NCBI GenBank assembly: GCA_951812955.1
Contig: OX638340.1
Coordinates: 3,008,001-3,072,000 of the forward strand
DNA: 64,000 bases
Direction: 5' to 3'
Source of the DNA: an uncultured Gemmatimonadota bacterium
GTDB lineage: Bacteria > JAAXHH01
The notes beneath the pieces are model-generated. The model searched no databases, had not been told where the DNA came from, and worked only from the letters and a program-made list of their open reading frames with translations. The position numbers were made by a program, and so were the translations under genes. Shown here piece by piece: positions 1 to 64,000 of this stretch. Position 1 is the first letter of the stretch, and every line of letters begins with the position of its first letter.

Positions 1-221
1 CCCTTGCGCAGCCTGGGGATCTGCTCATCATACGGGGCGTCATCGCCTTCATGGCCATGGGACTCTTCTGTCCCGGACTGATCTACCTGAATTACGTGCT
101 CGTCCCCCGGGCTTTCCCTTCGTGGACCAAACCCCATCCCCTCACCCGGGTCATCATGGTCGCCATCACCGCGACCTATATCTCCATCGGGCTCTGGTAC
201 ATATTCGTTCGCCTGATTTGA
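1..221 (+). CDS. C-terminal fragment of a hydrophobic membrane protein (partial; continues upstream of the window)
   Basis: Frame 3 is open from the window edge to TGA at 219-221. Translation ...LLIIRGVIAFMAMGLFCPGLIYLNYVLVPRAFPSWTKPHPLTRVIMVAITATYISIGLWYIFVRLI* is strongly hydrophobic (TM helices). It is absent from the ORF track only because it lacks an in-window start. Confidence 0.35.
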   Translation, partial: LAQPGDLLIIRGVIAFMAMGLFCPGLIYLNYVLVPRAFPSWTKPHPLTRVIMVAITATYISIGLWYIFVRLI

Positions 222-280
222 TCGTCCCTGCCACAAGCCGGAACCCGAGCCGGACCGGCGCAGTAATCGGCAGGTTTCGC

Positions 281-391
281 GGTTATCGCGGTGAGAACGC
301 GGTCCGGCGTGGTAACCATGCGCATTGGTCCGGCGCGGTAACGGCACGCATTGGTCCGGCGCGGAAACCATACGCATTGGCTCCGGCGGTC
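281..391. repeat. About 3.5 tandem copies of a 26-bp unit (ggtccggcg[t/c]gg[t/a]aac...cgcatt) in the convergent intergenic space
   Basis: Units at 301-326, 327-352 and 353-378 with a partial unit at 379-391, plus a degenerate copy at 281-300. They lie between the stop of the left-edge membrane ORF (221) and the stop of the minus-strand aminotransferase (392-394). Confidence 0.7.
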
Positions 392-1777
392 TTACACGGC
401 CGCAGGCGCCACCCGCGCGGTACGTTCCTCTGCGATCCGGAGTCCGGCCTCGATGATTTCCAGGGATTCGTCGATCTGGGCTTCGGTAATGGTGATCGGC
501 GGCATGAATCGCAGTACCTGGGAACCCGACAGTTCCATGAAGCGCAGGCTCAACGGATCCTTATTCTGCATCCTGGGCACGATGGGCAGCCAGAGTCCGT
601 TTTCGTAGCAGTACTCCGTCACCATGGCGGCCCCTTCGAAATTGGGCGTCCTACTCCGCTTGTCCGTCACCAGTTCGAGGCCGAGGCAGAGACCGAGCCC
701 CCGGGCTTCACCCACGATTTCGAGTTCATCTTCCAGCACCTTGAGCCGGTCCATGAAGTAGTTCCCCACGACCCGGGCGTTTTCCACCAGGTTTTCCCGG
801 TCGACGATTTCAATATTGGCCAGGCCGGTCTCGCAAAGGAGCGGGTCTCCGGCGTGGGACGAGAAGGGCATGAATCCCTTTGCCACCGCGGCGTCCGCGA
901 TCTCAGCGCTGGTCATGACCGCGCACAGGGGCACGGCGCCACCGAGTCCCTTGGAACAGGTGACGATATCGGGTACGAAATCGAAGTGCTCGAATGCAAA
1001 CCACTTGCCCGTCCGCCCGAAGCAGGTCAGGGCCTCGTCCGCCACCGTCAGGATATCCCGTTCCCGGCAGATTTCCACGATCCGCTGGATCCACTCCTTT
1101 GACGGCACGATCTGTCCCGCCGCGCTCATCAAGGGTTCGAAGAAGAAGGCCGCGGGCCGTCCGGAAGTCGACGAGTCGATCACGTTCTCGGCCGCGTCGG
1201 CGCATCCCAGGTTGCAGCAGGCTTCATCCCGGCAGAACTGGCAGCGGTACTCGTAGGGCGTCGGGATGAACGAGGCGCCCGTGGGCATCGGTCCGTACCC
1301 TTCCCGTAGCATGCCGCCCCGTCCGGTGATGGACGCGCTGCCGTAGGACTGGCCGTGGTAGCCGCGCATGAGGGCGATCACCTCGAACCGGTCCGTGTAT
1401 TTCCGCACTAGGCGCAGCGCCATTTCGTTGGATTCGGATCCCGTGCAGGCGAAGAAGGACTTCTGTAACGGGTCCGGCGCGATCTCGGCCATCTTCTTGG
1501 CCAGCAGCACCTCGGACGGCGCGATGAAGGTCGTTCCCACCTGGATGATCTTGTGGGCCTGATCGCAGAGGGCCTTCACGTATTCCGGGTGGGAATGGCC
1601 CAGGGTTACGCACAGTTGACCCGATTGAAAATCGATGAATCGCCGGCCTTCCACGTCCCACATGTAAAGCCCGTCGCCGCGCTCGGGCACCAGGGGCGCG
1701 GTACGCATCGGATGTCTCAACAGGTACTGGTTGCCGAGTTCAAGCCAGCCCGCATTTGTGGTGGGTAGCGACGCCAT
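392..1777 (-). CDS. Class III (PLP-dependent) aminotransferase, omega-aminotransferase / GSA-aminomutase-like
   Basis: 461 aa. N-terminus resembles class III aminotransferases (..LCVTLGHSHPEYV..). The PLP-lysine context CSKGLGGAVPL is present. It contains an unusual Cys-rich insert YEYRCQFCRDEACCNLGCADAAE. High-GC codon usage. Confidence 0.8.
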   Translation of the reverse strand: MASLPTTNAGWLELGNQYLLRHPMRTAPLVPERGDGLYMWDVEGRRFIDFQSGQLCVTLGHSHPEYVKALCDQAHKIIQVGTTFIAPSEVLLAKKMAEIAPDPLQKSFFACTGSESNEMALRLVRKYTDRFEVIALMRGYHGQSYGSASITGRGGMLREGYGPMPTGASFIPTPYEYRCQFCRDEACCNLGCADAAENVIDSSTSGRPAAFFFEPLMSAAGQIVPSKEWIQRIVEICRERDILTVADEALTCFGRTGKWFAFEHFDFVPDIVTCSKGLGGAVPLCAVMTSAEIADAAVAKGFMPFSSHAGDPLLCETGLANIEIVDRENLVENARVVGNYFMDRLKVLEDELEIVGEARGLGLCLGLELVTDKRSRTPNFEGAAMVTEYCYENGLWLPIVPRMQNKDPLSLRFMELSGSQVLRFMPPITITEAQIDESLEIIEAGLRIAEERTARVAPAAV

Positions 1778-2088
1778 GATCCGTCTCCTGGAGTAAATGA
1801 CCTTGGGGAATTTGCTCCCGATTTTCGGGTAGGAAAGGGTAAGGGCATGCTAAATCACCGGGCAAGGCGTGTCAATACAATTCGCCGGTGCCGGAGGCCT
1901 GAGAATGCGTTGCATTGCGGCTGGTCCCGCTCTATCTTCAATCAGAGCGGTATGGCGCGTTCTGTCAGAGGGACTATGCCGCGTTCGACCGAATGTCTTC
2001 GGACCACGAAAAAAACAGCCCCACCGATCGGATCGCATGATATTCGTGCATAACGCCATTTGAGAAAGTTTATGATGTCAGGGACGAT

Positions 2089-2427
2089 ATGGTGATCAAT
2101 TCAAGTAATGCAGAACATTACAAATGGGGCAAAGACTGTGATGGATGGCACCTCCTGAATACCACTTCCTTGAGCGTAATCAAAGAAAAGGTACCCAAGG
2201 GTGGCGTGGAAGAGATGCACTATCACATGTATGCACAGCAGTTATTCTATGTTTTGCAGGGTGTCGCCACCATTCAACTGAGGGAGGAGACCTACAGGGT
2301 GCCGCAAGGCGAGGCAGTACATGTCCCACCGAATACGCCGCACCGATTGGAGAACGCCGGGGAAGAAGACCTCGAATTCCTCGTCATATCTCAACCCCAT
2401 AGTCACACTGACAAGATAAAGCGCTGA
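2089..2427 (+). CDS. Cupin-domain protein (small, single cupin_2 barrel)
   Basis: 112 aa with a G(X)5HxH...E...PxGxxH-like two-motif cupin signature (EEMHYHMYAQQLFYVLQG ... VHVPPNTPHRLEN). GC is markedly lower (~45%) than flanking genes (~63%). Confidence 0.6.
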   Translation: MVINSSNAEHYKWGKDCDGWHLLNTTSLSVIKEKVPKGGVEEMHYHMYAQQLFYVLQGVATIQLREETYRVPQGEAVHVPPNTPHRLENAGEEDLEFLVISQPHSHTDKIKR

Positions 2428-2487
2428 CTTCAGGGGAACCGCGAGCGAGTTCATCGGATACCAAACCTTGAAACACCCTTTAAACCT

Positions 2488-3582
2488 ATGAAAACCTATC
2501 GCGTGGGAATCATCGGCCTGGGTCGCATGGGCAGTACCATCGACGACGAGGGCCACACACCCCTTCCTTACTCCATTGCCGCAGCCTGCCGGGCGAGTGA
2601 ACGGCTGGAAATCGCCGCGGGCTGCGACCTTCTGCCGGAACGCAGAGGGGATTTCACCCGGCGCTGGCGCGTCCATGCCGTGTACGAGGACTACACGGAA
2701 ATGGTCCGGGAGGAGCGACCGGATCTCGTCGCCGTATGCACCACCGCATCGGGCCTGCAGAAACCTGCCAGGGAGGCGCCCGACGCTTCGTTCCGTGGAG
2801 ATTCCCACGCCGAACTGGCCGTCGCGCTGGCTGAAATGGGCGTGCCGATGATCTACGTGGAGAAGGCCATGGCCAGCTCCATGGCGGCGGCGGACCGCAT
2901 TCGGGACGCCGTGAAGAAAAACGGCACGGTATTCAATACGGGTGTATTGAGGAGGTTCGACAACCGGTACGAGGTGGTCCGCAACGCTGTGCTTCGGGGG
3001 GATGTGGGCGAGCCCAGGGCGGCCATCCATTACGCGCAATCTTCCCTGATGCACGGCCACATACATTCCATCGATACCCTGTCCTGGCTGATCGGAGATC
3101 CCGCCATTTCGAGCGTTCGCGGTGAAATCGCGCCCAGGGATTACGTCATAGAAAACGACCATATTCCCTACGATCCGACCGCGACCTACGAACTGATGTT
3201 CGAGAACGGTGTACGGGCGTGGTCGATTCCCGCGGCGGGATGGGAGTACGAGATCATCGGGACCGAAGGGACCATCCGGTCCCTGAACAACGGGGCCGGC
3301 GCCTCGTTAAGAAGGGTTCCGCCGGGAGACGGACACGAGCGCAAGGGGCGCAGCAACTGGGAAGAGGCGCCTTTCGATTTCGTAACGCCAAAGAGCACCG
3401 TCGTATCCTGCCTCGAAGATCTTGTTAACGCATATGAGACGGGCCGCAAGAGCCTGGGGAACATCGAAACAGCCCACCACATCACGGAAGCCTGCATCGC
3501 CGTCGCCGAAAGCCATCGTCGCGGCGGTGCCTGGGTTGAACTACCGCTGGCTGGCCGGGACCTCTACATCTGGCACGTTTGA
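2488..3582 (+). CDS. Gfo/Idh/MocA-family NAD(P)-dependent oxidoreductase
   Basis: 364 aa. N-terminal Rossmann motif YRVGIIGLGRMGS and the family-typical EKAMA..S segment (VEKAMASSMAAADRIRDA). Confidence 0.8.
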   Translation: MKTYRVGIIGLGRMGSTIDDEGHTPLPYSIAAACRASERLEIAAGCDLLPERRGDFTRRWRVHAVYEDYTEMVREERPDLVAVCTTASGLQKPAREAPDASFRGDSHAELAVALAEMGVPMIYVEKAMASSMAAADRIRDAVKKNGTVFNTGVLRRFDNRYEVVRNAVLRGDVGEPRAAIHYAQSSLMHGHIHSIDTLSWLIGDPAISSVRGEIAPRDYVIENDHIPYDPTATYELMFENGVRAWSIPAAGWEYEIIGTEGTIRSLNNGAGASLRRVPPGDGHERKGRSNWEEAPFDFVTPKSTVVSCLEDLVNAYETGRKSLGNIETAHHITEACIAVAESHRRGGAWVELPLAGRDLYIWHV

Positions 3583-3657
3583 ATGCTCGATCGGAAGAAC
3601 ACGGGCTGACAAGGCAGCAATCGATTACACTAGTCGGACTAAAAGAGCGGGCTGTTC

Positions 3658-3873
3658 TCACTGACGACTATTGGAATCGTTGTACGTTACGAGGTCCGCG
3701 ATCGCAATCCGGATCATTCGGATGTCTTCCTTGATGTCTTCAAGCGTCGTTTTTACTCCACTTTCAAACCCCTCTCTCTTCCCCATCCAAAGGCACAGTT
3801 TTACTATAGCCCCGATTATAGCGATCAACAGTACGGTAACAACCGCCGGCAACCACGAAGGCATCGATTCCAT
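3658..3873 (-). CDS. Small single-pass membrane protein (hypothetical)
   Basis: 71 aa with one TM helix (SWLPAVVTVLLIAIIGAIVKLCLWM) and a charged tail. A good SD (AAAGGAAA) sits 6 nt upstream of the ATG. It lies inside an ~870-bp low-GC, otherwise non-coding tract (3590-4460). Confidence 0.4.
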   Translation of the reverse strand: MESMPSWLPAVVTVLLIAIIGAIVKLCLWMGKREGFESGVKTTLEDIKEDIRMIRIAIADLVTYNDSNSRQ

Positions 3874-4462
3874 CGGGTTTCCTTTCTGAGCAAATTTACC
3901 GTTCCGTGCGAAGGTTCACGAGAAGAATAGCTTGATCAGGATCGCGACGGTCATGACCGACTGGCCAATTGCTACCGTTTCGATGCGGGATAGGCGCTTG
4001 TCTCTATCTTTTCAATGATACCTTCCAGGCGTCCGATACGTCCTTCATGGTTCGTACTTTCGGCCGGCATGAACCAGTTTCATTCCTTCGGTGGCACTCG
4101 TTGTGCGGTGCAGAAGGTTTGAATTACAAGTTTCCCTGACCTCGTCTACTTTGTTTCCACCCTGTTTAAAAACCCCGTATATCCCGGAGTTTCTCACTTA
4201 TTTCAGCTTGCAGGCTACCCATTTCAGTTCCCATACACTTCGTCATACGCCCACGATGTCAGAGGTTCCTTTTTCCCTTAGTCGGGGAATGGCCTTGAAT
4301 CTCGTAATTAAAAAATGAAATCTCAGCGTACCGTTAAGTCGTCCGTGTTATCCTGGTCTTGTGGTCTTTAAAAGCGCTGGATAGAACCTCGTAGAATCAA
4401 AAGTGTCTTGGGCGGTCCATTGATTTGTAAGCGCATAGGTATTGCCCGATATTGGAAAGAAT

Positions 4463-5179
4463 TCATTGTCTTGAATGAAGTCTCTCAGGCAAGGGAAGAT
4501 TGGATTCCACCTGTACCAACCGGTCTTCTTCCAATACGTATCCACTCAGGGACCCGCCATAGACACATCCCGTGTCCAAGCCGATCACGTAAGGCGAACC
4601 GTCTCCCCGGCGTTTGGCGACAAGGCCGCCAGGCGCGTCGTGGCCGAAAATGATTAGTTTACCCGAGGGCTCATAGGCGTCATGCCATCTCGGTCCCACG
4701 ATGCCTTCCACGGGAGGCCAGGTTCGGATGACGAGAAACTCGTCCCGGGTAGTCCCTTGCAGGCCTTTTACCGGGTTGATGCCCGCGTGGACCAGGAGGA
4801 AATCGGGTTCGTCGATCCACAAGGGAAGCGATTCCAGCCAGGGGATCAGGGCTTCCGCGAAGGGTGCGAGGGCTTCCAGGGTTTGACGGTATACATGCCA
4901 TTTTACGGGCACCGGCTCTCCGGACAGGTGCCTGCGTAGCCGATCCGGCAGCCTGACATCGTGGTTGCCGAGGACCATCCTGGCATTGGTATCCTGGATC
5001 AGCTTCCACACTGCGACGGGATCCGGACCCTTGGTAAAAGCGTCGCCCGTCAGATAGAGGAGATCCGTATCCCGCTGGAATTCCAGTTTGGAGATCAGTT
5101 GTTCGAATTCACGGGCGCAGCCGTGAATGTCGCCGATGAACAGGGTACGCAAGGGAATACAGGACTCCGGAATGATCAA
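4463..5179 (-). CDS. Calcineurin-like metallophosphoesterase (ApaH / PrpE-type bis(5'-nucleosyl)-tetraphosphatase-like)
   Basis: 238 aa. Shows the GDIHG, GDAFTKG(P) and GNHD metallophosphatase motifs and a C-terminal GLDTGCVYGG motif typical of ApaH-like enzymes. Confidence 0.75.
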   Translation of the reverse strand: MIIPESCIPLRTLFIGDIHGCAREFEQLISKLEFQRDTDLLYLTGDAFTKGPDPVAVWKLIQDTNARMVLGNHDVRLPDRLRRHLSGEPVPVKWHVYRQTLEALAPFAEALIPWLESLPLWIDEPDFLLVHAGINPVKGLQGTTRDEFLVIRTWPPVEGIVGPRWHDAYEPSGKLIIFGHDAPGGLVAKRRGDGSPYVIGLDTGCVYGGSLSGYVLEEDRLVQVESNLPLPERLHSRQ

Positions 5180-5395
5180 TACACCGGTATATACGGATGG
5201 ATACGACGGCCCAAATTACGTCTACCGGAGAAAACGGAAGGCCTTAGATAATGGAAGACCGGTAATTTCGACATCCTGAATTATAACCGCGCGACTCGGG
5301 GAGGGTCAAGAGAATGAACTGCCAGGTAGGGCTCAGTTTGGAATGTTGCGACTGGCTCGTTACAGAACAACGCTCCCTATAATCGTTGAATACAG

Positions 5396-5433
5396 AAAAG
5401 CCCCGCTAACTGCAACGGGGCTTTTCCTTTTTT
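5396..5433. terminator. GC-rich palindromic hairpin with flanking T/A tracts (bidirectional intrinsic-terminator-like; repeat copy Y1)
   Basis: aaaagccccg-ctaactgcaa-cggggctttt followed by cctttttt on the + strand and preceded by ttgaatacagaaa (U-rich when read on the minus strand). It lies ~230 bp 3' of the collagen-like gene stop. Confidence 0.5.
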
Positions 5434-5664
5434 CGGGACCGATCGCCCTTTTCAGTGGCCGAAGCTCCTACTCAGGGCGAACGGGAAGGTGTAACGAAAT
5501 GACCGAGACAAATGCAGGGCGGATACTGAATCGATTGCTTGCCCTGTCGGGATAACTTCCGGGGGTCACTCGATACTTGGTCTGATGGGGTACATGAGAA
5601 GGTACCCCATCTCGCCACAGGAGTCTGTCAGCGCCCTGTCTACGGGACCCGGATTATCCCGATG

Positions 5665-7188
5665 TTAACTATCCAGCGGCGCCGTGATAGCTACCGTGAA
5701 ATGAATGCGCTTGGATACCGCACCATTTACCTTCAGTTCAACGATATAGTTCTTGGACTCTGCCCCGTCCGCGCCAATACCCACTGGGCCATTTGCTATT
5801 GGCGCACTGCTATCATTCGCGATCGGGTCTGAGTCATCGAAATTCTGCGCCGTAACCGTCACAGTAACTACACCGCCTGCTGCCGTTTCTGTGGCAACTA
5901 ACCCAACTGTTTCGGCCTTATTGCCACTGGTGACGGTGACGCCTAATGCGTTTTCATCGAAACCATCGATTCGTGCGTCAGAAATCGCATTATACAGTTC
6001 GACGGTAAACGTGGTGGAAGTGTTTCCGTCCTTCCACGCCGCCGTAGCCTGGTCTCGTTCCCACGTGAAGGTGCGAGTTTCCGGCTCGGTGTAGATTATG
6101 TCACGTGTGATGCTGGAACCGGAAACGCTGATATCGACGGAAGCCGACGAACCTTCGATAGTAGCTGAAATGGTAGCATCGCCACTGCTCTTTCCGGAGA
6201 TTGTTGCCGCGGCCCCGGCGGCCATCACAAACTTACCTGCCATTTCATGGCCTTTGGGGTGTTTATCGGCGCCAACACCAGCAGAGCCCGTATCACTAGC
6301 CCATTCGTAATTACCCATAGCACCCAAATTGGGTACCGCCTTATCGTCAGAATCAAGCGCACTGGCAGTAATCTTTGTGGTTTCACCGATGGCCAACGGG
6401 ATCAGGCTATCCTTGCTGAGCTTGACCTTGGCAACCGCATTGGAAACATTCACCGACAACTCACCGGCAACGAGATGGGTAGGTGACTTGAAGGATACCA
6501 TCGATGGACTGTACCCGTCATCTGCATCATAATTCGATGCAAGAGCAGTAATTACCCCATCTTCAACTGAAATACCCTCCTCTTCCTCGTCGATAGACCA
6601 AACCAGGTCAGCGCCTTCAATTATGCTGCCATCCTGTGTGCGGACTGCAGCTTTCACTGTAGCTTCCTGGCCTACTCTGAGAAGGATGCTCGTGCCGTCT
6701 CCAATTCTTGCCGGAGTAAGTTCTTCCAAAGCACCATACGCTTCGGACGAGTGCTCAAGCACCATAGCAGCAACATGGTCTGCTGCCAAGATACCGAGAA
6801 TCTCTTCCGGGCTTAAACCAGGAGGCAGTGTAGCTGCTTCACCTTGCGGACCCTGCTCACCTTGCGGACCTGCCGGCCCCGTGGCACCATCAGCGCCATC
6901 AGCGCCATCAGCGCCTGCCGGACCTGCCGGCCCCGTGGCACCATCAGCGCCATCAGCGCCATCAGCGCCTGCCGGACCTGCCGGACCCGTGGCACCATCA
7001 GCACCTGCCGGACCTGCCGGACCCGTGGCACCATCAGCACCTGCCGGACCAGTCGAACCCTGCGGGCCTGCCGGACCTGCCGGACCGCCCGGACCGCCCG
7101 GACCGCTCGGACCCGCGGGGCCGGTCTTACCCTCGCATCCCATCAGGGACAAACCGAAGGCCAATACAGCAATTATGAGGTAATGCAT
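5665..7188 (-). CDS. Collagen-like triple-helix-repeat surface lipoprotein with C-terminal Ig-like (Big-type) beta-sandwich domains
   Basis: 507 aa. Signal peptide with lipobox (LSLMGC), then ~33 uninterrupted G-X-Y triplets ([30 protein letters not shown]...), then ~370 aa of Ser/Thr/Val-rich Ig-like repeats. Strong RBS (GGGAGAA) lies 8 nt 5' of the ATG. Confidence 0.8.
6840..7130. repeat. Higher-order (~54-bp) tandem nucleotide repeats encoding the collagen G-X-Y tract
   Basis: Near-perfect reiteration of gcaccatcagcgccatcagcgccatcagcgcctgccggacctgccgg[c/a]cccgtg within the CDS. Confidence 0.8.
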
Positions 7189-7697
7189 TGTGTTCTCCCG
7201 TTTATGGAAACACTACTAATTAGGATTGACGAAAATTACGAAACTTGCCTATATCGCCTCCTTTCCCGCTAATGGATCGGTTGACTTAAATGCATTACAA
7301 GACTGCTAATTACAGACTCCTAGACTGGCGGATTTCAGTCCGCATTTAGATACTTTTCCCCTTAAATATGGTTAAATTGAGCCATCAGGAAGTGGTTGGC
7401 TCTCTTGTCCGGTTGATGCAAACGAGCGCCACACACGGCTGCAATCAGCCACCACACCCTGTACTGGCTGGGAGGTAGGAATCGTGTTACGTCAGGCAGG
7501 ATCAGGTGCGTCAGGTAAGGGAAAACGGGGGTGTTGAGATAGGGCGAAGTTGTTACTATCTATCATATCTACTGCCAAGGTGAATTGGCTTGAGTCTACC
7601 CTGCACGCAGCATATATTGACACGTGAGGCATATATCGACGAGGCTGTTGAGACGCAGGAGAACCGGAGATTTACCTAAGCTTTAGCGAGGTTCGAT

Positions 7698-9272
7698 TTG
7701 CGCAGAATTGGCCTATTCGGCTGGGGCATCGTAGCGCCCCGTTCGCCCAACATGGAAGCCTTTTCCCGAAACCTGGAGCAGTCGGAAAGCTGGCTTGCGC
7801 CTTTCGAAGGGTTCGGCCCCAACAACTTCCTGGTCGGGGAACCCGAATTCGACTTCCGGGACTACCGGGAATGGATCGATGCCCGATTCCCGTCGAACCG
7901 GTACCCCCGCCTGGTCGACAAGATGGACCCCACCACGCTGCATGCAGTCGGAGCCTTCATCCAGGCGTTGGAACAGAATCCGGGACTGGAAGGGGAACTC
8001 AAGGCGCTGGGAACGGCCGCCCACGTGTACATTGGTACTGGTGTGGGCAATATCCCCACGATCAGCCGGATCAGTATGGAGCTGTACCGGGCCCAGCGCG
8101 CGTGGGACCGGTTCTGGGGTTCGGCCGAACGGAATGCCCGGCTTCGCGCGTATCTCACTCGGCATGACGACGAAGACGAGGGCGAAGCCATCCCGCCCCA
8201 TCCTGAAACCACACCTTCCGCGGCGCGAGACCAGGCCGAAGAATCATGGAATGTCTACTGGACGTCCCAGTCTGAAGAGTTGAGGTCATACCTGGAGACG
8301 CTCGCCAGGATCGAGGGGATGAACGTCGAGGGGACCGTCGAATCAGGCAAGCTGAAACTCATCCGCGAAAAGCAGCGCCGCAAGCAACAACTGCAGGACG
8401 ATTGGGGCGCGCCCGAACCGCCATGGGAATGCGTCTCGGCCGACCTGATCTGGAACATCCATAACACGCCCGCGTCGCAGGTCACCATGATGGGGCAGAT
8501 TCACGGGCTGTCTCTTGCGCCCGTGGCCGCCTGCTCCACCTTCGGCGTGTGCCTTAAACTCGGCATGGACGCCATCCGGCGCGGCGAAGCGAAGGCGGTC
8601 GTCGTCGGCGCCACCGATCCGCCGCCCACGGCCCTGCTGGTGGGCGCCTTCTACCGCGCCCGTGTTTCCGCTGCAGACGGCGCCGTTTCCAAACCCCTGA
8701 CCGGGCTGCGCGGCACCCACGTCTCGGGCGGCTCCGTGCTGTGGATCATCGGGGACTACGAATACATGACGGAGAAGGGGTTCAATCCGATCGGGATGGA
8801 GCCGCTGGCCGTGGGCGTCAGTTCCGACGCCGACCATATCATCACGCCATCGAAGGAAGGACCGCAGATAGCGGTCCACCAGGCTATTGCGGATGCCCGC
8901 GTCTCCCCCGAAGACATCGCCTCGTGGGACCTGCACGCGACGGCGACGCCCGGCGATTTCCTGGAAATGGAGAACCTGCTCGAAATGGTGCCCGGCTCCG
9001 TGACGGTTACCGCGCGGAAAGGCACCTTCGGCCATGGCATGAGCGCCGGAGGAGGGTGGGAACTGACGGCGCAATACCTCGGCTACGAACGGGGCGCGCT
9101 ATATCCCACGCCCCTTTCCCAAGACGAGGTGAATCCGGAAATCGGCGGACTTCACTCCCGGTTCGTCTACGATACATCCTGCCCGCTCCCCGAAGGTATC
9201 GCCGGCAAGCTGTCCATGGGGATCGGCGGCATCAACGCCTGTGTCATTTCCCGGCCGCTTAAAGATGACTGA
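7698..9272 (+). CDS. Beta-ketoacyl synthase (thiolase-fold condensing enzyme)-like protein with a large internal insertion; stand-alone
   Basis: 524 aa. KAS-I/II-like N-terminus (RRIGLFGWGIVAPRSPNMEAF). Active-site Cys context AACSTFG. Both catalytic His contexts are present (HATATPGDFLE, GHGMSAGGGWE), as is the C-terminal GIGGINACVI. A ~110-aa insertion (residues ~130-240) is not found in FabB/FabF. TTG start with GAGGT SD. No ACP, AT or KR genes nearby. Confidence 0.65.
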   Translation: MRRIGLFGWGIVAPRSPNMEAFSRNLEQSESWLAPFEGFGPNNFLVGEPEFDFRDYREWIDARFPSNRYPRLVDKMDPTTLHAVGAFIQALEQNPGLEGELKALGTAAHVYIGTGVGNIPTISRISMELYRAQRAWDRFWGSAERNARLRAYLTRHDDEDEGEAIPPHPETTPSAARDQAEESWNVYWTSQSEELRSYLETLARIEGMNVEGTVESGKLKLIREKQRRKQQLQDDWGAPEPPWECVSADLIWNIHNTPASQVTMMGQIHGLSLAPVAACSTFGVCLKLGMDAIRRGEAKAVVVGATDPPPTALLVGAFYRARVSAADGAVSKPLTGLRGTHVSGGSVLWIIGDYEYMTEKGFNPIGMEPLAVGVSSDADHIITPSKEGPQIAVHQAIADARVSPEDIASWDLHATATPGDFLEMENLLEMVPGSVTVTARKGTFGHGMSAGGGWELTAQYLGYERGALYPTPLSQDEVNPEIGGLHSRFVYDTSCPLPEGIAGKLSMGIGGINACVISRPLKDD

Positions 9273-9554
9273 CGGACGGAAATCCCTCCTGTCTTAGCTG
9301 AGATAACAAGGGCTCCCGGTTTGTCGGACGTGGGCAGGGCTCGATTTACGGGTTTTCCACCTGGTCGATGCAACTCTTTATGCCTTTATCCACGACAAGC
9401 TGGTGGCAACGCAATGGCGCCGTCTTTACCGCGCCAATAGCCCTCTTCGCACTAATGACTTATTTGCATGTTTCCATGATTTAACACTGCCAGCCCGTTC
9501 CGGAAACTGCCTCCGGCAGATCAGACGAAGTAAGGAAACAGCAGGAATAGTATA

Positions 9555-9642
9555 GTGTTCTCCGTTTATGGGCACTAACGCTTTCCTGACCAACTGATTA
9601 ATCCTTGAATACAGAATAGCCCCGTGGTCACCACGGGGCTAT
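9555..9642. repeat. Composite repeat: second copy of the collagen-gene leader motif (X2) followed 26 bp later by a second copy of the terminator-like palindrome motif (Y2)
   Basis: X2 gtgttctccgtttatgg (9555-9571) matches 7190-7207 in 17 of 18 positions. Y2 ttaatccttgaatacagaatagccccg...cggggctat (9598-9642) matches taatcgttgaatacagaaaagccccg...cggggctttt at 5380-5425. X2 is followed by no start codon or ORF. Confidence 0.75.
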
Positions 9643-10232
9643 TCACTTTCAATATGATTATGCTGAGCATCAGGTATGAGAAAGTTTGAAAATTGAACCA
9701 ATTACCAGACAGTTTGTGATTTGATGTTGACGTTGGATCAATTACTAAATAACATGGATGTGTATTTTACGTGATCGTACTTTTGTAAGAGAATTAAAAT
9801 AAAGTATAATACGAATAATGATGAAAAAATATAAGTTTTTTCTTGACTTATTACTCAACGTAACCATATATATACGGATAAATATCACAAAAAAATCATT
9901 TTTTGTCACGATATGGTTGACTTGGCCCTGCAACCAAGCGTACCTTACAATCTAAAGATTCAACAGAAGATAATAAGGAAGCCGTCATGACGGGTTAACA
10001 TGCCCTAAATTCAACCGCGAGCACACAGTCGATCCCGTTGTAGGGGACGCAGCCCAAACCCCCGGGCAACGGTATTCGATCCTGCAGACTACGCCGTCCG
10101 AAATGCGTTAAACCGTCTCATTCATCACACAGGAACATCGAGGCAGGAGTTAGCGGCTTAATTTTCTGCCTATCTCACCCTGAAGAACACGATATATCGA
10201 TCTCGCCCATGAGAGCGTGATGAGCCTCTTGC

Positions 10233-11192
10233 GTGGAGATAGTACCGGGTACCATGCAGCTACGCATTTCCTTACAGTCTCCCCTCGACAGCAAGGCCGA
10301 TCCGTTGTCCATTGATGTCGCGCGCTTGCTGCATGCCAGCATTGCGCCGAACACGGCGAAGGCGTACGGCGATGCATTGCGCAAGTTGTTCGAGCATCTG
10401 GATGGGCAGACACTGACCGACGCTGCGCTGGCCGGTTACCTGGCGCACTTGTATGCCAAAGGACTGGCGCCGGCTTCGGTCACGGTAGTGGTACAGGCCG
10501 TCCGTTTCTGGGAAAAGCTGGAAAACCGCCCGTCCAGTGTCGAGTCGTTGACGAGTCGAACACTGGCCGGAATCCGACGCGAAGGTCGAAACCGGGGCCG
10601 CGGCCAGGTAACCGGGCTGACCCGAGAAACGGTCAATCTCATGGTTCAGAACGCCATCAATACCGACACACTGGCCGGACTGAGAGACGCCGCTCTGTTT
10701 CGTGTAATGAGCGATGCCCTGTTGCGGATTGGGGAAGCCGTCGCCATCGACTGTGAGCACATCACCACCGAGTTCGACGGGAGCGGGCGGCTGATGTTGC
10801 TTCGAAGCAAGACCGACCAGGAGGGAAAGGGTACCAGTCTCTTCCTGACCAACCGTACCGTCGACGCGATCCGGCAATTGCAGCATGGAGCGGGGTTCAC
10901 CACCGGCCCCCTCTTCCGCCGGATGGTGAAGGGCGACCGAATGTGCGACGGCCGTCTGACGGTGGACGGCGCCCGGCTGACTATCAAAGCGTCTGCGGAG
11001 CGGGTCGGTATCAAGGGCGTGAGCGGCCACAGTCTTCGCATCGGAACCGCCCAGGAACTCGCGCAGCGCGGCGCATCCCTGGTGGAATTGCAGAACGCCG
11101 GCCGATGGACCGACAGCCAGATGCCCGCGCACTACACCCGTGAGCAGGCCGCGGGCAAGGGTGCCGTCGCCCGCTTGCTGGGGATTGACTGA
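10233..11192 (+). CDS. Cre-like tyrosine site-specific recombinase (phage-integrase family)
   Basis: 319 aa. The C-terminus aligns well with P1 Cre (GHSLRIGTAQELAQRGASLVELQNAGRWTDSQMPAHYTRE...ARLLGID versus Cre GHSARVGAARDMARAGVSIPEIMQAGGWTNVNIVMNYIRN...VRLLEDGD). This includes the catalytic H-x-x-R, W and Y. The N-terminal SAM-like domain is also Cre-like (YLAHLYAKGLAPASV). GTG (10233) or ATG (10254) start. A 550-bp AT-rich tract lies upstream. Confidence 0.8.
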   Translation: MEIVPGTMQLRISLQSPLDSKADPLSIDVARLLHASIAPNTAKAYGDALRKLFEHLDGQTLTDAALAGYLAHLYAKGLAPASVTVVVQAVRFWEKLENRPSSVESLTSRTLAGIRREGRNRGRGQVTGLTRETVNLMVQNAINTDTLAGLRDAALFRVMSDALLRIGEAVAIDCEHITTEFDGSGRLMLLRSKTDQEGKGTSLFLTNRTVDAIRQLQHGAGFTTGPLFRRMVKGDRMCDGRLTVDGARLTIKASAERVGIKGVSGHSLRIGTAQELAQRGASLVELQNAGRWTDSQMPAHYTREQAAGKGAVARLLGID

Positions 11193-11200
11193 GGGGAGAC

Positions 11201-11280
11201 TGAGTCGTGAGTCTCTACGGTGAGTCGTGAGTCTCTACGGTGAGACGCGGGTCTCTACGGTGCGTCGTGGAACGCTACGG
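11201..11280. repeat. Four tandem 20-bp units (tgagtcgtgagtctctacgg x2, tgagacgcgggtctctacgg, tgcgtcgtggaacgctacgg) immediately 3' of the recombinase gene
   Basis: Direct reading. Unit 3 contains the 5-bp inverted repeat gagac-gcgg-gtctc. The repeats lie between the convergent stops of the recombinase (11192) and the thioredoxin-domain gene (11303). Confidence 0.8.
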
Positions 11281-11302
11281 AGGAGACGTCACGCGTGCGA
11301 TA

Positions 11303-13420
<2,118 letters not shown>

Positions 13421-13421
13421 T

Positions 13422-14447
13422 TCACACCATACCTTCCTCGATCATGCGTTCCAGGGCGAAATCGCCGACGTCGATAGGAAACTCCAGGAGACAACGCCTG
13501 GCGGAGGACTCGAAAATACCCATGATGGTTTCCAGGGCCACGCGGGCGATCTTCGCTTCGGACCGGTGGACGGCGCGGCCCTCCACGGTGGAGACCAGTT
13601 CCTCCAGTTCGCGGCAGACGTTGGAATAGACCTCGTTTAACTCGGGTACGTGCCATCCGTTTGAGCGGTAACTGGACAGCATTTTCAACGGCGGCCCGTC
13701 CGGATTATTCACTTCGATGACTCCGTCGGAGCCGATGATCCGGAAGGTAAAGGACTGGCTGGCCCGTTCACCCAGCTCGATGAAACCCACAACCCCGTTG
13801 CTGTAACCGACCCGTCCGATCGCCATGTCTTCGGCCGGCATGTCCGGATGGTTGCGCCGTCCTTCGATCTTGCCGTGACGGTCTATCTGGCCCATGACCC
13901 AAATGGGTGGACTGTCTCCGTTCAGGTAGTTGATCAGGTCGATGACGTGGGTGCCGTTGTTCATCAGGTCGAGGGTGCAGTGCCCCCAGACCATGGCGAT
14001 CTCCCCGATTTCTCCCGCCCTGACCCATTCCCTCGCCTGAACGGCCTGGGGCGAGAACCGGTGGGCGTGTCCGATAGCGAGCGCCGCGCCGGCCTTTTCG
14101 CAGGCCTCGATCATCCGGTCGGCTTCGTCCAGGGAGACGGCCATGGGTTTTTCGCACAGGATGCCCTTCGCGCCGTTTTCCGCCGCCGCGATCGTCGCCT
14201 CACAGTGTCCGCGGGGCCAGGTGCATACACTCACCAGGTCGAGTTCCTCCCGTTCCAGCATTTCGAGGTGGTCCTCGTACAACCGGATACCGTGTTCGCT
14301 GGCGAGAAACTGCGCCTTCTCTCCTGCCGGATTGATGTCCGATCCAGCGACCAGTTCGATTTCGGCGTTATTCAAGTGGCGGTATCCGTCCGCGTGGGCG
14401 GTGGCGATGCCGCCGCAACCGATGAAGCCAGCCCGGTACTTGTTCAT
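13422..14447 (-). CDS. Gfo/Idh/MocA-family oxidoreductase
   Basis: 341 aa. Rossmann motif [15 protein letters not shown] and [17 protein letters not shown] (the family-typical EKP motif). Confidence 0.8.
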
Positions 14448-14477
14448 GGGTGGGGTTTCCTGTGAAGATGCAGGTGG

Positions 14478-17413
<2,936 letters not shown>

Positions 17414-17418
17414 TTATG

Positions 17419-20109
17419 CTAGTCGGCGCTCGCGACTTTCGACCGCGGTGATTTCCTGGCGCGTCTGATTTCTTCTCGTTTCTTCGATATCCAGTTCTGC
17501 CACCAGACCACGATGGGACTAGCTATGAAGATCGAAGAGTAGGTTCCTGTGATTACTCCGAATGTCAACGCCAGGGCGAAACCCCAGTTGGTCGACGCGC
17601 TGCCGGCCAGCAGGAAGACCAGGACCAGGAGTACGGTGAGCGACGTCATCATGGTTCGATTCAGGCATTCATTGATGCTTCGGTCCACCACGCCTGAAAA
17701 CCCCTCCGTTCGGGTTCGGCCCAGGCTTTCCCTTATGCGGTCGTAGACCACGATGGTATCGTTTGTTGAATACCCCACGACGGTCAGCAGGGCCGCAACG
17801 ACCGCCATGGTCAGTTCCTCACCCACCAGGGTGAGCATGGCCAGGACGATGAGTACGTCGTGTATCAGCGCGACGATCGTTCCGATGCCGAACCGGAAGC
17901 CGTTGACCTGCCGGAACCGAATGGTGATGTAGAGGACGATACCGATGATGGAAGCCCCCACGGCGCCCATGGCGTCGACCGTGAGTTCCTTGCCGATCTT
18001 CGGGCTGACGTTGTATTCCTGGCGAAGCCAGTCCTGTTCGTCGCCCTTGAGGTTCTCGGGAAACTGTTCCTGGAGCGTCGTTTTAACCGCGGATGCGATC
18101 TGTTGCTCATTCCATTCGCTGTCGGCCGCCCTGATCAGGATGTTGTCCTCCTCGCCGATCACCTTGATCTCGCTCTGGCTCAGGTCCACCGCCTGGTTCT
18201 CGATGGTGACGTTACCGAGTGCGCCACGTATTTCCTGTACCTCCACCGGAGGATCGAACCGCATCTCGATCAGAGACCCGCTTTGAAAGTCCACGCCCCA
18301 ATCCACTCCGCCGCGTATGACGATGGTTCCCAGCCCGACCACGATGATGCACCAGGTAATGACGAACGCCGCCTTGCCGAATCGCATGAATCCGAAGAAC
18401 AGGCGTCCGAAGGGATCGGTTCTCCCGATGCTGACCTGGACTAGCTGCCACCGGTCGATGAGCGCGTCGAACAGGGACCGCGTAATGAATATGGCCGTGA
18501 ACATGCTGATCAGAATGCCGAAACCCAGCGTCACGGCGAATCCCTTGATGGGGCCGGTTCCGAACTCGTACAGGGCGAAAGCGGTGATCAGCGTGGTAAT
18601 ATTAGCGTCCACGATGGTGCGCAGCGCATTCCCGTAACCGCTGTCCACGGCCTGCCGGATGGTCTTCTGTCCCGACTTGAGCTCTTCCTTGATCCGTTCG
18701 AAAATGAGGATATTGGCGTCCACCGACATGCCCATGGTCAGTATGATTCCAGCGATGCCGGGCAGCGTCAGCGTAGCCTGGAAGGCGCCGAGGACGGCCA
18801 GAAGAAAGAGGAGGTTCAGAATCAGGGCGAAATTCGCGATGAAGCCGGCCGTCCGGTAATACACCGCCATGAAGATCATGACGGCGATGAGACCCAGGAT
18901 CGAGGCCCACTTGCCGGAGTTGATGGCGTCCGCTCCCAGGGACGGTCCCACGACATACTTGCTTATGATCTCCATGGGAGCGGGCAAGGCGCCCGCGCGC
19001 AACACGATGGCGAGATCTCTGGCTTCCTCAAGCGAGTTGATGCCCGTGATCTCGCCCCGGCCATTGGGTATGCGCCCCTGAATGACCGGAGCCGAAAACA
19101 CCCGGCCGTCCAGCACGATCGCCAGGCGCCGGCCGATGTTGTTCCCCGTCACGCGGGAGAAGGTCCTTGCGCCGTCGTCTGTGGTCGCAAAACCCACCGA
19201 CGCCACTCCCATGCTGCCGATATCGCTTCCCGATCCGGTCTGTGGAAAGGCGTCCGCCAGTACCGCGCCAGTAAGTTCCGGCAGGGCGTTCATGTAGTAA
19301 TAGGACCTTACGCGTTGTCCGTTCGCCGTCGTCCGCAGCACTCCGCCCCGGATCTCCGCGGCGTCCGGTATGAAGCTCTGCACCTGGGGCTGAGCCAGGA
19401 TCTCGTCCACCCGGGCGATATTGCTCGCCGGTACGATGATCTCGTTGTCGGAGAGGTCGATCAAGGACAGAAAGGGGTTGCGTTCCGCCGATGCGCTCAC
19501 TTCAGGGATCAGGGCGCTCGTATCCGCAGGGACGCTCGTGGTATCGCGGGCTGCCAGCAGTGCGTCTATGCGCTCGACGACCGAACGCAACTTGCCGCCG
19601 TCGCGCAACAGCCTGAACTCCAGTTGGGCGGTCTGGTTGATCAGGGTCATCGCACGATCGATATCCTTCAGTCCCGGCAACTCGACGATGATGCGGTCTT
19701 CGCCTTCCTGCTGGATGATCGGTTCGGTGACGCCGAATTCATTGACGCGGTTCGAGATGACCTGCATGGCCCGTTCCACCACGTCTACCGCTTCTTCCTC
19801 CGGCAGGTTGGATTTGTCCACTTCAAGCTTGATGTGCACGCCGCCCTGAAGATCCAGACCCAGGCGGATGGACTGATCCTGAAGCCGGTCATGTTCGGCT
19901 TTGGACAGGTTCAGTCTTTTGAGCTCTTCCCGGTCCGCGCCGGTCAGCAGCGGATTCGAATCGATCGCTTCGGTCTGTTCCGGGGAAAAAGCGTTTTGAA
20001 AAGGGGAGTATTGCCAGTAGTCAGAAGTTCTGAAGGAAGGATAGACGTACCACAGCGCGGTGAAGATGACTGCGAGAATAAGAACGATGCGTACCTGTTT
20101 CCACTGCAT
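17419..20109 (-). CDS. secDF: Protein-export membrane protein SecD-SecF fusion
   Basis: 896 aa. N-terminal TM helix plus periplasmic domain, then the SecD 6-TM block, then a second periplasmic domain and the SecF TM block. Fused SecDF occurs in several bacterial lineages. Confidence 0.9.
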   Translation of the reverse strand: MQWKQVRIVLILAVIFTALWYVYPSFRTSDYWQYSPFQNAFSPEQTEAIDSNPLLTGADREELKRLNLSKAEHDRLQDQSIRLGLDLQGGVHIKLEVDKSNLPEEEAVDVVERAMQVISNRVNEFGVTEPIIQQEGEDRIIVELPGLKDIDRAMTLINQTAQLEFRLLRDGGKLRSVVERIDALLAARDTTSVPADTSALIPEVSASAERNPFLSLIDLSDNEIIVPASNIARVDEILAQPQVQSFIPDAAEIRGGVLRTTANGQRVRSYYYMNALPELTGAVLADAFPQTGSGSDIGSMGVASVGFATTDDGARTFSRVTGNNIGRRLAIVLDGRVFSAPVIQGRIPNGRGEITGINSLEEARDLAIVLRAGALPAPMEIISKYVVGPSLGADAINSGKWASILGLIAVMIFMAVYYRTAGFIANFALILNLLFLLAVLGAFQATLTLPGIAGIILTMGMSVDANILIFERIKEELKSGQKTIRQAVDSGYGNALRTIVDANITTLITAFALYEFGTGPIKGFAVTLGFGILISMFTAIFITRSLFDALIDRWQLVQVSIGRTDPFGRLFFGFMRFGKAAFVITWCIIVVGLGTIVIRGGVDWGVDFQSGSLIEMRFDPPVEVQEIRGALGNVTIENQAVDLSQSEIKVIGEEDNILIRAADSEWNEQQIASAVKTTLQEQFPENLKGDEQDWLRQEYNVSPKIGKELTVDAMGAVGASIIGIVLYITIRFRQVNGFRFGIGTIVALIHDVLIVLAMLTLVGEELTMAVVAALLTVVGYSTNDTIVVYDRIRESLGRTRTEGFSGVVDRSINECLNRTMMTSLTVLLVLVFLLAGSASTNWGFALALTFGVITGTYSSIFIASPIVVWWQNWISKKREEIRRARKSPRSKVASAD

Positions 20110-20218
20110 GCAACCCGGCTCCTAAGCAGACGAAGGCGGGTTGCCTGACTGCCTGCCACCCGCCTTCGTTTCTGCGTTTCGTATTGGTAAATCATGTAGT
20201 TCGATGGGAATCTGGTCG

Positions 20219-21388
20219 TTAGTCTCTCAGGGCGAAAAGCACGTTCTGACCAGAAAAATTATCCGGTACGAGCAATTCGATGGATACCCTGTCGCCAGAG
20301 GGATGGAATGCGACGACGTAGTCCTGGCCGTCCCTGAAAGTGCGCGGGAACACGTCCACTTTCTTGATACTGTCCAACGACGGGAAGGCCGACCGTTCGA
20401 TCGTAAGTACCGTGCCTTCACGCAGGTCCTGCGACTGGGAGAAGTCCACGCCGGAGAGAGATTCGACACGGGGGCCGCCGAAGAACGGATCCTTGATGAC
20501 CATCGAGTCTTTCCAGTGATCCATGGTATTTACTGCGTAGAATATGGAGTTCAACTTCATCTCGGCCGCCAGCTTTGCCTGTTCCTCCATGTCCCGCTGT
20601 GCCAGCGCCTCGTCGCGGGCATCGCTCAACATCGCGATTTGCCCCGTCAGGCGTTCTTCCTCGCTGCGGAGGAATACGATACGCTCTTCGAGCATGTCCT
20701 TGACCTGGCCCAGCGAATCGGCGATGAACGCCGCACGGGCCTCGGCCGCGTCGCGCTCGTCGGTCAGCGTGGAGATGGTGCGCTCGATGCGCGCCCTGGC
20801 GATGCGTTGCGCACGGCCCGGCGACATGTCAGCCGTTCCCTGCGTCACGTAGGTGCCGAGGATGCCGTCCTTGTAGAGCAGCCAGACCTGGTTGCCGACG
20901 TTCAGGTCCTCCACCAGCGCGGTTTGCTCAACCACGTCGCGGGCTTCGGCTGTCGAAAGGCCGTGATTCTCCATGAGGTACTGCAGGGTGACCTGGATGT
21001 GGGAATCACCGCGCTGCACCGTGTAAGGCGCCGGAAGATCGTCTCGAAGATCCTGCATCTGCTGCTGCAGTTCCGCGACCTCGCCCCGGGTATCGATGAT
21101 CTCCTGTACGAGACCGCGGTACGAGACGTCCGCCTCGGTGGCCAGCATTTCGTTCAAAACGGCTTCGTGGTCGGGATTCAGCGCCATATTGGTCAACGAT
21201 TCCGCATCGACCTGACGATCAGGATGCGTTTCGTTGAACTGCGCTATCGTCGCCTGGATCGCATCCTGTCTTTCGCGGATTTCCTGCTCCGTAGCGTCCA
21301 ACCGTTCAACGAGCTCCTCGAAGTTCGCAGGTTCGGTGGCGCAGCCCATGAGCAGCGTCATGGATAGCAGTACGAATATACCTCGCAT
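20219..21388 (-). CDS. Lipoprotein with an extended coiled-coil region and a LysM-like motif (hypothetical)
   Basis: 389 aa. Lipobox LLMGC, a long E/R/Q-rich heptad-like region, and a YTVQRGDSHIQVTLQYL LysM-like segment. Confidence 0.5.
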   Translation of the reverse strand: MRGIFVLLSMTLLMGCATEPANFEELVERLDATEQEIRERQDAIQATIAQFNETHPDRQVDAESLTNMALNPDHEAVLNEMLATEADVSYRGLVQEIIDTRGEVAELQQQMQDLRDDLPAPYTVQRGDSHIQVTLQYLMENHGLSTAEARDVVEQTALVEDLNVGNQVWLLYKDGILGTYVTQGTADMSPGRAQRIARARIERTISTLTDERDAAEARAAFIADSLGQVKDMLEERIVFLRSEEERLTGQIAMLSDARDEALAQRDMEEQAKLAAEMKLNSIFYAVNTMDHWKDSMVIKDPFFGGPRVESLSGVDFSQSQDLREGTVLTIERSAFPSLDSIKKVDVFPRTFRDGQDYVVAFHPSGDRVSIELLVPDNFSGQNVLFALRD

Positions 21389-21547
21389 TTGTTTCCTCCG
21401 TAAAAGAGTTTACCCTAACGAATCAAGCTTGAATCGTGGTAGATGTAGTTTTCTGATATTACACAATTATATGTAACAAGTCGAAATTTGTCAAGAATAC
21501 TTGGTTTGTGCGTCAAACTAATTTAGGCCGTTTTTATGTTATACGAT

Positions 21548-21617
21548 CCCGCTGAAATCGACCCTTAAGCGGAAGGCGCTGAGGATTCCGGTTCCCGCTG
21601 AAACCGACCCTTAAGCG
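21548..21617. promoter_or_regulatory. Two 24-bp direct repeats (cccgctgaaa[t/c]cgacccttaagcg) spaced 46 bp apart, upstream of an AT-rich putative promoter region of the lipoprotein gene
   Basis: Copies at 21548-21571 and 21594-21617, each containing the cttaag palindrome. They are followed (in the minus-strand direction) by a 150-bp AT-rich tract 21400-21545 ahead of the lipoprotein ATG at 21388. Confidence 0.35.
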
Positions 21618-21663
21618 AGACCTTTGCGGCAGGCACGCATGGGACTCCGGTCCGGCCTGCCGC

Positions 21664-22098
21664 TCAGTCCGGATACCTTCGTTTCATCTCCGCGACAGTC
21701 GTGCGCACCAGGGTTTCCAGCACGTCCATGTCCACGTCGGCCAGTTTGTTGATGTACAGACAGGACTTGCCGGTTTTGTGCTTGCCAAGGCGGAAAAGCA
21801 GGTCCTCGCATTCCCCGAAACCGATCAAGATGTAAATCGACAGGTTCTGCTTGCGCGGCGAGAACCCGACGATGGGCCAGTCGTATTCCTTCCCGCTGGC
21901 GTACCGGTAACTGTAGCGTCCGAACCCCACGATGGCCGGTCCCCACATAACTGGTTTTTCTCCCGTCACCCTGCGCATGAGATCCAGCAGGATATGCGCG
22001 TCTTCCCGTCTGCGCGGGTGGTCCACCGCGTCGATGAATGCTTCCACGCTGGCGTCAGTGGGCCGTGTCTTAAGGTCGGACATGGTGGTCCTTGTCAA
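21664..22098 (-). CDS. DUF1801 (YdhG-like) domain protein
   Basis: 144 aa. KTRPTDASVEAFIDAV...MWGPAIVGFGRYSYRYASGKEYDWPIVGFSPRKQNLSIYI matches the DUF1801 pattern. Confidence 0.65.
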   Translation of the reverse strand: MTRTTMSDLKTRPTDASVEAFIDAVDHPRRREDAHILLDLMRRVTGEKPVMWGPAIVGFGRYSYRYASGKEYDWPIVGFSPRKQNLSIYILIGFGECEDLLFRLGKHKTGKSCLYINKLADVDMDVLETLVRTTVAEMKRRYPD

Positions 22099-22428
22099 AT
22101 GAGGTTACACGCGTGCTTCCGGCAACAACTCGGCCGGTCTCCTACCTGCCTGGCAGAAGCGGCTTGGTTTAACTTAGCCTTATCGTGGTTCTCATACATA
22201 TTTATGTCAATAGGAATCTGGGATCAACCGAGTACCGTTGTCGAACCCTGATGAAGTCACAATACGGCTTGACAGACCTGCGGTTTCGCCTACATTTATC
22301 TGTACCCACATTAAGCGGACCTTGTCCCTTGGTGTCGTGGTGCCATTACCCTCGATCTGATCGAACGCCTACCGGAACCGAAGAGGCAGACCGATATCCG
22401 GCGGTACGGATCAGCGCGCTCCTTCCGG

Positions 22429-24582
22429 ATGCCGGCGTTGCCGATAGCGGATATCCCGTACATGTCTCAAATCACCTCGCACCAGGATGCAGAACGACAA
22501 ACGAGTGAAGCGGTGCCGAACATTTCGTCCAGGCCGCCTGCCGATGCCCCGGTCGAAACCCGACCCGTGACCTACGTGTTCACCGGAGGCGGGACGGGCG
22601 GCCACGTCTATCCGGGTCTGGCCATCGCCGACGAGGTCCGGTCCCGGAACCCCGGGGTCCGGATCGTGTACATCGGCGCACGGGGCAGGATGGAAGCCTC
22701 CCTCGTGCCGAAGCGAGGCTATCCGATACACCTGGTCCATGCACGTGGACTGCCGTCGGGCAGGCGGGTTCTTGCGCTCCTGGGATTCGCGGCCTACACC
22801 GGATTCGGCGTTTTTCAAAGCCTGTTCCACCTGGTGCGGCATCGACCCCGCATGATTGTCGCCACGGGCGGCTATGCCAGCAGTCCCGTTCTCCTGGCCT
22901 ACTGGATGCTCAGAACACTCCGTCTCGCGGGGGCCTGTCGGTGTTTCGTCCACGAACAAAACGTCGTGCCCGGGAAGGTCAACCGTCTGGCCGGACGAAT
23001 CGCGGACCGTATCGGCGTATCTTTCGAAGCGTCGTTGCGACATTTTCCTGCGGGGAAGGCGACGTGGACGGGCTATCCAGTCAGGACGGAGATCGGCGCC
23101 GTGTCGGGCGCCGAAGCGCGTAGTTCACTGGGGCTTCCGTCCGAAGCGAAGGTCATTTTCGCCTTCGGCGCTTCGTCGGGCGCCCGTTCCATCAACCGGG
23201 CCGTGGTCGACGCGCTGCCCCGCCTGCTGTCCAGGCAGGATATCCACGTCATCCACGTTATCGGACAGACCCGAAGTCCGGATTACCACGCCGAAGCCGA
23301 CACCCTGGACCGCCTTGAGAGACTCGACCTCACCGATGAACAGCGGTCGAGATACCTCCAATCAGAGTACTCCCACGAAATCGAAACGCTCTACGCCGCC
23401 AGCGACCTGGTTATCACCCGTTCCAGTGCAGGGGTCATCACGGAGATCGGCATTTGCGGTATACCGTCCGTACTCGTACCGCTGCCCTACGCGCCCGGCG
23501 ACCATCAGGCCGTGAACGCCAGGACGCTCGAATCGAGCGGCGCGGCCAGCGTGGTGTACGAATCGATTTCCATGGAGAACGGCCAGACCATTGGCGAGGT
23601 CAACGGAGTGCGCCTGGCCCGTCTGGCCCTCGAGATCCTGGACGATCCGGCCCGACGCGACGCCATGATCCGGCGTGCGCGGGAGACCTTCGATCGCGGC
23701 GGGCTGGACCGGATCGCCGACCAGTTGGATCAGATATCGACAGACCGGCCGTCGGACCGGGTTCTCTCCAATGGCAGGCCCGATGAACCCGATGTTGCCG
23801 GGTCCGTTTTTCCCCCCGAACACGTGTTTTCCGCGTTTTCCCTGGTCCGCCGGTTCACGACGGACCGCGATCAGACATTCATCGACTCCGTGGGAGAAGA
23901 CTACCTCAAGTACCGTGTCGACGGATACCTCAAGAGCGCGCGCTGGCAGATCCGGAACGAAGGCGTCAAACTCGTCGGACTGCTCGGCTACCGGGATCGC
24001 CTGCCCTTCATCCTTGCGCTGCTGCGCGACAAGACACCGGCGCCCAGGTTGCAGCGGTTGTTTGGGGGAGATTACAGGCAGGTCGGCTTCATTCGCAGGA
24101 ACGCCGTGACGACGATCAGCCAGCTCGGTGTCTACGATACGCCGGTGCGCGCCACGCTGCTGGACCTGTTGTCGGATCCCTATTACGAAGTCCGGTCGGC
24201 CGCCGCCAGGGGTTTCGCCGCCCTCGCTCCGGAAACCGGGGATAGGGACGACGAGGTCCTGGGCGGACTGCGCGGCCTGTTGCGGGAATCCTCCTTCGAA
24301 GTCCGGTCTGCCGCCATACTCGCCATGGGCAAAACGGGCGACGGCGCCGTCGCGGAATGGCTCAGGCCCTTTTACCAGGACCCGAACGGGAAGGTCCGCC
24401 AGGCCGTCATCGACGCCCTGAACGACCTGGTCAGGAGGAAGATGATCGACGACCTGGATGGACTGCGCGAAGAACTCGACGGGATTCTGATCACCAGCAA
24501 TCACTTCGACCCGGACTTCCCGATTAAACGTACGCTGAACCGGCTGATCGACATGATCCGCCGTCAGCAGGAATCCCCATGA
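22429..24582 (+). CDS. murG: MurG-type GT28 glycosyltransferase (UDP-GlcNAc:undecaprenyl-PP-MurNAc-pentapeptide GlcNAc transferase-like) fused to a C-terminal HEAT/PBS-lyase-like repeat domain
   Basis: 717 aa. The MurG N-terminal G-loop TGGGTGGHVYPGLAIADE is present. The donor-binding half runs ~22550-23700, and an ~300-aa C-terminal extension carries repeated SDPYYEVRSAAARGFAAL / SSFEVRSAAILAMGKTGD / NGKVRQAVIDALNDL HEAT-like units. The start may be the internal Met at 22462. It sits directly upstream of mraY. Confidence 0.7.
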   Translation: MPALPIADIPYMSQITSHQDAERQTSEAVPNISSRPPADAPVETRPVTYVFTGGGTGGHVYPGLAIADEVRSRNPGVRIVYIGARGRMEASLVPKRGYPIHLVHARGLPSGRRVLALLGFAAYTGFGVFQSLFHLVRHRPRMIVATGGYASSPVLLAYWMLRTLRLAGACRCFVHEQNVVPGKVNRLAGRIADRIGVSFEASLRHFPAGKATWTGYPVRTEIGAVSGAEARSSLGLPSEAKVIFAFGASSGARSINRAVVDALPRLLSRQDIHVIHVIGQTRSPDYHAEADTLDRLERLDLTDEQRSRYLQSEYSHEIETLYAASDLVITRSSAGVITEIGICGIPSVLVPLPYAPGDHQAVNARTLESSGAASVVYESISMENGQTIGEVNGVRLARLALEILDDPARRDAMIRRARETFDRGGLDRIADQLDQISTDRPSDRVLSNGRPDEPDVAGSVFPPEHVFSAFSLVRRFTTDRDQTFIDSVGEDYLKYRVDGYLKSARWQIRNEGVKLVGLLGYRDRLPFILALLRDKTPAPRLQRLFGGDYRQVGFIRRNAVTTISQLGVYDTPVRATLLDLLSDPYYEVRSAAARGFAALAPETGDRDDEVLGGLRGLLRESSFEVRSAAILAMGKTGDGAVAEWLRPFYQDPNGKVRQAVIDALNDLVRRKMIDDLDGLREELDGILITSNHFDPDFPIKRTLNRLIDMIRRQQESP

Positions 24583-24589
24583 GCGCCCT

Positions 24590-25699
24590 ATGATCTATCA
24601 CCTGGTCACGTACCTGTTCGATACCGTCGATTCACTATCGTTTCTGCGCCTTTTCCAGTACCTGAGCTTCCGCGCCATCTGCGCGGCGCTGACGGGATTC
24701 GGCGTAACGCTGCTATTCGGCCAACGCATCATCCGCCTGTTGTACGTGAACCACGTGCGGGACAATCCCCGGACGCACGGCGAGGTTTCCACCGCCTCGA
24801 AGGCCGGTACGCCGCTCATGGGCGGGCTGCTGATCATCGCGTCCATTTTCGCCAGCATCCTGCTTTGGAGCGACCTGCTCAACCGCTTCACCATGGTCTT
24901 CCTGCTCGCACTGGTCTGGTTCTCCCTGTTCGGTTTCATCGACGACTACCGGAAGGTCAGGTACCGGGACAGCGACCGCGGCCTGTCCCAGGCCGCCAAG
25001 CTGTTTTTTCAGGCGGTGTTCGGCTTCGGCTTCGGACTGATCTTCCTGCTGCCCGACCTGTCACCCGTGTCGGCGGAGATCTCATCGGAACTCTATCTCC
25101 CCTTCGTCAAGGACCCTGTCCTCGACCTGGGCTGGTGGTACCTGCCCTTCATAGCCTTCGTCATAGTGGCAATTGCCAACGCGGTGAATTTCGCCGACGG
25201 CCTGGACGGACTGTCTATCGTACCGGTCTCGTTCACGGTGGTTGTGTACGGGGTGTTCGCCTATGTCATAGGAAACGCCATCTATTCCGGATACCTGCAA
25301 TTCACCTACCTGCCGGGCAGCGGTGAATTGACGGTGATCTGTGCGGGAGTATTCGGCGCTTGCATGGGTTTCCTATGGTACAACGCCTATCCCGCCCAGG
25401 TATTCATGGGCGACGTCGGCGCCCTGCCCCTGGGTGGGATCGTCGGCACTCTTGCCGTACTGCTCAAACAGGAGTTCCTCTTCGTCATCACCGGCGGGAT
25501 CTTCGTCGCCATGGCCTTCTCGGTCCTGGTGCAGGAAAAGATCGGAATCAGATGGCTCGGCCGGCGCATCTTCTACATGGCGCCGCTCCATCATGCCTTC
25601 CAGTACCGGGGCCTGGCCGAGACGAAGGTCGTGATCCGGATCTGGATCATCGCGGGTATCCTGGCGATCATCGGACTGTCTACGCTGAAGATCCGGTAG
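24590..25699 (+). CDS. mraY: Phospho-N-acetylmuramoyl-pentapeptide transferase
   Basis: 369 aa, 10 TM. Canonical MraY N-terminus (MIYHLVTYLFDTV..FRLFQYLSFRA) and the KAGTPLMGG, GFIDDY, NAVNFADGLDGL and HHAFQ motifs. Confidence 0.85.
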   Translation: MIYHLVTYLFDTVDSLSFLRLFQYLSFRAICAALTGFGVTLLFGQRIIRLLYVNHVRDNPRTHGEVSTASKAGTPLMGGLLIIASIFASILLWSDLLNRFTMVFLLALVWFSLFGFIDDYRKVRYRDSDRGLSQAAKLFFQAVFGFGFGLIFLLPDLSPVSAEISSELYLPFVKDPVLDLGWWYLPFIAFVIVAIANAVNFADGLDGLSIVPVSFTVVVYGVFAYVIGNAIYSGYLQFTYLPGSGELTVICAGVFGACMGFLWYNAYPAQVFMGDVGALPLGGIVGTLAVLLKQEFLFVITGGIFVAMAFSVLVQEKIGIRWLGRRIFYMAPLHHAFQYRGLAETKVVIRIWIIAGILAIIGLSTLKIR

Positions 25700-25725
25700 G
25701 CGCGGCGGAAGGGCGGTGGCCTCAA

Positions 25726-26820
25726 GTGATCGAGATACAGTATACGAAGTGGATTCCCCGCGTCGACGATGTCGAAGACCGACTCGAACAACTGTTCGGC
25801 CTGTTGAGCCAGATTCTCATCCATACCAGCGGCGACGTGGAGGAAGCCCTGAAATGGATGCGCTACATCGACCAGCGCCAGGGCATCTTCGACGACAACA
25901 TCAGCTATGAATCCTTCGTCAAGGAACTCGAAAAGCGGGGTTACGTAAAGCAGGACGAAAACGAGTTCACCCTCACTGAAAAGGGCGGGCGGCGTATCCG
26001 CGAGGATTCGCTCCGCTTTGTCTACGGCAGTCTCAAGAAGGGATTGAGCGGGGGGCACGAGACGCCCTTCGAGGGGGAAGGCGTGGAAAGACTGAGCGAG
26101 ACCCGTCCCTACCGCTACGGCGACCAGGCGTCGAACGTCGATTTTACCTCTACCCTCGGCAATGCGATCCGCCGGTCCGGATTCAATCTGGACCTGCACG
26201 AGGACGACTTCGAGGTCTACGAGGTCGAACACACCACGTCATGCGCTACCGTCATGCTCCTAGACGTCAGCCACAGCATGATCCTCTACGGCGAGGACCG
26301 CATTTCCCCGGCCAAGCGAGTGGCCATGGCCCTGGCGGAGCTCATTCTCCGCAAGTACCCGAAGGACGAACTGCATCTCGTCCTCTTTGGCGACGACGCG
26401 AAGCAGGTGAAGATCGAAGACCTGCCCTACGTCTCGGTCGGCCCTTACCACACGAACACCAAGGCCGGCCTCCTCATGGCCCGGAACATCCTGCGCCGGA
26501 CCCGGAACGTCAACAAGCAGGTCTTCATGATTACCGACGGCAAGCCTTCGGCCATCTACGACCGGAACGGCCGCCTGTACCTGAATTCATTCGGTCTTGA
26601 CCCCCGGATCGTGAACCGGACCCTCGACGAGGCCATAACCTGCCGCCGGGAGAAGATCACCATCAGCACCTTCATGGTCACCCAGGATCCCTACCTTGTC
26701 GGCTTCGTGGAGAAACTCACGGAGATGAACCACGGCCGCGCCTATTACTCCTCGCTCGACAGCCTGGGTGAGTACATTCTCGTGGACTATGTCAAGAACC
26801 GCCGCCGCCGGGTGAATTGA
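25726..26820 (+). CDS. von Willebrand factor type A (VWA) domain protein, CoxE-like
   Basis: Proposed GTG start at 25726 with a GAAGGG SD, 365 aa. The track ORF 25360.. overlaps mraY in another frame. The C-terminal VWA has a MIDAS DxSxS (LLDVSHSM) and a TDG motif (MITDGKPSA). The ~190-aa N-terminal domain is of unknown function. Confidence 0.65.
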   Translation: MIEIQYTKWIPRVDDVEDRLEQLFGLLSQILIHTSGDVEEALKWMRYIDQRQGIFDDNISYESFVKELEKRGYVKQDENEFTLTEKGGRRIREDSLRFVYGSLKKGLSGGHETPFEGEGVERLSETRPYRYGDQASNVDFTSTLGNAIRRSGFNLDLHEDDFEVYEVEHTTSCATVMLLDVSHSMILYGEDRISPAKRVAMALAELILRKYPKDELHLVLFGDDAKQVKIEDLPYVSVGPYHTNTKAGLLMARNILRRTRNVNKQVFMITDGKPSAIYDRNGRLYLNSFGLDPRIVNRTLDEAITCRREKITISTFMVTQDPYLVGFVEKLTEMNHGRAYYSSLDSLGEYILVDYVKNRRRRVN

Positions 26821-27121
26821 GGACGGGCATTTTCCCGGGTATTCCGGTCGGGCGATTGGTTGCGGACTACCGTGGCCTGCGTCATGCGTTCCGGTGCAGC
26901 GCAGTCATGGTTATTTCGTTTTAGTCAATAAAATAGAATAGTATTAAATCTTATTCCATTAATCCTAATAACATGTGTATCAGGTATCTCCTTCGGAAAT
27001 AGAACGAATCTTGACTGTAGTATCGCCTTGTGCGTAAAAGGACGCTGTTGTAAATTAAGTCTTAAAATGGAATAGCAAACTATGTAATTCCACCAAATGA
27101 AATAAAGAAAGGGCGGCAGTA

Positions 27122-28285
27122 GTGGAACGGGGACTGAGTGGCACCTATGACCGAATGACCATAGGTGGAGAAACGGTACAGGCCTTTGTACCGCTGCCAT
27201 TGCCTCCCAATCCACGACTGGATCTGGACGGACCGCTACAACAGTTATTCGAATCTGCGGTACTCGCCCTGGGACGGCTCGACAGCATTACGACGCTCCT
27301 CCCCGATGAGGAGCTTTTCCTTTATGCCTACGTGCGTAAGGAAGCGGTACTTTCTTCCCAGATCGAAGGCACTCAGTCTTCATTATCAGACCTTTTGCTC
27401 TTCGAACTAGAAGATGTCCCAGGCACACCAAACATCGATGTACATGAAGTCTCAAATTATGTAGCGGCGATGGAACATGGATTAAATCGTCTGAAGAATA
27501 ACTTCCCGTTATCGAATCGACTGATCCGCGAAGCACATAAAATACTATTGTCTCACGGTCGAGGCAGTTCCAAGTCTCCGGGTGAATTCAGACGGTCGCA
27601 GAACTGGATTGGAGGCACTCGCCCGGGCAACGCCATCTATGTGCCTCCACCACAAACGGTCTTACCGGACTGCATGGCCGAGTTCGAGCGTTTTCTGCAC
27701 ACGGAGGACGACGGGTTGCCCGTGTTGCTACGTGCGGGACTGGCCCATGTTCAGTTTGAGACCATCCACCCGTTTCTCGATGGGAACGGTCGAGTTGGTC
27801 GGTTGCTTATCACGTTGCTGTTATGCCAAGCAGGGATACTGCACCAACCCATGCTGTACTTGAGCTTGTACTTCAAGCAACATCGCAGCGAATACTACGA
27901 GTTGCTTAACAACGTACGCCTCACCGGCAACTGGGAAGAATGGCTTTCCTTTTTCCTTGAAGGAGTTAAAATCACAGCCGACGGCGCGGTCGGTACGGTT
28001 CAGCGACTCAACACAATGTTCAGACTGGATCGAGACAGGATCGAGGAGGTCGCAGGTAGAAAAGCCGGATCAGCGCTACGTGTACACGAAGCACTTAAAT
28101 CTCAAATGCTTCTGTCTCTTCCTGCTACCCGTCTCAAAACCGGTCTGTCTTATCAGGCAACAGCCACTGCCATGGATCTACTGGTTTCACTGGGTATCGC
28201 ACAGGAAATCACGGGGAAGCGCCGCAACCGGCTCTACGTTTATAAAAAGTATTTGTCTATTCTCAACGAAGGGACCGAAGTTTAG
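27122..28285 (+). CDS. Fic-family protein (class II, canonical AMPylation motif) with C-terminal winged-helix domain
   Basis: 387 aa. Core motif HPFLDGNGRVGR matches HPFx[DE]GNGRxxR. The N-terminal inhibitory motif SSQIEG matches [ST]xxxE[GN] upstream of the core. GC is ~50%, and a 250-bp AT-rich tract lies upstream. Confidence 0.85.
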   Translation: MERGLSGTYDRMTIGGETVQAFVPLPLPPNPRLDLDGPLQQLFESAVLALGRLDSITTLLPDEELFLYAYVRKEAVLSSQIEGTQSSLSDLLLFELEDVPGTPNIDVHEVSNYVAAMEHGLNRLKNNFPLSNRLIREAHKILLSHGRGSSKSPGEFRRSQNWIGGTRPGNAIYVPPPQTVLPDCMAEFERFLHTEDDGLPVLLRAGLAHVQFETIHPFLDGNGRVGRLLITLLLCQAGILHQPMLYLSLYFKQHRSEYYELLNNVRLTGNWEEWLSFFLEGVKITADGAVGTVQRLNTMFRLDRDRIEEVAGRKAGSALRVHEALKSQMLLSLPATRLKTGLSYQATATAMDLLVSLGIAQEITGKRRNRLYVYKKYLSILNEGTEV

Positions 28286-28412
28286 CTACCAGGTTTACTC
28301 GGTCTGGAATAATGAGAACGGTCGGCCATTGGCGTTCGTTTCGAATTGTAAAGGACGGACTATGTTCAATGAACAAGCGCACTCCCTGCGGTCTCCTTGA
28401 CTATCGGCCACC

Positions 28413-29048
28413 ATGACCCCTGCCTCGTTTGTGCATTCCCTTCAGCAACTCGAGTTCGATCAGGTATTCAACCCGTACACGGATCGATGTTCCGTATACG
28501 ACCGGGAAGACGCCCCGCTCTTGCGATCGCGGCTTCTGCGAGACATGGTCGAATCGGCAACTGAATCAAGACTCGATGCACTTTGGGTCGGCCGCGACTA
28601 CAGCTACCGCGGTGGGCGCCGTACAGGCCTGGCTTTCACCGACGACGTACACCTCGGCGAACACGCGCTCAGGTGGGGGCTGACGATGCAACGGCCGGTC
28701 CGTGGCGATCCGGTCAAGGAACGCTCCGCCAGCATAGTCTGGAGCGTACTGTCTCGCATCGAGGCGACCGTATTCCTCTGGAACGTCTTTCCTCTACACC
28801 CCCACGAGCCGGGCAATCCCTTCAGCAACAGGTCCCACAATGCGCAGGAGCGCCGGGCAGGACAGTCCCTCCTCGATCAGCTGGTCCGGCTTCTGCAACC
28901 GTCCGCCATTATCGCCATTGGAAACGACGCGGAAAAGGCGGCCCTAAGGCTCGAGAGACCCGCGGAGGTCACAAAGGTACGCCATCCCAGCTATGGGGGC
29001 CGGACCGAGTTCCTGGAAGGCATGAAAACGTACTACGGTTTCCGCTGA
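28413..29048 (+). CDS. Uracil-DNA glycosylase-superfamily protein (SMUG/family-3-like motifs)
   Basis: 211 aa. GRDYSYRGGRRTGLAF resembles the SMUG GMNPGPxGMxQTGVPF motif. VFLWNVFPLHP resembles the F-x-x-N-x-x-P-L segment. The C-terminal HPSYGG resembles the HPSPRN motif. The assignment is by motif only. Confidence 0.45.
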   Translation: MTPASFVHSLQQLEFDQVFNPYTDRCSVYDREDAPLLRSRLLRDMVESATESRLDALWVGRDYSYRGGRRTGLAFTDDVHLGEHALRWGLTMQRPVRGDPVKERSASIVWSVLSRIEATVFLWNVFPLHPHEPGNPFSNRSHNAQERRAGQSLLDQLVRLLQPSAIIAIGNDAEKAALRLERPAEVTKVRHPSYGGRTEFLEGMKTYYGFR

Positions 29049-29160
29049 ATCGATTCGGCGCGGAACGTCGGTGTCCCGGCCGGACGACCCGCTCCGCACG
29101 GTCCTGCAAACCGCCGTACTTTCATCCACGGGTTGATACACGGAACCCGTTTGATCTGGC

Positions 29161-29189
29161 TTGACGAGCCGGAATCGGCCGTGTAGTAT
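29161..29189 (+). promoter_or_regulatory. Sigma70-like promoter candidate upstream of amt (TTGACG-17 bp-TAGTAT)
   Basis: ttgacgagccggaatcggccgtgtagtat. It lies 90-140 nt upstream of the amt start codons. Confidence 0.35.
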
Positions 29190-29276
29190 ATCTCGACACA
29201 CTCAACACGATCAAACCACATTTATTTTCATCATCCCATCACCCACTATCATCGGTGTCAGCCGGGAGATCACACC

Positions 29277-30683
29277 ATGAGTGCATTGCTCAGTCACGTA
29301 TTGTCTTACAGGCCGCGCGGCATTTCGTCGATGAAACTGCTGGCCGTGCTGGCAGCGGCGGTCTGCGGCGCAGGGACCGCCTTTGCCATGGCGGAGCACG
29401 AAGGCGTCCTCGTCTCATCGCCGGACCAGTTCGTGTTCAACACCATTTCCTTCATGCTCTGGGGCGCACTGGTGATGTGGATGTGTGCTGGTTTTACCAT
29501 GCTTGAATCCGGGTCGGTGCGGACCAAGAACGCCTCCATGATCTGCCTGAAGAACATCGGCCTCTATTCCATCGCCGGGATCGCCTACTATTTCCTGGGT
29601 TACAATCTCATGTACGTCGACGTGGGTAGTTTCGTGGGATCATTCTCGCTTTCGTACGGACCGACGGCCGACGAGATCGCCCTGGTGAACGGTACGGAGT
29701 CGGCCGCAGCCGAGGTGATCGCACTGGGATACTCCACCATGTCGGACTGGTTCTTCCAGATGGTTTTCGTGGCCACGGCCGCATCCATCGTTTCGGGCGC
29801 GCTGGCGGAAAGAGTCAAGCTCTGGTCTTTCTTTATCTTCGTCCTGTTCCTCACCGGGGTCATCTATCCCGTCGTCGGTGCGTGGACCTGGGGCGAGGGT
29901 TGGCTCAGCCAGTTGGGGTTCAAGGATTTCGCGGGATCCACGATCGTCCACAGCACGGGCGGATGGGCGGCCCTGGCCGGCCTGATCGTCGTCGGCCCCA
30001 GACTCGGCAAGTACCGCAAGGACGGTTCGGTAAAAAACACCCCGCCTTCCAACGTGCTGGTGGTGACCCTGGGCGTCTTCATCCTGTGGCTCGGATGGTT
30101 CGGATTCAACGGCGGTTCGCAGCTGGCGCTGGGTAGTCCACTGGACGCCGTGGCGATGAGTCACGTCCTCGTGAATACCAACCTGGCGGCCGCGGCGGGC
30201 GCGCTCATGGCGCTGTTCTGCACGCGGCCCGTCTTCGGCCGTATCGATCTATTCGCCTGCCTGAACGGCGCCATTGCGGGCCTGGTCTCGATCACTGCGG
30301 GACCGGACATGGTGCAGCACTACTGGGCCCTCATCATCGGGGCCATCGGCGGCGTCATCTGCACGGTTGGGATGAAACTGTTGGAATCGGTTAGAATCGA
30401 CGACGTGGTCGGCGCCGTGCCCGCCCATCTCTTCGCGGGCATCTGGGGTACGGTGGCCGTGTGTATCGTGAGTGGAGGCAACCTGGGCGTGCAGTTGATC
30501 GGCATTCTCTCGATCGGCGCTTTCGTCTTCGCAGCGTCCTGGGTGATCTGGAAGCTGATCGACCTGGTCCTTTCCGTCCGGGTGACTGCCCAGGTCGAAC
30601 GGCTGGGACAGGACGTCGGGGAACTCGGCATCGAGGCGTATCCCGAATTCGTGCTTACGCCCGAAGAACTGGATGAAGACTGA
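29277..30683 (+). CDS. amt: Ammonium transporter (Amt/MEP/Rh family)
   Basis: 468 aa (the start may be the Met at 29331, which begins a signal-peptide-like MKLLAVLAAAVCGAGTAFA). Twin-His and Amt signature regions are present (..GGWAALAGLIVVGPRLGKY.., ..LGVFILWLGWFGFNGGS..). No glnK/PII gene follows. Confidence 0.9.
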   Translation: MSALLSHVLSYRPRGISSMKLLAVLAAAVCGAGTAFAMAEHEGVLVSSPDQFVFNTISFMLWGALVMWMCAGFTMLESGSVRTKNASMICLKNIGLYSIAGIAYYFLGYNLMYVDVGSFVGSFSLSYGPTADEIALVNGTESAAAEVIALGYSTMSDWFFQMVFVATAASIVSGALAERVKLWSFFIFVLFLTGVIYPVVGAWTWGEGWLSQLGFKDFAGSTIVHSTGGWAALAGLIVVGPRLGKYRKDGSVKNTPPSNVLVVTLGVFILWLGWFGFNGGSQLALGSPLDAVAMSHVLVNTNLAAAAGALMALFCTRPVFGRIDLFACLNGAIAGLVSITAGPDMVQHYWALIIGAIGGVICTVGMKLLESVRIDDVVGAVPAHLFAGIWGTVAVCIVSGGNLGVQLIGILSIGAFVFAASWVIWKLIDLVLSVRVTAQVERLGQDVGELGIEAYPEFVLTPEELDED

Positions 30684-30740
30684 AATCAAGGAAGGCGGAG
30701 CGCCATGCCGCCTGCTCATGACCCCGATTGAAGAAATAAG

Positions 30741-30780
30741 AAAACGGCGGTAACCGATTCCCGGTTACCGCCGTTTCTGT
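30741..30780. terminator. Bidirectional intrinsic terminator between convergent amt and rplQ
   Basis: Perfect 15-bp stem aaaacggcggtaacc / ggttaccgccgtttt around a 5-nt loop. It is flanked by an A-tract (aagaaataag) on one side and tttctgt on the other. Confidence 0.75.
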
Positions 30781-30895
30781 ACGCTATCGAATGTACCGTT
30801 CAAATTCCGGGCTGGAGTGCCTGCTCGGTTCCGGTCTCACCGCTCAGCTCAGGGCCGGAGCGCCGATCGGCACCTCCTCCAGCCGTTCAGCCGGT

Positions 30896-31321
30896 CTATT
30901 CCTTCTCCGCCTGGACTTCCTTCTTTTCGTCAGCTGTCTCGGCGGTCTGTTCTTCCGTCGCGACTTCCCGGTCGATCAACTCGAGTATGGACATATCTGC
31001 GGCGTCGCCCTGCCGGTGCCCGAGACGGACGATACGCGTGTACCCCCCGGGCCGGTCGGCGTACCGGTCGGCCAGCGGACCAAACAGCTTAGCGACCACG
31101 GTTTCGTTGCGGATGACCCGGAGAACCTGCCGCCTGGCATGCAGGTCTCTGCGTTTGCCAAAGGTGATGAGCCGCTCCACGAGGCGGCGCACTTCCTTGG
31201 CCTTCGCGGTGGTAGTCTGCACGCGTTCCGTGTCCAGCACCGAAGTGGCCAGGTTGCTCAGCATCGCCTTGCGGTGGCTGGGTGAGCGGCTGAGACCGCG
31301 CCCCTGCTTTCGATGTCGCAT
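30896..31321 (-). CDS. rplQ: 50S ribosomal protein L17
   Basis: 141 aa. MRHRKQGRGLSRSPSHRKAMLSNLATSV... is a canonical L17 N-terminus. It has an acidic C-terminal tail. Confidence 0.93.
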   Translation of the reverse strand: MRHRKQGRGLSRSPSHRKAMLSNLATSVLDTERVQTTTAKAKEVRRLVERLITFGKRRDLHARRQVLRVIRNETVVAKLFGPLADRYADRPGGYTRIVRLGHRQGDAADMSILELIDREVATEEQTAETADEKKEVQAEKE

Positions 31322-31373
31322 TCCTTATGCTCCTGTCCCAACTGCTCGAATGACCTGGCTGCAGGCCATTCGA

Positions 31374-32363
31374 TTACGTGTTTTCCGCTTCGGCTTCGAT
31401 GTACTCGTCGATGTCCATGCCGAATGCCAAGTCCATCGCCTGAAGGATCTGGCTCAGTTCGGTCAGCGACTTGCGGCCGAAGTTCCGGTATTTCAGCATC
31501 TCGGTCTCGCTCTTCTGCACCAGGTCCGCCAGCGTCTTGATGTCCGCCGCCCTCAGGCAATTGCTGGAGCGAACCGACAGTTCCAACTCCTCCACGTTCA
31601 TCTGCAACAGTTTCCTGGTCTCTTCGAATTTCTCGTCCACTTCCTCGTCAGGTTCGGAGATGAACTGATCTTCGATAGAGATAAACAGCTGGAGGTGGTT
31701 CCGCAGGATCTGGGACGCGGTGGACAGTGCGTCTTGCGGAACCACACTGGCGTCGGTCCAGATTTCGAGCACGAGCCGGTCGTAATCCGTGCGCTGGCCG
31801 ATCCGCGTGTTCTCCACCTGGAAGTTCACGCGCGTGACCGGGGAGAACATGGAGTCCATGGGGATCACGCCGATAGGTTGGTCCGGTATCTTGTTCTGCT
31901 CTGCGATCACGTATCCACGGCCGTTGTCGACATGAATCTCCATGCGTAACTGTCCGCCTTCGTCCAGGGACGCGATATGCAGATCCGGATTGAGAATCTC
32001 CACGTCCATGTCCGTCTGTACGTCTTCAGCGGTAACGTCACCCTTGCCTTCCGCTTCGAGCATCAGCGTCTTGGGTTCGTCGCTGTGCAGGATCAGTCGC
32101 AGTCCCTTGAGGTTCAGGATGATCTCGGCCACGTCTTCCACCACGTTCGGCATGGTGGAGAATTCGTGGGCGACTCCGTCGATGCGGACACCGACTACGG
32201 CCGCTCCGGGCAGAGAGGAAAGCAGGACCCTTCGTATGGAATTGCCGATGGTCGTCCCGTATCCCCGCTCCAGTGGCTCAATAACGAACTTGCTGTAGCC
32301 ATCGGTTACCGTATCGTCTTCAATAACGACGCCTCTCGGCATTTGGAAGTTCTTTAATTTCAT
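31374..32363 (-). CDS. rpoA: DNA-directed RNA polymerase subunit alpha
   Basis: 329 aa. Contains [23 protein letters not shown] and a C-terminal CTD ([22 protein letters not shown]). Confidence 0.95.
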
Positions 32364-32423
32364 AACGTTCGTTGCCCCTCATCGCGCACGTCGAGTGAAC
32401 ACAGGGATGGCAGAATGACGGCC

Positions 32424-33053
32424 CTATTTCGAATACAACTCGATGATTAACTGTTCCTGTACAGGTGTCGGTATGTTATCTCGAACGGGTGCTTCCAGCA
32501 AACGTCCTGTAAGCGTGGTCTTGTCCAGGTCCAGCCAGTTTACCGCAGGACGCTGGTTCGCGGCGCTCAGTGACGCATGAATGCTGTCGAGCTGGCGGCT
32601 TTTCTCTTTGACCTGAATGACTTCACCCGTGCGGACGATGTATGAGGGGATATTTACGATACGGCCGTTAATCAGGATATGCCGATGGCGTACCAGCTGG
32701 CGTGCCGCTTTGCGCGACGGCGCTAAGCCGAGCCGGTACACGATGTTGTCCAGCCGGGTTTCAAGAAGTTGCAACAGGCGCTCACCCGTGTTGCCCTTGG
32801 TCCGGGCGGCCTTCACGAAGTACGAGCGGAACTGTGCTTCGCCGATTCCGTATGTCTTGCGCGTCTTCTGCTTTTCACGAAGACGGATCCCGTATTCCGT
32901 GGGTTTCCTCCGTCCAACAGACCCGTGCTGGCCCGGTGGAAACGCACGGCGGTCCACCGCGCATTTATCCGAAAAGCACCGATCGCCCTTCAGAAACAAC
33001 TTAACGCCTTCCCGCCGACAGATTCGACAGTTGGCATCCGTATAACGTGACAT
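32424..33053 (-). CDS. rpsD: 30S ribosomal protein S4
   Basis: 209 aa. [32 protein letters not shown] is the Zn-ribbon-type S4 N-terminus. Confidence 0.95.
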
Positions 33054-33133
33054 ATTTGCTCCTTAACACGCACGATCCGGGCAATGTACGCCGGCGGGCC
33101 TCCAGGCCCTCGCGTCCGCCCGATGTTTCACGA

Positions 33134-33529
33134 TCAGACGCGACGTCGTTTCGGTGGTCGGCATCCGTTGTGGGGAATAGGTGTTACGTCCTTGATAGCG
33201 GAAATCTCCAGACCCGCGGCCTGCAGGGCCCGAATGGCTGATTCACGTCCGGCGCCTGGTCCCTTTACCCATACCTCGACGCGCTTCAATCCCAGTTCGA
33301 TGGCTTCCTTTGCCGCAGCTTCCGCAGCGATCTGCGCGGCGAAAGGCGTACTCTTCCGGGAGTTGCGGAACGTGCCTCCCTTGCCTCCGCTCGACCAACT
33401 GATCGTGTGTCCCTGAAGATCGGCAAGGGTAACGATCGTATTGTTGAACGTCGCCTTGATATGGGCCACGCCTATGGAGTCCACATGCCGATCTCGCTTA
33501 CGGGCGCGACTTCGTCTAGCATTAGCCAA
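33134..33529 (-). CDS. rpsK: 30S ribosomal protein S11
   Basis: 131 aa. Contains [27 protein letters not shown]. Confidence 0.95.
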
Positions 33530-33559
33530 CCTTCTACCTCCACGGTTTGAAGTTAGTCA

Positions 33560-33934
33560 CTAACTTTTCTGGCGCTTCGCACCGATGGTGCGTCGCGGTC
33601 CCTTGCGTATTCGGGAATTGGTACGGGTCCGCTGACCCCGCACCGGCAGCCCGCGGCGGTGACGCAGGCCGCGGTAACAACCGATGTCCATTAACCGGCG
33701 GATATTGAACGTGATGTCGCCGCGCAAAGCGCCTTCGACCTGATAATCGTTCTCGATACTCTGGCGGAGCTTCGTGATTTCCCGGTCGGTCAGGTCCCTG
33801 ACACGTGTTTCCGGATCGATTCCGGTCGCTTCAAGTACCTTGCGGGCGGTAGTCAGTCCTATTCCGAAAATGTAGGTGATGCCGATCTCCACGCGCTTGT
33901 CGCGGGGCAGATCGATACCGGCAATTCGTGCCAC
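33560..33934 (-). CDS. rpsM: 30S ribosomal protein S13
   Basis: 124 aa. [29 protein letters not shown] start. Confidence 0.95.
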
Positions 33935-33963
33935 CTTGCCCTCCTTGGCAACGGTTCGCTGCT

Positions 33964-34077
33964 GCTATCCCTGCCGCTGCTTGTGGCGCGGGTTGCGACA
34001 TAGCACTCGCACGACGCCCCTGCGGCGGATGACCTTGCAGTGTTCACAGATTTTCTTTACCGAAGCGCGTACTTTCA
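33964..34077 (-). CDS. rpmJ: 50S ribosomal protein L36
   Basis: A 37-aa ORF not in the track (below the length cutoff). [37 protein letters not shown] carries the C-x2-C-x12-C-x4-H zinc ribbon. A GAGGA SD lies 9 nt upstream. Confidence 0.85.
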
Positions 34078-34161
34078 TCTTCCGATCCTCAGTAATGGTT
34101 TGTTTCCGGTTACGCCGGGCTACCCGCTAAAACCGGTCCCCGGATGCAGTCGTGCCCGGGT

Positions 34162-34389
34162 TTACTTGTAACGATACGTAATGCGTCCACGTGTCAGATC
34201 GTAAGGCGACAACTCCACCATTACTTTGTCGCCCGGCAGGATCTTGATAAAATTCATGCGCACTTTGCCGGAAATATGCGCCAGGACCCTGTGCCCATTT
34301 TCCAGTTCAACGCGAAACGACGCGTTGGGCAAAGGCTCCACCACCGTACCTTCCACCTGTACCGGGGGCTCTTTCGGCATACGAATCAA
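34162..34389 (-). CDS. infA: Translation initiation factor IF-1
   Basis: 75 aa S1-like OB fold. ..[33 protein letters not shown].. is a canonical IF-1 sequence. Confidence 0.9.
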
Positions 34390-34449
34390 CCTTTCACCAA
34401 TCAGCCGTACGCGACCGCGAATTCGGCCATGGTCGGTTTCCGGCCCGTT

Positions 34450-35007
34450 TCACGTCGTGCGGGCCAGGTTCGTAAGTATGCGTTGCGTTACTTCCTCCGG
34501 CGAACCATCGCCGTCGATCCGTTTCAAAATCCCCGCCCTGTCATAGTAATCGACGAGCGGCGCCGTGACCTTCCTGTAGACTTTCAACCGGTGACTGATG
34601 GTCTCCGGCGTGTCGTCCCTTCGATTCCTCATGGCCAGGCGGTCGATCACTGTGCTGTCGGGCACCTCTATGTTGAGCACCACGTCCACGGGCGCTTGCA
34701 TGCGTGCCAGCGCCGCTCGAAGGAAGTCGGCCTGGTTCAGGTTTCTCGGGAATCCATCCAGGATAAACCCGGAGATGCAATCGGCTTCCCGCAACCGGTT
34801 TTCCAGAATGGCCTGGGTGATATCGTCGGATACCAGTTCGCCCTGGTCCACGAATTCCGATATCCTGCGCCCGACCTCGGTTCCTTCCTCCATCTCCCGC
34901 CGCAACAGATCGCCTGTAGAAATATGCGGGATGCGAAAATTCCTCGACAGTCTGGTTGCCTGCTCGCCTTTTCCCGCCCCCGGTGTCCCAAGAAGTATCA
35001 GTCGCAT
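34450..35007 (-). CDS. adk: Adenylate kinase (short-LID type)
   Basis: Start set at the internal Met (MRLILLGTPGAGKGEQ, P-loop) with an AGGTGA SD upstream. The track ORF's 29-aa N-terminal extension lacks an SD. 185 aa, no Zn-finger LID. Confidence 0.88.
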   Translation of the reverse strand: MRLILLGTPGAGKGEQATRLSRNFRIPHISTGDLLRREMEEGTEVGRRISEFVDQGELVSDDITQAILENRLREADCISGFILDGFPRNLNQADFLRAALARMQAPVDVVLNIEVPDSTVIDRLAMRNRRDDTPETISHRLKVYRKVTAPLVDYYDRAGILKRIDGDGSPEEVTQRILTNLARTT

Positions 35008-35065
35008 ATCCTGCTCACCTGGCACCAGGACGCCGCCAGGCGCCTGGAACGGAGGTTCCGATAAC

Positions 35066-36391
35066 TTACCCCGCCCGACCGCGTACGCGACCACGTTTCA
35101 TGAAACCCTCGTAGTGGCGGGACACGAGATGCGACTCGATTTGCTGGAGCGTGTCCAGGGCGACGCCCACCACGATCAGCAATGCGGTGCCGCCGAAGAA
35201 CGAAGACGCGCTCAAAGAGACGTTCATGCTTCGGATTATGAGGAACGGCACGATGGCGATGATCGCCAGAAAAACCGAGCCGGGCAACGTAATGCGTGTC
35301 AGAATGTGATCGAGATAGTCCGCCGTTCTTTTACCGGGCCGAATTCCCGGAATGAATCCGCCGACGCGCTTCATGTTGTCCGCCACGTCCACGGGGTTGA
35401 ATATGATGGATGTATAGAAATATGTAAAAAACACGATCAACATGCCGTAAAGCGCGTTGTAGATGAAAGCGCCGGGCTGAAACCACTCGACCATGGTCTG
35501 GAACACGGCCATGTCCGGAAAGAAGCTCGAAAACGTTCCCGGAACGAACATGATCGACTGGGCGAAAATGATGGGCATCACGCCGGCGGCGTTGACGCGT
35601 AACGGCAGGTGCGTGCTTTGCCCACCGTATACCTTGCGTCCAACCACGCGCCGCGGATATTGCACCGTGATTCTGCGCTGTCCCTGTGTGATCAGTACCA
35701 CGGAGGCGATGATCAGGATCCACACGGCCACGATGAAGATTTCGACGAGACCGCTGCGCAACCCGTTCATCACCGCATCGAACTCGCTCTTGGCCGCGAT
35801 GGGGAACTGGGCGATAATGCCGACGAAGATAATCAGCGAGATGCCGTTCCCGATGCCCCGCTCCTGGATTTGTTCCCCGAGCCACATCAGGAATATGGTG
35901 CCGGTCGTCATCGTCACGACCGTTACGAAAATGAAACCCGCCCCGGGATCGATGACGGCGGAACGGCCCACTTCGTCTCGAATGTCCTGGAGCCAGTAGC
36001 TGATTCCAAGCGCCTGCACCATCGACAGCAGTACGGTGCCGTACCGCGTGTACTGGTTGATCTTCTTCTGCCCTTCCTGCCCCTCCTTCTGGAGTTTCTG
36101 CAAGTAGGGCCACATGGACCCGAGCAGCTGCAGGATAATGGACGCACTGATATAGGGCATTACGCCGAGGGCAAATATGGTCGCACGCTCGAATGCGCCT
36201 CCCACGAACATGTTGTACAGACCGAATATGGTCCCGCCCATCTGACTGAAGAAGGCGCTCAACACTTCGTGGTCTATGCCCGGCGTGGGTATCTGGCCGC
36301 CGATTCGGTACACCGCAAGCAGACTGAGGGTGAAAATGATGCGCCGACGGAGTTCCGGGATCCGGAATACATTCTGAAAACTTTCGATCAT
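35066..36391 (-). CDS. secY: Preprotein translocase subunit SecY
   Basis: 441 aa, 10 TM. Canonical SecY blocks are present (..GIMPYISASIILQLL.., ..GGQSTHLPLRVNAAGVMPIIFA..). Confidence 0.95.
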   Translation of the reverse strand: MIESFQNVFRIPELRRRIIFTLSLLAVYRIGGQIPTPGIDHEVLSAFFSQMGGTIFGLYNMFVGGAFERATIFALGVMPYISASIILQLLGSMWPYLQKLQKEGQEGQKKINQYTRYGTVLLSMVQALGISYWLQDIRDEVGRSAVIDPGAGFIFVTVVTMTTGTIFLMWLGEQIQERGIGNGISLIIFVGIIAQFPIAAKSEFDAVMNGLRSGLVEIFIVAVWILIIASVVLITQGQRRITVQYPRRVVGRKVYGGQSTHLPLRVNAAGVMPIIFAQSIMFVPGTFSSFFPDMAVFQTMVEWFQPGAFIYNALYGMLIVFFTYFYTSIIFNPVDVADNMKRVGGFIPGIRPGKRTADYLDHILTRITLPGSVFLAIIAIVPFLIIRSMNVSLSASSFFGGTALLIVVGVALDTLQQIESHLVSRHYEGFMKRGRVRGRAG

Positions 36392-36834
36392 CCGGAGATC
36401 ACCTCGACCGATCCGCCCGCCGCCTCGATTTTCCGCCGCGCCGCTTCACTCACCTTGTGGACGCTGACCTTCATGGGCCGGTCGACCTCGCCTTCACCGA
36501 GGATCTTGACCGGGGCCGTCGATTTCCGGACCAGGCGTTTGTCCGCCAGTGTACCGGCGTCCACGACCGTCTCTTCGTCCCATCCTTCAAGGTCTCGCAG
36601 ATTGACGATCTGGTAGGTCTTGCGGAACAGATTGGTAAATCCGCGCTTGGGCAGCCGCCGCACGAGGCGCATCTGTCCGCCTTCGAAGGAGGGGTGGATC
36701 TTCTTGCCCGACCTGGAACGCTGTCCCTTGTGCCCCCTGCCAGAGGTCTTGCCCGTACCGGAGCCCGGACCGCGGCCCAGGCGCTTTACTTTGCGCACCG
36801 CGCCGGAGGCGTGTTTCAAACCGTCGACATTCAT
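36388..36834 (-). CDS. rplO: 50S ribosomal protein L15
   Basis: 148 aa. Gly/Arg-rich N-terminus KRLGRGPGSGTGKTSGRGHKGQ. Confidence 0.93.
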   Translation of the reverse strand: MNVDGLKHASGAVRKVKRLGRGPGSGTGKTSGRGHKGQRSRSGKKIHPSFEGGQMRLVRRLPKRGFTNLFRKTYQIVNLRDLEGWDEETVVDAGTLADKRLVRKSTAPVKILGEGEVDRPMKVSVHKVSEAARRKIEAAGGSVEVISG

Positions 36835-36869
36835 TACAGCCGTATTCCTTTCTTACCGAAACCCGCCGG

Positions 36870-37067
36870 CTATTCGTCTTCCGTCGTGATCGTTTCCACT
36901 TCCACCAGATGGCCGACGCGCGCAATCATGCCCTGGATCTGGGGCGTATCGTTATGCACCGCGCTATGGTGCAACCGACGTATACCCAGCGCTTCCAGGG
37001 TCCGTTTCTGCCGCCGGTGTCTTCCGATGGCGCTTCTTTTCTGTGTAATGCGCAGCCGTGTCGCCAT
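36870..37067 (-). CDS. rpmD: 50S ribosomal protein L30
   Basis: 65 aa. LRITQKRSAIGRHRRQKRTLEALGIRR. Confidence 0.9.
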   Translation of the reverse strand: MATRLRITQKRSAIGRHRRQKRTLEALGIRRLHHSAVHNDTPQIQGMIARVGHLVEVETITTEDE

Positions 37068-37069
37068 AA

Positions 37070-37573
37070 CTACCCTTTCAGATCCTCGATATCCACGTTC
37101 CGCGCGTCCGCGATCTCGGAGGCTACCTTCAAGTCGAGCAGCCCCTGCAGGGTCGCTTTGGCCACGTTGTAGGGGTTGGAGGAACCGATCGATTTCGTCA
37201 GGATATTGTGTATGCCCGCCGATTCCAGCACCGCGCGGGCCGCATCGCCGGCGATAACGCCCGTGCCGGGCGATGCCGGTTTCAGGATCACCTCCGCTGC
37301 GCTGAACCTCCCGTTTACGTCGTGCGGGATCGTGCCGTTGACCACCGGCACGCTGTGCAGATGCTTCCGGGCCGTTTCCGTGGCCTTGCGAATCGCCTCG
37401 GACAGTTCCAGGGCCTTGCCCATGCCCAGACCCACGTGGCCGTTGCCGTCGCCCACGGCGATCAGAGCGTTGAAACTGAACGTGCGACCGCCTTTCACGA
37501 CTTTGGCAACCCGGTTGATATCGACCAGGCGTTCCGACGACAGATCAAACTCATCGGGATTGATTCTCGGCAA
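37070..37573 (-). CDS. rpsE: 30S ribosomal protein S5
   Basis: 167 aa. ..[34 protein letters not shown].. Confidence 0.95.
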
Positions 37574-37630
37574 TTTATGCTCCCTTCCTCAGTTATGGTA
37601 CGCCGGACGCACCGTCGCGCGGACGCGATT

Positions 37631-38005
37631 TCAGAATTCCAGTCCGCATTCGCGCACGCCTTCCGCCAGGGCCTTGACCCGGCCGTGGTACCGGTATCCG
37701 CCGCGGTCGAAGGTCACGCTGGACACGCCCTGCGATTTCATCTTTTCTCCAAGGATCCGGCCAACGAGCCTGCTCTGCGCCCTCCGGTCCATCTCCGGCT
37801 CCAACTGCGCCCTGATCTCGGGCGTATTGGTGGACAGGGACAGCAACGTGGCGCCCGCCGAATCGTCAATGACCTGGGCGTAGATGTGCTTGAGACTCCT
37901 GAAAACGTTTAAGCGCGGCCGGACCGAGTCGCCCCGGATGGACTTTCTTACCCGGCGATGGCGGACCTTCCGCATCCTGGCTTTCTGCAGTGTCTTCCTG
38001 GACAT
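37631..38005 (-). CDS. rplR: 50S ribosomal protein L18
   Basis: 124 aa. ..PRLNVFRSLKHIYAQVIDD.. Confidence 0.93.
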   Translation of the reverse strand: MSRKTLQKARMRKVRHRRVRKSIRGDSVRPRLNVFRSLKHIYAQVIDDSAGATLLSLSTNTPEIRAQLEPEMDRRAQSRLVGRILGEKMKSQGVSSVTFDRGGYRYHGRVKALAEGVRECGLEF

Positions 38006-38025
38006 TATCCTGTACCCGTTTCCCG

Positions 38026-38562
38026 TCAGGCGCCGGTCTTGCCGGCTTTCCTGCGTACCTGTTCACCGTCGTAGCGTATGCCCTTGCCCTTGTATGGTTC
38101 CGGTTTCTTGAACGACCGGATCACCGCGGCCACCTGGCCGACGAGTTGCTTGTCGATTCCCCTGACCGTGATCCGGTTGCCGTCCGTGACCTCGAGGTCC
38201 ACGTCCGGCGGCGCCTGGAAGATCACGGGGTGAGAATATCCCAGGCTGAGCGTCAGATTCCTGCCTTTGAGTTCCGCCCGGTAGCCCACACCGATAATCT
38301 CGAGCGTCCGATCGAATCCGCTGACGACGCCTTCCACCATGTTGGCGATCAGCGAGCGGTTCAGGCCGTGCAGTGCGCGTGACTGCCTGGACTCGTTCCG
38401 ACGCGCCACCAGCAGGTGTCCGTCTTCCAGGACAGCGTTGATCTGGGCGGGTATCCTGTGGGAAAGCTCGCCCTTCGGACCCTTCACATTTACGGTCCGG
38501 TCGTCTATCGAAACCTGGACCCCGTCCGGGATCGCAATCGGTAGTTTACCTATTCGTGACAC
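38026..38562 (-). CDS. rplF: 50S ribosomal protein L6
   Basis: 178 aa. MSRIGKLPIAIPDGVQVSIDDRTVNVKGPKGELS. Confidence 0.95.
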   Translation of the reverse strand: MSRIGKLPIAIPDGVQVSIDDRTVNVKGPKGELSHRIPAQINAVLEDGHLLVARRNESRQSRALHGLNRSLIANMVEGVVSGFDRTLEIIGVGYRAELKGRNLTLSLGYSHPVIFQAPPDVDLEVTDGNRITVRGIDKQLVGQVAAVIRSFKKPEPYKGKGIRYDGEQVRRKAGKTGA

Positions 38563-38586
38563 CGCGGCTCCTTCCGGTATTCCGGA

Positions 38587-38985
38587 CTACCAGATGTAAC
38601 ACAACACTTCGCCGCCCGTATTCAACTGGCGCGCTTCGCGGTCCGTGACGATACCCTTGGGCGTGCTCAATACGGCCACGCCGAGTCCGTTCAATACCCT
38701 GGGCAGGCGGTCCGCCTTTACGTACACCCGCCGACCCGGCTTGCTGATGCGTTTCAGCATGGAGATAATCGATTCTCCCACCGGACCGTATTTGAGGTAG
38801 ATCCGGATGATGCCCTGTTTTCCGTCTTCCACCTGGGTATAGTGGCTGATGAACTTTTGGTTCAGCAGGATTCGGGCGATTTCAGCTTTTATCTTCGAGG
38901 CCGGTACTTCGACCCTCTGGTGCTTCGCCTGGCACGCATTGCGTATCCGGGTCAGCATGTCCGCGATCGGATCCGTCATTGACAT
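38587..38985 (-). CDS. rpsH: 30S ribosomal protein S8
   Basis: 132 aa. [17 protein letters not shown]. Confidence 0.95.
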
Positions 38986-39019
38986 CTTGCGGTTCTCCCT
39001 GAGAAACTACTCCGTGCTT

Positions 39020-39205
39020 CTACCAACTGGCCTTCGTCACGCCTGGAATCTCACCCTGCAGGGCCAGCGTTCGGAAACAGATGCGACAGATTCCGAAGCG
39101 GCGCATGTAAGCGCGGGGACGGCCGCACTGCCTGCAGCGGCTGTAAGCGCGCACTTTGTATTTAGGTTTTCTTTTCGCTTTCGCGATCAACGACTTCTTG
39201 GCCAC
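39020..39205 (-). CDS. rpsZ: 30S ribosomal protein S14 type Z (zinc-binding)
   Basis: 61 aa. The [21 protein letters not shown]4 motif is present. Confidence 0.93.
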
Positions 39206-39278
39206 GCGTCCCCCTCTTGATATTCCCGGTTTCCGGCTCGAAACGGGCGGCCTGTCCGGCCCGCCTGGAACCTGGACC

Positions 39279-39827
39279 CTACACCGGCTGATCCCTGAAA
39301 GGCATGCCGAGATGCCTGAGCAACTCCGCGCTCTCTTCGTCGGTATCCGCCGAGGTTACGATTGTGATATCCATGCCCCGGAACAGATCGACCTGGTCGT
39401 AGTCGATTTCGGGGAAGATGGTCTGTTCGGTCAACCCGAGGGTATAGTTTCCCCGGCCGTCGAAAGACCGCGTCGAAACGCCCCGGAAATCGCGGATGCG
39501 GGGAATCGCCACGTTGATGAGGCGATCGAGAAACTCGTACATGCGGGCGCCACGAAGCGTCACGCGGCAGCCGACCGGCATGCCTTCCCGTATCTTGAAA
39601 TTCGAAATGGACTTCCTGGCCCGGGTCACGACGGCCTTCTGCCCGGTAATCGCCGACAGTTCCGATACCGCGCTGTCCAGCAGGCTGGCATTCTGCGAAG
39701 CCTCGCCCACGCCCATGTTCAGGACCACTTTCTCTATACGCGGCACCTGCATGGTGTTGCCGTAGCCGAAATGCTGCAGGAGCGCGGGTCTGATCTCGCT
39801 GTTGTACTGTTCCTTCAATCGTGCCAT
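39279..39827 (-). CDS. rplE: 50S ribosomal protein L5
   Basis: 182 aa. [39 protein letters not shown]. Confidence 0.95.
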
Positions 39828-39840
39828 GCTCGTATTCCCG

Positions 39841-40065
39841 TTATCCTTCGGCGATTACTTTCACATTGGATGCATGGATAGGGGCCTCTCTCTCGAGACG
39901 GCCGCCCTGTGGATTGGTCTGGGTGGGTCGTGTATGGCGCATGACGAAATTCAGGCCTTCCACGATCACCCTGTTCTTCTCCGGCAGCACTTTCAATACT
40001 CTTCCTGTCTTGCCGCGGGTATCACCGGTGAGTACCACCACGGTATCGCCCTTTTTGACGTGCAT
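39841..40065 (-). CDS. rplX: 50S ribosomal protein L24 (short form, 74 aa)
   Basis: [41 protein letters not shown].. (KOW motif). It stops 13 nt before the rplE start. Confidence 0.88.
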
Positions 40066-40101
40066 TCTGCTGCTCCTTCCCGTTCCTCCGGGTCGCGGAC
40101 C

Positions 40102-40470
40102 CTAAAGGACCTCAGGGGCGAGTGAGACGATCCGGGTGTACTCCCGTTCGCGCAGTTCCCGGGCGACGGGGCCGAATATGCGCGTGCCCCTTGGTTCGCC
40201 CTGGTCATCAATCAGCACGGCCGCGTTCTCGTCGAAACGGATGTAGGACCCGTCCCGGCGCCGCACTTCTTTGCGGACCCGCACGACCACGGCCTTGACC
40301 ACTTCGCCCTTCTTTACCGAACCGCCGGGCGAGGCTTCCTTCACCGATGCCACGAACCGGTCGCCCACGCTGGCGTACCGCCGGCCTGTTCCACCCAGGA
40401 CCTTGATGCATCTAACCTGCCGGGCGCCCGTGTTGTCGGCTACGTTCAGCCAGGTATATTCTTGTATCAT
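40102..40470 (-). CDS. rplN: 50S ribosomal protein L14
   Basis: 122 aa. [27 protein letters not shown]. Confidence 0.95.
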
Positions 40471-40516
40471 CTAGGTTCCGTCCCGTTCACCGTCTTCCGT
40501 TTCTGCCACCGGAAAA

Positions 40517-40780
40517 CTAGACCTGTACCGCGCGCTGGATGACCTCGGTCAAGCGCCAGCGCTTATTCTTGCTCAACGGACGTGTTTCCGTCACCCGGAC
40601 GATGTCGCCGATCCGGCACGTCTGCTCTTCGTCATGGACCGTCAGCTTGGTCGTGCGCCGTATATACCTGCCGTACATGGGATGCTTCACCGTCCGTTCA
40701 ACGGCGATGGTGACGGTCTTTTCCATCTTGTTGCTCAGTACGCGTCCCACGCGGTTCTTTCTGTGTCCCCGCTCCTTCAT
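40517..40780 (-). CDS. rpsQ: 30S ribosomal protein S17
   Basis: 87 aa. ..[28 protein letters not shown].. Confidence 0.93.
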
Positions 40781-41037
40781 GCGTCATCTCCCGGATCATC
40801 CTGTCCGTCTGCCCGATTCTGATTGTCCGCCGCCTGGATGGATCGGATGTCGAGCTCATCCTCATTCAGGAGCGTGAGAATCCGGGCGATTTCCCGGCGC
40901 GACGACGAAATGCGCTTGGCATCCGTCATCTGCCGCGTCGCTTTCTGAAAATTCAGGTTGAAGATCTCTTCCTTCAGTTCGGCCACCCGCTCGTGCAGTT
41001 CCGCAACGGACAATTGCCGAAGCTCGTATAGTTTCAT
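40777..41037 (-). CDS. rpmC: 50S ribosomal protein L29 (with ~20-aa acidic C-terminal extension)
   Basis: 86 aa. [33 protein letters not shown].., tail ..[16 protein letters not shown]. It overlaps the rpsQ start by 4 nt. Confidence 0.9.
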
Positions 41038-41064
41038 TACTTCCCTTCCTCGGGAACAGACCCG

Positions 41065-41481
41065 CTAGAGATCCTCGCGGGTAACCAGGCGCGTCTTGAT
41101 CGACAGCTTCTGCTGGGCCAGTGCGATGGATTCCCTGGCCATATCGGAGGCCACGCCCCTCAGTTCGAAGAGGATGCGTCCCGGCTTCACCACGGCCACC
41201 CAGTTTCCGGTGGGACTGCCCTTCCCCTTGCCCATGCGCGTTTCAGCGGGTTTTTCCGTGAGCACCTTGTCCGGAAATACCCTGATCCAGACTTTGCCGC
41301 CGCGCCGCATGTGATGGACCATCGCGATACGAGCCGCTTCGATCTGCCGGTTGGTGATCCAACCGGGCTCGAGCGCTTGAATACCGTAATCTCCGAATTC
41401 CAGCGTGGCGCCGCGCGTTGCGATGCCCGTCATACGGCCGCGCTGTTGCTTCCGGTATTTCAGTCGCTTCGGCATTAACAT
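41065..41481 (-). CDS. rplP: 50S ribosomal protein L16
   Basis: 138 aa. [24 protein letters not shown]. Confidence 0.95.
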
Positions 41482-41539
41482 CTCGATGTCTCCTCGAATG
41501 ATCCCTTGACTCTGAAACGGACGCGCTCAACGAACCGAC

Positions 41540-42208
41540 TCAAACCGTCGATTCCCGTCCAGTCCCAGTTTGTGTGTCCTCGCCCTTGATGATCTCGCCC
41601 TTGCAGATCCACACCTTGATGCCGATACACCCGTAGGTGGTATGGGCGGTGGACTGGGCGTAATCGATGTCTGCCCGGAGCGTGTGCAGCGGTACGCGTC
41701 CGTCGTTGAAAGATTCGGACCGGGACATTTCCGCGCCGCCAAGCCGTCCGCCGCAGGTAATCTTGATACCCTCGGCGCCCATGCGCATGGCCGCGGTGAT
41801 GGATTTTTTCATGGCCCTTCTGAAACTGATCCGCTGTTCGATCTGCCGCGCTATGCTGTCGCCGATAAGCTGGGCATCCAGCTCCGGACGGCGGATTTCC
41901 TGTATATTGATGTAGATCTCTTTCTTGGTCAGGTGCTGAAGTTCGTCCCTGAGCTTGTCCACTTCCGCGCCCTTGCGTCCGATCACGATGCCGGGCCGGG
42001 CGGTGTGTATCGTTATGGTGGCCTTCTGCGGCGCTCGTTCGATTTCGACCTTCGAGATGCCGGCCCGCGTCAGGCGGCTCTTGACGTAACGGCGGATCAT
42101 GAGGTCCTCCTGGAGCAATTCCGCCATGTTCTTGTCGGAATACCAGTTGGACTGCCAGGTCTTGATCACGCCAAGACGAAAACCGATCGGATGTGTTTTC
42201 TGACCCAC
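41540..42208 (-). CDS. rpsC: 30S ribosomal protein S3
   Basis: Start placed at the GTG ([13 protein letters not shown]..) with an AGGAG SD 8 nt upstream. The track ORF extends 24 codons further with no SD. KH and S3-C domains are present. Confidence 0.9.
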
Positions 42209-42281
42209 GTCGTCAACTCCTGTTGTCGGAACTTCCCGGTAAATGGCCGGTCCGCGCCAGCCCGGTCCAGGCCAGGGCAAG

Positions 42282-42620
42282 TTAGTCCGCGACCACCACG
42301 GTGATATGGCTGGTGCGTTTCCGAATCGTGGAAGCGCTGCCCCTGGGGCCGTAATGGATGCGTTTCATGACCGGTCCGCCGTCGATAAAAACGGTCTTGA
42401 TCTTCAGGTCCTCGATATCCAGCGTATGCTCGTCGTCGACATTCAAGGCGTTCGCCGTAGCGGACCGCACGGTCTTTTCGATAGGCCGGGCGCATGCCTT
42501 GGGTACGAATTGCAGTATGTTCAGCGCTTCCTGAACGGTCCGGCCGCGGATCATGTCCGCCACCTGGCGCATCTTGCGTGCCGAGCCGCGTACCTGCCGC
42601 GCAGTTGCACGGGCTTCCAT
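42282..42620 (-). CDS. rplV: 50S ribosomal protein L22
   Basis: 112 aa. [26 protein letters not shown]. Confidence 0.93.
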
Positions 42621-42650
42621 CGCTATGCTCTCCCCTTCGTCAAAGCCGGT

Positions 42651-42938
42651 TTACTTCAGTTGTGTAGACCGCTCCGTGACCCGTCCGCTGTGTCCGCGGT
42701 AGGTGCGCGTCGGCGCGAATTCACCCAGTTTGTGGCCAACCATGTTCTCCGAGATGTAGACCGGTATGAACTTGTTGCCGTTGTGAATGGCCAGGGTATG
42801 ACCGACGAAGTCCGGCGTGATCGTGCAAGCGCGGGCCCAGGTGCGGACCACCCGCTTCTCACCGGTACGATTCAGTTCGTCGACCTTCTTCTTGACGTTA
42901 CTGTCGATGTACGGTCCTTTTTTGACCGAACGACTCAT
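42651..42938 (-). CDS. rpsS: 30S ribosomal protein S19
   Basis: Start at the second ATG of ..GGGAGGCG ATG ATG AGT ([12 protein letters not shown]), 95 aa. The track ORF's upstream extension is read-through of the rplB tail. Confidence 0.92.
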
Positions 42939-42964
42939 CATCGCCTCCCGCAAAGTTCCCTTGA

Positions 42965-43789
42965 CTATTTTCGCCGCTTGATGATCAGCGTATCCGATTT
43001 CTTGGTCTTCTTCCGCGTCCGCAGACCCTTGGTCTTCTTTCCCCACGGAGTCACGGGATGCCGTCCACCCGAACTCTTGCCTTCTCCGCCGCCCATGGGG
43101 TGATCCACGGGGTTCTTCGCCACACCGCGGGAATAGCCGCGCCGCCCCAGCCAGCGGGAGCGTCCGGCCTTACCGAGCGTTATGTTCTCGTGATCCGTAT
43201 TGCCTACCTGGCCTATCGTGGCGGAACACGCAACGGGTACCCGCCTGATTTCTCCGGAAGGCAGGCGCAACTGGGCAAAGCCGCCGTCCCGCGACATCAA
43301 CTGGGCGGCTCCACCGGCGGAGCGCACGAGCTGGCCCCCGCGACCCGGCGAAAGTTCGATGTTGTGCAGCATGGTTCCCAGGGGTATGTCCTCCAGCGAC
43401 ATATGGTTGCCGCTCCGGATCTCGGATCGGCTGCCGGACGTGACCGTATGTCCCACCTCCAGGCCATGAGGCGCGAGAATATAGCGTTTCTCGCCGTCCG
43501 CGTAGTACAGCAGCGCGATGCGCGCCGAACGGTTCGGATCGTACTCGATGGCATGTACCCTGGCCGGGATGTCGACCTTGTCGCGCCGGAAGTCGATGAC
43601 CCGGTATCGCCGCTTGTGCCCGCCACCGCGGTGCCGGGCGGTCATGCGTCCCAGGTTGTTCCGGCCGCCCGACTTCTTCAGGGGACGGACCAGGGAGGAC
43701 TCCGGCGTCTCCTTCGTGATCTCCTTGAAGGAGGCTACGGTCTTGAACCGCTGGCCGGGTGTCTTGGGTCTGAATGTACGTACTGCCAT
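42965..43789 (-). CDS. rplB: 50S ribosomal protein L2
   Basis: 274 aa. ..[26 protein letters not shown].. and C-terminal ..[19 protein letters not shown].. Confidence 0.95.
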
Positions 43790-43854
43790 AGCTCGTCTTC
43801 CTCTTCATGCGCCGGCCCGGACACGCGCCAGGCGCGGCCAGGGGGATCGGGTAA

Positions 43855-44148
43855 TCAAGCGCTCGTGTACAGGTCGATCATGTCTCCGTCGGCAAGTTTC
43901 ACGATGGCCTTCTTCCAGTCGGGACGCCGGCCCTCGAAACGGCCGAGACGCTTCACCTTGCCCTTCATGCGAAGCGTACGCACGGACTCGACCCGTACGT
44001 CGAAAATCTCCTCGATGGCCCGTTTGATTTCCAGTTTGTTCACATCCCTGGCCACTTCGAACACGTACTTGTTCTGCTCTTCCTGAAGGACATGGTTCTT
44101 TTCCGTTACCAGGGGCCGCGCCACGATGGCGCGCGGATCTTTCGTCAT
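43855..44148 (-). CDS. rplW: 50S ribosomal protein L23
   Basis: 97 aa. ..[38 protein letters not shown].. Confidence 0.93.
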
Positions 44149-44786
44149 GATTTCAACGCCTCCTCTACCTGCTTCAGCCCCTCGCGGGTAAAGATCAGGC
44201 AGTCGCTGCGCAGTATCTCATGCACGTGAGCGTCCGAGGCCACGTTGATGCGTACGTCGGGAATGTTCCGACATGACTTGTACACTGCGTCGTCGTTTCG
44301 GTCCATGAGGACCAGGCACTTCCGGTCGTTCACGTGCATGTTCGAAAGCACGGAAACCATCTGCCGGGTCTTGGGCGCATCGAACTCAAGCGAATCGATT
44401 ACGAGTACCGAACCGCTCTGCGCCCGCGTCGAAAGCACGGACTTCAGCGCGAGCCGGCGCACCTTTTTCGGGATCTCGTAACGGTAACTGCGGGGCGTGG
44501 GCCCGTGAGCCCTCCCACCCCCGATGCGGGTCGGGGACCGTCGGGAGCCCATGCGCGCCCGGCCAAGGCCCTTCTGCCGAAACATCTTCTTGCTGGTATA
44601 GGACACTTCCGACCGGGTTTGCGCGCTGGCCGTTCCCTGGCGCTGGTTGGCACGGTACATTTTCTCAGCTTCATACATGGCGTGGGCGTTGGCGGATATG
44701 CCGAAGACCGATTCTTCAAGATCGATCTGACCCTGTTCCGTCCCGTCGCTGTTGAACAATCTCGCTACCGGCATGATTTCTCCCAC
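44145..44786 (-). CDS. rplD: 50S ribosomal protein L4
   Basis: 213 aa. ..[28 protein letters not shown].. Confidence 0.93.
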
Positions 44787-44815
44787 CTTAGCCTTCCAGG
44801 TCCCGCGCCGAATGC

Positions 44816-45448
44816 TTACCCGGCACGGTTGATCAATACGTATCCGTTCCTGTGGCCCGGGACCGCTCCCTTGACCAGTAGGATGTTTTTCTCGGCGTCC
44901 ACGCCGATTACCTGCAGGTTCCGGACCGTCACGCGCTTGTTGCCCATCCGGCCGCCCATACGGGTTCCCTTGAAAACCTTGGACGGCGTCGCGCTCTGTC
45001 CGATCGATCCCGGATGGCGCACGCGGTCGCTCTGTCCCCGGGTCTTGTCGCCGCCCCGGAAACCATGTCGTTTAACGACGCCCTGGAATCCCCGTCCCTT
45101 GAAATATCCCGTCACGTTCACGAGCTCGCCGGTCTCGAAAATGCCGGCGCCGAACACCTGACCGGTTTCACAGGACTGGACATCGTCCACCGCGACCTCG
45201 CGAACGACCCGCTGCGGATCGACCTTCGCCTTCTTGAAGTGGCCTTTAAGCGGCCCGGTAGTCTGCTTTTCCTTCTTCGGGTCGAATCCGATCTGGGCCG
45301 CCTCGTAGCCGTCCCGTTCCAGCGTCTTTACCTGGGTGACGTAGCACGGCCCTGCTTCGATCACCGTGACAGGTACCGCGTCGCCGTTCTCGGCAAAGAC
45401 CTGGCTCATCCCGATTTTTCTTCCGATCAGTCCGTCGAGACTGCTCAT
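44816..45448 (-). CDS. rplC: 50S ribosomal protein L3
   Basis: 210 aa. ..GLIGRKIGMSQVFAENGDAVPVTVIEAGPC.. Confidence 0.95.
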   Translation of the reverse strand: MSSLDGLIGRKIGMSQVFAENGDAVPVTVIEAGPCYVTQVKTLERDGYEAAQIGFDPKKEKQTTGPLKGHFKKAKVDPQRVVREVAVDDVQSCETGQVFGAGIFETGELVNVTGYFKGRGFQGVVKRHGFRGGDKTRGQSDRVRHPGSIGQSATPSKVFKGTRMGGRMGNKRVTVRNLQVIGVDAEKNILLVKGAVPGHRNGYVLINRAG

Positions 45449-45459
45449 CGTAGAAACTC

Positions 45460-45777
45460 CTACACCCTGATTTCCACGTCCACGCCGGCGGGCAGGTCCA
45501 GCTTCAGGAGCGCGTCCACCGTCTGCTGTGACGTGTCATAGATATCGATAAGCCGCTTGTGCACACGCGTTTCGAACTGTTCCCGTGATTTCTTGTCAAT
45601 AAAGGGAGAGCGCAGGACGGTATATACGGTTCGTTTCGTCGGCAGCGGTATCGGTCCCATGACCCGGGCGCCGGCCCGCTGTGCCGCCTGGGTGATTTCC
45701 CTGGCAGATTTGTCCAGCATGGCGTGGTCGCAGGCCTTCAACCTGATCCTGATCTTCTGATCCGTTTGGTTGGCCAT
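45460..45777 (-). CDS. rpsJ: 30S ribosomal protein S10
   Basis: 105 aa. ..[21 protein letters not shown].. Only 20 nt separate it from the tuf stop, so the str and S10 operons are fused. Confidence 0.95.
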
Positions 45778-45797
45778 TGCGGCCTCCTTCTCCCCTG

Positions 45798-46988
45798 TTA
45801 CTCGATGACTTCGATGACGACGCCCGCGCCGACGGTTCTTCCGCCCTCACGAATGGCGAAGCGGAGTTCCCTGTCCATGGCGATGGGCTGCATGAGATTG
45901 ACTTCCATGTCGACGTTGTCCCCTGGCATGACCATTTCCACGCCTGCGGGCAGCGAGACCGACCCGGTCACGTCCGTGGTACGGAAGTAGAACTGGGGCC
46001 TGTAGTTGTTGAAGAAGGGCGTATGCCTTCCGCCTTCCTCCTGCTTGAGGACGTAGACCTGGGCCTTGAACCTGGTATGGGGCGTGATGGACCCGGGCTT
46101 GGCGACGACCTGTCCGCGTTCGAGGTCTTCCTTGTCCACTCCGCGCAGGAGCAGTCCGACGTTGTCGCCCGCCCTGGCGTCGTCGAGGAACTTGCGGAAC
46201 ATCTCGATGTCTGTGACGACGGTCTTGCGTGTGTCCTTGATGCCGATGATCTCGACCTCGTCGTTCTTGTTGATGACGCCGCTCTCTACGCGTCCAGTAC
46301 CGACGGTACCCCTACCCGTAATGGAGAAGACGTCCTCCACGGGCATGAGGAAGGGCCGGTCCTCGTCTCTGACCGGGGTGGGGATATATTCGTCCACGGT
46401 TTCCATGAGCTCGGCGATGGGCGCGGCGGCGTCGGATCCTGCCTCGCCTTCCATGGCCAGCAGGGCGCTCCCCCTGATCACGGGGATGTCGTCACCGGGG
46501 AAATCGTAGGAGGAGAGCAACTCTCTGACCTCGAGCTCGACGAGTTCGAGGAGCTCCTCGTCGTCGACCTGGTCGCACTTGTTCAGGAAGACGACGATGG
46601 CGGGCACGTTGACCTGCCTGGCCAGTAGGATGTGCTCGCGCGTCTGGGGCATGGGCCCGTCGGCGGCGGAGACCACCAGGATGGCGCCGTCCATCTGGGC
46701 CGCTCCGGTGATCATGTTCTTGATGTAATCGGCGTGTCCGGGACAATCCACGTGGGCGTAGTGCCGGTTGGTGGTCTCGTATTCGGCGTGGTGCACGTTG
46801 ATGGTGACGCCGCGCTCCTTCTCCTCGGGGGCGTTGTCGATCTGGTCGTAATCCTGAAACTCGGCCAGACCCTGATCCGCCAGCACCTTGGTGATGGCCG
46901 CCGTCAACGTCGTCTTGCCGTGGTCCACGTGACCGATCGTGCCGATGTTCACGTGGGTCTTGGTACGCTCGAATCTTTCCTTCGACAT
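45798..46988 (-). CDS. tuf: Elongation factor Tu (copy 1, downstream of fusA)
   Basis: 396 aa. G1 motif GHVDHGKTT, plus DCPGHADY and NKCD. It differs from copy 2 at one residue (E versus S in ..VDKE[D/S]LERGQ..). Confidence 0.97.
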
Positions 46989-47015
46989 GCTACAGATCCT
47001 CCAGATAATGAACCG

Positions 47016-49154
47016 TTATGCGCCGCCGCGAATCTTCTCAAGAATCTCTTGTTTGATACTCTCGGGTACTTCCGAATAATGCGCAAACTGCATGGTGGAC
47101 ACGGCCCGTCCCTGCGTGGCTGAACGCAACGACGTCGCGTAACCGAACATCTCGCTCAAGGGAACATTGGCCGCGACGACCTGCGCGTCGGTCCGGGGAA
47201 TGATCCCGCCGATGCGTCCACGCCGCGCGTTCAGATCGCCGACCACGGCGCCCACGTATTCGCTCGGAACCGCCACTTCCACGTCCATGACCGGTTCCAA
47301 CAACGCGGGATTGCCTTTGCGCATGCCGTCCTGGAAGGCCATGGAGGCTGCCACCTTGAAGGCTACTTCGGACGAATCGACTTCATGGTAGGAACCATCG
47401 TAGAGGGTGACCTTGATGCCCTGCACCGTGTACCCGGCGAGCACGCCGTTATGCGCGGCTTCCCGCACGCCGGCCTCGACGGAAGAGATGAACTCCCGCG
47501 GGATGACCCCTCCGACAATGCCGTTCACGAATTCGACGCCGTCCCCTTCCGCCACGGGCTCCATTTCGAGCCATACGTGACCGAACTGACCCCGTCCGCC
47601 CGACTGCCGGACGAAACGCCCTTCACTCTTCACGGCCGTTCCGATGGTTTCCCGGTAGGCGACCTGGGGACGTCCCACGTTCGCTTCCACCCGGAATTCT
47701 CTCAGCATGCGGTCTACCAGGATCTCGAGGTGCAGTTCACCCATGCCTGATATGATCAACTGGCTGGTTTCTTCATCGGTATGTACGCGGAAAGTAGGAT
47801 CTTCTTCGGAGAGTTTCTGGAGGGACTGGCTGAGTTTCTCTTCGTCTGCCCGGGTCTTGGGCTCGACCGCGACGGACATCACCGGTTTGGGGAACTCCAT
47901 TGCCTCGAGGGCGATGGGCCACTCCGGGTCGCACAGTGTGTCGCCCGTCACTACGTCCTTTACGCCTACCAACGCCACGATGTCACCGGCTTCGGCGGCC
48001 TTGAGCTGTTCCCGCTTGTTGGCGTGCATCTGCAGGATCCGGCTGATTCTCTCTCGCCGGTTGGTCCGGGTATTCAGCACGTAACAACCCGCGGGAAGCG
48101 TGCCGGAATAAATCCGGTAGAACGCGAGCTTGCCGACATGGGGATCGGTCATGATCTTGAAGGCCACTCCGGAGAGCGGCGCATCGGGCAGGCTTTCCCG
48201 TGTTTCCGGTTCGCCGGTCAGCGTATTCTTACCCGAGACGGGCGGTACGTCCTGCGGCGAAGGCAGATAATCGACCACCGCGTCGAGCAGCGCCTGGACG
48301 CCCTTGTTGCGGAACGAGGAACCCACGAGGACGGGGATCAGGCTGACGGAAAGCGTGGCCCGGCGAATGGCGGCCTGCAGTTCGGAAACCGTCGGCTCCT
48401 CGCCGGCCAGGTAGATTTCCATCAGTTCCTCGTCCACCTCGGCGAGGCTCTCGATCAATTTGTTCCGGTGCCCGGCGGCATATTCGGCCAGATCGTTCGG
48501 AATATCGTGCTCTTCAAAGGTGGCGCCCATGTTGTCTTCATGGTAGCTGCGCGCCTTCATGGAGACCAGGTCGATGGACCCGGTAAACAGGTCGCCGCTG
48601 CCGATGGGGAGCTGGACCGGGATGGCGTTGGCTCCAAGCCGTTCGTGTATCATGGAGACGACCTGGTGGAAGTCCGCCCCGACGCGGTCGATCTTGTTCA
48701 CGTAGGCTATGCGGGGCACGCCGTACTTGTCGGCCTGCCGCCACACGGTCTCTGACTGCGGCTCGACGCCGCCCACGGCACAAAAAATCGCTACGGAGCC
48801 GTCGAGCACGCGCAGCGATCGTTCTACCTCGACCGTGAAGTCCACGTGGCCGGGTGTGTCGATGATATTGATCCGGTGGTCGCGCCAGAAGGATGTCGTG
48901 GCCGCGGACGTGATCGTAATGCCCCGCTCACGTTCCTGCTCCATCCAGTCCATGGTCGCGGCGCCGTCGTGTACTTCGCCCATCCTGCGCACCCGTCCCG
49001 TATAATAGAGTATACGTTCCGTGGTGGTCGTTTTCCCGGCGTCGATATGAGCCGTGATTCCGATGTTCCTGGTCTTTTCCAGGTTCGATTCGGAAGCGTG
49101 CTTGCTGGATGAAGTGGACATTTTCTCTTTTGGTTTGATCGTTGTTTCAGTCAC
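47016..49154 (-). CDS. fusA: Elongation factor G
   Basis: 712 aa. [19 protein letters not shown] and the domain II-V blocks are present. GTG start as given by the ORF track, or the downstream Met (MSTSSSKH..). It has a ~20-aa N-terminal extension relative to E. coli. Confidence 0.95.
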
Positions 49155-49233
49155 TGCGTTATCTACCTCATAAAGTACGGATCATCGCGAGGGATGATCC
49201 GTTTTACTGTTTCGGACTGCTAGCTATACGCCC

Positions 49234-49704
49234 TTACCACCTGTAATGGGCAAAGGCCCGGTTCGCTTCCGCCATTCTGTAGGTTTCTTCCTTGCGGCGG
49301 ACGGCGGCACCCTCTCCCCTGGCGGCGGCGGTAAACTCTCCCGCCAGGCACTCGAACATGTTTTTTTCCGATCGGGCTCTCGCGGCTTCGATGATCCAGC
49401 GAATCGCCATGGCCCGCTGCTGGTCATCCCGCACTTCCACGGGAACCTGGTAGGTCGAACCACCCACCCGGCGGGATTTGACGTAAACGACGGGGCCGAC
49501 GATCTTGATCGCCTTCTCAAACACGGGCAGCGGTTCCTGGCTCGTTCGTTCTTCGATCAGATCGAGCGCCTGATAGAATACGCGTTCCGCGATGCTCTTC
49601 TTCCCTTTGCGCATCAATCCGTTAATGAACTTGGATACCAGTACGCTGTTGTATTTCCAGTCCGGTTCCGGTTCCCGTCTTACGACTTCTTTCCTTCTTG
49701 CCAT
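49234..49704 (-). CDS. rpsG: 30S ribosomal protein S7
   Basis: 156 aa. MARRKEVVRREPEPDWKYNSVLVSKFIN.. Confidence 0.95.
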   Translation of the reverse strand: MARRKEVVRREPEPDWKYNSVLVSKFINGLMRKGKKSIAERVFYQALDLIEERTSQEPLPVFEKAIKIVGPVVYVKSRRVGGSTYQVPVEVRDDQQRAMAIRWIIEAARARSEKNMFECLAGEFTAAARGEGAAVRRKEETYRMAEANRAFAHYRW

Positions 49705-49742
49705 CTTATACTCCAGACCATCCAGCCAGGTTATTCTTCAGC

Positions 49743-50114
49743 CTACTTGGGTTTCTTGGTTCCGTATTTCGACCGGCTGTTGCGCCGGTCGGGCACTCCG
49801 CTGGCATCCAGCGCACCGCGGATGATATGGTACCGCACACCGGGCAGATCCTTGACCCGGCCGCCCCTCACCAGAACGATGTTATGTTCCTGGAGGTTGT
49901 GGCTTTCGCCCGGGATGTAACAGGTGGCTTCGATGCCGTTCATCAGGCGTACGCGGGCGATTTTCCTTAACGCCGAATTCGGTTTCTTGGGCGTCTGCGT
50001 CTTCACCTGCAGGCAGTTGCCCCGTTTTTGGGGACTTCCGCGCAATGCGGGTGATTTCGTCTTTCGCTGCGATTTCTTCCGACCGTGGCGAATAAGTTGA
50101 TTTATCGTGGGCAT
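49743..50114 (-). CDS. rpsL: 30S ribosomal protein S12
   Basis: 123 aa. [32 protein letters not shown].. and the [10 protein letters not shown] streptomycin-region motif. Confidence 0.95.
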
Positions 50115-50254
50115 TTCCGCCTAACCTTCCCTGTTGCAACGACCCGACAAGCCAGTAACGCGTGGGTTTTCGAGGTCCGTATAAACCGTATTCCCCCCAA
50201 AAAACCATAGGTGAGGAAATTTAACCTGTTCCTCTAGTTGTGTCAAGCGTTTTT

Positions 50255-50296
50255 GGAAAAAAACGAGCGTCGCCAGCATCAGCATCCCGGCGACGC
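50255..50296 (-). terminator. Intrinsic terminator after rpoC
   Basis: 8-bp GC stem gcgtcgcc / ggcgacgc with a 14-nt loop. On the minus strand it is followed by UCGUUUUUUUCC (plus-strand ggaaaaaaacga at 50251-50262). It lies ~30 nt 3' of the rpoC stop. Confidence 0.6.
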
Positions 50297-50322
50297 CCGG
50301 TCATCGCCTTCTCCTGCCCTCG

Positions 50323-53300
50323 TCAGGCTGTTTTTACGGGCGGCGTCTCGGCCTCGGCCACCTTCGGCACGGTTGCGGCCTCCGCATCGCCGTTCACAGA
50401 TTCCGCGTCGAAAAGAGGCTCCACCTCAATGGACGGAGGCTCGATCTCATTGCCCTTTTCGTCAACAAGCCGCATCTGGCCGTACCGGTCGAGTCCGGTA
50501 CCCGCGGGAATCAGGTGCCCCATGATTACGTTTTCCTTCAGGCCGAGGAGCGAGTCTCTCTTGCCCTGAATGGCCGCTTCGGTCAACACGCGTGTCGTTT
50601 CCTGGAAAGCTGCCGCGGAGACGAAACTTTCGGTACTGAGCGCCGCCTTGGCGATACCCAGCAGCAGCGGCTGGTTCGTCGCCGGGTCGCCGCCTTCGCG
50701 CAGCACGCGGTCGTTCTCCGACTGGAATCGGGTACGGTCCACGGCCTCGCCCTTGAGAAACTCCGTGTCGCCCGGGTCGTCCACCTTGACCTTCTGGAGC
50801 ATCTGGCGGACGATGACTTCCACGTGCTTGTCGTTGATGCTCACGCCCTGCATGCGGTATACTTCCTGGATCTGGTTGACCAGGTATTCCTGCACGGCGT
50901 TCACGCCCTGGATTTCGAGAATGTCATGGGGGTCGATCGAACCTTCAGACAGGGGTTCTCCCGCCTGTACCCGGTCGCCGTCCCGCACGCTGAGATGCCG
51001 TCCCTGGGGGATCAGGTACTCCTGTTCCGAACCGTCGTCGGCGCGAACGAGGAGGCGATGGGAACGCCGGACGATGCCGGCGACTTTGACGACGCCGTCC
51101 ACTTTCGCAACCGTGGCCGGATCGCGGGGCCGGCGCGCCTCGAAGAGTTCGGCGACGCGCGGCAGACCGCCGGTGATATCCCGGGTTTTACCAATGGAGC
51201 GCGGTATGCGCGCGAGGACCTCACCGGGCTGCACGTAAGTGCGTTCGGTATTGTTCTGGTCCGTGAACTCCGTGATGAGCAGGTGGGCCCCGGTGGGCAG
51301 GTTGTATTCGTCTTTCATCTTGCCCTCGGCGTCCGCGATATAGATGCGCGGATGGAGCGCCCTCGATCCCCGGTTCTCCGTTATCACCTTCTGACGCATG
51401 CCCGTGGTTTCGTCCAGCTGTTCACGCAGCGTCTCTCCCGCCACGACGTCTTCCAGTTGCACGTGGCCGGCCTGTACCGCAATGATCGGTATGTTGTAGG
51501 GGTTCCACTCGAACAGGGCCTGGTTTTCCTCGACGACCTCTCCATCCTTCGTGAGCATGACCGCTCCATAAGGGATGAAGAAATGGGCCCGACGGTTTCC
51601 GTCGGCGTCGAGGATGGTGATCTCGCCCGCCCGTCCGATGACGACCGGGAGGCCGTTCTCCTGGGTGACGGTCTCGACCGCTGTAAAGACGGCCTTGCCT
51701 GCCTGCTTCGTGGTGATCTTGTTCTGCGTGGCGTCGCGGCTGGCGATTCCGCCGATGTGGAATGTGCGGAGCGTCAGCTGCGTACCCGGTTCGCCGATGC
51801 TCTGGGCCGCCATGACGCCGACGGCCTCGCCCATTTCCACCATGAAGCCCGTGGCGAGGTTCCGGCCGTAACACCGGGCGCAAACGCCGCGCCTGGTCTC
51901 GCAGGTCAGGACGGACCGGATGTGCACAGTTTCGCTCATCTCAGCATCCGGATCGGAAGCGTACTGAACGCCGCCGCGTTGTTCGATGAGGTCGGCGACT
52001 TCCTCGTTGATCTCTTCGCCGGCGGCCGTAAGCAGTTCCCGCGTGATAGGATCGTAGATGTCATCCAGCACGACCCTGCCGAGAACCCGGTCGCCCAGCG
52101 GTTCCATCACGTTTTCGCCTTCTTTCAGGGCGCCGATTTCGATGCCGCGGATCGTGCCGCAGTCCACTTCGTTTATGATCACGTTCTGCGCCACGTCCAC
52201 CAGGCGCCGGGTCAGGTATCCGGCATCCGCGGTCTTGAGGGCCGTGTCGGCGAGCCCCTTGCGGCCGCCGTGGCTGGATGTGAAATACTCGAGTACCGAC
52301 AAACCTTCCTTGAGATTGGACAGGATGGGCGTTTCGATATACTCGCCGATCTGGCCGACGACTTTCCGCTGGGGCTTGGCCATGAGTCCGCGCATGCCGC
52401 ATAACTGCCCCACCTGGTCCAGCTTGCTCCTTGCGCCGGAGGCCATCATCATGTAGAAGGGATTGAAGCCGTCGTCCGAGTCCGCCAGCGTGGTTTCGAC
52501 GGCTTCGTTGAGCTTGGTCCGGGTGTGCTGCCACACGTCGATCACCTTGTTGTACCGCTCGCCCTCGGTGATGGCGTGGCCCTCGTACTGGTCCTGGATA
52601 GACTGCACCTCCGACGCTGCGTCCTGGATCATCTGCGCCTTCTCGTCCGGGATGACCACGTCGTCGATTCCCGATGTCAGGCCGGAAAGGGTCGCGTAGT
52701 GGAATCCCAAGCGCTTGATTTCGTCCAGGAGGACGCACGTGCGGTAATTGCCCAGTTGGCGGTACACGTCGGCCACCATGTTTCGTATGGCCGCGCTGTC
52801 GAATACCTCGTTCTGGAAGCCGATCTCCGGCGGCAGTATCTGGTTGAAGATGACCCGTCCGACGGTCGTCTCGATCATCTTCCCTTCGAGCCGCAGCCTG
52901 ATGATGGCATGAATGTCCACGAGGTCGTTGTCGAAGGCGAGCATCACCTCGGAAACGCTTGCGAACACCTTGCCTTCACCCCGGCAGTCCTTGAGTTCCT
53001 TGGTCAGGTAGTAACATCCCAGGACAATGTCCTTGCTGGGTGAGCAAATCGGTTGCCCGTTTTTCGGATCGAGGATGTTGTTGGAAGACAGCATCAGCAC
53101 CCGCGCTTCGATCTGGGCCTCGAAGGACATGGGGACGTGCACCGGCATCTGATCGCCGTCGAAGTCCGCGTTGAAGGCTTCGCATACCAGGGGGTGGATG
53201 CGGATGGCCTTGCCTTCCACAAGCACCGGCATGAATGCCTGGATACCCAGCCTGTGCAGGGTAGGCGCCCGGTTCAGCAGGACCGGATGGTCCTTGATGA

Positions 53301-54543
53301 TTTCTTCCAGGATGTCCCACACTTCGGGCTCTTCCCGTTCCACGATCTTCTTCGCGCTCTTGACCGTCTGTACGAAGCCCCGGTCTTCCAGCCGCTGGAT
53401 GATGAAGGGCTTGAAGAGTTCCAGGGCGATGTTCTTGGGAAGCCCGCACTGGTGGATCTTGAGCTCGGGTTCCACCACGATCACGGAACGGCCCGAGTAG
53501 TCCACCCGCTTGCCGAGCAGGTTCTGGCGAAACCGCCCCTGCTTGCCCTTGAGCAGATCCGAGAGGGACTTCAGGGACCTGTTCCCGTCGCCCCGGACGG
53601 CCCGCGAACGCCTGCCGTTGTCGAGCAGCGCGTCCACTGCTTCCTGCAGCATCCGCTTCTCATTGCGCAGGATGACGTCCGGCGCGCGGATATCGAGCAG
53701 TTTCTTGAGCCGATTGTTCCGGTTGATGACGCGACGATAAAGGTCGTTGAGATCCGAGGTGGCGAACCTTCCGCCTTCCAGGGGTACCAGCGGTCGCAAG
53801 TCGGGAGGAATGACCGGCAGCACTTCCATGATCATCCATTCGGGCCGGTTGCCGTCGGAGTCCGGTCCGTTGGAGTTCCGGAAAGCCTCGACCACCTTCA
53901 GCCGTTTCAGCGCGTCGTTTTTCCGCTGTACCGACGTTTCCATCCGTACACGGGTCCGCAGTTCGACGGAAAGTTCCTCGATGTCGATCTCGGAGAGCAG
54001 ACGGCGCAGGGCGCCCGCGCCCATGTCCGCCTCGAATTCGTGCCCCGCCTCCTCGAGATCCATGAAGGTGTCCTGGTCGATGATCTCGCCCATCTGGTAG
54101 TCGGTGTCTCCAGGGTCCAGCATGACGTAGGACTCGTAGTAGATCACGCGTTCCAGGTTCCGGATGGAAAGGTTCAGCAGGTTGCCGATACGGCTGGGGG
54201 GCGACTTGAAATACCAGATATGGCATACGGGAACGGCCAGCTCGATGTGCCCGAGCCGTTCACGCCTCACCTTCGCCTGCGTGACTTCCACGCCGCAACG
54301 GTCGCATATGACGCCGCGGTACCGGATCCGCTTGTATTTCCCGCAGTTGCACTCCCAGTCCTTCACGGGACCGAAGGTGCGCTCGCAGAACAAGCCGTCG
54401 CGTTCCGGTTTGAAGGTTCGGTAGTTTATGGTCTCCGGTTTCGTCACTTCCCCGTAGGACCATCTGCGGATCGTTTCGGGGGAGGCCAACTGTATCCGGA
54501 TCGAGGCGCGTTTCTTGGGCTGCTTGTGCATTAGATCGACCAC
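50323..54543 (-). CDS. rpoC: DNA-directed RNA polymerase subunit beta'
   Basis: Start proposed at the GTG ([53 protein letters not shown]..) with an AGGAGG SD 8 nt upstream. The track ORF start at 54591 lacks an SD. Zn-binding [23 protein letters not shown] and the catalytic NADFDGD motif are present. Confidence 0.95.
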
Positions 54544-54642
54544 TGGTGACACCTCCTGATCTTTATCGTATCTGCATGCTCGGGTCGGCATGTCGGCGGC
54601 CCGAGTCCTGTCGGGAACTCCATGGGTGAGGTGCTAACCGTT

Positions 54643-57600
54643 TCACTCTTCGAGCTGGACATCCAGGGCCAGGCTCTGGAGTTCCTTGACGAGAACGTTA
54701 AAAGACTCCGGTATCCCGGGTTCGGGCGGATTGTCGCCCTTGACGATGGCCTCGTAAAGCCGCGAACGGCCGTTGACATCGTCCGATTTGACGGTCAACA
54801 TCTCCTGCAGCGTGTACGAAGCGCCATAGGCCTGCAGGGCCCAGACCTCCATTTCGCCGAAACGCTGACCGCCGAACTGGGCTTTGCCTCCGAGGGGCTG
54901 TTGCGTGACCAGGGAGTAGGGCCCGATCGACCGGGCATGTATCTTGTCCTCGACCAGGTGGTTCAGTTTCATGACGTACATGTAGCCGACGGTGACATCC
55001 TTGTCGAAGGGGAGGCCGGTCTTGCCGTCGTAGAGCGTACTCTTTCCGGATTCCGGCAGTCCGGCGTTACGCAGCGCCTGCTTGATTTCCTGAATGGACG
55101 CCCCGTCGAACACCGGCGTTGCGATAAAGGTGTCCTTTTCCTTCGCGACCCATCCGATGTGGATCTCCATGATCTGGCCGAGGTTCATCCGGCCCGGCAC
55201 GCCGAGGGGATTCAGGATGATGTCTATGTGACGTCCATCCGGCAGGTAGGGCATGTCCTCTTCAGGGACGATCTTCGCCACCACGCCCTTGTTCCCGTGC
55301 CGGCCGGCCATCTTGTCGCCCACGGACAGTTTTCTCTTTTTGGCCACGTACACTTTGACCAGTTGGATCACACCGGGGGCCAACTCGTCTCCGCGTCGTA
55401 TCTTCTCCTGTTCGCGTTCCAGTTGGTTTTCGATTTCCCGAATGTTCTTGGACGAAGCCTGGATCACCTTCAGGATCTGTTCGTTCAAGGTCGCGTTGAC
55501 GACCCACCCCTCGCTCTGGATGACGCGGTCGAAATCGAGTTCCGCCAGCCGGCTGTCCGTATACTTTCGCTTGGCCGGGATCACGACCTCGTCCGTCTCG
55601 CCGTCCCGGAGCTCGACACATACCTTGCCCCTGAGCAATTCACTCAGCTTCTCGTTGCGCGTCTCCTTGACCTGGTCTATCCGCTGCCGGTAATCGCGCT
55701 CGAGTTCGCGCAGGGTTTCTCTCTCCTTCTCCCGGGCGACGCTGTCGCTGTCCTTACGGCTGTACAGGCGGGTATCGATGACGATACCCTGCATGCCGGG
55801 AGGTGCCTTGAGGGAGGCGTCCCGCACATCGCCGGCCTTCTCTCCGAAGATCGCGCGCAAAAGGCGTTCCTCCGGCGACAGCTCCCTTTCGCCCTTCGGC
55901 GTCACCTTGCCCACGAGGATGTCGCCGGGTCCCACTTCGGCGCCGATGCGAATGATGCCGGACTCATCCAGGTTGCGGACGGCGTCCTCGCTCACGTTGG
56001 GGATCTCGCAGGTAAATTCCTCGGTGCCCACTTTCGTTTCACGGGCGGGAAGCTCGAACTCGGTGATGTGGATGGAAGAGAAGACATCCTGTTTGACCAG
56101 TCTTTCGCTGACGACGATGGCGTCTTCGAAATTGTATCCTTCCCAGGACATGAAGGCGGTCAGCACGTTGCGGCCCAGGGCGAGTTCACCCTTTTCCGTG
56201 GCGGGCCCGTCCGCGAGAACCTGCCCCGCCTCCACGCGCGCGCCGGTCTGCACGATCGGCTTCTGGTTTATGCAGGTTTCCTGGTTGGATTTCTTGAACT
56301 TGGTGAGCGGATACACGTCGGGCGGCGTGTCGAAGAGATCGGAATCACCAGTGTCGTCAGGGGTTACCGTGATCATGTCGGCGGAGACCTGCGTGACGGT
56401 GCCGCTCTGTTTGGCGACCACGACCGCACCTGAATCCACGGCTACCTTCCGTTCCATGCCGGTGCCTACCAGGGGCGCCTCCGTGCGCAGGAGGGGTACC
56501 GCCTGCCGTTGCATGTTGGAACCCATGAGGGCCCGGTTGGCGTCATCGTGTTCCAGGAAGGGGATGAGGGCCGCGGACACGCCCAGGATCTGCTTGGGCG
56601 ATACGTCCATGTAGGCGACCTCGCCGGGGTCGACCAGCTTGATGTCTCCCTTGTTGCGCGTGGGAATGCGGCCGACGATGCGTCCTTCGTCGTCCAGCGA
56701 TATGGCGGCCTGGGCGATCATGAAGTCCTCTTCCTGATCGGCCGACAGGTAGTCGATCTGTTCGGTAATCCGGCCGTCCATGACCTTGCGGTAAGGCGTT
56801 TCGATGAAGCCGAACCGGTTGATCCTGCCGTAGGTGCCCATGTACGCGATCAGGCCGATGTTCGGGCCTTCCGGCGTCTCTATGGGACAGATGCGTCCGT
56901 AGTGGGTGTGGTGCACGTCGCGGACTTCGAAACTGGCGTGAGACCGGTCCAGGCCGCCCGGGCCGAGCGAGCTGAGCCTCCGCTTGTGCGTCAGTTCGGC
57001 CAGGGGATTGGTCTGCTCCATGAACTGCGACAGCTGGCTGCTGCCGAAGAACGCGGCGATCACGGAAGAGACCGTCCGGGCGTTCACCAGGTCCTGGGGC
57101 GTGATCGAATCGGCGTCGTGTAGGCTGATCCGGTCCCTTATGGTCCGGGACATGCGGGTCAGTCCGGTGTTGAACTGCTGGGCGAGGAGTTCGCCCACGG
57201 TACGCGTACGCCGGTTGCCGAGATGGTCGATGTCGTCCGTGACGCCTTCGCCCCGGCGCAGTTTCAGCAGATAGTCGATGATGGCGATGAAGTCTTTAGC
57301 CGTCAGGATAGTCGTATCGATCGGCACGTCCACGTTCAGGCGCTTGTTTATACGGTGGCGTCCCACGGCCGCCAGGTTGTACCGCTTCTGATTGAAGAAC
57401 ATGCGGTCCATCAACGCCTGGGCCGTTTCTAGGTTGGGCGGGTCACCCGGCCGCAGCAGGCTGTACATTTTCGACAGCGCGTCTTCAGTCGACGAGGTCG
57501 TGTCCTTCTTGAACGTGTTGGAAAGGACGTCCGGCTCCCGGGTCGGATCCATCCGGACGATCTTGATTTTTGCGGACTGCTTGGACCGCCCGGTATGGCC

Positions 57601-58437
57601 GTTTCCTTCGGCCAGTCGCTCCGCCAGCGCTTCCGTCAGCGGTTCGCCGCTTTCGGCAACGATCTCACCGGTCTCCTTGTCGACGACCGGCGCGCCGATG
57701 CTCCGACCGACCAGTTCGGTAATCTTGTTGGCCCGGACGTCGTCGAATTCATAGAACAACTGGTATATATCTTCGTTGCTTTCGTAACCGAGGGCGCGCA
57801 ACAGCAGCGTTACGGGAAACTTCCGCTTCCGGTCGATGTGGACGAAGAGCACGTCGTTCACGTCCAGGCTGAACTCCAGCCAGGTGCCGTGTTCGGGTAT
57901 GATGCGGGCGGAATAAAGCTGTTTGCCGTTGGGGTGGGTTTCTTCGGAGAAGAATACTCCGTAGGAACGCTGCAGCTGGGACACGATGACCCGTTCCGCG
58001 CCGTTGATGATGAACGTGCCCTTTTCCGTGATAAGGGGCAGTTCACCGAGGAACACGGTCTGCTCTATGATGTCCTTGACCTTCTTGCTGTCGGCCTTCC
58101 CATTGCCGCCGTTCCCTTCCTCCCGGATCACCAGGCGAAGCCTCGCCTTCAGGGGAATCGCGTAGGTCATGCCCCGTTCCTGGCATTCCAGGACCGTATA
58201 CTTGGGCTCGCCGAGTATGTACTCGATAAACTCGAGCGAAAAGTGCTCGTGGATGTCCGTGATGGGGAATATGTCGGTGAAAACGGCCTGCAGACCCTGG
58301 TTCCTGCGCTCGGAAACGGGTACGTCGGCCTGGAGAAACGCGTTGAAGGAATCTATCTGGACCGCCAGCAGATTCGGCATTTCGATGATGGAGGGCAGTT
58401 TGGAATAGTCATGGCGTGTGATCTGGGTATTGTCCAT
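54643..58437 (-). CDS. rpoB: DNA-directed RNA polymerase subunit beta
   Basis: Start at the internal Met ([31 protein letters not shown]), 1264 aa. Canonical beta-subunit blocks are present throughout. Confidence 0.95.
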
Positions 58438-58560
58438 CGGCTGACCACATCCTTTCGACAGGAAGGTTAATAGTACCCGCGGACGAGTGGGCGACGACCC
58501 CGCGCACATCGCGGGATCTACGCGCTCGCCACGCGGACCCGATCCGGTTTACCGTCCCGC

Positions 58561-58935
58561 CTATTTGAGTTCGATCGTCCCGCCCGCTTCTTCTATCTGC
58601 TTCTGAACGTCGTCCGCTTCTTCTTTCGTCACGCCTTCCTTAAGCGCGCCGGGAACGCCGTCGACCAGCGCCTTGGCCTCCTTCAGGCCCAGACCCGTGA
58701 TCGCGCGTACGACCTTTATAACCTGGATCTTCTTGTCGCCGAAACCGGTCAGCACGACATCGAAGGAGTCCTTTTCCTCTTCGGCCGGCGCGGCTGCATC
58801 GGCGGCGCCGGGTGCGGCTACTGCCATCGTCGCCGCGGCTGAAACACCGAACTTGTCTTCGAGCGTCTTCACGAGATCATTTAATTCCAGCACGGTCAGC
58901 TGTTCAATCTGATCTACGATATCGGACACGGCCAT
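58561..58935 (-). CDS. rplL: 50S ribosomal protein L7/L12
   Basis: Start at [35 protein letters not shown] with a GGAGG SD 9 nt upstream. The track ORF's first ATG lies inside the SD. Confidence 0.93.
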
Positions 58936-59054
58936 GATACATACCTCCATATGGAAATTAAAGAATGCTGCCTTTGTAGTTCTCGACGGTCTTCAAACGA
59001 TTCAAATGCACATCAGACTGCGGGCGGCGATACCGGAAAACCGGGACGCGGCCC

Positions 59055-59594
59055 TTAATCGCCGCCTTCCTGCGACGCTTTCTGCTGAGAAACGGCCGAC
59101 AAGGTGCGGACCAGGCCGCTCAGTACACCGGACAGCGTGAATACCAGGCCTGTGATCGGCGCGGCGATTCCGCTGACGGCCTTCGCCAGCAGCTCATCTC
59201 TGCCGGGTAGCGTGGAAAGCGTCTGGACCTTCGCGGTATCTACAATCTCGCCGGTAAGGAAACCGCCCTTGATGCGGGGCCGGTCATCGTGTTCCTTGCC
59301 GAAATCGAATAAAACCTTCGCCGGCGCCACGGGGTCGTTCGAAAAGACGAGCGCGGTCGGCCCATCCAGGGTTTCACCCAGGTCGGGCAGGCCCGCGTCG
59401 GCGACTGCGAGCCGGGTCAGCGTGTTCTTGATGACGCGGCATTCCACGGATTCCGATCGCAACCGGCTACGTAGTTCCGTAACCTCGCCGACGTCCAGGC
59501 CGGTGAGGTCCGCCAGGTATACGCTGTCGGTCTCCTTCAATCGCGTCGTCAGATCCTGGACGATCTGCTCTTTAACGGCACGCGGCTGGGGCAT
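59055..59594 (-). CDS. rplJ: 50S ribosomal protein L10
   Basis: 179 aa. MPQPRAVKEQIVQDLTTRLKETDSVYLADLTGLDVGEVTELR. Confidence 0.93.
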   Translation of the reverse strand: MPQPRAVKEQIVQDLTTRLKETDSVYLADLTGLDVGEVTELRSRLRSESVECRVIKNTLTRLAVADAGLPDLGETLDGPTALVFSNDPVAPAKVLFDFGKEHDDRPRIKGGFLTGEIVDTAKVQTLSTLPGRDELLAKAVSGIAAPITGLVFTLSGVLSGLVRTLSAVSQQKASQEGGD

Positions 59595-59662
59595 GGTTTC
59601 AAGACTCCTTTATGATCAACGGCTTCCGGTCCTGTATTCCGGTCCTGTGGTCCCGTATGCGT

Positions 59663-60361
59663 CTATGCCTCGACGGCCGCCGCCTGGCGGTCGACCGATA
59701 TGCCGGGACCCATGGTAGAAGATACGGTAAGACGCCTGATGTATTGCCCTTTGGCGGATGCAGGCTTCGCCCGCATGACCGCGTCGATGAACGTCGAGGC
59801 GTTCTCCGACAATTGCTGTACGGTAAAGGACACCTTCCCGACCGGACCGTGCAGGTTTCCGTTGCGGTCCACGCGGTACTCGATCCGACCGGATTTGACT
59901 TCCCGGACCGCCGGGCCGACGTCGAAGGTGACTGTGCCGCTCTTCGGATTGGGCATGAGCCCCCGCGGACCCAGTACGCGGCCCAGTTTTCCCACGTCAC
60001 GCATGATATCGGGCGTGGCGATCACGACGTCGAAATCGGTCCAGCCTTTTTCGATCTGCTCGATGTACTCGTCGGCGCCGACATAGTCCGCGCCGGCTTC
60101 CTGGGCGTCCTTCTGCGCTTCGCCCCGCGTCAGCACGAGCACCTTGGTTTCCTTGCCCGTTCCGTGGGGCAGCGCGATGGCGCCCCGTACCATCTGTTCG
60201 GCGTGGCGGGGATCCACGTTCAGTCGCATGACTACCTCGACGGTCTCGTCGAATTTCGTCTTCGAGGCTTCCTTGACGATAGACAACGCGTCCACGAGGG
60301 GATAATCCCTTCCCGCTTCCACCTTTTCACTGGCTTCCAGATACCGCCTGCCTCTTTTCAT
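59663..60361 (-). CDS. rplA: 50S ribosomal protein L1
   Basis: 232 aa. ..[35 protein letters not shown].. Confidence 0.95.
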
Positions 60362-60388
60362 GGCCCGTCTCCTTGCGACTTTCCCGGG

Positions 60389-60814
60389 TTATCCTTCTAT
60401 CTCGATGCCCATGCTGCGGGCCGTGCCTTCGATCATGCGCATGGCCGCCTCCGTATCCGCGGCATTCAGATCCGGCTTCTTGAGCTCGGCGATCTGCCTG
60501 ACCTGATCCCGCGTGACCTTGCCGACCTTGTCCCGGTTGGGTTCGCCCGACGCCTTCGCCAGGCCGGCTTCACGCTTGAGCAGCACCGCGGCCGGGGGCG
60601 TCTTCGTGATGAAGGAGAAACTGCGGTCGGCGTAGACCGTGATCACGACCGGTATGATCAGCCCCATCTGGTCCTGGGTCTTCGCATTGAAGACCTTGCA
60701 GAACTCCATGGGATTGACGCCATGCTGGCCGAGCGCCGATCCGACCGGTGGCGCAGGATTCGCCTGGCCGGCGGGTACCTGGAGCTTGATCACCGTAGAT
60801 ATTTTCTTTGCCAC
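60389..60814 (-). CDS. rplK: 50S ribosomal protein L11
   Basis: 141 aa. [46 protein letters not shown]. Confidence 0.95.
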
Positions 60815-60823
60815 AAAACCCTC

Positions 60824-61375
60824 CTACGTGACGTGGGTTACCTGGAGGAAATCGAGCTCCACCGGGGTCGCACGTCCAAAAATGCTCACCATGACCTTCA
60901 GTTTCTGCCGGTCCGGATGTATCGCCTCCACCACGCCTGTGAAATCGGTGAAAGGTCCGTCCGTCACCTTGACCTGGTCGCCGGTCCGGTAAGGGATCTC
61001 CACGCCTTCTCCCTTATCCTTGTGCGGTTCGTCCCGGTGCAGTATGCGGTTCAGTTCAGTTTCCCGCAGGGGCTGCGGCCTGGGGCCGCTTCCAACGAAA
61101 TGGGTAACGCCCGGCGCGTTGGTTACCATGTGCCATGAATCGCGGTCCATCTCCATTTCCACGAGGACGTAGCTTGGAAACAGTTTGCGAATCGTAGAGG
61201 TTTTCTTCCCCTGTTTCATCTCTACGATTTCTTCGGTAGGGATGAGGATCTCGCCGATTTTCTCTTCCAACCCTTCGCGAATCTTCAGTTTCTCCAGGTG
61301 GGTCTTTACCTTGTTCTCATGACCTGAATAGGTATGAATCACATACCAGCGCTTGTCCATTGCTCTCCTCGTCAT
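60824..61375 (-). CDS. nusG: Transcription termination/antitermination factor NusG
   Basis: 183 aa (the start may be the internal [13 protein letters not shown]). NGN domain plus a C-terminal KOW ([21 protein letters not shown]). Confidence 0.93.
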
Positions 61376-61388
61376 CTCTCGCTACGCG

Positions 61389-61643
61389 TCAGGCCCCGAG
61401 CAAACGGCTCAATATGATGGACAGAATGAAATCGATCACTCCGGTGAAAGCGGCCAGGATAAGCGTGATGATGATGACCACCGTCGTCGAACCGATCAAT
61501 TCGTTCCGGCTCGGCCAGCTCACCTTGGAGAGCTCTGTCCTTACTTCTCTCAGAAAGTCTACCGTTCGTTCGTACATGATCCCTGTTTCGTGCTGAACCG
61601 GCCGTCTGTCTTTAAGCCTGCTCGAAACGTGACGGCCAATCAC
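61389..61643 (-). CDS. secE: Preprotein translocase subunit SecE
   Basis: Single C-terminal TM helix preceded by ..FLREVRTELSKVSWPSRNEL.. (canonical SecE). A GTG start at 61643 gives 84 aa. An ATG at 61577 (MYERTV..) would give the typical 62-aa short SecE. Confidence 0.85.
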   Translation of the reverse strand: MIGRHVSSRLKDRRPVQHETGIMYERTVDFLREVRTELSKVSWPSRNELIGSTTVVIIITLILAAFTGVIDFILSIILSRLLGA

Positions 61644-61700
61644 TGGTTCATGGTTCTCGCTCAGCCCGCCTCACGCGTGCCTGCGCGCATGTGCGTTCCG

Positions 61701-61755
61701 CATAAAAAGGCAGGCCGGAACTGTGGTATCCGCTCAGTTCGTGTCGCCGGCCTGC
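61701..61755 (-). terminator. Intrinsic terminator between tuf (copy 2) and secE
   Basis: On the minus strand: stem gcaggccgg...ccggcctgc (9 bp, with an inner gaactg/cagttc sub-stem) followed by CUUUUUAUG. It lies ~100 nt 3' of the tuf stop. Confidence 0.6.
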
Positions 61756-61853
61756 GATTCTGTGCGTCTTCTATGTCAGATTCATCCGGTCTAACCGGGT
61801 GAGGATCGCTTCGATCGCTTCGTCCCGTTTCTTGAATGTCGTCACCAGTCCTG

Positions 61854-63044
61854 TTACTCGATGACTTCGATGACGACGCCCGCGCCGACGGTTCTTCCGC
61901 CCTCACGAATGGCGAAGCGGAGTTCCCTGTCCATGGCGATGGGCTGCATGAGATTGACTTCCATGTCGACGTTATCCCCTGGCATGACCATTTCCACGCC
62001 TGCGGGCAGCGAGACCGACCCGGTCACGTCCGTGGTACGGAAGTAGAACTGGGGCCTGTAGTTGTTGAAGAAGGGCGTATGCCTTCCGCCTTCCTCCTGC
62101 TTGAGGACGTAGACCTGCGCCTTGAACCTGGTATGGGGCGTGATGGACCCGGGCTTGGCGACGACCTGGCCCCGCTCCAGGGATTCCTTGTCCACGCCGC
62201 GCAGGAGCAGTCCGACGTTGTCGCCCGCCCTGGCGTCGTCGAGGAACTTGCGGAACATCTCGATGTCTGTGACGACGGTCTTGCGTGTGTCCTTGATGCC
62301 GATGATCTCGACCTCGTCGTTCTTGTTGATGACGCCGCTCTCTACGCGTCCAGTACCGACGGTACCCCTACCCGTAATGGAGAAGACGTCCTCCACGGGC
62401 ATGAGGAAGGGCCGGTCCTCGTCTCTGACCGGGGTGGGGATGTATTCGTCCACGGTTTCCATGAGTTCGGCGATGGGCGCGGCGGCGTCGGATCCTGCCT
62501 CGCCTTCCATGGCCAGCAGGGCGCTTCCCCTGATCACGGGGATGTCGTCACCGGGGAAATCGTAGGAGGAGAGCAGCTCCCTGACCTCGAGCTCGACGAG
62601 TTCGAGGAGCTCCTCGTCGTCGACCTGGTCGCACTTGTTCAGGAAGACGACGATGGCGGGCACATTGACCTGCCTGGCCAGTAGGATGTGCTCGCGCGTC
62701 TGGGGCATGGGCCCGTCGGCGGCGGAGACCACCAGGATGGCGCCGTCCATCTGGGCCGCTCCGGTGATCATGTTCTTGATGTAATCGGCGTGTCCGGGAC
62801 AATCCACGTGGGCGTAGTGCCGGTTGGTGGTCTCGTATTCGGCGTGGTGCACGTTGATGGTGACGCCGCGCTCCTTCTCCTCGGGGGCGTTGTCGATCTG
62901 GTCGTAATCCTGAAACTCGGCCAGACCCTGATCCGCAAGCACCTTGGTGATGGCCGCCGTCAACGTCGTCTTGCCGTGGTCCACGTGACCGATCGTGCCG
63001 ATGTTCACGTGGGTCTTGGTACGCTCGAATCTTTCCTTCGACAT
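61854..63044 (-). CDS. tuf: Elongation factor Tu (copy 2, tufB-like, downstream of the tRNA cluster)
   Basis: 396 aa, 395/396 identical to copy 1. The nucleotide identity is ~99% and it ends exactly at the start codon and ~8 nt past the stop. Confidence 0.97.
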
Positions 63045-63108
63045 GAAGACAATCTCCTGGAACCAGTTTGGTTTAACGAAACAATACGCCTGATAAAGTC
63101 TGAGCCAA

Positions 63109-63181
63109 AGCCCTCGGCCGGACTTGAACCGGCGACCTACACCTTACCATGGTGTTGCTCTACCAACTGAGCTACAAGGGC
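63109..63181 (-). tRNA. tRNA-Thr (anticodon GGT)
   Basis: Hand-folded from GCCCTTGTAGCTCAGTTGGTAGAGCAACACCATGGTAAGGTGTAGGTCGCCGGTTCAAGTCCGGCCGAGGGCT. 7-bp acceptor stem, anticodon loop aTGGTaa, T-loop GGTTCAAGTCC. Confidence 0.8.
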
Positions 63182-63266
63182 GCTTTCGTTCAAGGTTCAG
63201 ATTAATGCTTACATTATAGCTGGCCGAAACCTTCAGTTTTCCGAACCCGGTCACAGCACTTTATAG

Positions 63267-63340
63267 AGCGGGAAACGGGACTCGAACCCGCGACCCTCAG
63301 CTTGGAAGGCTGATGCTCTAGCCAACTGAGCTATTCCCGC
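63267..63340 (-). tRNA. tRNA-Gly (anticodon TCC)
   Basis: GCGGGAATAGCTCAGTTGGCTAGAGCATCAGCCTTCCAAGCTGAGGGTCGCGGGTTCGAGTCCCGTTTCCCGCT. Anticodon loop cTTCCaa. Confidence 0.8.
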
Positions 63341-63403
63341 CGGTTGTCATTCTGAAGCTGCCTGTTGGCCTGATCTACCCGCCGGCCCTCTTTCAGATAC
63401 GCA

Positions 63404-63485
63404 TGGGGAGGGCAGGATTCGAACCTGCGAAGGCTGAGCCAACGGATTTACAGTCCGTCCCATTTGACCGCTCTGGAACCTCCCC
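63404..63485 (-). tRNA. tRNA-Tyr (anticodon GTA, long variable arm)
   Basis: GGGGAGGTTCCAGAGCGGTCAAATGGGACGGACTGTAAATCCGTTGGCTCAGCCTTCGCAGGTTCGAATCCTGCCCTCCCCA. Anticodon loop cTGTAaa and a class II variable arm. Confidence 0.8.
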
Positions 63486-63497
63486 TGGCTACCTGAA

Positions 63498-63570
63498 AGC
63501 CACCACTCGGATTCGAACCGAGAACCTACTGATTACAAATCAGCCGCTCTGCCATTGGAGCTATGGTGGC
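63498..63570 (-). tRNA. tRNA-Thr (anticodon TGT)
   Basis: GCCACCATAGCTCCAATGGCAGAGCGGCTGATTTGTAATCAGTAGGTTCTCGGTTCGAATCCGAGTGGTGGCT. Anticodon loop tTTGTaa. Confidence 0.8.
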
Positions 63571-63624
63571 CAATATAATCAGTACGAATCCGCATCTTGA
63601 GCAGCTCAAGAACACAGACAGGGA

Positions 63625-63653
63625 AATATAATCAACATCACTGCCATTGTCAA
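63625..63653 (-). promoter_or_regulatory. Strong sigma70-type promoter for the tRNA-Thr/Tyr/Gly/Thr-tuf operon (TTGACA-17 bp-TATATT) with an AT-rich UP-like element
   Basis: On the minus strand: TTGACAatggcagtgatgttgatTATATT, preceded by cttcagtttattttgcat. It lies ~45 nt upstream of the first tRNA. A 7-bp palindrome cttgagc-a-gctcaag (63597-63611) sits in the leader. Confidence 0.5.
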
Positions 63654-63688
63654 GGATGTATGCAAAATAAACTGAAGCCGTGATTGGA

Positions 63689-64000
63689 TCACCGTCGCAG
63701 GCGGATATGGAGATCCCGGAGCTGTTTCTCGCTGACCGCTCCCGGCGCGCCCATGAGCAGATCCTGGGCGTTCTGGTTCAGGGGAAAGGCGATGACTTCC
63801 CGGAGATTGGTCTCGTCGGTGAGGAGCATGACGATCCGGTCGACACCCGGAGCGATGCCGCCGTGGGGCGGCGCGCCGTACTTCAACGCACTGATCATGC
63901 CGCCGAATTCCTCGTCCACCTCGTCGGCGGAATAACCGGCGATTTCGAAGGCCCGGTACATGATGTCGGGCCGGTGGTTCCGGATGGCGCCGCTGGACAG
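63689..64000 (-). CDS. aspS: Aspartate--tRNA ligase (class II), C-terminal fragment (gene continues past the window end)
   Basis: ..[59 protein letters not shown].. matches the class IIb aaRS motif 3 and the AspRS C-terminal tail. The stop (TGA) is at 63689-63691. Confidence 0.75.

What the first reader, a model, noticed from the sequence alone, without database searches (positions are those of the whole stretch)
22429..26820. MurG fused to a HEAT-repeat domain, directly followed by mraY and a CoxE-like VWA protein, away from a classical dcw cluster
The GT28 MurG (G-loop TGGGTGGHVYPG) carries an ~300-residue C-terminal HEAT/PBS-lyase-like repeat extension (EVRSAAARGFAAL, EVRSAAILAMGKTGD, KVRQAVIDALNDL). 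It is followed 8 bp later by a canonical MraY (KAGTPLMGG, GFIDDY, NAVNFADGLDG). A 365-aa VWA/MIDAS protein with a novel ~190-aa N-terminal domain follows that. The usual murD/ftsW genes between mraY and murG are absent, and the gene order (murG before mraY) is reversed. A HEAT scaffold on MurG suggests recruitment into a protein complex (divisome or elongasome-like), or use of this MraY/MurG pair for a second lipid-linked glycan pathway. The antisense 380-aa ORF (23362-24504) is an artefact of GC-rich DNA.
Basis: partly seen in the sequence, partly recalled or inferred. Interest (0 to 1): 0.5.

Follow-up and report, generated by a model that had tools for sequence, protein, structure and literature searches.

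The report
MurG–HEAT fusion operon with MraY
The enzyme that completes the cell-wall building block lipid II (MurG) carries an extra protein-docking (HEAT) domain here and always sits directly before MraY, the enzyme for the preceding step; this arrangement recurs in many little-studied bacteria and has not been described in the papers I could search.

Summary
One continuous ORF (22429/22462–24582) encodes a MurG-type GT28 glycosyltransferase, a roughly 26-residue disordered linker and a roughly 255-residue HEAT solenoid. mraY starts 7 nt after its stop, and a VWA gene follows 26 nt after mraY. There are no other dcw genes in the 64 kb.

It is not a frameshift and not peculiar to this genome. 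A scan of species-representative genomes gave 402 confirmed hits. Of the best 80, 76 show a single ORF of at least 640 aa, and mraY lies directly downstream wherever the contig continues, usually overlapping by 4 nt or 7 nt away. These genomes are labelled Latescibacterota/Gemmatimonadota, Zixibacteria, Fermentibacteria, KSB1, Myxococcota and Syntrophobacteria.

Variants link MurJ to the same unit: murJ|murG-HEAT|mraY, MurJ-MurG-HEAT and MurG-MurJ-HEAT. In KSB1, murG, the HEAT gene and mraY are separate.

Best reading: this is a compact operon for the membrane steps of peptidoglycan precursor synthesis. The HEAT module probably docks MurG onto MraY and/or MurJ; that step is inferred.

Unresolved: whether a canonical dcw murG/mraY pair also exists elsewhere in these genomes.

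The VWA protein belongs to a known, widespread family (PF27098 + VWA_2). It is not CoxE-like, its N-terminus is not novel, and it is linked to mraY only in the closest clade.

The parts
22269..22296 (+). sigma-70-like promoter candidate (TTGACA-16-TACATT) upstream of murG-HEAT
   Evidence: Consensus scan gave 10 of 12 matches. This is a pattern match only, not evidence of function.
22429..24582 (+). murG-HEAT fusion gene (717 aa from the ATG at 22429; more likely 706 aa from the ATG at 22462)
   Evidence: The 100%-identical protein P0001 is 706 aa. The AlphaFold2 model has pLDDT 87.7 and pTM 0.84.
22567..23739 (+). MurG (GT28, GT-B fold) catalytic part, residues about 47-437
   Evidence: Pfam GT28 N and C domains match. 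TIGR01133 gives 213 bits over model positions 8-349. The best structural matches are MurG 1F0K, 3S2U and 7D1I. The G-loop, HEQN, GxSxGA, R..A....E and DHQ..NA motifs are invariant or nearly so in the family.
23740..23817 (+). disordered linker of variable length, residues about 438-463
   Evidence: pLDDT is below 50 for residues 448-459. Length varies and there are large insertions in homologues.
23818..24573 (+). HEAT / PBS-lyase-like alpha-solenoid, residues about 464-715
24590..25699 (+). mraY (369 aa)
   Evidence: TIGR00445 gives 299 bits, above the cut-off of 192. It aligns end to end with E. coli MraY at E 9e-83, with DDY, NAVN..DGLDG and MGDVG conserved. The loop-E motif is HHAFQ instead of HHH.E.
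25726..26820 (+). VWA/MIDAS protein of the PF27098 (Rv0959_3rd) + VWA_2 family (364 aa, GTG start). Probably co-transcribed, but linked to mraY only in the closest clade.
   Evidence: It is present after mraY in most of loci L002-L025 that extend far enough (absent in L018) and absent from the more distant loci.
23362..24504 (-). antisense 380-aa ORF, judged not to be a gene
   Evidence: No Pfam hit. It lies opposite a frame that is conserved at 37-100% identity across more than 100 homologues.

Best explanation
This is a compact operon for the membrane-associated steps of peptidoglycan precursor synthesis. MraY would make lipid I and the GT28 part of the fusion would add GlcNAc to give lipid II. 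MurG is extended by a flexible linker and a HEAT-repeat solenoid, a fold that generally binds other proteins.

The HEAT module always sits directly upstream of a tightly or translationally coupled mraY. In some lineages it is fused or adjacent to MurJ, the lipid II flippase. I therefore propose that it docks peripheral MurG onto its integral-membrane partners, MraY first and MurJ where fused, so that lipid I is handed directly to MurG and lipid II to the flippase.

Shown here: domain identities, continuity of the fusion, its wide conservation, the invariant murG-HEAT then mraY order, and the MurJ variants.

Inferred: the enzymatic activities, the HEAT partner, and that this is the housekeeping pair rather than an extra one.

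The VWA gene is a lineage-specific passenger from a different system (an AAA+ ATPase/VWA pair).
For: - **MurG identity.** Pfam GT28 N and C domains match. TIGR01133 aligns full length. The closest solved structures are MurG, with TM-score (target-normalised) 0.90 to 3S2U. Donor- and acceptor-binding motifs are invariant across 63 homologues.
- **MraY identity.** It scores above the equivalog cut-off, and the catalytic Asp motifs align with E. coli MraY.
- **Fusion is real and widespread.** There were 402 confirmed hits among species-representative genomes; 76 of the best 80 are a single ORF.
- **Invariant gene order.** mraY lies directly downstream in every locus with enough DNA. The start offset is mostly -4 or +7 nt. 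All 9 sampled top MraY homologues sit next to MurG-HEAT.
- **MurJ linkage.** Seen as murJ|murG-HEAT|mraY (L086), MurJ-MurG-HEAT (L085, L037) and MurG-MurJ-HEAT (L091). The two MurJ parts tested (L085, L086) score 270-278 bits, above the TIGR01695 cut-off of 235.55.
- **HEAT stays with mraY.** It remains next to mraY when it is split from MurG (KSB1) and when MurJ is inserted.
- **Co-divergence.** Pairwise distances of the GT28, HEAT and MraY parts correlate at r about 0.97.
- **Constraint.** Among close relatives MraY is as conserved as SecDF.
Against: - I could not check whether the same genomes also carry a canonical dcw-embedded murG and mraY. If they do, this is not the housekeeping pair.
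- Every member of this MurG clade tested (the window protein and six relatives) scores 213-240 bits, just below the TIGR01133 equivalog cut-off of 250.25.
- The linked MraY clade has a relaxed loop-E motif. Only the first His of HHH is invariant and Glu is replaced by Gln. All four solved MraYs keep HHH.E. This could mean altered substrate handling.
- No direct evidence identifies what the HEAT domain binds. The r of about 0.97 is also what shared ancestry alone would give.
- The clade spans phyla that are not sister groups, so horizontal spread of an accessory operon is possible.
Confidence: 0.55

Rival explanations
1. This is a second, specialised MraY/MurG(/MurJ) module that coexists with canonical dcw-encoded copies. 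It could serve a spatially or temporally distinct mode of wall synthesis, or build a related but different lipid-linked glycan.
For: - The MurG parts fall just below the equivalog cut-off.
- The MraY loop-E HHH.E motif is degenerate in the whole linked clade.
- The operon is never in a dcw context in about 90 loci.
- The clade spans unrelated phyla, with MraY identities of 48-57% between them, as expected for a mobile or anciently paralogous unit.
- There is precedent for a non-dcw alternative lipid II synthase: MglA (PMC8092295).
Against: - MraY and MurJ both pass their equivalog cut-offs.
- MurG donor-binding residues are those of UDP-GlcNAc-using MurG.
- Conservation among close relatives equals that of SecDF.
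- No second GT28 or MraY was found within 10 kb either side in any locus.
- No accessory glycan or polymerase genes are conserved next to the operon.
Confidence: 0.27
2. The pair makes lipid I and lipid II, but the HEAT domain recruits MurG to something other than MraY or MurJ. Candidates are the cytoskeleton or divisome (MreB, FtsZ/FtsA), the cytoplasmic Mur ligases, or a regulator.
For: HEAT solenoids are generic protein-binding scaffolds. MurG is reported to associate with MreB and divisome proteins in model bacteria (my own knowledge, not tested here). The flexible linker of variable length would suit reaching a soluble partner.
Against: The only genes invariably linked to the HEAT module are murG and mraY, with murJ in some lineages. 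No cytoskeletal or Mur-ligase gene is conserved nearby.
Confidence: 0.15
3. The fusion is an assembly or sequencing artefact: a frameshift joining murG to a separate HEAT gene.
For: In KSB1 genomes the two parts are separate genes, so a split state does exist in nature.
Against: 76 of 80 independent assemblies, including several closed chromosomes, have the single ORF. More than 100 database proteins are full length. The whole chain, including the junction, is modelled as one confident protein.
Confidence: 0.01

Closest known systems
Canonical MurG and MraY of the dcw cluster (e.g. E. coli; structures 1F0K/1NLM, 3S2U, 8G01, 4J72)
   Same: The GT-B fold and the G-loop, HEQN and DHQ..NA motifs match MurG. 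The full MraY architecture with its catalytic Asp motifs matches MraY. The expected chemistry is lipid I then lipid II.
   Different: There is an extra linker and a 255-residue HEAT solenoid on MurG. Gene order is murG then mraY with nothing between, outside any dcw cluster. The MurG score is below the equivalog cut-off. The MraY loop-E HHH.E motif is relaxed.
MglA, the alternative lipid II synthase of Kitasatospora/Streptomyces (PMC8092295)
   Same: It is a MurG homologue encoded outside the dcw cluster, about 31% identical to canonical MurG, and shown to make lipid II.
   Different: MglA is described as an extra copy that can replace MurG in actinomycetes. The abstract reports no HEAT domain, mraY coupling or MurJ fusion. 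Here the copy number is unknown.
PBS-lyase-type HEAT proteins (CpcE/CpcF, NblB, E. coli YibA) and designed alphaRep proteins
   Different: There is no membership: NblB scores 34 bits against a cut-off of 300, and CpcE scores 28 against 330 (that test used the KSB1 stand-alone HEAT protein). There is no bilin context. The family-specific loops (GGDY and F-x-P-x-F) are not part of the repeat consensus.
Rv0958/Rv0959-type AAA+ ATPase + VWA pairs (the family of the third gene)
   Same: The VWA protein is about 60% identical to Bacteroidota and Ignavibacteria homologues that carry PF27098 (Rv0959_3rd) + VWA_2.
   Different: In the two contexts sampled, the homologue follows a roughly 503-aa gene: in L089 with faint AAA_5/Mg-chelatase hits, and in L090 with no Pfam hit on record but 73% identity to the L089 protein. 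No such gene is in this window or in the related loci. Here the VWA gene follows mraY instead.

Membership tests
MurG (GT28; NCBIfam TIGR01133 equivalog) | Two-domain GT-B fold with Pfam GT28 N- and C-terminal domains | tested here: met
   PF03033 E 3e-26 and PF04101 E 7e-21. Foldseek top hits are 1F0K, 3S2U and 7D1I.
MurG (GT28; NCBIfam TIGR01133 equivalog) | N-terminal glycine-rich loop GGTGGH, plus donor-site residues (R-x-x-A-x-x-x-x-E and [DQ]-[HQ]-Q-x-x-N-A) | tested here: met
   T52-H59, R331/A334/E339 and D358-H359-Q360/N363-A364 are invariant or nearly so in 63 homologues. They align to the corresponding residues of P. aeruginosa and E. coli MurG.
MurG (GT28; NCBIfam TIGR01133 equivalog) | Score at or above the curated equivalog cut-off (250.25 bits) | tested here: not met
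   213.4 bits here, and 213-240 bits for six other clade members.
MurG (GT28; NCBIfam TIGR01133 equivalog) | Transfers GlcNAc from UDP-GlcNAc to lipid I | not testable with these tools
   Inferred only from motifs and from linkage to mraY and murJ.
MraY (NCBIfam TIGR00445 equivalog) | Score above the curated cut-off, and full-length polyprenyl-phosphate N-acetylhexosamine-1-phosphate transferase architecture | tested here: met
   299.4 bits against a cut-off of 192.05. WecA scores only 17.5 bits. E is 9e-83 to E. coli MraY over residues 16-369.
MraY (NCBIfam TIGR00445 equivalog) | Catalytic Asp residues (the DDxxK pair and the Asp of MGDVG) and the NxxNxxDGxDG motif | tested here: met
   GFIDDYRK, NAVNFADGLDG and FMGDVG all align with the E. 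coli sequence.
MraY (NCBIfam TIGR00445 equivalog) | Loop-E HHH motif followed by Glu (P-x-H-H-H-x-E) | tested here: not met
   The window has PLHHAFQ. Across the linked clade only the first His is invariant. All four solved MraYs have HHH.E.
HEAT / PBS-lyase-like repeat proteins | Tandem helix-turn-helix repeats that form an alpha-solenoid and match Pfam HEAT_2 | tested here: met
Phycobiliprotein lyase / NblB family | Score above the NblB or CpcE equivalog cut-offs | tested here: not met
   NblB scores 34 bits against 300. CpcE scores 27.6 against 330; that test was made on the KSB1 stand-alone HEAT protein, not the window protein.
CoxE-like VWA proteins (PF05762) | Match to the VWA_CoxE model | tested here: not met
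   No PF05762 hit at E up to 0.1. The best match is VWA_2 at 36 bits.
PF27098 (Rv0959_3rd) + VWA_2 family | N-terminal PF27098 region followed by a VWA domain with a MIDAS motif, about 365 aa | tested here: inconclusive
   Nearly all of the 120 listed homologues (58-98% identity, almost all full length) carry PF27098 + PF13519 in the precomputed annotation. PF27098 gave no hit in the local Pfam scan, probably because the local copy lacks it. The D-x-S-x-S motif is at residue 180.

The most novel reading that the evidence does not exclude
In at least 80, and possibly about 400, species-level lineages from six or more phyla, the dcw-embedded mraY and murG have been replaced by a single translationally coupled module. 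In this module a HEAT domain physically couples MurG to MraY, and MurJ in some lineages. The module would be a hard-wired lipid II 'synthesome', and the natural MurJ fusions in two different orders would be direct evolutionary evidence that synthesis and flipping of lipid II occur in one complex. The relaxed MraY loop-E motif would then mark the HEAT docking site.
Probability: 0.3. Interest if true: 0.7.

Novelty: new variant of a known kind. Interest (0 to 1): 0.5.

Why it matters
MraY, MurG and MurJ are essential antibiotic targets. Whether they work as one complex that channels lipid I and lipid II is still argued, mainly from interaction data in model bacteria.

A conserved natural fusion that ties MurG to a docking domain would be independent comparative evidence for such a complex. 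So would its constant position next to mraY and its repeated fusion with MurJ in either order.

It would also give tractable constructs for structural work. The operon occurs in cultured strains such as Desulfacinum infernum DSM 9756 and D. hydrothermale DSM 13146.

There is an annotation consequence too. These MurG proteins fall just under the NCBIfam cut-off and are named only 'glycosyltransferase'. Automated pathway reconstructions may therefore report murG as missing in these phyla.

Tried and rejected
**Second murG/mraY in the same genome.**
- I hoped a paralogue would appear in the MraY protein search under the same contig-length fingerprint (3,813,436 bp). The 120 listed hits were all members of the linked clade at 51% identity or more, so nothing could be concluded.
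- An exact-sequence look-up of the window's MraY found no record.

**Literature.** Searches for MurG+HEAT, MurG+MurJ fusion, dcw in Gemmatimonadetes or Latescibacteria, and Syntrophobacter murG gave nothing relevant. The main dcw-evolution paper is not held.

**AFDB fold search.** I wanted it to find named UniProt members, but the library was unavailable.

**ATPase partner of the VWA protein.** tblastn against the window and all loci gave no hit.

**Rejected ideas.**
- A frameshift artefact.
- A phycobilin-lyase function for the HEAT part.
- A CoxE-like identity for the VWA protein.
- Coding potential of the antisense ORFs.

**Conserved flanking genes.** Other clades have Sua5, PanE, purD/purE, RecG and PilZ nearby. 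These are unrelated housekeeping genes, conserved only within clades.
Full report
**Observation**

The ORF list and translations confirm three co-directional genes.
- The first is a 717-aa ORF at 22429-24582. The 100%-identical database protein is 706 aa, so the ATG at 22462 is the likelier start.
- The second is a 369-aa ORF at 24590-25699, starting 7 nt after the first gene's stop.
- The third is a VWA ORF. Its plausible start is the in-frame GTG at 25726, 26 nt after the mraY stop, giving 364 aa.

Pfam places the GT28 N and C domains at residues 50-196 and 242-378 of the first protein, and HEAT_2/HEAT repeats at 555-685. NCBIfam gives murG TIGR01133 at 213 bits, under the cut-off of 250.25, and mraY TIGR00445 at 299 bits, over the cut-off of 192.

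The rest of the window encodes SecDF, LigA, an ammonium transporter, the ribosomal-protein/rpoA block, rpoB/rpoC, two tuf copies and tRNAs. It contains no dcw gene.

**Is the fusion real?**

A search of 5.8 billion proteins returned more than 100 full-length homologues of 660-800 aa with the same GT28+HEAT architecture, at 37-100% identity.

A scan of one genome per GTDB species gave 402 tblastn-confirmed hits. The best 80 were fetched with 10-kb flanks. 76 of these 80 contain one uninterrupted ORF of at least 640 aa. Three of the exceptions run off a contig end. The fourth (L056) shows both MurG domains, but my greedy ORF picker chose an antisense ORF there. Several loci come from closed chromosomes.

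AlphaFold2 with a 63-sequence alignment models the whole chain confidently (pLDDT 87.7, pTM 0.84). Only the N-terminal 36 residues and residues 448-459 are disordered. A frameshift artefact is excluded.

**What the parts are**

The best solved-structure matches to the full model are E. coli, P. aeruginosa and A. baumannii MurG, with a target-normalised TM-score of up to 0.90. The G-loop TGGGTGGH, HEQN, GxSxGA, R331/A334/E339 and D358-H359-Q360/N363-A364 are invariant or nearly so. They align with the UDP-GlcNAc-binding residues of solved MurG.

Many of its invariant residues are the repeat consensus (D-P-x-x-E-V-R). A GGDY loop (546-549), Y492, W506 and F693-x-P695-x-F697 are specific to this family.

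MraY aligns end to end with E. coli MraY (E 9e-83), and all the Asp-containing motifs are conserved.

**Context in relatives**

In every locus with enough downstream DNA, mraY follows murG-HEAT on the same strand. The projected start is most often 4 nt inside the upstream gene, or 7 nt after it, which suggests translational coupling.

Nothing else is conserved across clades. Flanks encode Sua5, PanE, PurD/PurE, RecG, a PilZ protein and others. No dcw cluster lies within 10 kb in about 90 loci.

All nine top MraY homologues that I looked up sit next to the HEAT module, in five architectures:
- fused MurG-HEAT (Fermentibacteria and others: L081, L087, L088, L093);
- three separate genes murG | HEAT | mraY (KSB1: L083, L084);
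- murJ | murG-HEAT | mraY (L086);
- MurJ-MurG-HEAT of about 1,200 aa (L085, L037);
- MurG-MurJ-HEAT of 1,333 aa (L091).

The two MurJ parts tested (L085 and L086) pass the MurJ equivalog cut-off, at 270-278 bits against 235.55.

An exhaustive HMMER search with the HEAT domain alone found it in three kinds of protein:
- MurG-length fusions;
- fusions of about 1,200-1,340 aa, of which the two checked with Pfam contain MurJ;
- short stand-alone or truncated proteins.

Beyond these it matched only generic multi-HEAT proteins.

Pairwise divergences of the GT28, HEAT and MraY parts correlate at r about 0.97. Among close relatives MraY (89-99% identity) is as conserved as SecDF, while MurG-HEAT (74-97%) evolves about as fast as LigA.

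**Interpretation**

The simplest reading is that this is the cell's lipid I/lipid II synthase pair, organised as a self-contained operon, with the HEAT solenoid as a docking device.

The partner is inferred from gene linkage. HEAT is the module that always abuts mraY. It stays there when it is separated from MurG, and it stays there when MurJ is inserted between them. Two independent fusion orders with MurJ argue that MurG, MurJ and the HEAT module act together at the membrane.

The linker varies in length and is disordered, which fits a tether. A subset of Syntrophobacteria-type proteins also has an N-terminal hydrophobic helix.

**What does not fit neatly**

- Every member of this MurG clade tested (the window protein and six relatives) scores just under the equivalog threshold.
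- The linked MraY clade has lost strict conservation of the loop-E HHH.E motif. The window has HHAFQ, and only the first His is invariant in the clade. E. coli, Aquifex, C. bolteae and a fourth solved MraY all keep HHH.E. This could be co-adaptation to a bound HEAT domain, or a sign of divergent function.
- The clade unites candidate phyla of the Fibrobacterota-Chlorobiota-Bacteroidota (FCB) superphylum with Myxococcota and Syntrophobacteria/Desulfarculales, at MraY identities of 48-57%. That fits ancient paralogy or horizontal spread as well as vertical descent.
- I could not determine whether these genomes also contain a canonical dcw murG and mraY. This is the key discriminator between the main explanation and the 'second module' rival, so my confidence stays moderate.

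**The VWA gene**

It is about 60% identical to a very large family in Bacteroidota and Ignavibacteria that is annotated PF27098 (Rv0959_3rd) + VWA_2. In the two contexts sampled, the homologue follows a roughly 503-aa gene. In one of them that gene has faint AAA_5/Mg-chelatase hits.

That partner gene is absent from the window and from all related loci. The VWA gene follows mraY only in the closest clade, where MurG identity is 51% or more.

It has an intact MIDAS motif and gave no CoxE match. I treat it as a co-transcribed neighbour specific to this lineage, not as part of the conserved system.

**Source organism**

The nearest relatives are metagenome-assembled genomes labelled Gemmatimonadetes or Latescibacterota by different submitters. 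Several isolate names suggest sponge or coral hosts; that is my inference from the names.

**Novelty**

The architecture is abundant in sequence databases, but it is named only 'glycosyltransferase' or MurG. Full-text searches found no description of a MurG-HEAT or MurG-MurJ-HEAT protein.

The closest published parallel for a non-dcw lipid II synthase is MglA of Kitasatospora (PMC8092295). I rate this as a new variant of a known kind. It is of moderate interest in itself, and of more interest if the HEAT-MraY/MurJ complex and the replacement of the dcw copies are confirmed.

Noticed in passing
window 24590-25699, and MraY genes of L001-L093: The whole MraY clade linked to MurG-HEAT has a degenerate loop-E motif. 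Only the first His of HHH is invariant and the following Glu is Gln. All four solved MraYs have HHH.E.
   Followed up: partly
L091 8001-12002; L085 6178-9792; L037 8411-12010: Natural triple fusions occur in two different orders: MurG-MurJ-HEAT (1,333 aa) and MurJ-MurG-HEAT (about 1,200 aa). Each is followed directly by mraY.
   Followed up: partly
L083 and L084, 8055-11110: In two KSB1 genomes murG (387 aa), the HEAT protein (232 aa) and mraY are three separate consecutive genes. This is a split form of the module.
   Followed up: partly
window 20219-21388 (-): A 389-aa predicted lipoprotein (lipobox LLMGC) with no significant Pfam hit is transcribed divergently from murG-HEAT. It is conserved at that position in the close clade, at 79-98% identity among relatives L002-L023. 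A perfect TTGACA-17-TATAAT promoter-like site lies at 21494-21466 (-).
   Followed up: partly
window 27122-28285 (+): A Fic/DOC-family gene has 51.7% GC against 59.3% for the window. It is absent from this position in the closest complete relative (L002), so it is probably a recent insertion between the VWA and UDG genes.
   Followed up: partly
window about 2000-11200: This stretch has lower GC (0.53-0.56). It contains a collagen-triple-helix-repeat protein (5665-7188, -), a divergent ketoacyl-synthase-like ORF (7698-9272, +) and a tyrosine integrase (10233-11192, +). It may be a genomic island.
   Followed up: no
window 45798-46988 (-) and 61854-63044 (-): There are two tuf (EF-Tu) copies. 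They are 395/396 aa identical and 98.7% identical in DNA, which suggests gene conversion.
   Followed up: partly
P0102, P0104, P0109, P0112, P0114, P0116 (Syntrophobacteria-type, about 700-726 aa): These MurG-HEAT proteins carry an N-terminal hydrophobic, TM-like helix that the window protein lacks. The window protein's first 36 or so residues are disordered.
   Followed up: no
L087 1858-6125; L088 2397-6966: In two metagenome contigs a BatA/BatB/BatD-type VWA operon lies directly upstream of murG-HEAT. It is unrelated to the window's PF27098-type VWA gene, so the shared VWA theme is probably coincidental.
   Followed up: no

Follow-up and report, generated by a model that had tools for sequence, protein, structure and literature searches.

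Within the 64-kb stretch of DNA analysed here (the window), a gene for a SoFic-type Fic protein is followed on the same strand by a gene for a uracil-DNA glycosylase (UDG)-like protein, and we consider it reasonably probable that the two form a co-transcribed block of mobile defence-type cargo whose products act independently of each other. The block would occupy a variable slot flanked by the MurG-MraY-VWA genes on one side and the convergent rplQ-rpoA ribosomal operon on the other; in one clade both genes would travel and be expressed together, with each acting alone and neither requiring its partner. Observed here are the identities of the genes, the fold, the recurrence of the pair, the separate losses of either gene and the conservation of the operator, while enzymatic activities, defence role, autoregulation and co-transcription are inferred. 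Both open reading frames called in the first-pass annotation were recovered with identical boundaries, and the locus comprises the following features:

25726..26820, plus strand: VWA-domain gene, left flank, outside the unit; closes the conserved MurG-MraY-VWA block
26881..27121, plus strand: AT-rich leader of Fic, presumed promoter/operator region
26936..26956, plus strand: distal palindrome copy GAATAGT-N7-CTTATTC, 134 bp upstream of the proximal copy; repeat family D1
27070..27090, plus strand: proximal palindrome GAATAGC-N7-GTAATTC, centred some 42 bp 5' of the Fic start; candidate operator recognized by the wHTH of Fic
27122-28285, plus strand: Fic gene, 387 aa, GTG start
28286..28412, plus strand: Fic-UDG spacer, 127 bp, no conserved element
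28413-29048, plus strand: UDG-like glycosylase gene, 211 aa; SMUG1-like, distinct UDG-superfamily family
29277..30683, plus strand: ammonium transporter (Amt) gene, right flank, outside the unit; next comes the minus-strand rplQ-rpoA block

Sequence comparison supports the assignment of the Fic protein as a self-inhibited class II enzyme of the SoFic type with a C-terminal wHTH-type domain. The catalytic motif HxFx(D/E)GNGRxxR is present as HPFLDGNGRVGR at residues 216-227, and the inhibitory motif (S/T)xxxE(G/N) as SSQIEG at residues 78-83 of the same polypeptide, N-terminal to the core, where it aligns with SSEIEN of SoFic. Pfam identifies Fic_N (2e-25, 89 bits) and Fic (1e-17, 65 bits), the PADLOC SoFic HMM covers residues 18-382 with profile positions 5-359 of 361 (E=1.4e-117), and a phmmer search of the PDB aligns residues 24-383 to residues 16-364 of the solved SoFic structures, including the C-terminal domain (E=1.9e-37, 132 bits). 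The canonical Fic motif, the N-terminal inhibitory motif of a self-inhibited class II protein and the C-terminal wHTH had all been read in the first-pass annotation, and each of them withstood this comparison. SoFic of S. oneidensis, which PADLOC and DefenseFinder list as a single-gene system, thus shares with the window Fic homology over the full length, from Fic_N with its inhibitory helix through the Fic core to the wHTH-type domain at the C-terminus, as well as both canonical motifs, but the two proteins are distant, as the phmmer score indicates. Since the NCBIfam equivalog model NF046030 (protein adenylyltransferase SoFic) yields 162 bits against a cut-off of 550, the window Fic is classed as a SoFic homologue rather than an equivalog.

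SoFic is counted as a single-gene defence, and PMC12249575 describes it as protective as a single gene in anti-phage screens. Published work suggests that SoFic AMPylates EF-Tu and thereby stops translation during phage infection, with EF-Tu AMPylation, dimer-dependent activity and phage protection being described for the S. oneidensis and E. coli proteins. By homology, the window Fic would be a dimeric AMP-transferase restrained by its own N-terminal helix harbouring SSQIEG.

The AT-rich tract at 26880-27120, already remarked upon at first pass, has a GC content of 0.365, and every related locus is AT-rich over the 150 bp 5' of Fic (GC 0.29-0.51). The proximal palindrome has the core GGAAT-N13-ATTCC at 27069-27091 and deviates by one mismatch from the pattern GAATARY-N7-RYTATTC, for which three matches of this type are found in the 64 kb compared to 0.9 expected. 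A related palindrome, alignable across lineages, is located 36-53 bp upstream of Fic in loci with and without the glycosylase (31 matches, of which about 20 at this distance, compared to 5.2 expected), and L013 likewise possesses two copies, at -182 and -52. Because it recurs at this distance from related Fic genes, the leader palindrome is probably an autoregulatory operator of Fic, and the locus hence offers a conserved operator candidate for a widespread SoFic subfamily. A report that the SoFic protein binds its own promoter, over the first 100 bp (bioRxiv 10.64898/2026.07.09.737422), agrees with this. The Fic wHTH probably represses its own promoter at the two leader palindromes, and the glycosylase gene would be transcribed by read-through from this promoter. 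The AT-richness of the leader is probably in part that of functional promoter and operator DNA. A simple scan of the leader returned no sigma-70-like promoter, a result that carries no information in this phylum. Neither leader nor spacer gave an Rfam match at E<=1, and no terminator-like or promoter-like site was found in the 127-bp spacer.

The mean GC content of the window is 0.593. The Fic gene, estimated at first pass at about 50% GC, measures 0.517, a value as low as that found in only 4% of 1164-bp windows across the 64 kb, and its GC3 of 0.544 compares to 0.77-0.83 for MurG, MraY, VWA, Amt, L17 and RpoA, so that the suggested GC and codon usage comparison indeed sets it apart. Its surroundings, described as about 62% GC, are higher in GC than Fic but range from 59 to 64%. 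The UDG-like gene lies at host level (GC 0.608, GC3 0.708) and the low-GC part therefore stops at about 28412; the proposed low-GC islet hence holds for the leader and Fic but does not extend to the glycosylase. No tRNA is located near the unit, the nearest being at 63109, and a search for flanking direct repeats gave merely short two-copy matches, none of them convincing. More distant relatives that keep the MurG-MraY-VWA and rplQ-rpoA blocks harbour other genes in the slot and possess neither Fic nor the glycosylase, which supports the pair as accessory DNA in a variable slot; the ammonium transporter is missing there as well. The Fic-UDG arrangement or its deletion scars occupy the same site in many relatives with core proteins 89-99% identical, and the acquisition is thus not recent. 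The horizontal acquisition postulated initially therefore stands as far as the accessory nature of the pair is concerned, but not as a recent event.

Comparison of relatives at this site revealed loss of either gene, and since the comparison genomes are mostly MAGs, these deletion and pseudogene calls could include assembly errors. The glycosylase is intact and Fic deleted in L006 and L002-L005, with the counterpart of 26881-28412 cleanly absent from the close relative L006; only C-terminal Fic remnants are left in L026, L032 and L058, and about the C-terminal half in L071. Conversely, L171 harbours an intact 387-aa Fic beside a glycosylase pseudogene from which about 110 codons are deleted. 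The Fic-less loci L005, L010, L026 and L027 retain a copy of the palindrome 5' of the UDG-like gene, and because this operator or C-terminal remnants persist there, the Fic-less relatives have lost Fic and did not lack it from the outset. The Fic-less syntenic relatives had at first suggested a 1.4-kb Fic insertion beside a native core glycosylase, which was rejected because tblastn detects Fic or its remnants upstream of the glycosylase elsewhere, the operator is found in Fic-less loci and the distant relatives possess neither gene. It is for the same reasons very improbable, and largely refuted, that the arrangement is pure coincidence, with a SoFic gene inserted beside a housekeeping base-excision-repair glycosylase and nothing but position in common. 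The syntenic relatives carrying the glycosylase alone and the host-like GC of its gene, not shared by Fic, would fit such an event, but the adjacency recurs in unrelated flanks, and a patchy, hypervariable family, often of foreign GC and found in TIR/MazG_C and type I restriction-modification loci, is unlike a housekeeping gene.

A search for the pair elsewhere, as proposed at first pass, showed that it recurs. In L001, L009, L011, L013, L018, L022, L029, L048, L059 and L166 the glycosylase is immediately preceded by a full-length Fic of the same orientation, while in L023 Fic is truncated by the contig end. The gaps between both genes range from -4 (overlap) to 132 bp, and the Acidobacteriota and Aminicenantes loci share a 4-bp stop/start overlap (GTGA). 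Four lineages thus have a close Fic immediately 5' of the glycosylase, two of them with overlapping codons, and the pairing is therefore not due to chance. It is not obligate either, because no glycosylase is present at any of 70 metagenomic and 79 viral Fic loci and Fic is missing from about 70 of the 86 glycosylase loci, frequencies that are conditional and no population estimates, as the genome loci were chosen via the glycosylase and the metagenome loci via Fic, and because the relatives described above show Fic deletions, Fic remnants and a glycosylase pseudogene. Close Fic homologues of 74-76% identity reside in other defence contexts without the glycosylase. The Fic and glycosylase trees are roughly parallel, and in the Fic tree close relatives without a glycosylase nest within the clade of paired Fics; a single clade of paired Fics, considered initially, dissolved once these close unpaired homologues were added. 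For one unpaired homologue, P0385, the glycosylase may lie past the 3-kb flank shown, as it does in L021. Mutual co-occurrence and dependence, as would define an obligate two-gene Fic-UDG system, were not found among these loci. As each gene occurs and decays alone, the pair is probably linked defence cargo and no obligate two-part system. The first-pass annotation had offered coincidence or a defence pair, and the outcome lies between the two: recurrence and tight spacing speak for a link, but each gene is mostly found alone and decays independently. The relatives provide a natural set of genomes with Fic and glycosylase, Fic alone or glycosylase alone at one chromosomal site, which suits the question of whether both genes cooperate.

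For the Sofic protein of E. coli, a downstream 47-aa antitoxin, AS1, is reported in PMC12249575. The sole small ORF downstream of the window Fic (28312-28416, 34 aa) is not a conserved AS1-like ORF: its ATG start reads AAG in the same-species locus L001, the spacer of L013 is unrelated in sequence, and spacers of other lineages measure -4 to 54 bp. An AS1-like small ORF in the spacer was rejected on these grounds, L029, L048 and L059 having no spacer at all. The lack of a separate antitoxin, as read at first pass, is a tentative reading. The glycosylase-fold protein might itself neutralize Fic, either as a protein antitoxin like AS1 or by excising a nucleobase adduct made by Fic in the manner of DarG and DarT, but we regard such a toxin-antidote pair as exceedingly improbable. 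The reported E. coli antitoxin, the stop/start overlap and the more frequent loss of Fic than of its partner in our sample, which is the usual order of toxin-antitoxin decay, agree with it. In L171, however, the intact Fic persists beside the disrupted glycosylase gene, by which the glycosylase as an essential antitoxin was rejected. Furthermore, the class II Fic carries its own inhibitory helix, most relatives of the window Fic do without the glycosylase, the reported SoFic target is a protein (EF-Tu), and the glycosylase family retains enzyme-like invariant residues and is mostly partnered with MazG_C and not with Fic.

The 211-aa protein is matched by Pfam UDG (PF03167) with 35.6 bits, above the cut-off of 24.3, and a structure model predicts the alpha/beta fold of the UDG superfamily and not an unrelated one. 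The UDG-like motifs noted at first pass are present, GRDYSYRGGRRTGLAF at residues 60-75 and HPSYGG at residues 191-196. Across the family alignment (27-55% identity) N124 is found in 70/73, H191 in 71/73 and P192 in 73/73 sequences, and in the model the motif-2 histidine (HPS) follows the last strand (E185-189) and the motif-3 asparagine ends strand 2 (E120-124), a placement shared with SMUG1 and SMUG2. In the HMM alignment, N124 falls on the asparagine of family-4 UDGs. Motif 1, GRDYSY in the window protein, follows R/E - D/A - L/P - G in the family, in which D62 is not general: about half of the sequences have R-D and about a third E-A. The SMUG1 motif 1 GMNPG(P) with its catalytic asparagine is absent from the window glycosylase, the family having GRD(Y/L)(S/G)(Y/H)RGGRRTG, or GEAPG in a third, in place of GMNPG. 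Identity to SMUG1 and SMUG2 amounts to 13-23% (21-23% for G. metallireducens SMUG1; 12-13% for SMUG2), and the family differs from both by an N-terminal signature of its own, FNPY-x-D-x-C-x3-D, and by a genomic context of conflict systems rather than repair. Searching all PDB sequences by phmmer and with the family profile returned no SMUG chain at E<=10, and nothing below E=1 with either the single sequence or the profile. The weak HMM matches point to family 4; the family 4 UDGa model TIGR00758 stays below its cut-off (19.3 compared to 125.3 bits), and the four cysteine ligands of the 4Fe-4S cluster of family 4 UDGa are absent, as the window protein has one cysteine and the family conserves C26 only. 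Among the UDG families the modelled fold is closest to SMUG1. DR0022-like acid UDGs, whose motif 1 is LEAP, were rejected as its family. Lacking GMNPG and a sequence-level PDB match and with its weak HMM matches to family 4, the glycosylase is, on sequence grounds, a separate family of the UDG superfamily and not SMUG1/family 3. The SMUG/UDG-family-3-like label given at first pass consequently remains apt for the superfamily and for the predicted fold but not for family 3. PADLOC has no match for the glycosylase, and no biochemical description of this SMUG1-like family was found in the literature.

The family is patchy (516 matching stretches in 185,579 species genomes) and hypervariable (60-75% identity compared to 89-95% for core proteins), and the GC content of its genes is often far under that of the host. 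In about 30 of 86 genome loci and in all five viral loci the glycosylase gene is immediately preceded by MazG_C, with or without Nmad2 and a ThsB-like TIR protein, at gaps of -11 to +25 bp, mostly -4 to +3, and TIR/MazG_C-glycosylase cassettes are located between hsdM and hsdS. PADLOC has no match for MazG_C or Nmad2, and literature searches for 'Nmad2' returned unrelated papers only. Systems of MazG, MazG-C, NMAD and UDG were predicted by DefensePredictor (PMC13092281, Fig. 6F) and are unvalidated; the window glycosylase family likewise ends operons of ThsB-like TIR, Nmad2 and MazG+MazG_C, though the UDG of that source may be of a different family. The window itself differs from the predicted TIR-Nmad2-MazG_C-UDG system in that its upstream partner is Fic, and tblastn with representatives detected no MazG_C, Nmad2 or TIR in the 64 kb.

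Brig1 and Brig2, glycosylases with the UDG fold, protect against phages whose cytosines or thymidines are modified. Compared by fold and context, the window family has the superfamily fold in common with them, is likewise patchy, horizontally moving, close to restriction-modification and defence genes and often of atypical GC, and likewise consists of one small enzyme, with invading DNA as its plausible substrate. It differs in its nearest structure, SMUG1 as opposed to family 4 (S. tokodaii UDG) for Brig1, and in its usual place at the end of an operon of several genes as opposed to standing alone. The glycosylase, with N124 and H191 kept, is probably a monofunctional DNA glycosylase of an uncharacterized SMUG1-like family and most likely removes bases derived from uracil, or modified in other ways, from invading DNA, like Brig1 and Brig2. 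This distinct hypervariable family, with its links to type I restriction loci and TIR/Nmad2/MazG_C operons, could add a new fold subfamily and further base modifications to those covered by the small group of defence glycosylases (Brig1, Brig2 and the Dag enzymes).

The context of the glycosylase also bears on whether both genes constitute a genuine two-component defence system in which the partner can be exchanged. The glycosylase would then recognize or process modified phage DNA, and the abasic site or the base set free in this way would license the effector encoded upstream, i.e. SoFic-type AMPylation here and MazG_C/TIR nucleotide chemistry in the commoner operon. We consider this unlikely, yet a possibility with some weight. 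Gene order and strand are constant in the four lineages, the glycosylase is always 3'-terminal and coupled to an NTP-using enzyme (MazG_C at about 30 loci, Fic at 11), the pair entered the VWA/rplQ slot as a unit, and the overlapping codons and parallel trees point in the same direction, as do L021 and L025, in which Fic, the TIR/MazG_C cassette and the glycosylase are combined in one array. A UDG-fold gene following Fic in one clade has not been reported for SoFic. Against such a system stand the metagenomic and viral Fic loci, none of which has the glycosylase, the unpaired close Fics nested in the paired clade, the intact Fic of L171, the many loci that keep an intact, conserved glycosylase after Fic deletion, and the single-gene protection by SoFic described in PMC12249575. 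In a related and rather doubtful version, the glycosylase family would supply the shared part that senses or processes DNA in a modular anti-phage system, and the upstream effector would be interchangeable, a SoFic-type AMPylase in this clade and TIR/Nmad2/MazG_C in most others; if true, the excision of bases in modified phage DNA would be linked to an arrest of translation or to nucleotide depletion. Should both genes prove independent, as in the reading of linked cargo that we favour, they would be ordinary defence-island cargo.

The variable D62 of the glycosylase family and the absence of a sigma-70-like match from the leader scan weigh against the favoured reading, and two further observations run counter to independent action. 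The overlapping codons, the conserved order and the parallel trees are also expected of a true two-component system, and the translational coupling of the glycosylase family to MazG_C hints at a shared module and not a free-standing enzyme.

The slot between the VWA gene (25726–26820) and the convergent rplQ-rpoA block holds the following features, with both open reading frames lying on the plus strand exactly where the first-pass annotation had placed them.

26936–26956, palindrome copy in the AT-rich leader (26881–27121)
27070–27090, palindrome copy in the same leader
27122–28285, plus strand, Fic gene, 387 aa
28413–29048, plus strand, UDG-like glycosylase gene, 211 aa

The mean GC content of the window is 59.3%, compared to 36.5% for the tract 26880–27120 and 51.7% for the Fic gene, and only 4% of equal-length windows across the 64 kb are as low in GC as this gene. 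Comparison with the neighboring genes likewise places Fic clearly lower at the third codon position (GC3 0.544 versus 0.77–0.83 in the adjoining MurG, MraY, VWA, Amt, L17 and RpoA genes). Since the glycosylase gene is at host level (GC 60.8%, GC3 0.708), the low-GC islet proposed earlier comprises the leader, the Fic gene and the 127-bp spacer, with the second gene excluded.

The Fic protein contains the Pfam domains Fic_N and Fic and is matched by the PADLOC SoFic model over residues 18–382 (E=1.4e-117). Its closest solved structures are those of S. oneidensis SoFic (residues 24–383 aligned, E=1.9e-37), with which it shares the full-length architecture and the position of the inhibitory motif: SSQIEG (residues 78–83) aligns with SSEIEN of SoFic, and residues 216–227 read HPFLDGNGRVGR. 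These features support the original assignment: Fic is a class II, SoFic-type protein, albeit a homologue and not an equivalog, as its score of 162 bits does not reach the NCBIfam SoFic equivalog cut-off of 550 bits. SoFic has been described as a single-gene abortive-infection system, and a 47-aa antitoxin, AS1, is reported to be encoded downstream in E. coli (PMC12249575). EF-Tu is its reported AMPylation target, and within its own promoter SoFic is reported to bind the first 100 bp, an AT-rich stretch (bioRxiv 10.64898/2026.07.09.737422).

The leader in the window is likewise AT-rich. Eleven loci from several lineages, aligned over the 300 bp 5′ of Fic, share a conserved block ending in a palindrome of the form GAATAAC-N7-GTTATTC. 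A relaxed pattern, AATARY-N6-9-RYTATT, has 31 matches in the 1.79 Mb of loci retrieved where 5.2 matches are expected, and about 20 of the 31 lie 36–53 bp 5′ of a Fic start, solo metagenomic Fic genes included. The two leader copies are among only three matches to GAATARY-N7-RYTATTC, at one mismatch, within the 64-kb window. Viral contigs carry more distantly related Fic genes, and these lack the palindrome. Since it is conserved 36–53 bp before Fic and occurs twice in the leader, we read the latter, by analogy to the SoFic literature, as putative promoter and operator DNA of an autoregulated Fic, the palindromes being candidate operators.

The UDG-like protein harbors both GRDYSYRGGRRTGLAF and HPSYGG and, at 35.6 bits, scores above the Pfam threshold for UDG. 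PADLOC returned nothing for it, and neither the single sequence nor a 42-sequence profile significantly matched any solved structure. The profile alignment yielded a confident AlphaFold2 model (pLDDT 91), for which SMUG1 proteins head the Foldseek ranking (G. metallireducens, human and Xenopus; E=5e-10, TM 0.62–0.67), followed by SMUG2, UdgX and family 4. The modeled fold is thus that of the UDG superfamily with SMUG1 closest, and the earlier label of a SMUG/UDG-family-3-like protein holds for the fold but not for family membership, as motif 1 differs from the GMNPG of SMUG1 and a sequence match was not obtained. Across 73 representatives (27–55% identity), the motif-1 positions read G-(R/E)-(D/A)-(L/P)-G-(Y/H)-R-G-G-R-R-T-G; about a third thus carry GEAPG, which resembles family 4. 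N124, H191, P192 and an N-terminal FNPY-x-D-x-C-x3-D signature are near-invariant. Only 1527 clusters among 1.84 billion representatives match the profile; the family is small and distinct. One member (L166:4215–4919) owes its length of 235 aa to the in-frame tandem expansion of a heptad-like unit (DKAARGL / EKAARRL) immediately before the last strand.

A tblastn search of all loci with the window Fic placed a full-length, 70–88% identical Fic directly upstream of the glycosylase, in the same orientation, in L009, L011, L013, L018 and L166 of the window lineage, for which loci with differing phylum labels and ~94% identical core proteins were counted as one lineage. The same arrangement occurs in L022 (Gammaproteobacteria), in L029, L048 and L059 (Acidobacteriota) and, with Fic truncated at the contig end, in L023 (Aminicenantes). 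C-terminal Fic remnants precede the glycosylase in L026, L032 and L058, L071 keeps about the C-terminal half (residues 222–387), and in L021 and L025 a TIR/MazG_C cassette separates the glycosylase from Fic, which lies 4–5 kb upstream. The Fic-less loci L005, L010, L026 and L027 still have the Fic palindrome ahead of the glycosylase, and L006, with core proteins 98–99% identical to those of the window, lacks exactly the equivalent of 26881–28412. In more distant relatives, whose VWA is 72–76% identical, unrelated genes fill the interval from VWA to rplQ, and Fic, the glycosylase and Amt are all missing. Therefore, the pair is accessory: it came into a variable slot as a unit, and Fic has since been deleted repeatedly. 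The notion that the pairing is not real, raised by the VWA-UDG-Amt arrangement without Fic in the syntenic relatives L002–L005, was rejected given the Fic genes or remnants found upstream elsewhere and the retained palindrome. The slot (window 26821–30683), which holds Fic-UDG-Amt in the window lineage, is occupied in the relatives with a 72–76% identical VWA (L257–L259) by an aminotransferase gene and small ORFs and, in L259, also by a chlorite-dismutase-like gene.

The comparison loci, mostly from MAGs, were ascertained through Fic or through the glycosylase, and the adjacency, while recurring in several lineages, is absent from most Fic loci tested. Among 80 metagenomic loci whose Fic is 57–71% identical, 70 extend 300 bp or more past the gene; none of these 70, and none of 79 viral-contig Fic loci, carries the glycosylase. 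Four close Fic homologues (74–76% identical) reside without it in defence or mobile contexts: hsdM-PIN-Fic-hsdS-DarT-DarG, an AAA ATPase locus, Fic-helicase-DprA and a prophage-like region. They nest within the clade of paired Fic proteins, all trees being neighbor-joining, and their addition dissolved a single 'paired' clade. In L171, which has the same VWA/Amt slot, an intact 387-aa Fic stands beside a glycosylase gene missing about 110 internal codons. The pairing is not obligate. As the three states other than the intact pair are all found at one site, dependence in either direction is argued against; the glycosylase as an essential antitoxin was discarded on these grounds, L171 included, and a toxin-antidote pair is hardly credible.

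To place the glycosylase in its usual context, 86 loci were analyzed, namely 80 from a one-genome-per-species scan with 516 encoding stretches, five fetched earlier and the window. In about 30 of them, a MazG+MazG_C gene lies directly upstream on the same strand, with gaps of −11 to +25 bp that mostly fall within −4 to +3; in front of it there are usually Nmad2 and a ThsB-like TIR protein (PADLOC ThsB E=7e-64), and all five viral-contig glycosylases belong to the same operon. This conserved operon is the main context of the family, as in L021, L038, L060, L056, L081 and others (UDG-like gene at about 8001), with stop/start overlap or near-abutment and sometimes a 670-aa TIR-containing protein between Nmad2 and MazG+MazG_C. 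Type I restriction systems often harbor such MazG_C cassettes, and also Fic genes, between their hsdM and hsdS, and the GC content of the glycosylase is frequently far below that of the host (e.g. 0.40 versus 0.59 in L083). MazG, MazG-C, NMAD and UDG domains are listed among predicted, unvalidated defence systems (PMC13092281), and Brig1 and Brig2 set a precedent for UDG-fold defence glycosylases. In Nitrospira and Gammaproteobacteria (L169:3001–7164; L022, L025, L032), a RecQ/DEAD-type helicase gene (~690 aa) and then a DprA/SLOG-like gene follow Fic or the UDG-like gene, with or without the latter lying between Fic and the helicase. The parallel coupling to MazG_C, together with the overlap of the Fic stop and glycosylase start codons (GTGA) in the Acidobacteriota and Aminicenantes loci, would suit a genuine two-component system in which the effector can be swapped, a reading that we consider unlikely.

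Within its own lineage, the window shares 83–99% identity (mostly 89–99%) in MraY, VWA, Amt, L17 and RpoA and 82–88% in Fic, whereas the glycosylase is only 60–75% identical, a divergence similar to that of copies from other phyla. Compared to L001 of the same species, it differs at 21 amino-acid positions, of which 17 fall within residues 17–54 (window 28461–28575), with a dS of 0.19 and dN/dS of 0.31, versus a dS of ~0.05 and dN/dS of 0.02–0.04 for Fic, MraY and VWA. The elevated dS and the clustering of changes suggest that a segment of a divergent allele was imported, and this evolution suits a conflict gene more than one for repair. Coincidence was one of two options originally offered; adjacency to a housekeeping enzyme by chance is very improbable. 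We somewhat favor, as the best-supported reading, a block of two defence-type genes that are transcribed together but act independently, in which the first would be a SoFic-type AMPylase with its own operator and the second would belong to an uncharacterised family of SMUG1-like glycosylases.

Elsewhere in the window, the most AT-rich stretch (9273–10232, ~960 bp, 240-bp GC minima 0.26–0.32) contains no ORF of at least 90 aa; it follows a ketoacyl-synthase-like gene and is directly succeeded by a tyrosine recombinase gene (10233–11192, Pfam Phage_integrase, 4e-12), and may together with the latter constitute another mobile or integration site. MurG (22429–24582), which has both the N- and the C-terminal Glyco_transf_28 domain, carries a fused HEAT-repeat region of ~250 aa at its C terminus, a fusion kept in all relatives examined. 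Four tRNA genes (Thr-GGT, Gly-TCC, Tyr-GTA and Thr-TGT) are located on the minus strand at 63109–63571, remote from and unrelated to the Fic-glycosylase locus.
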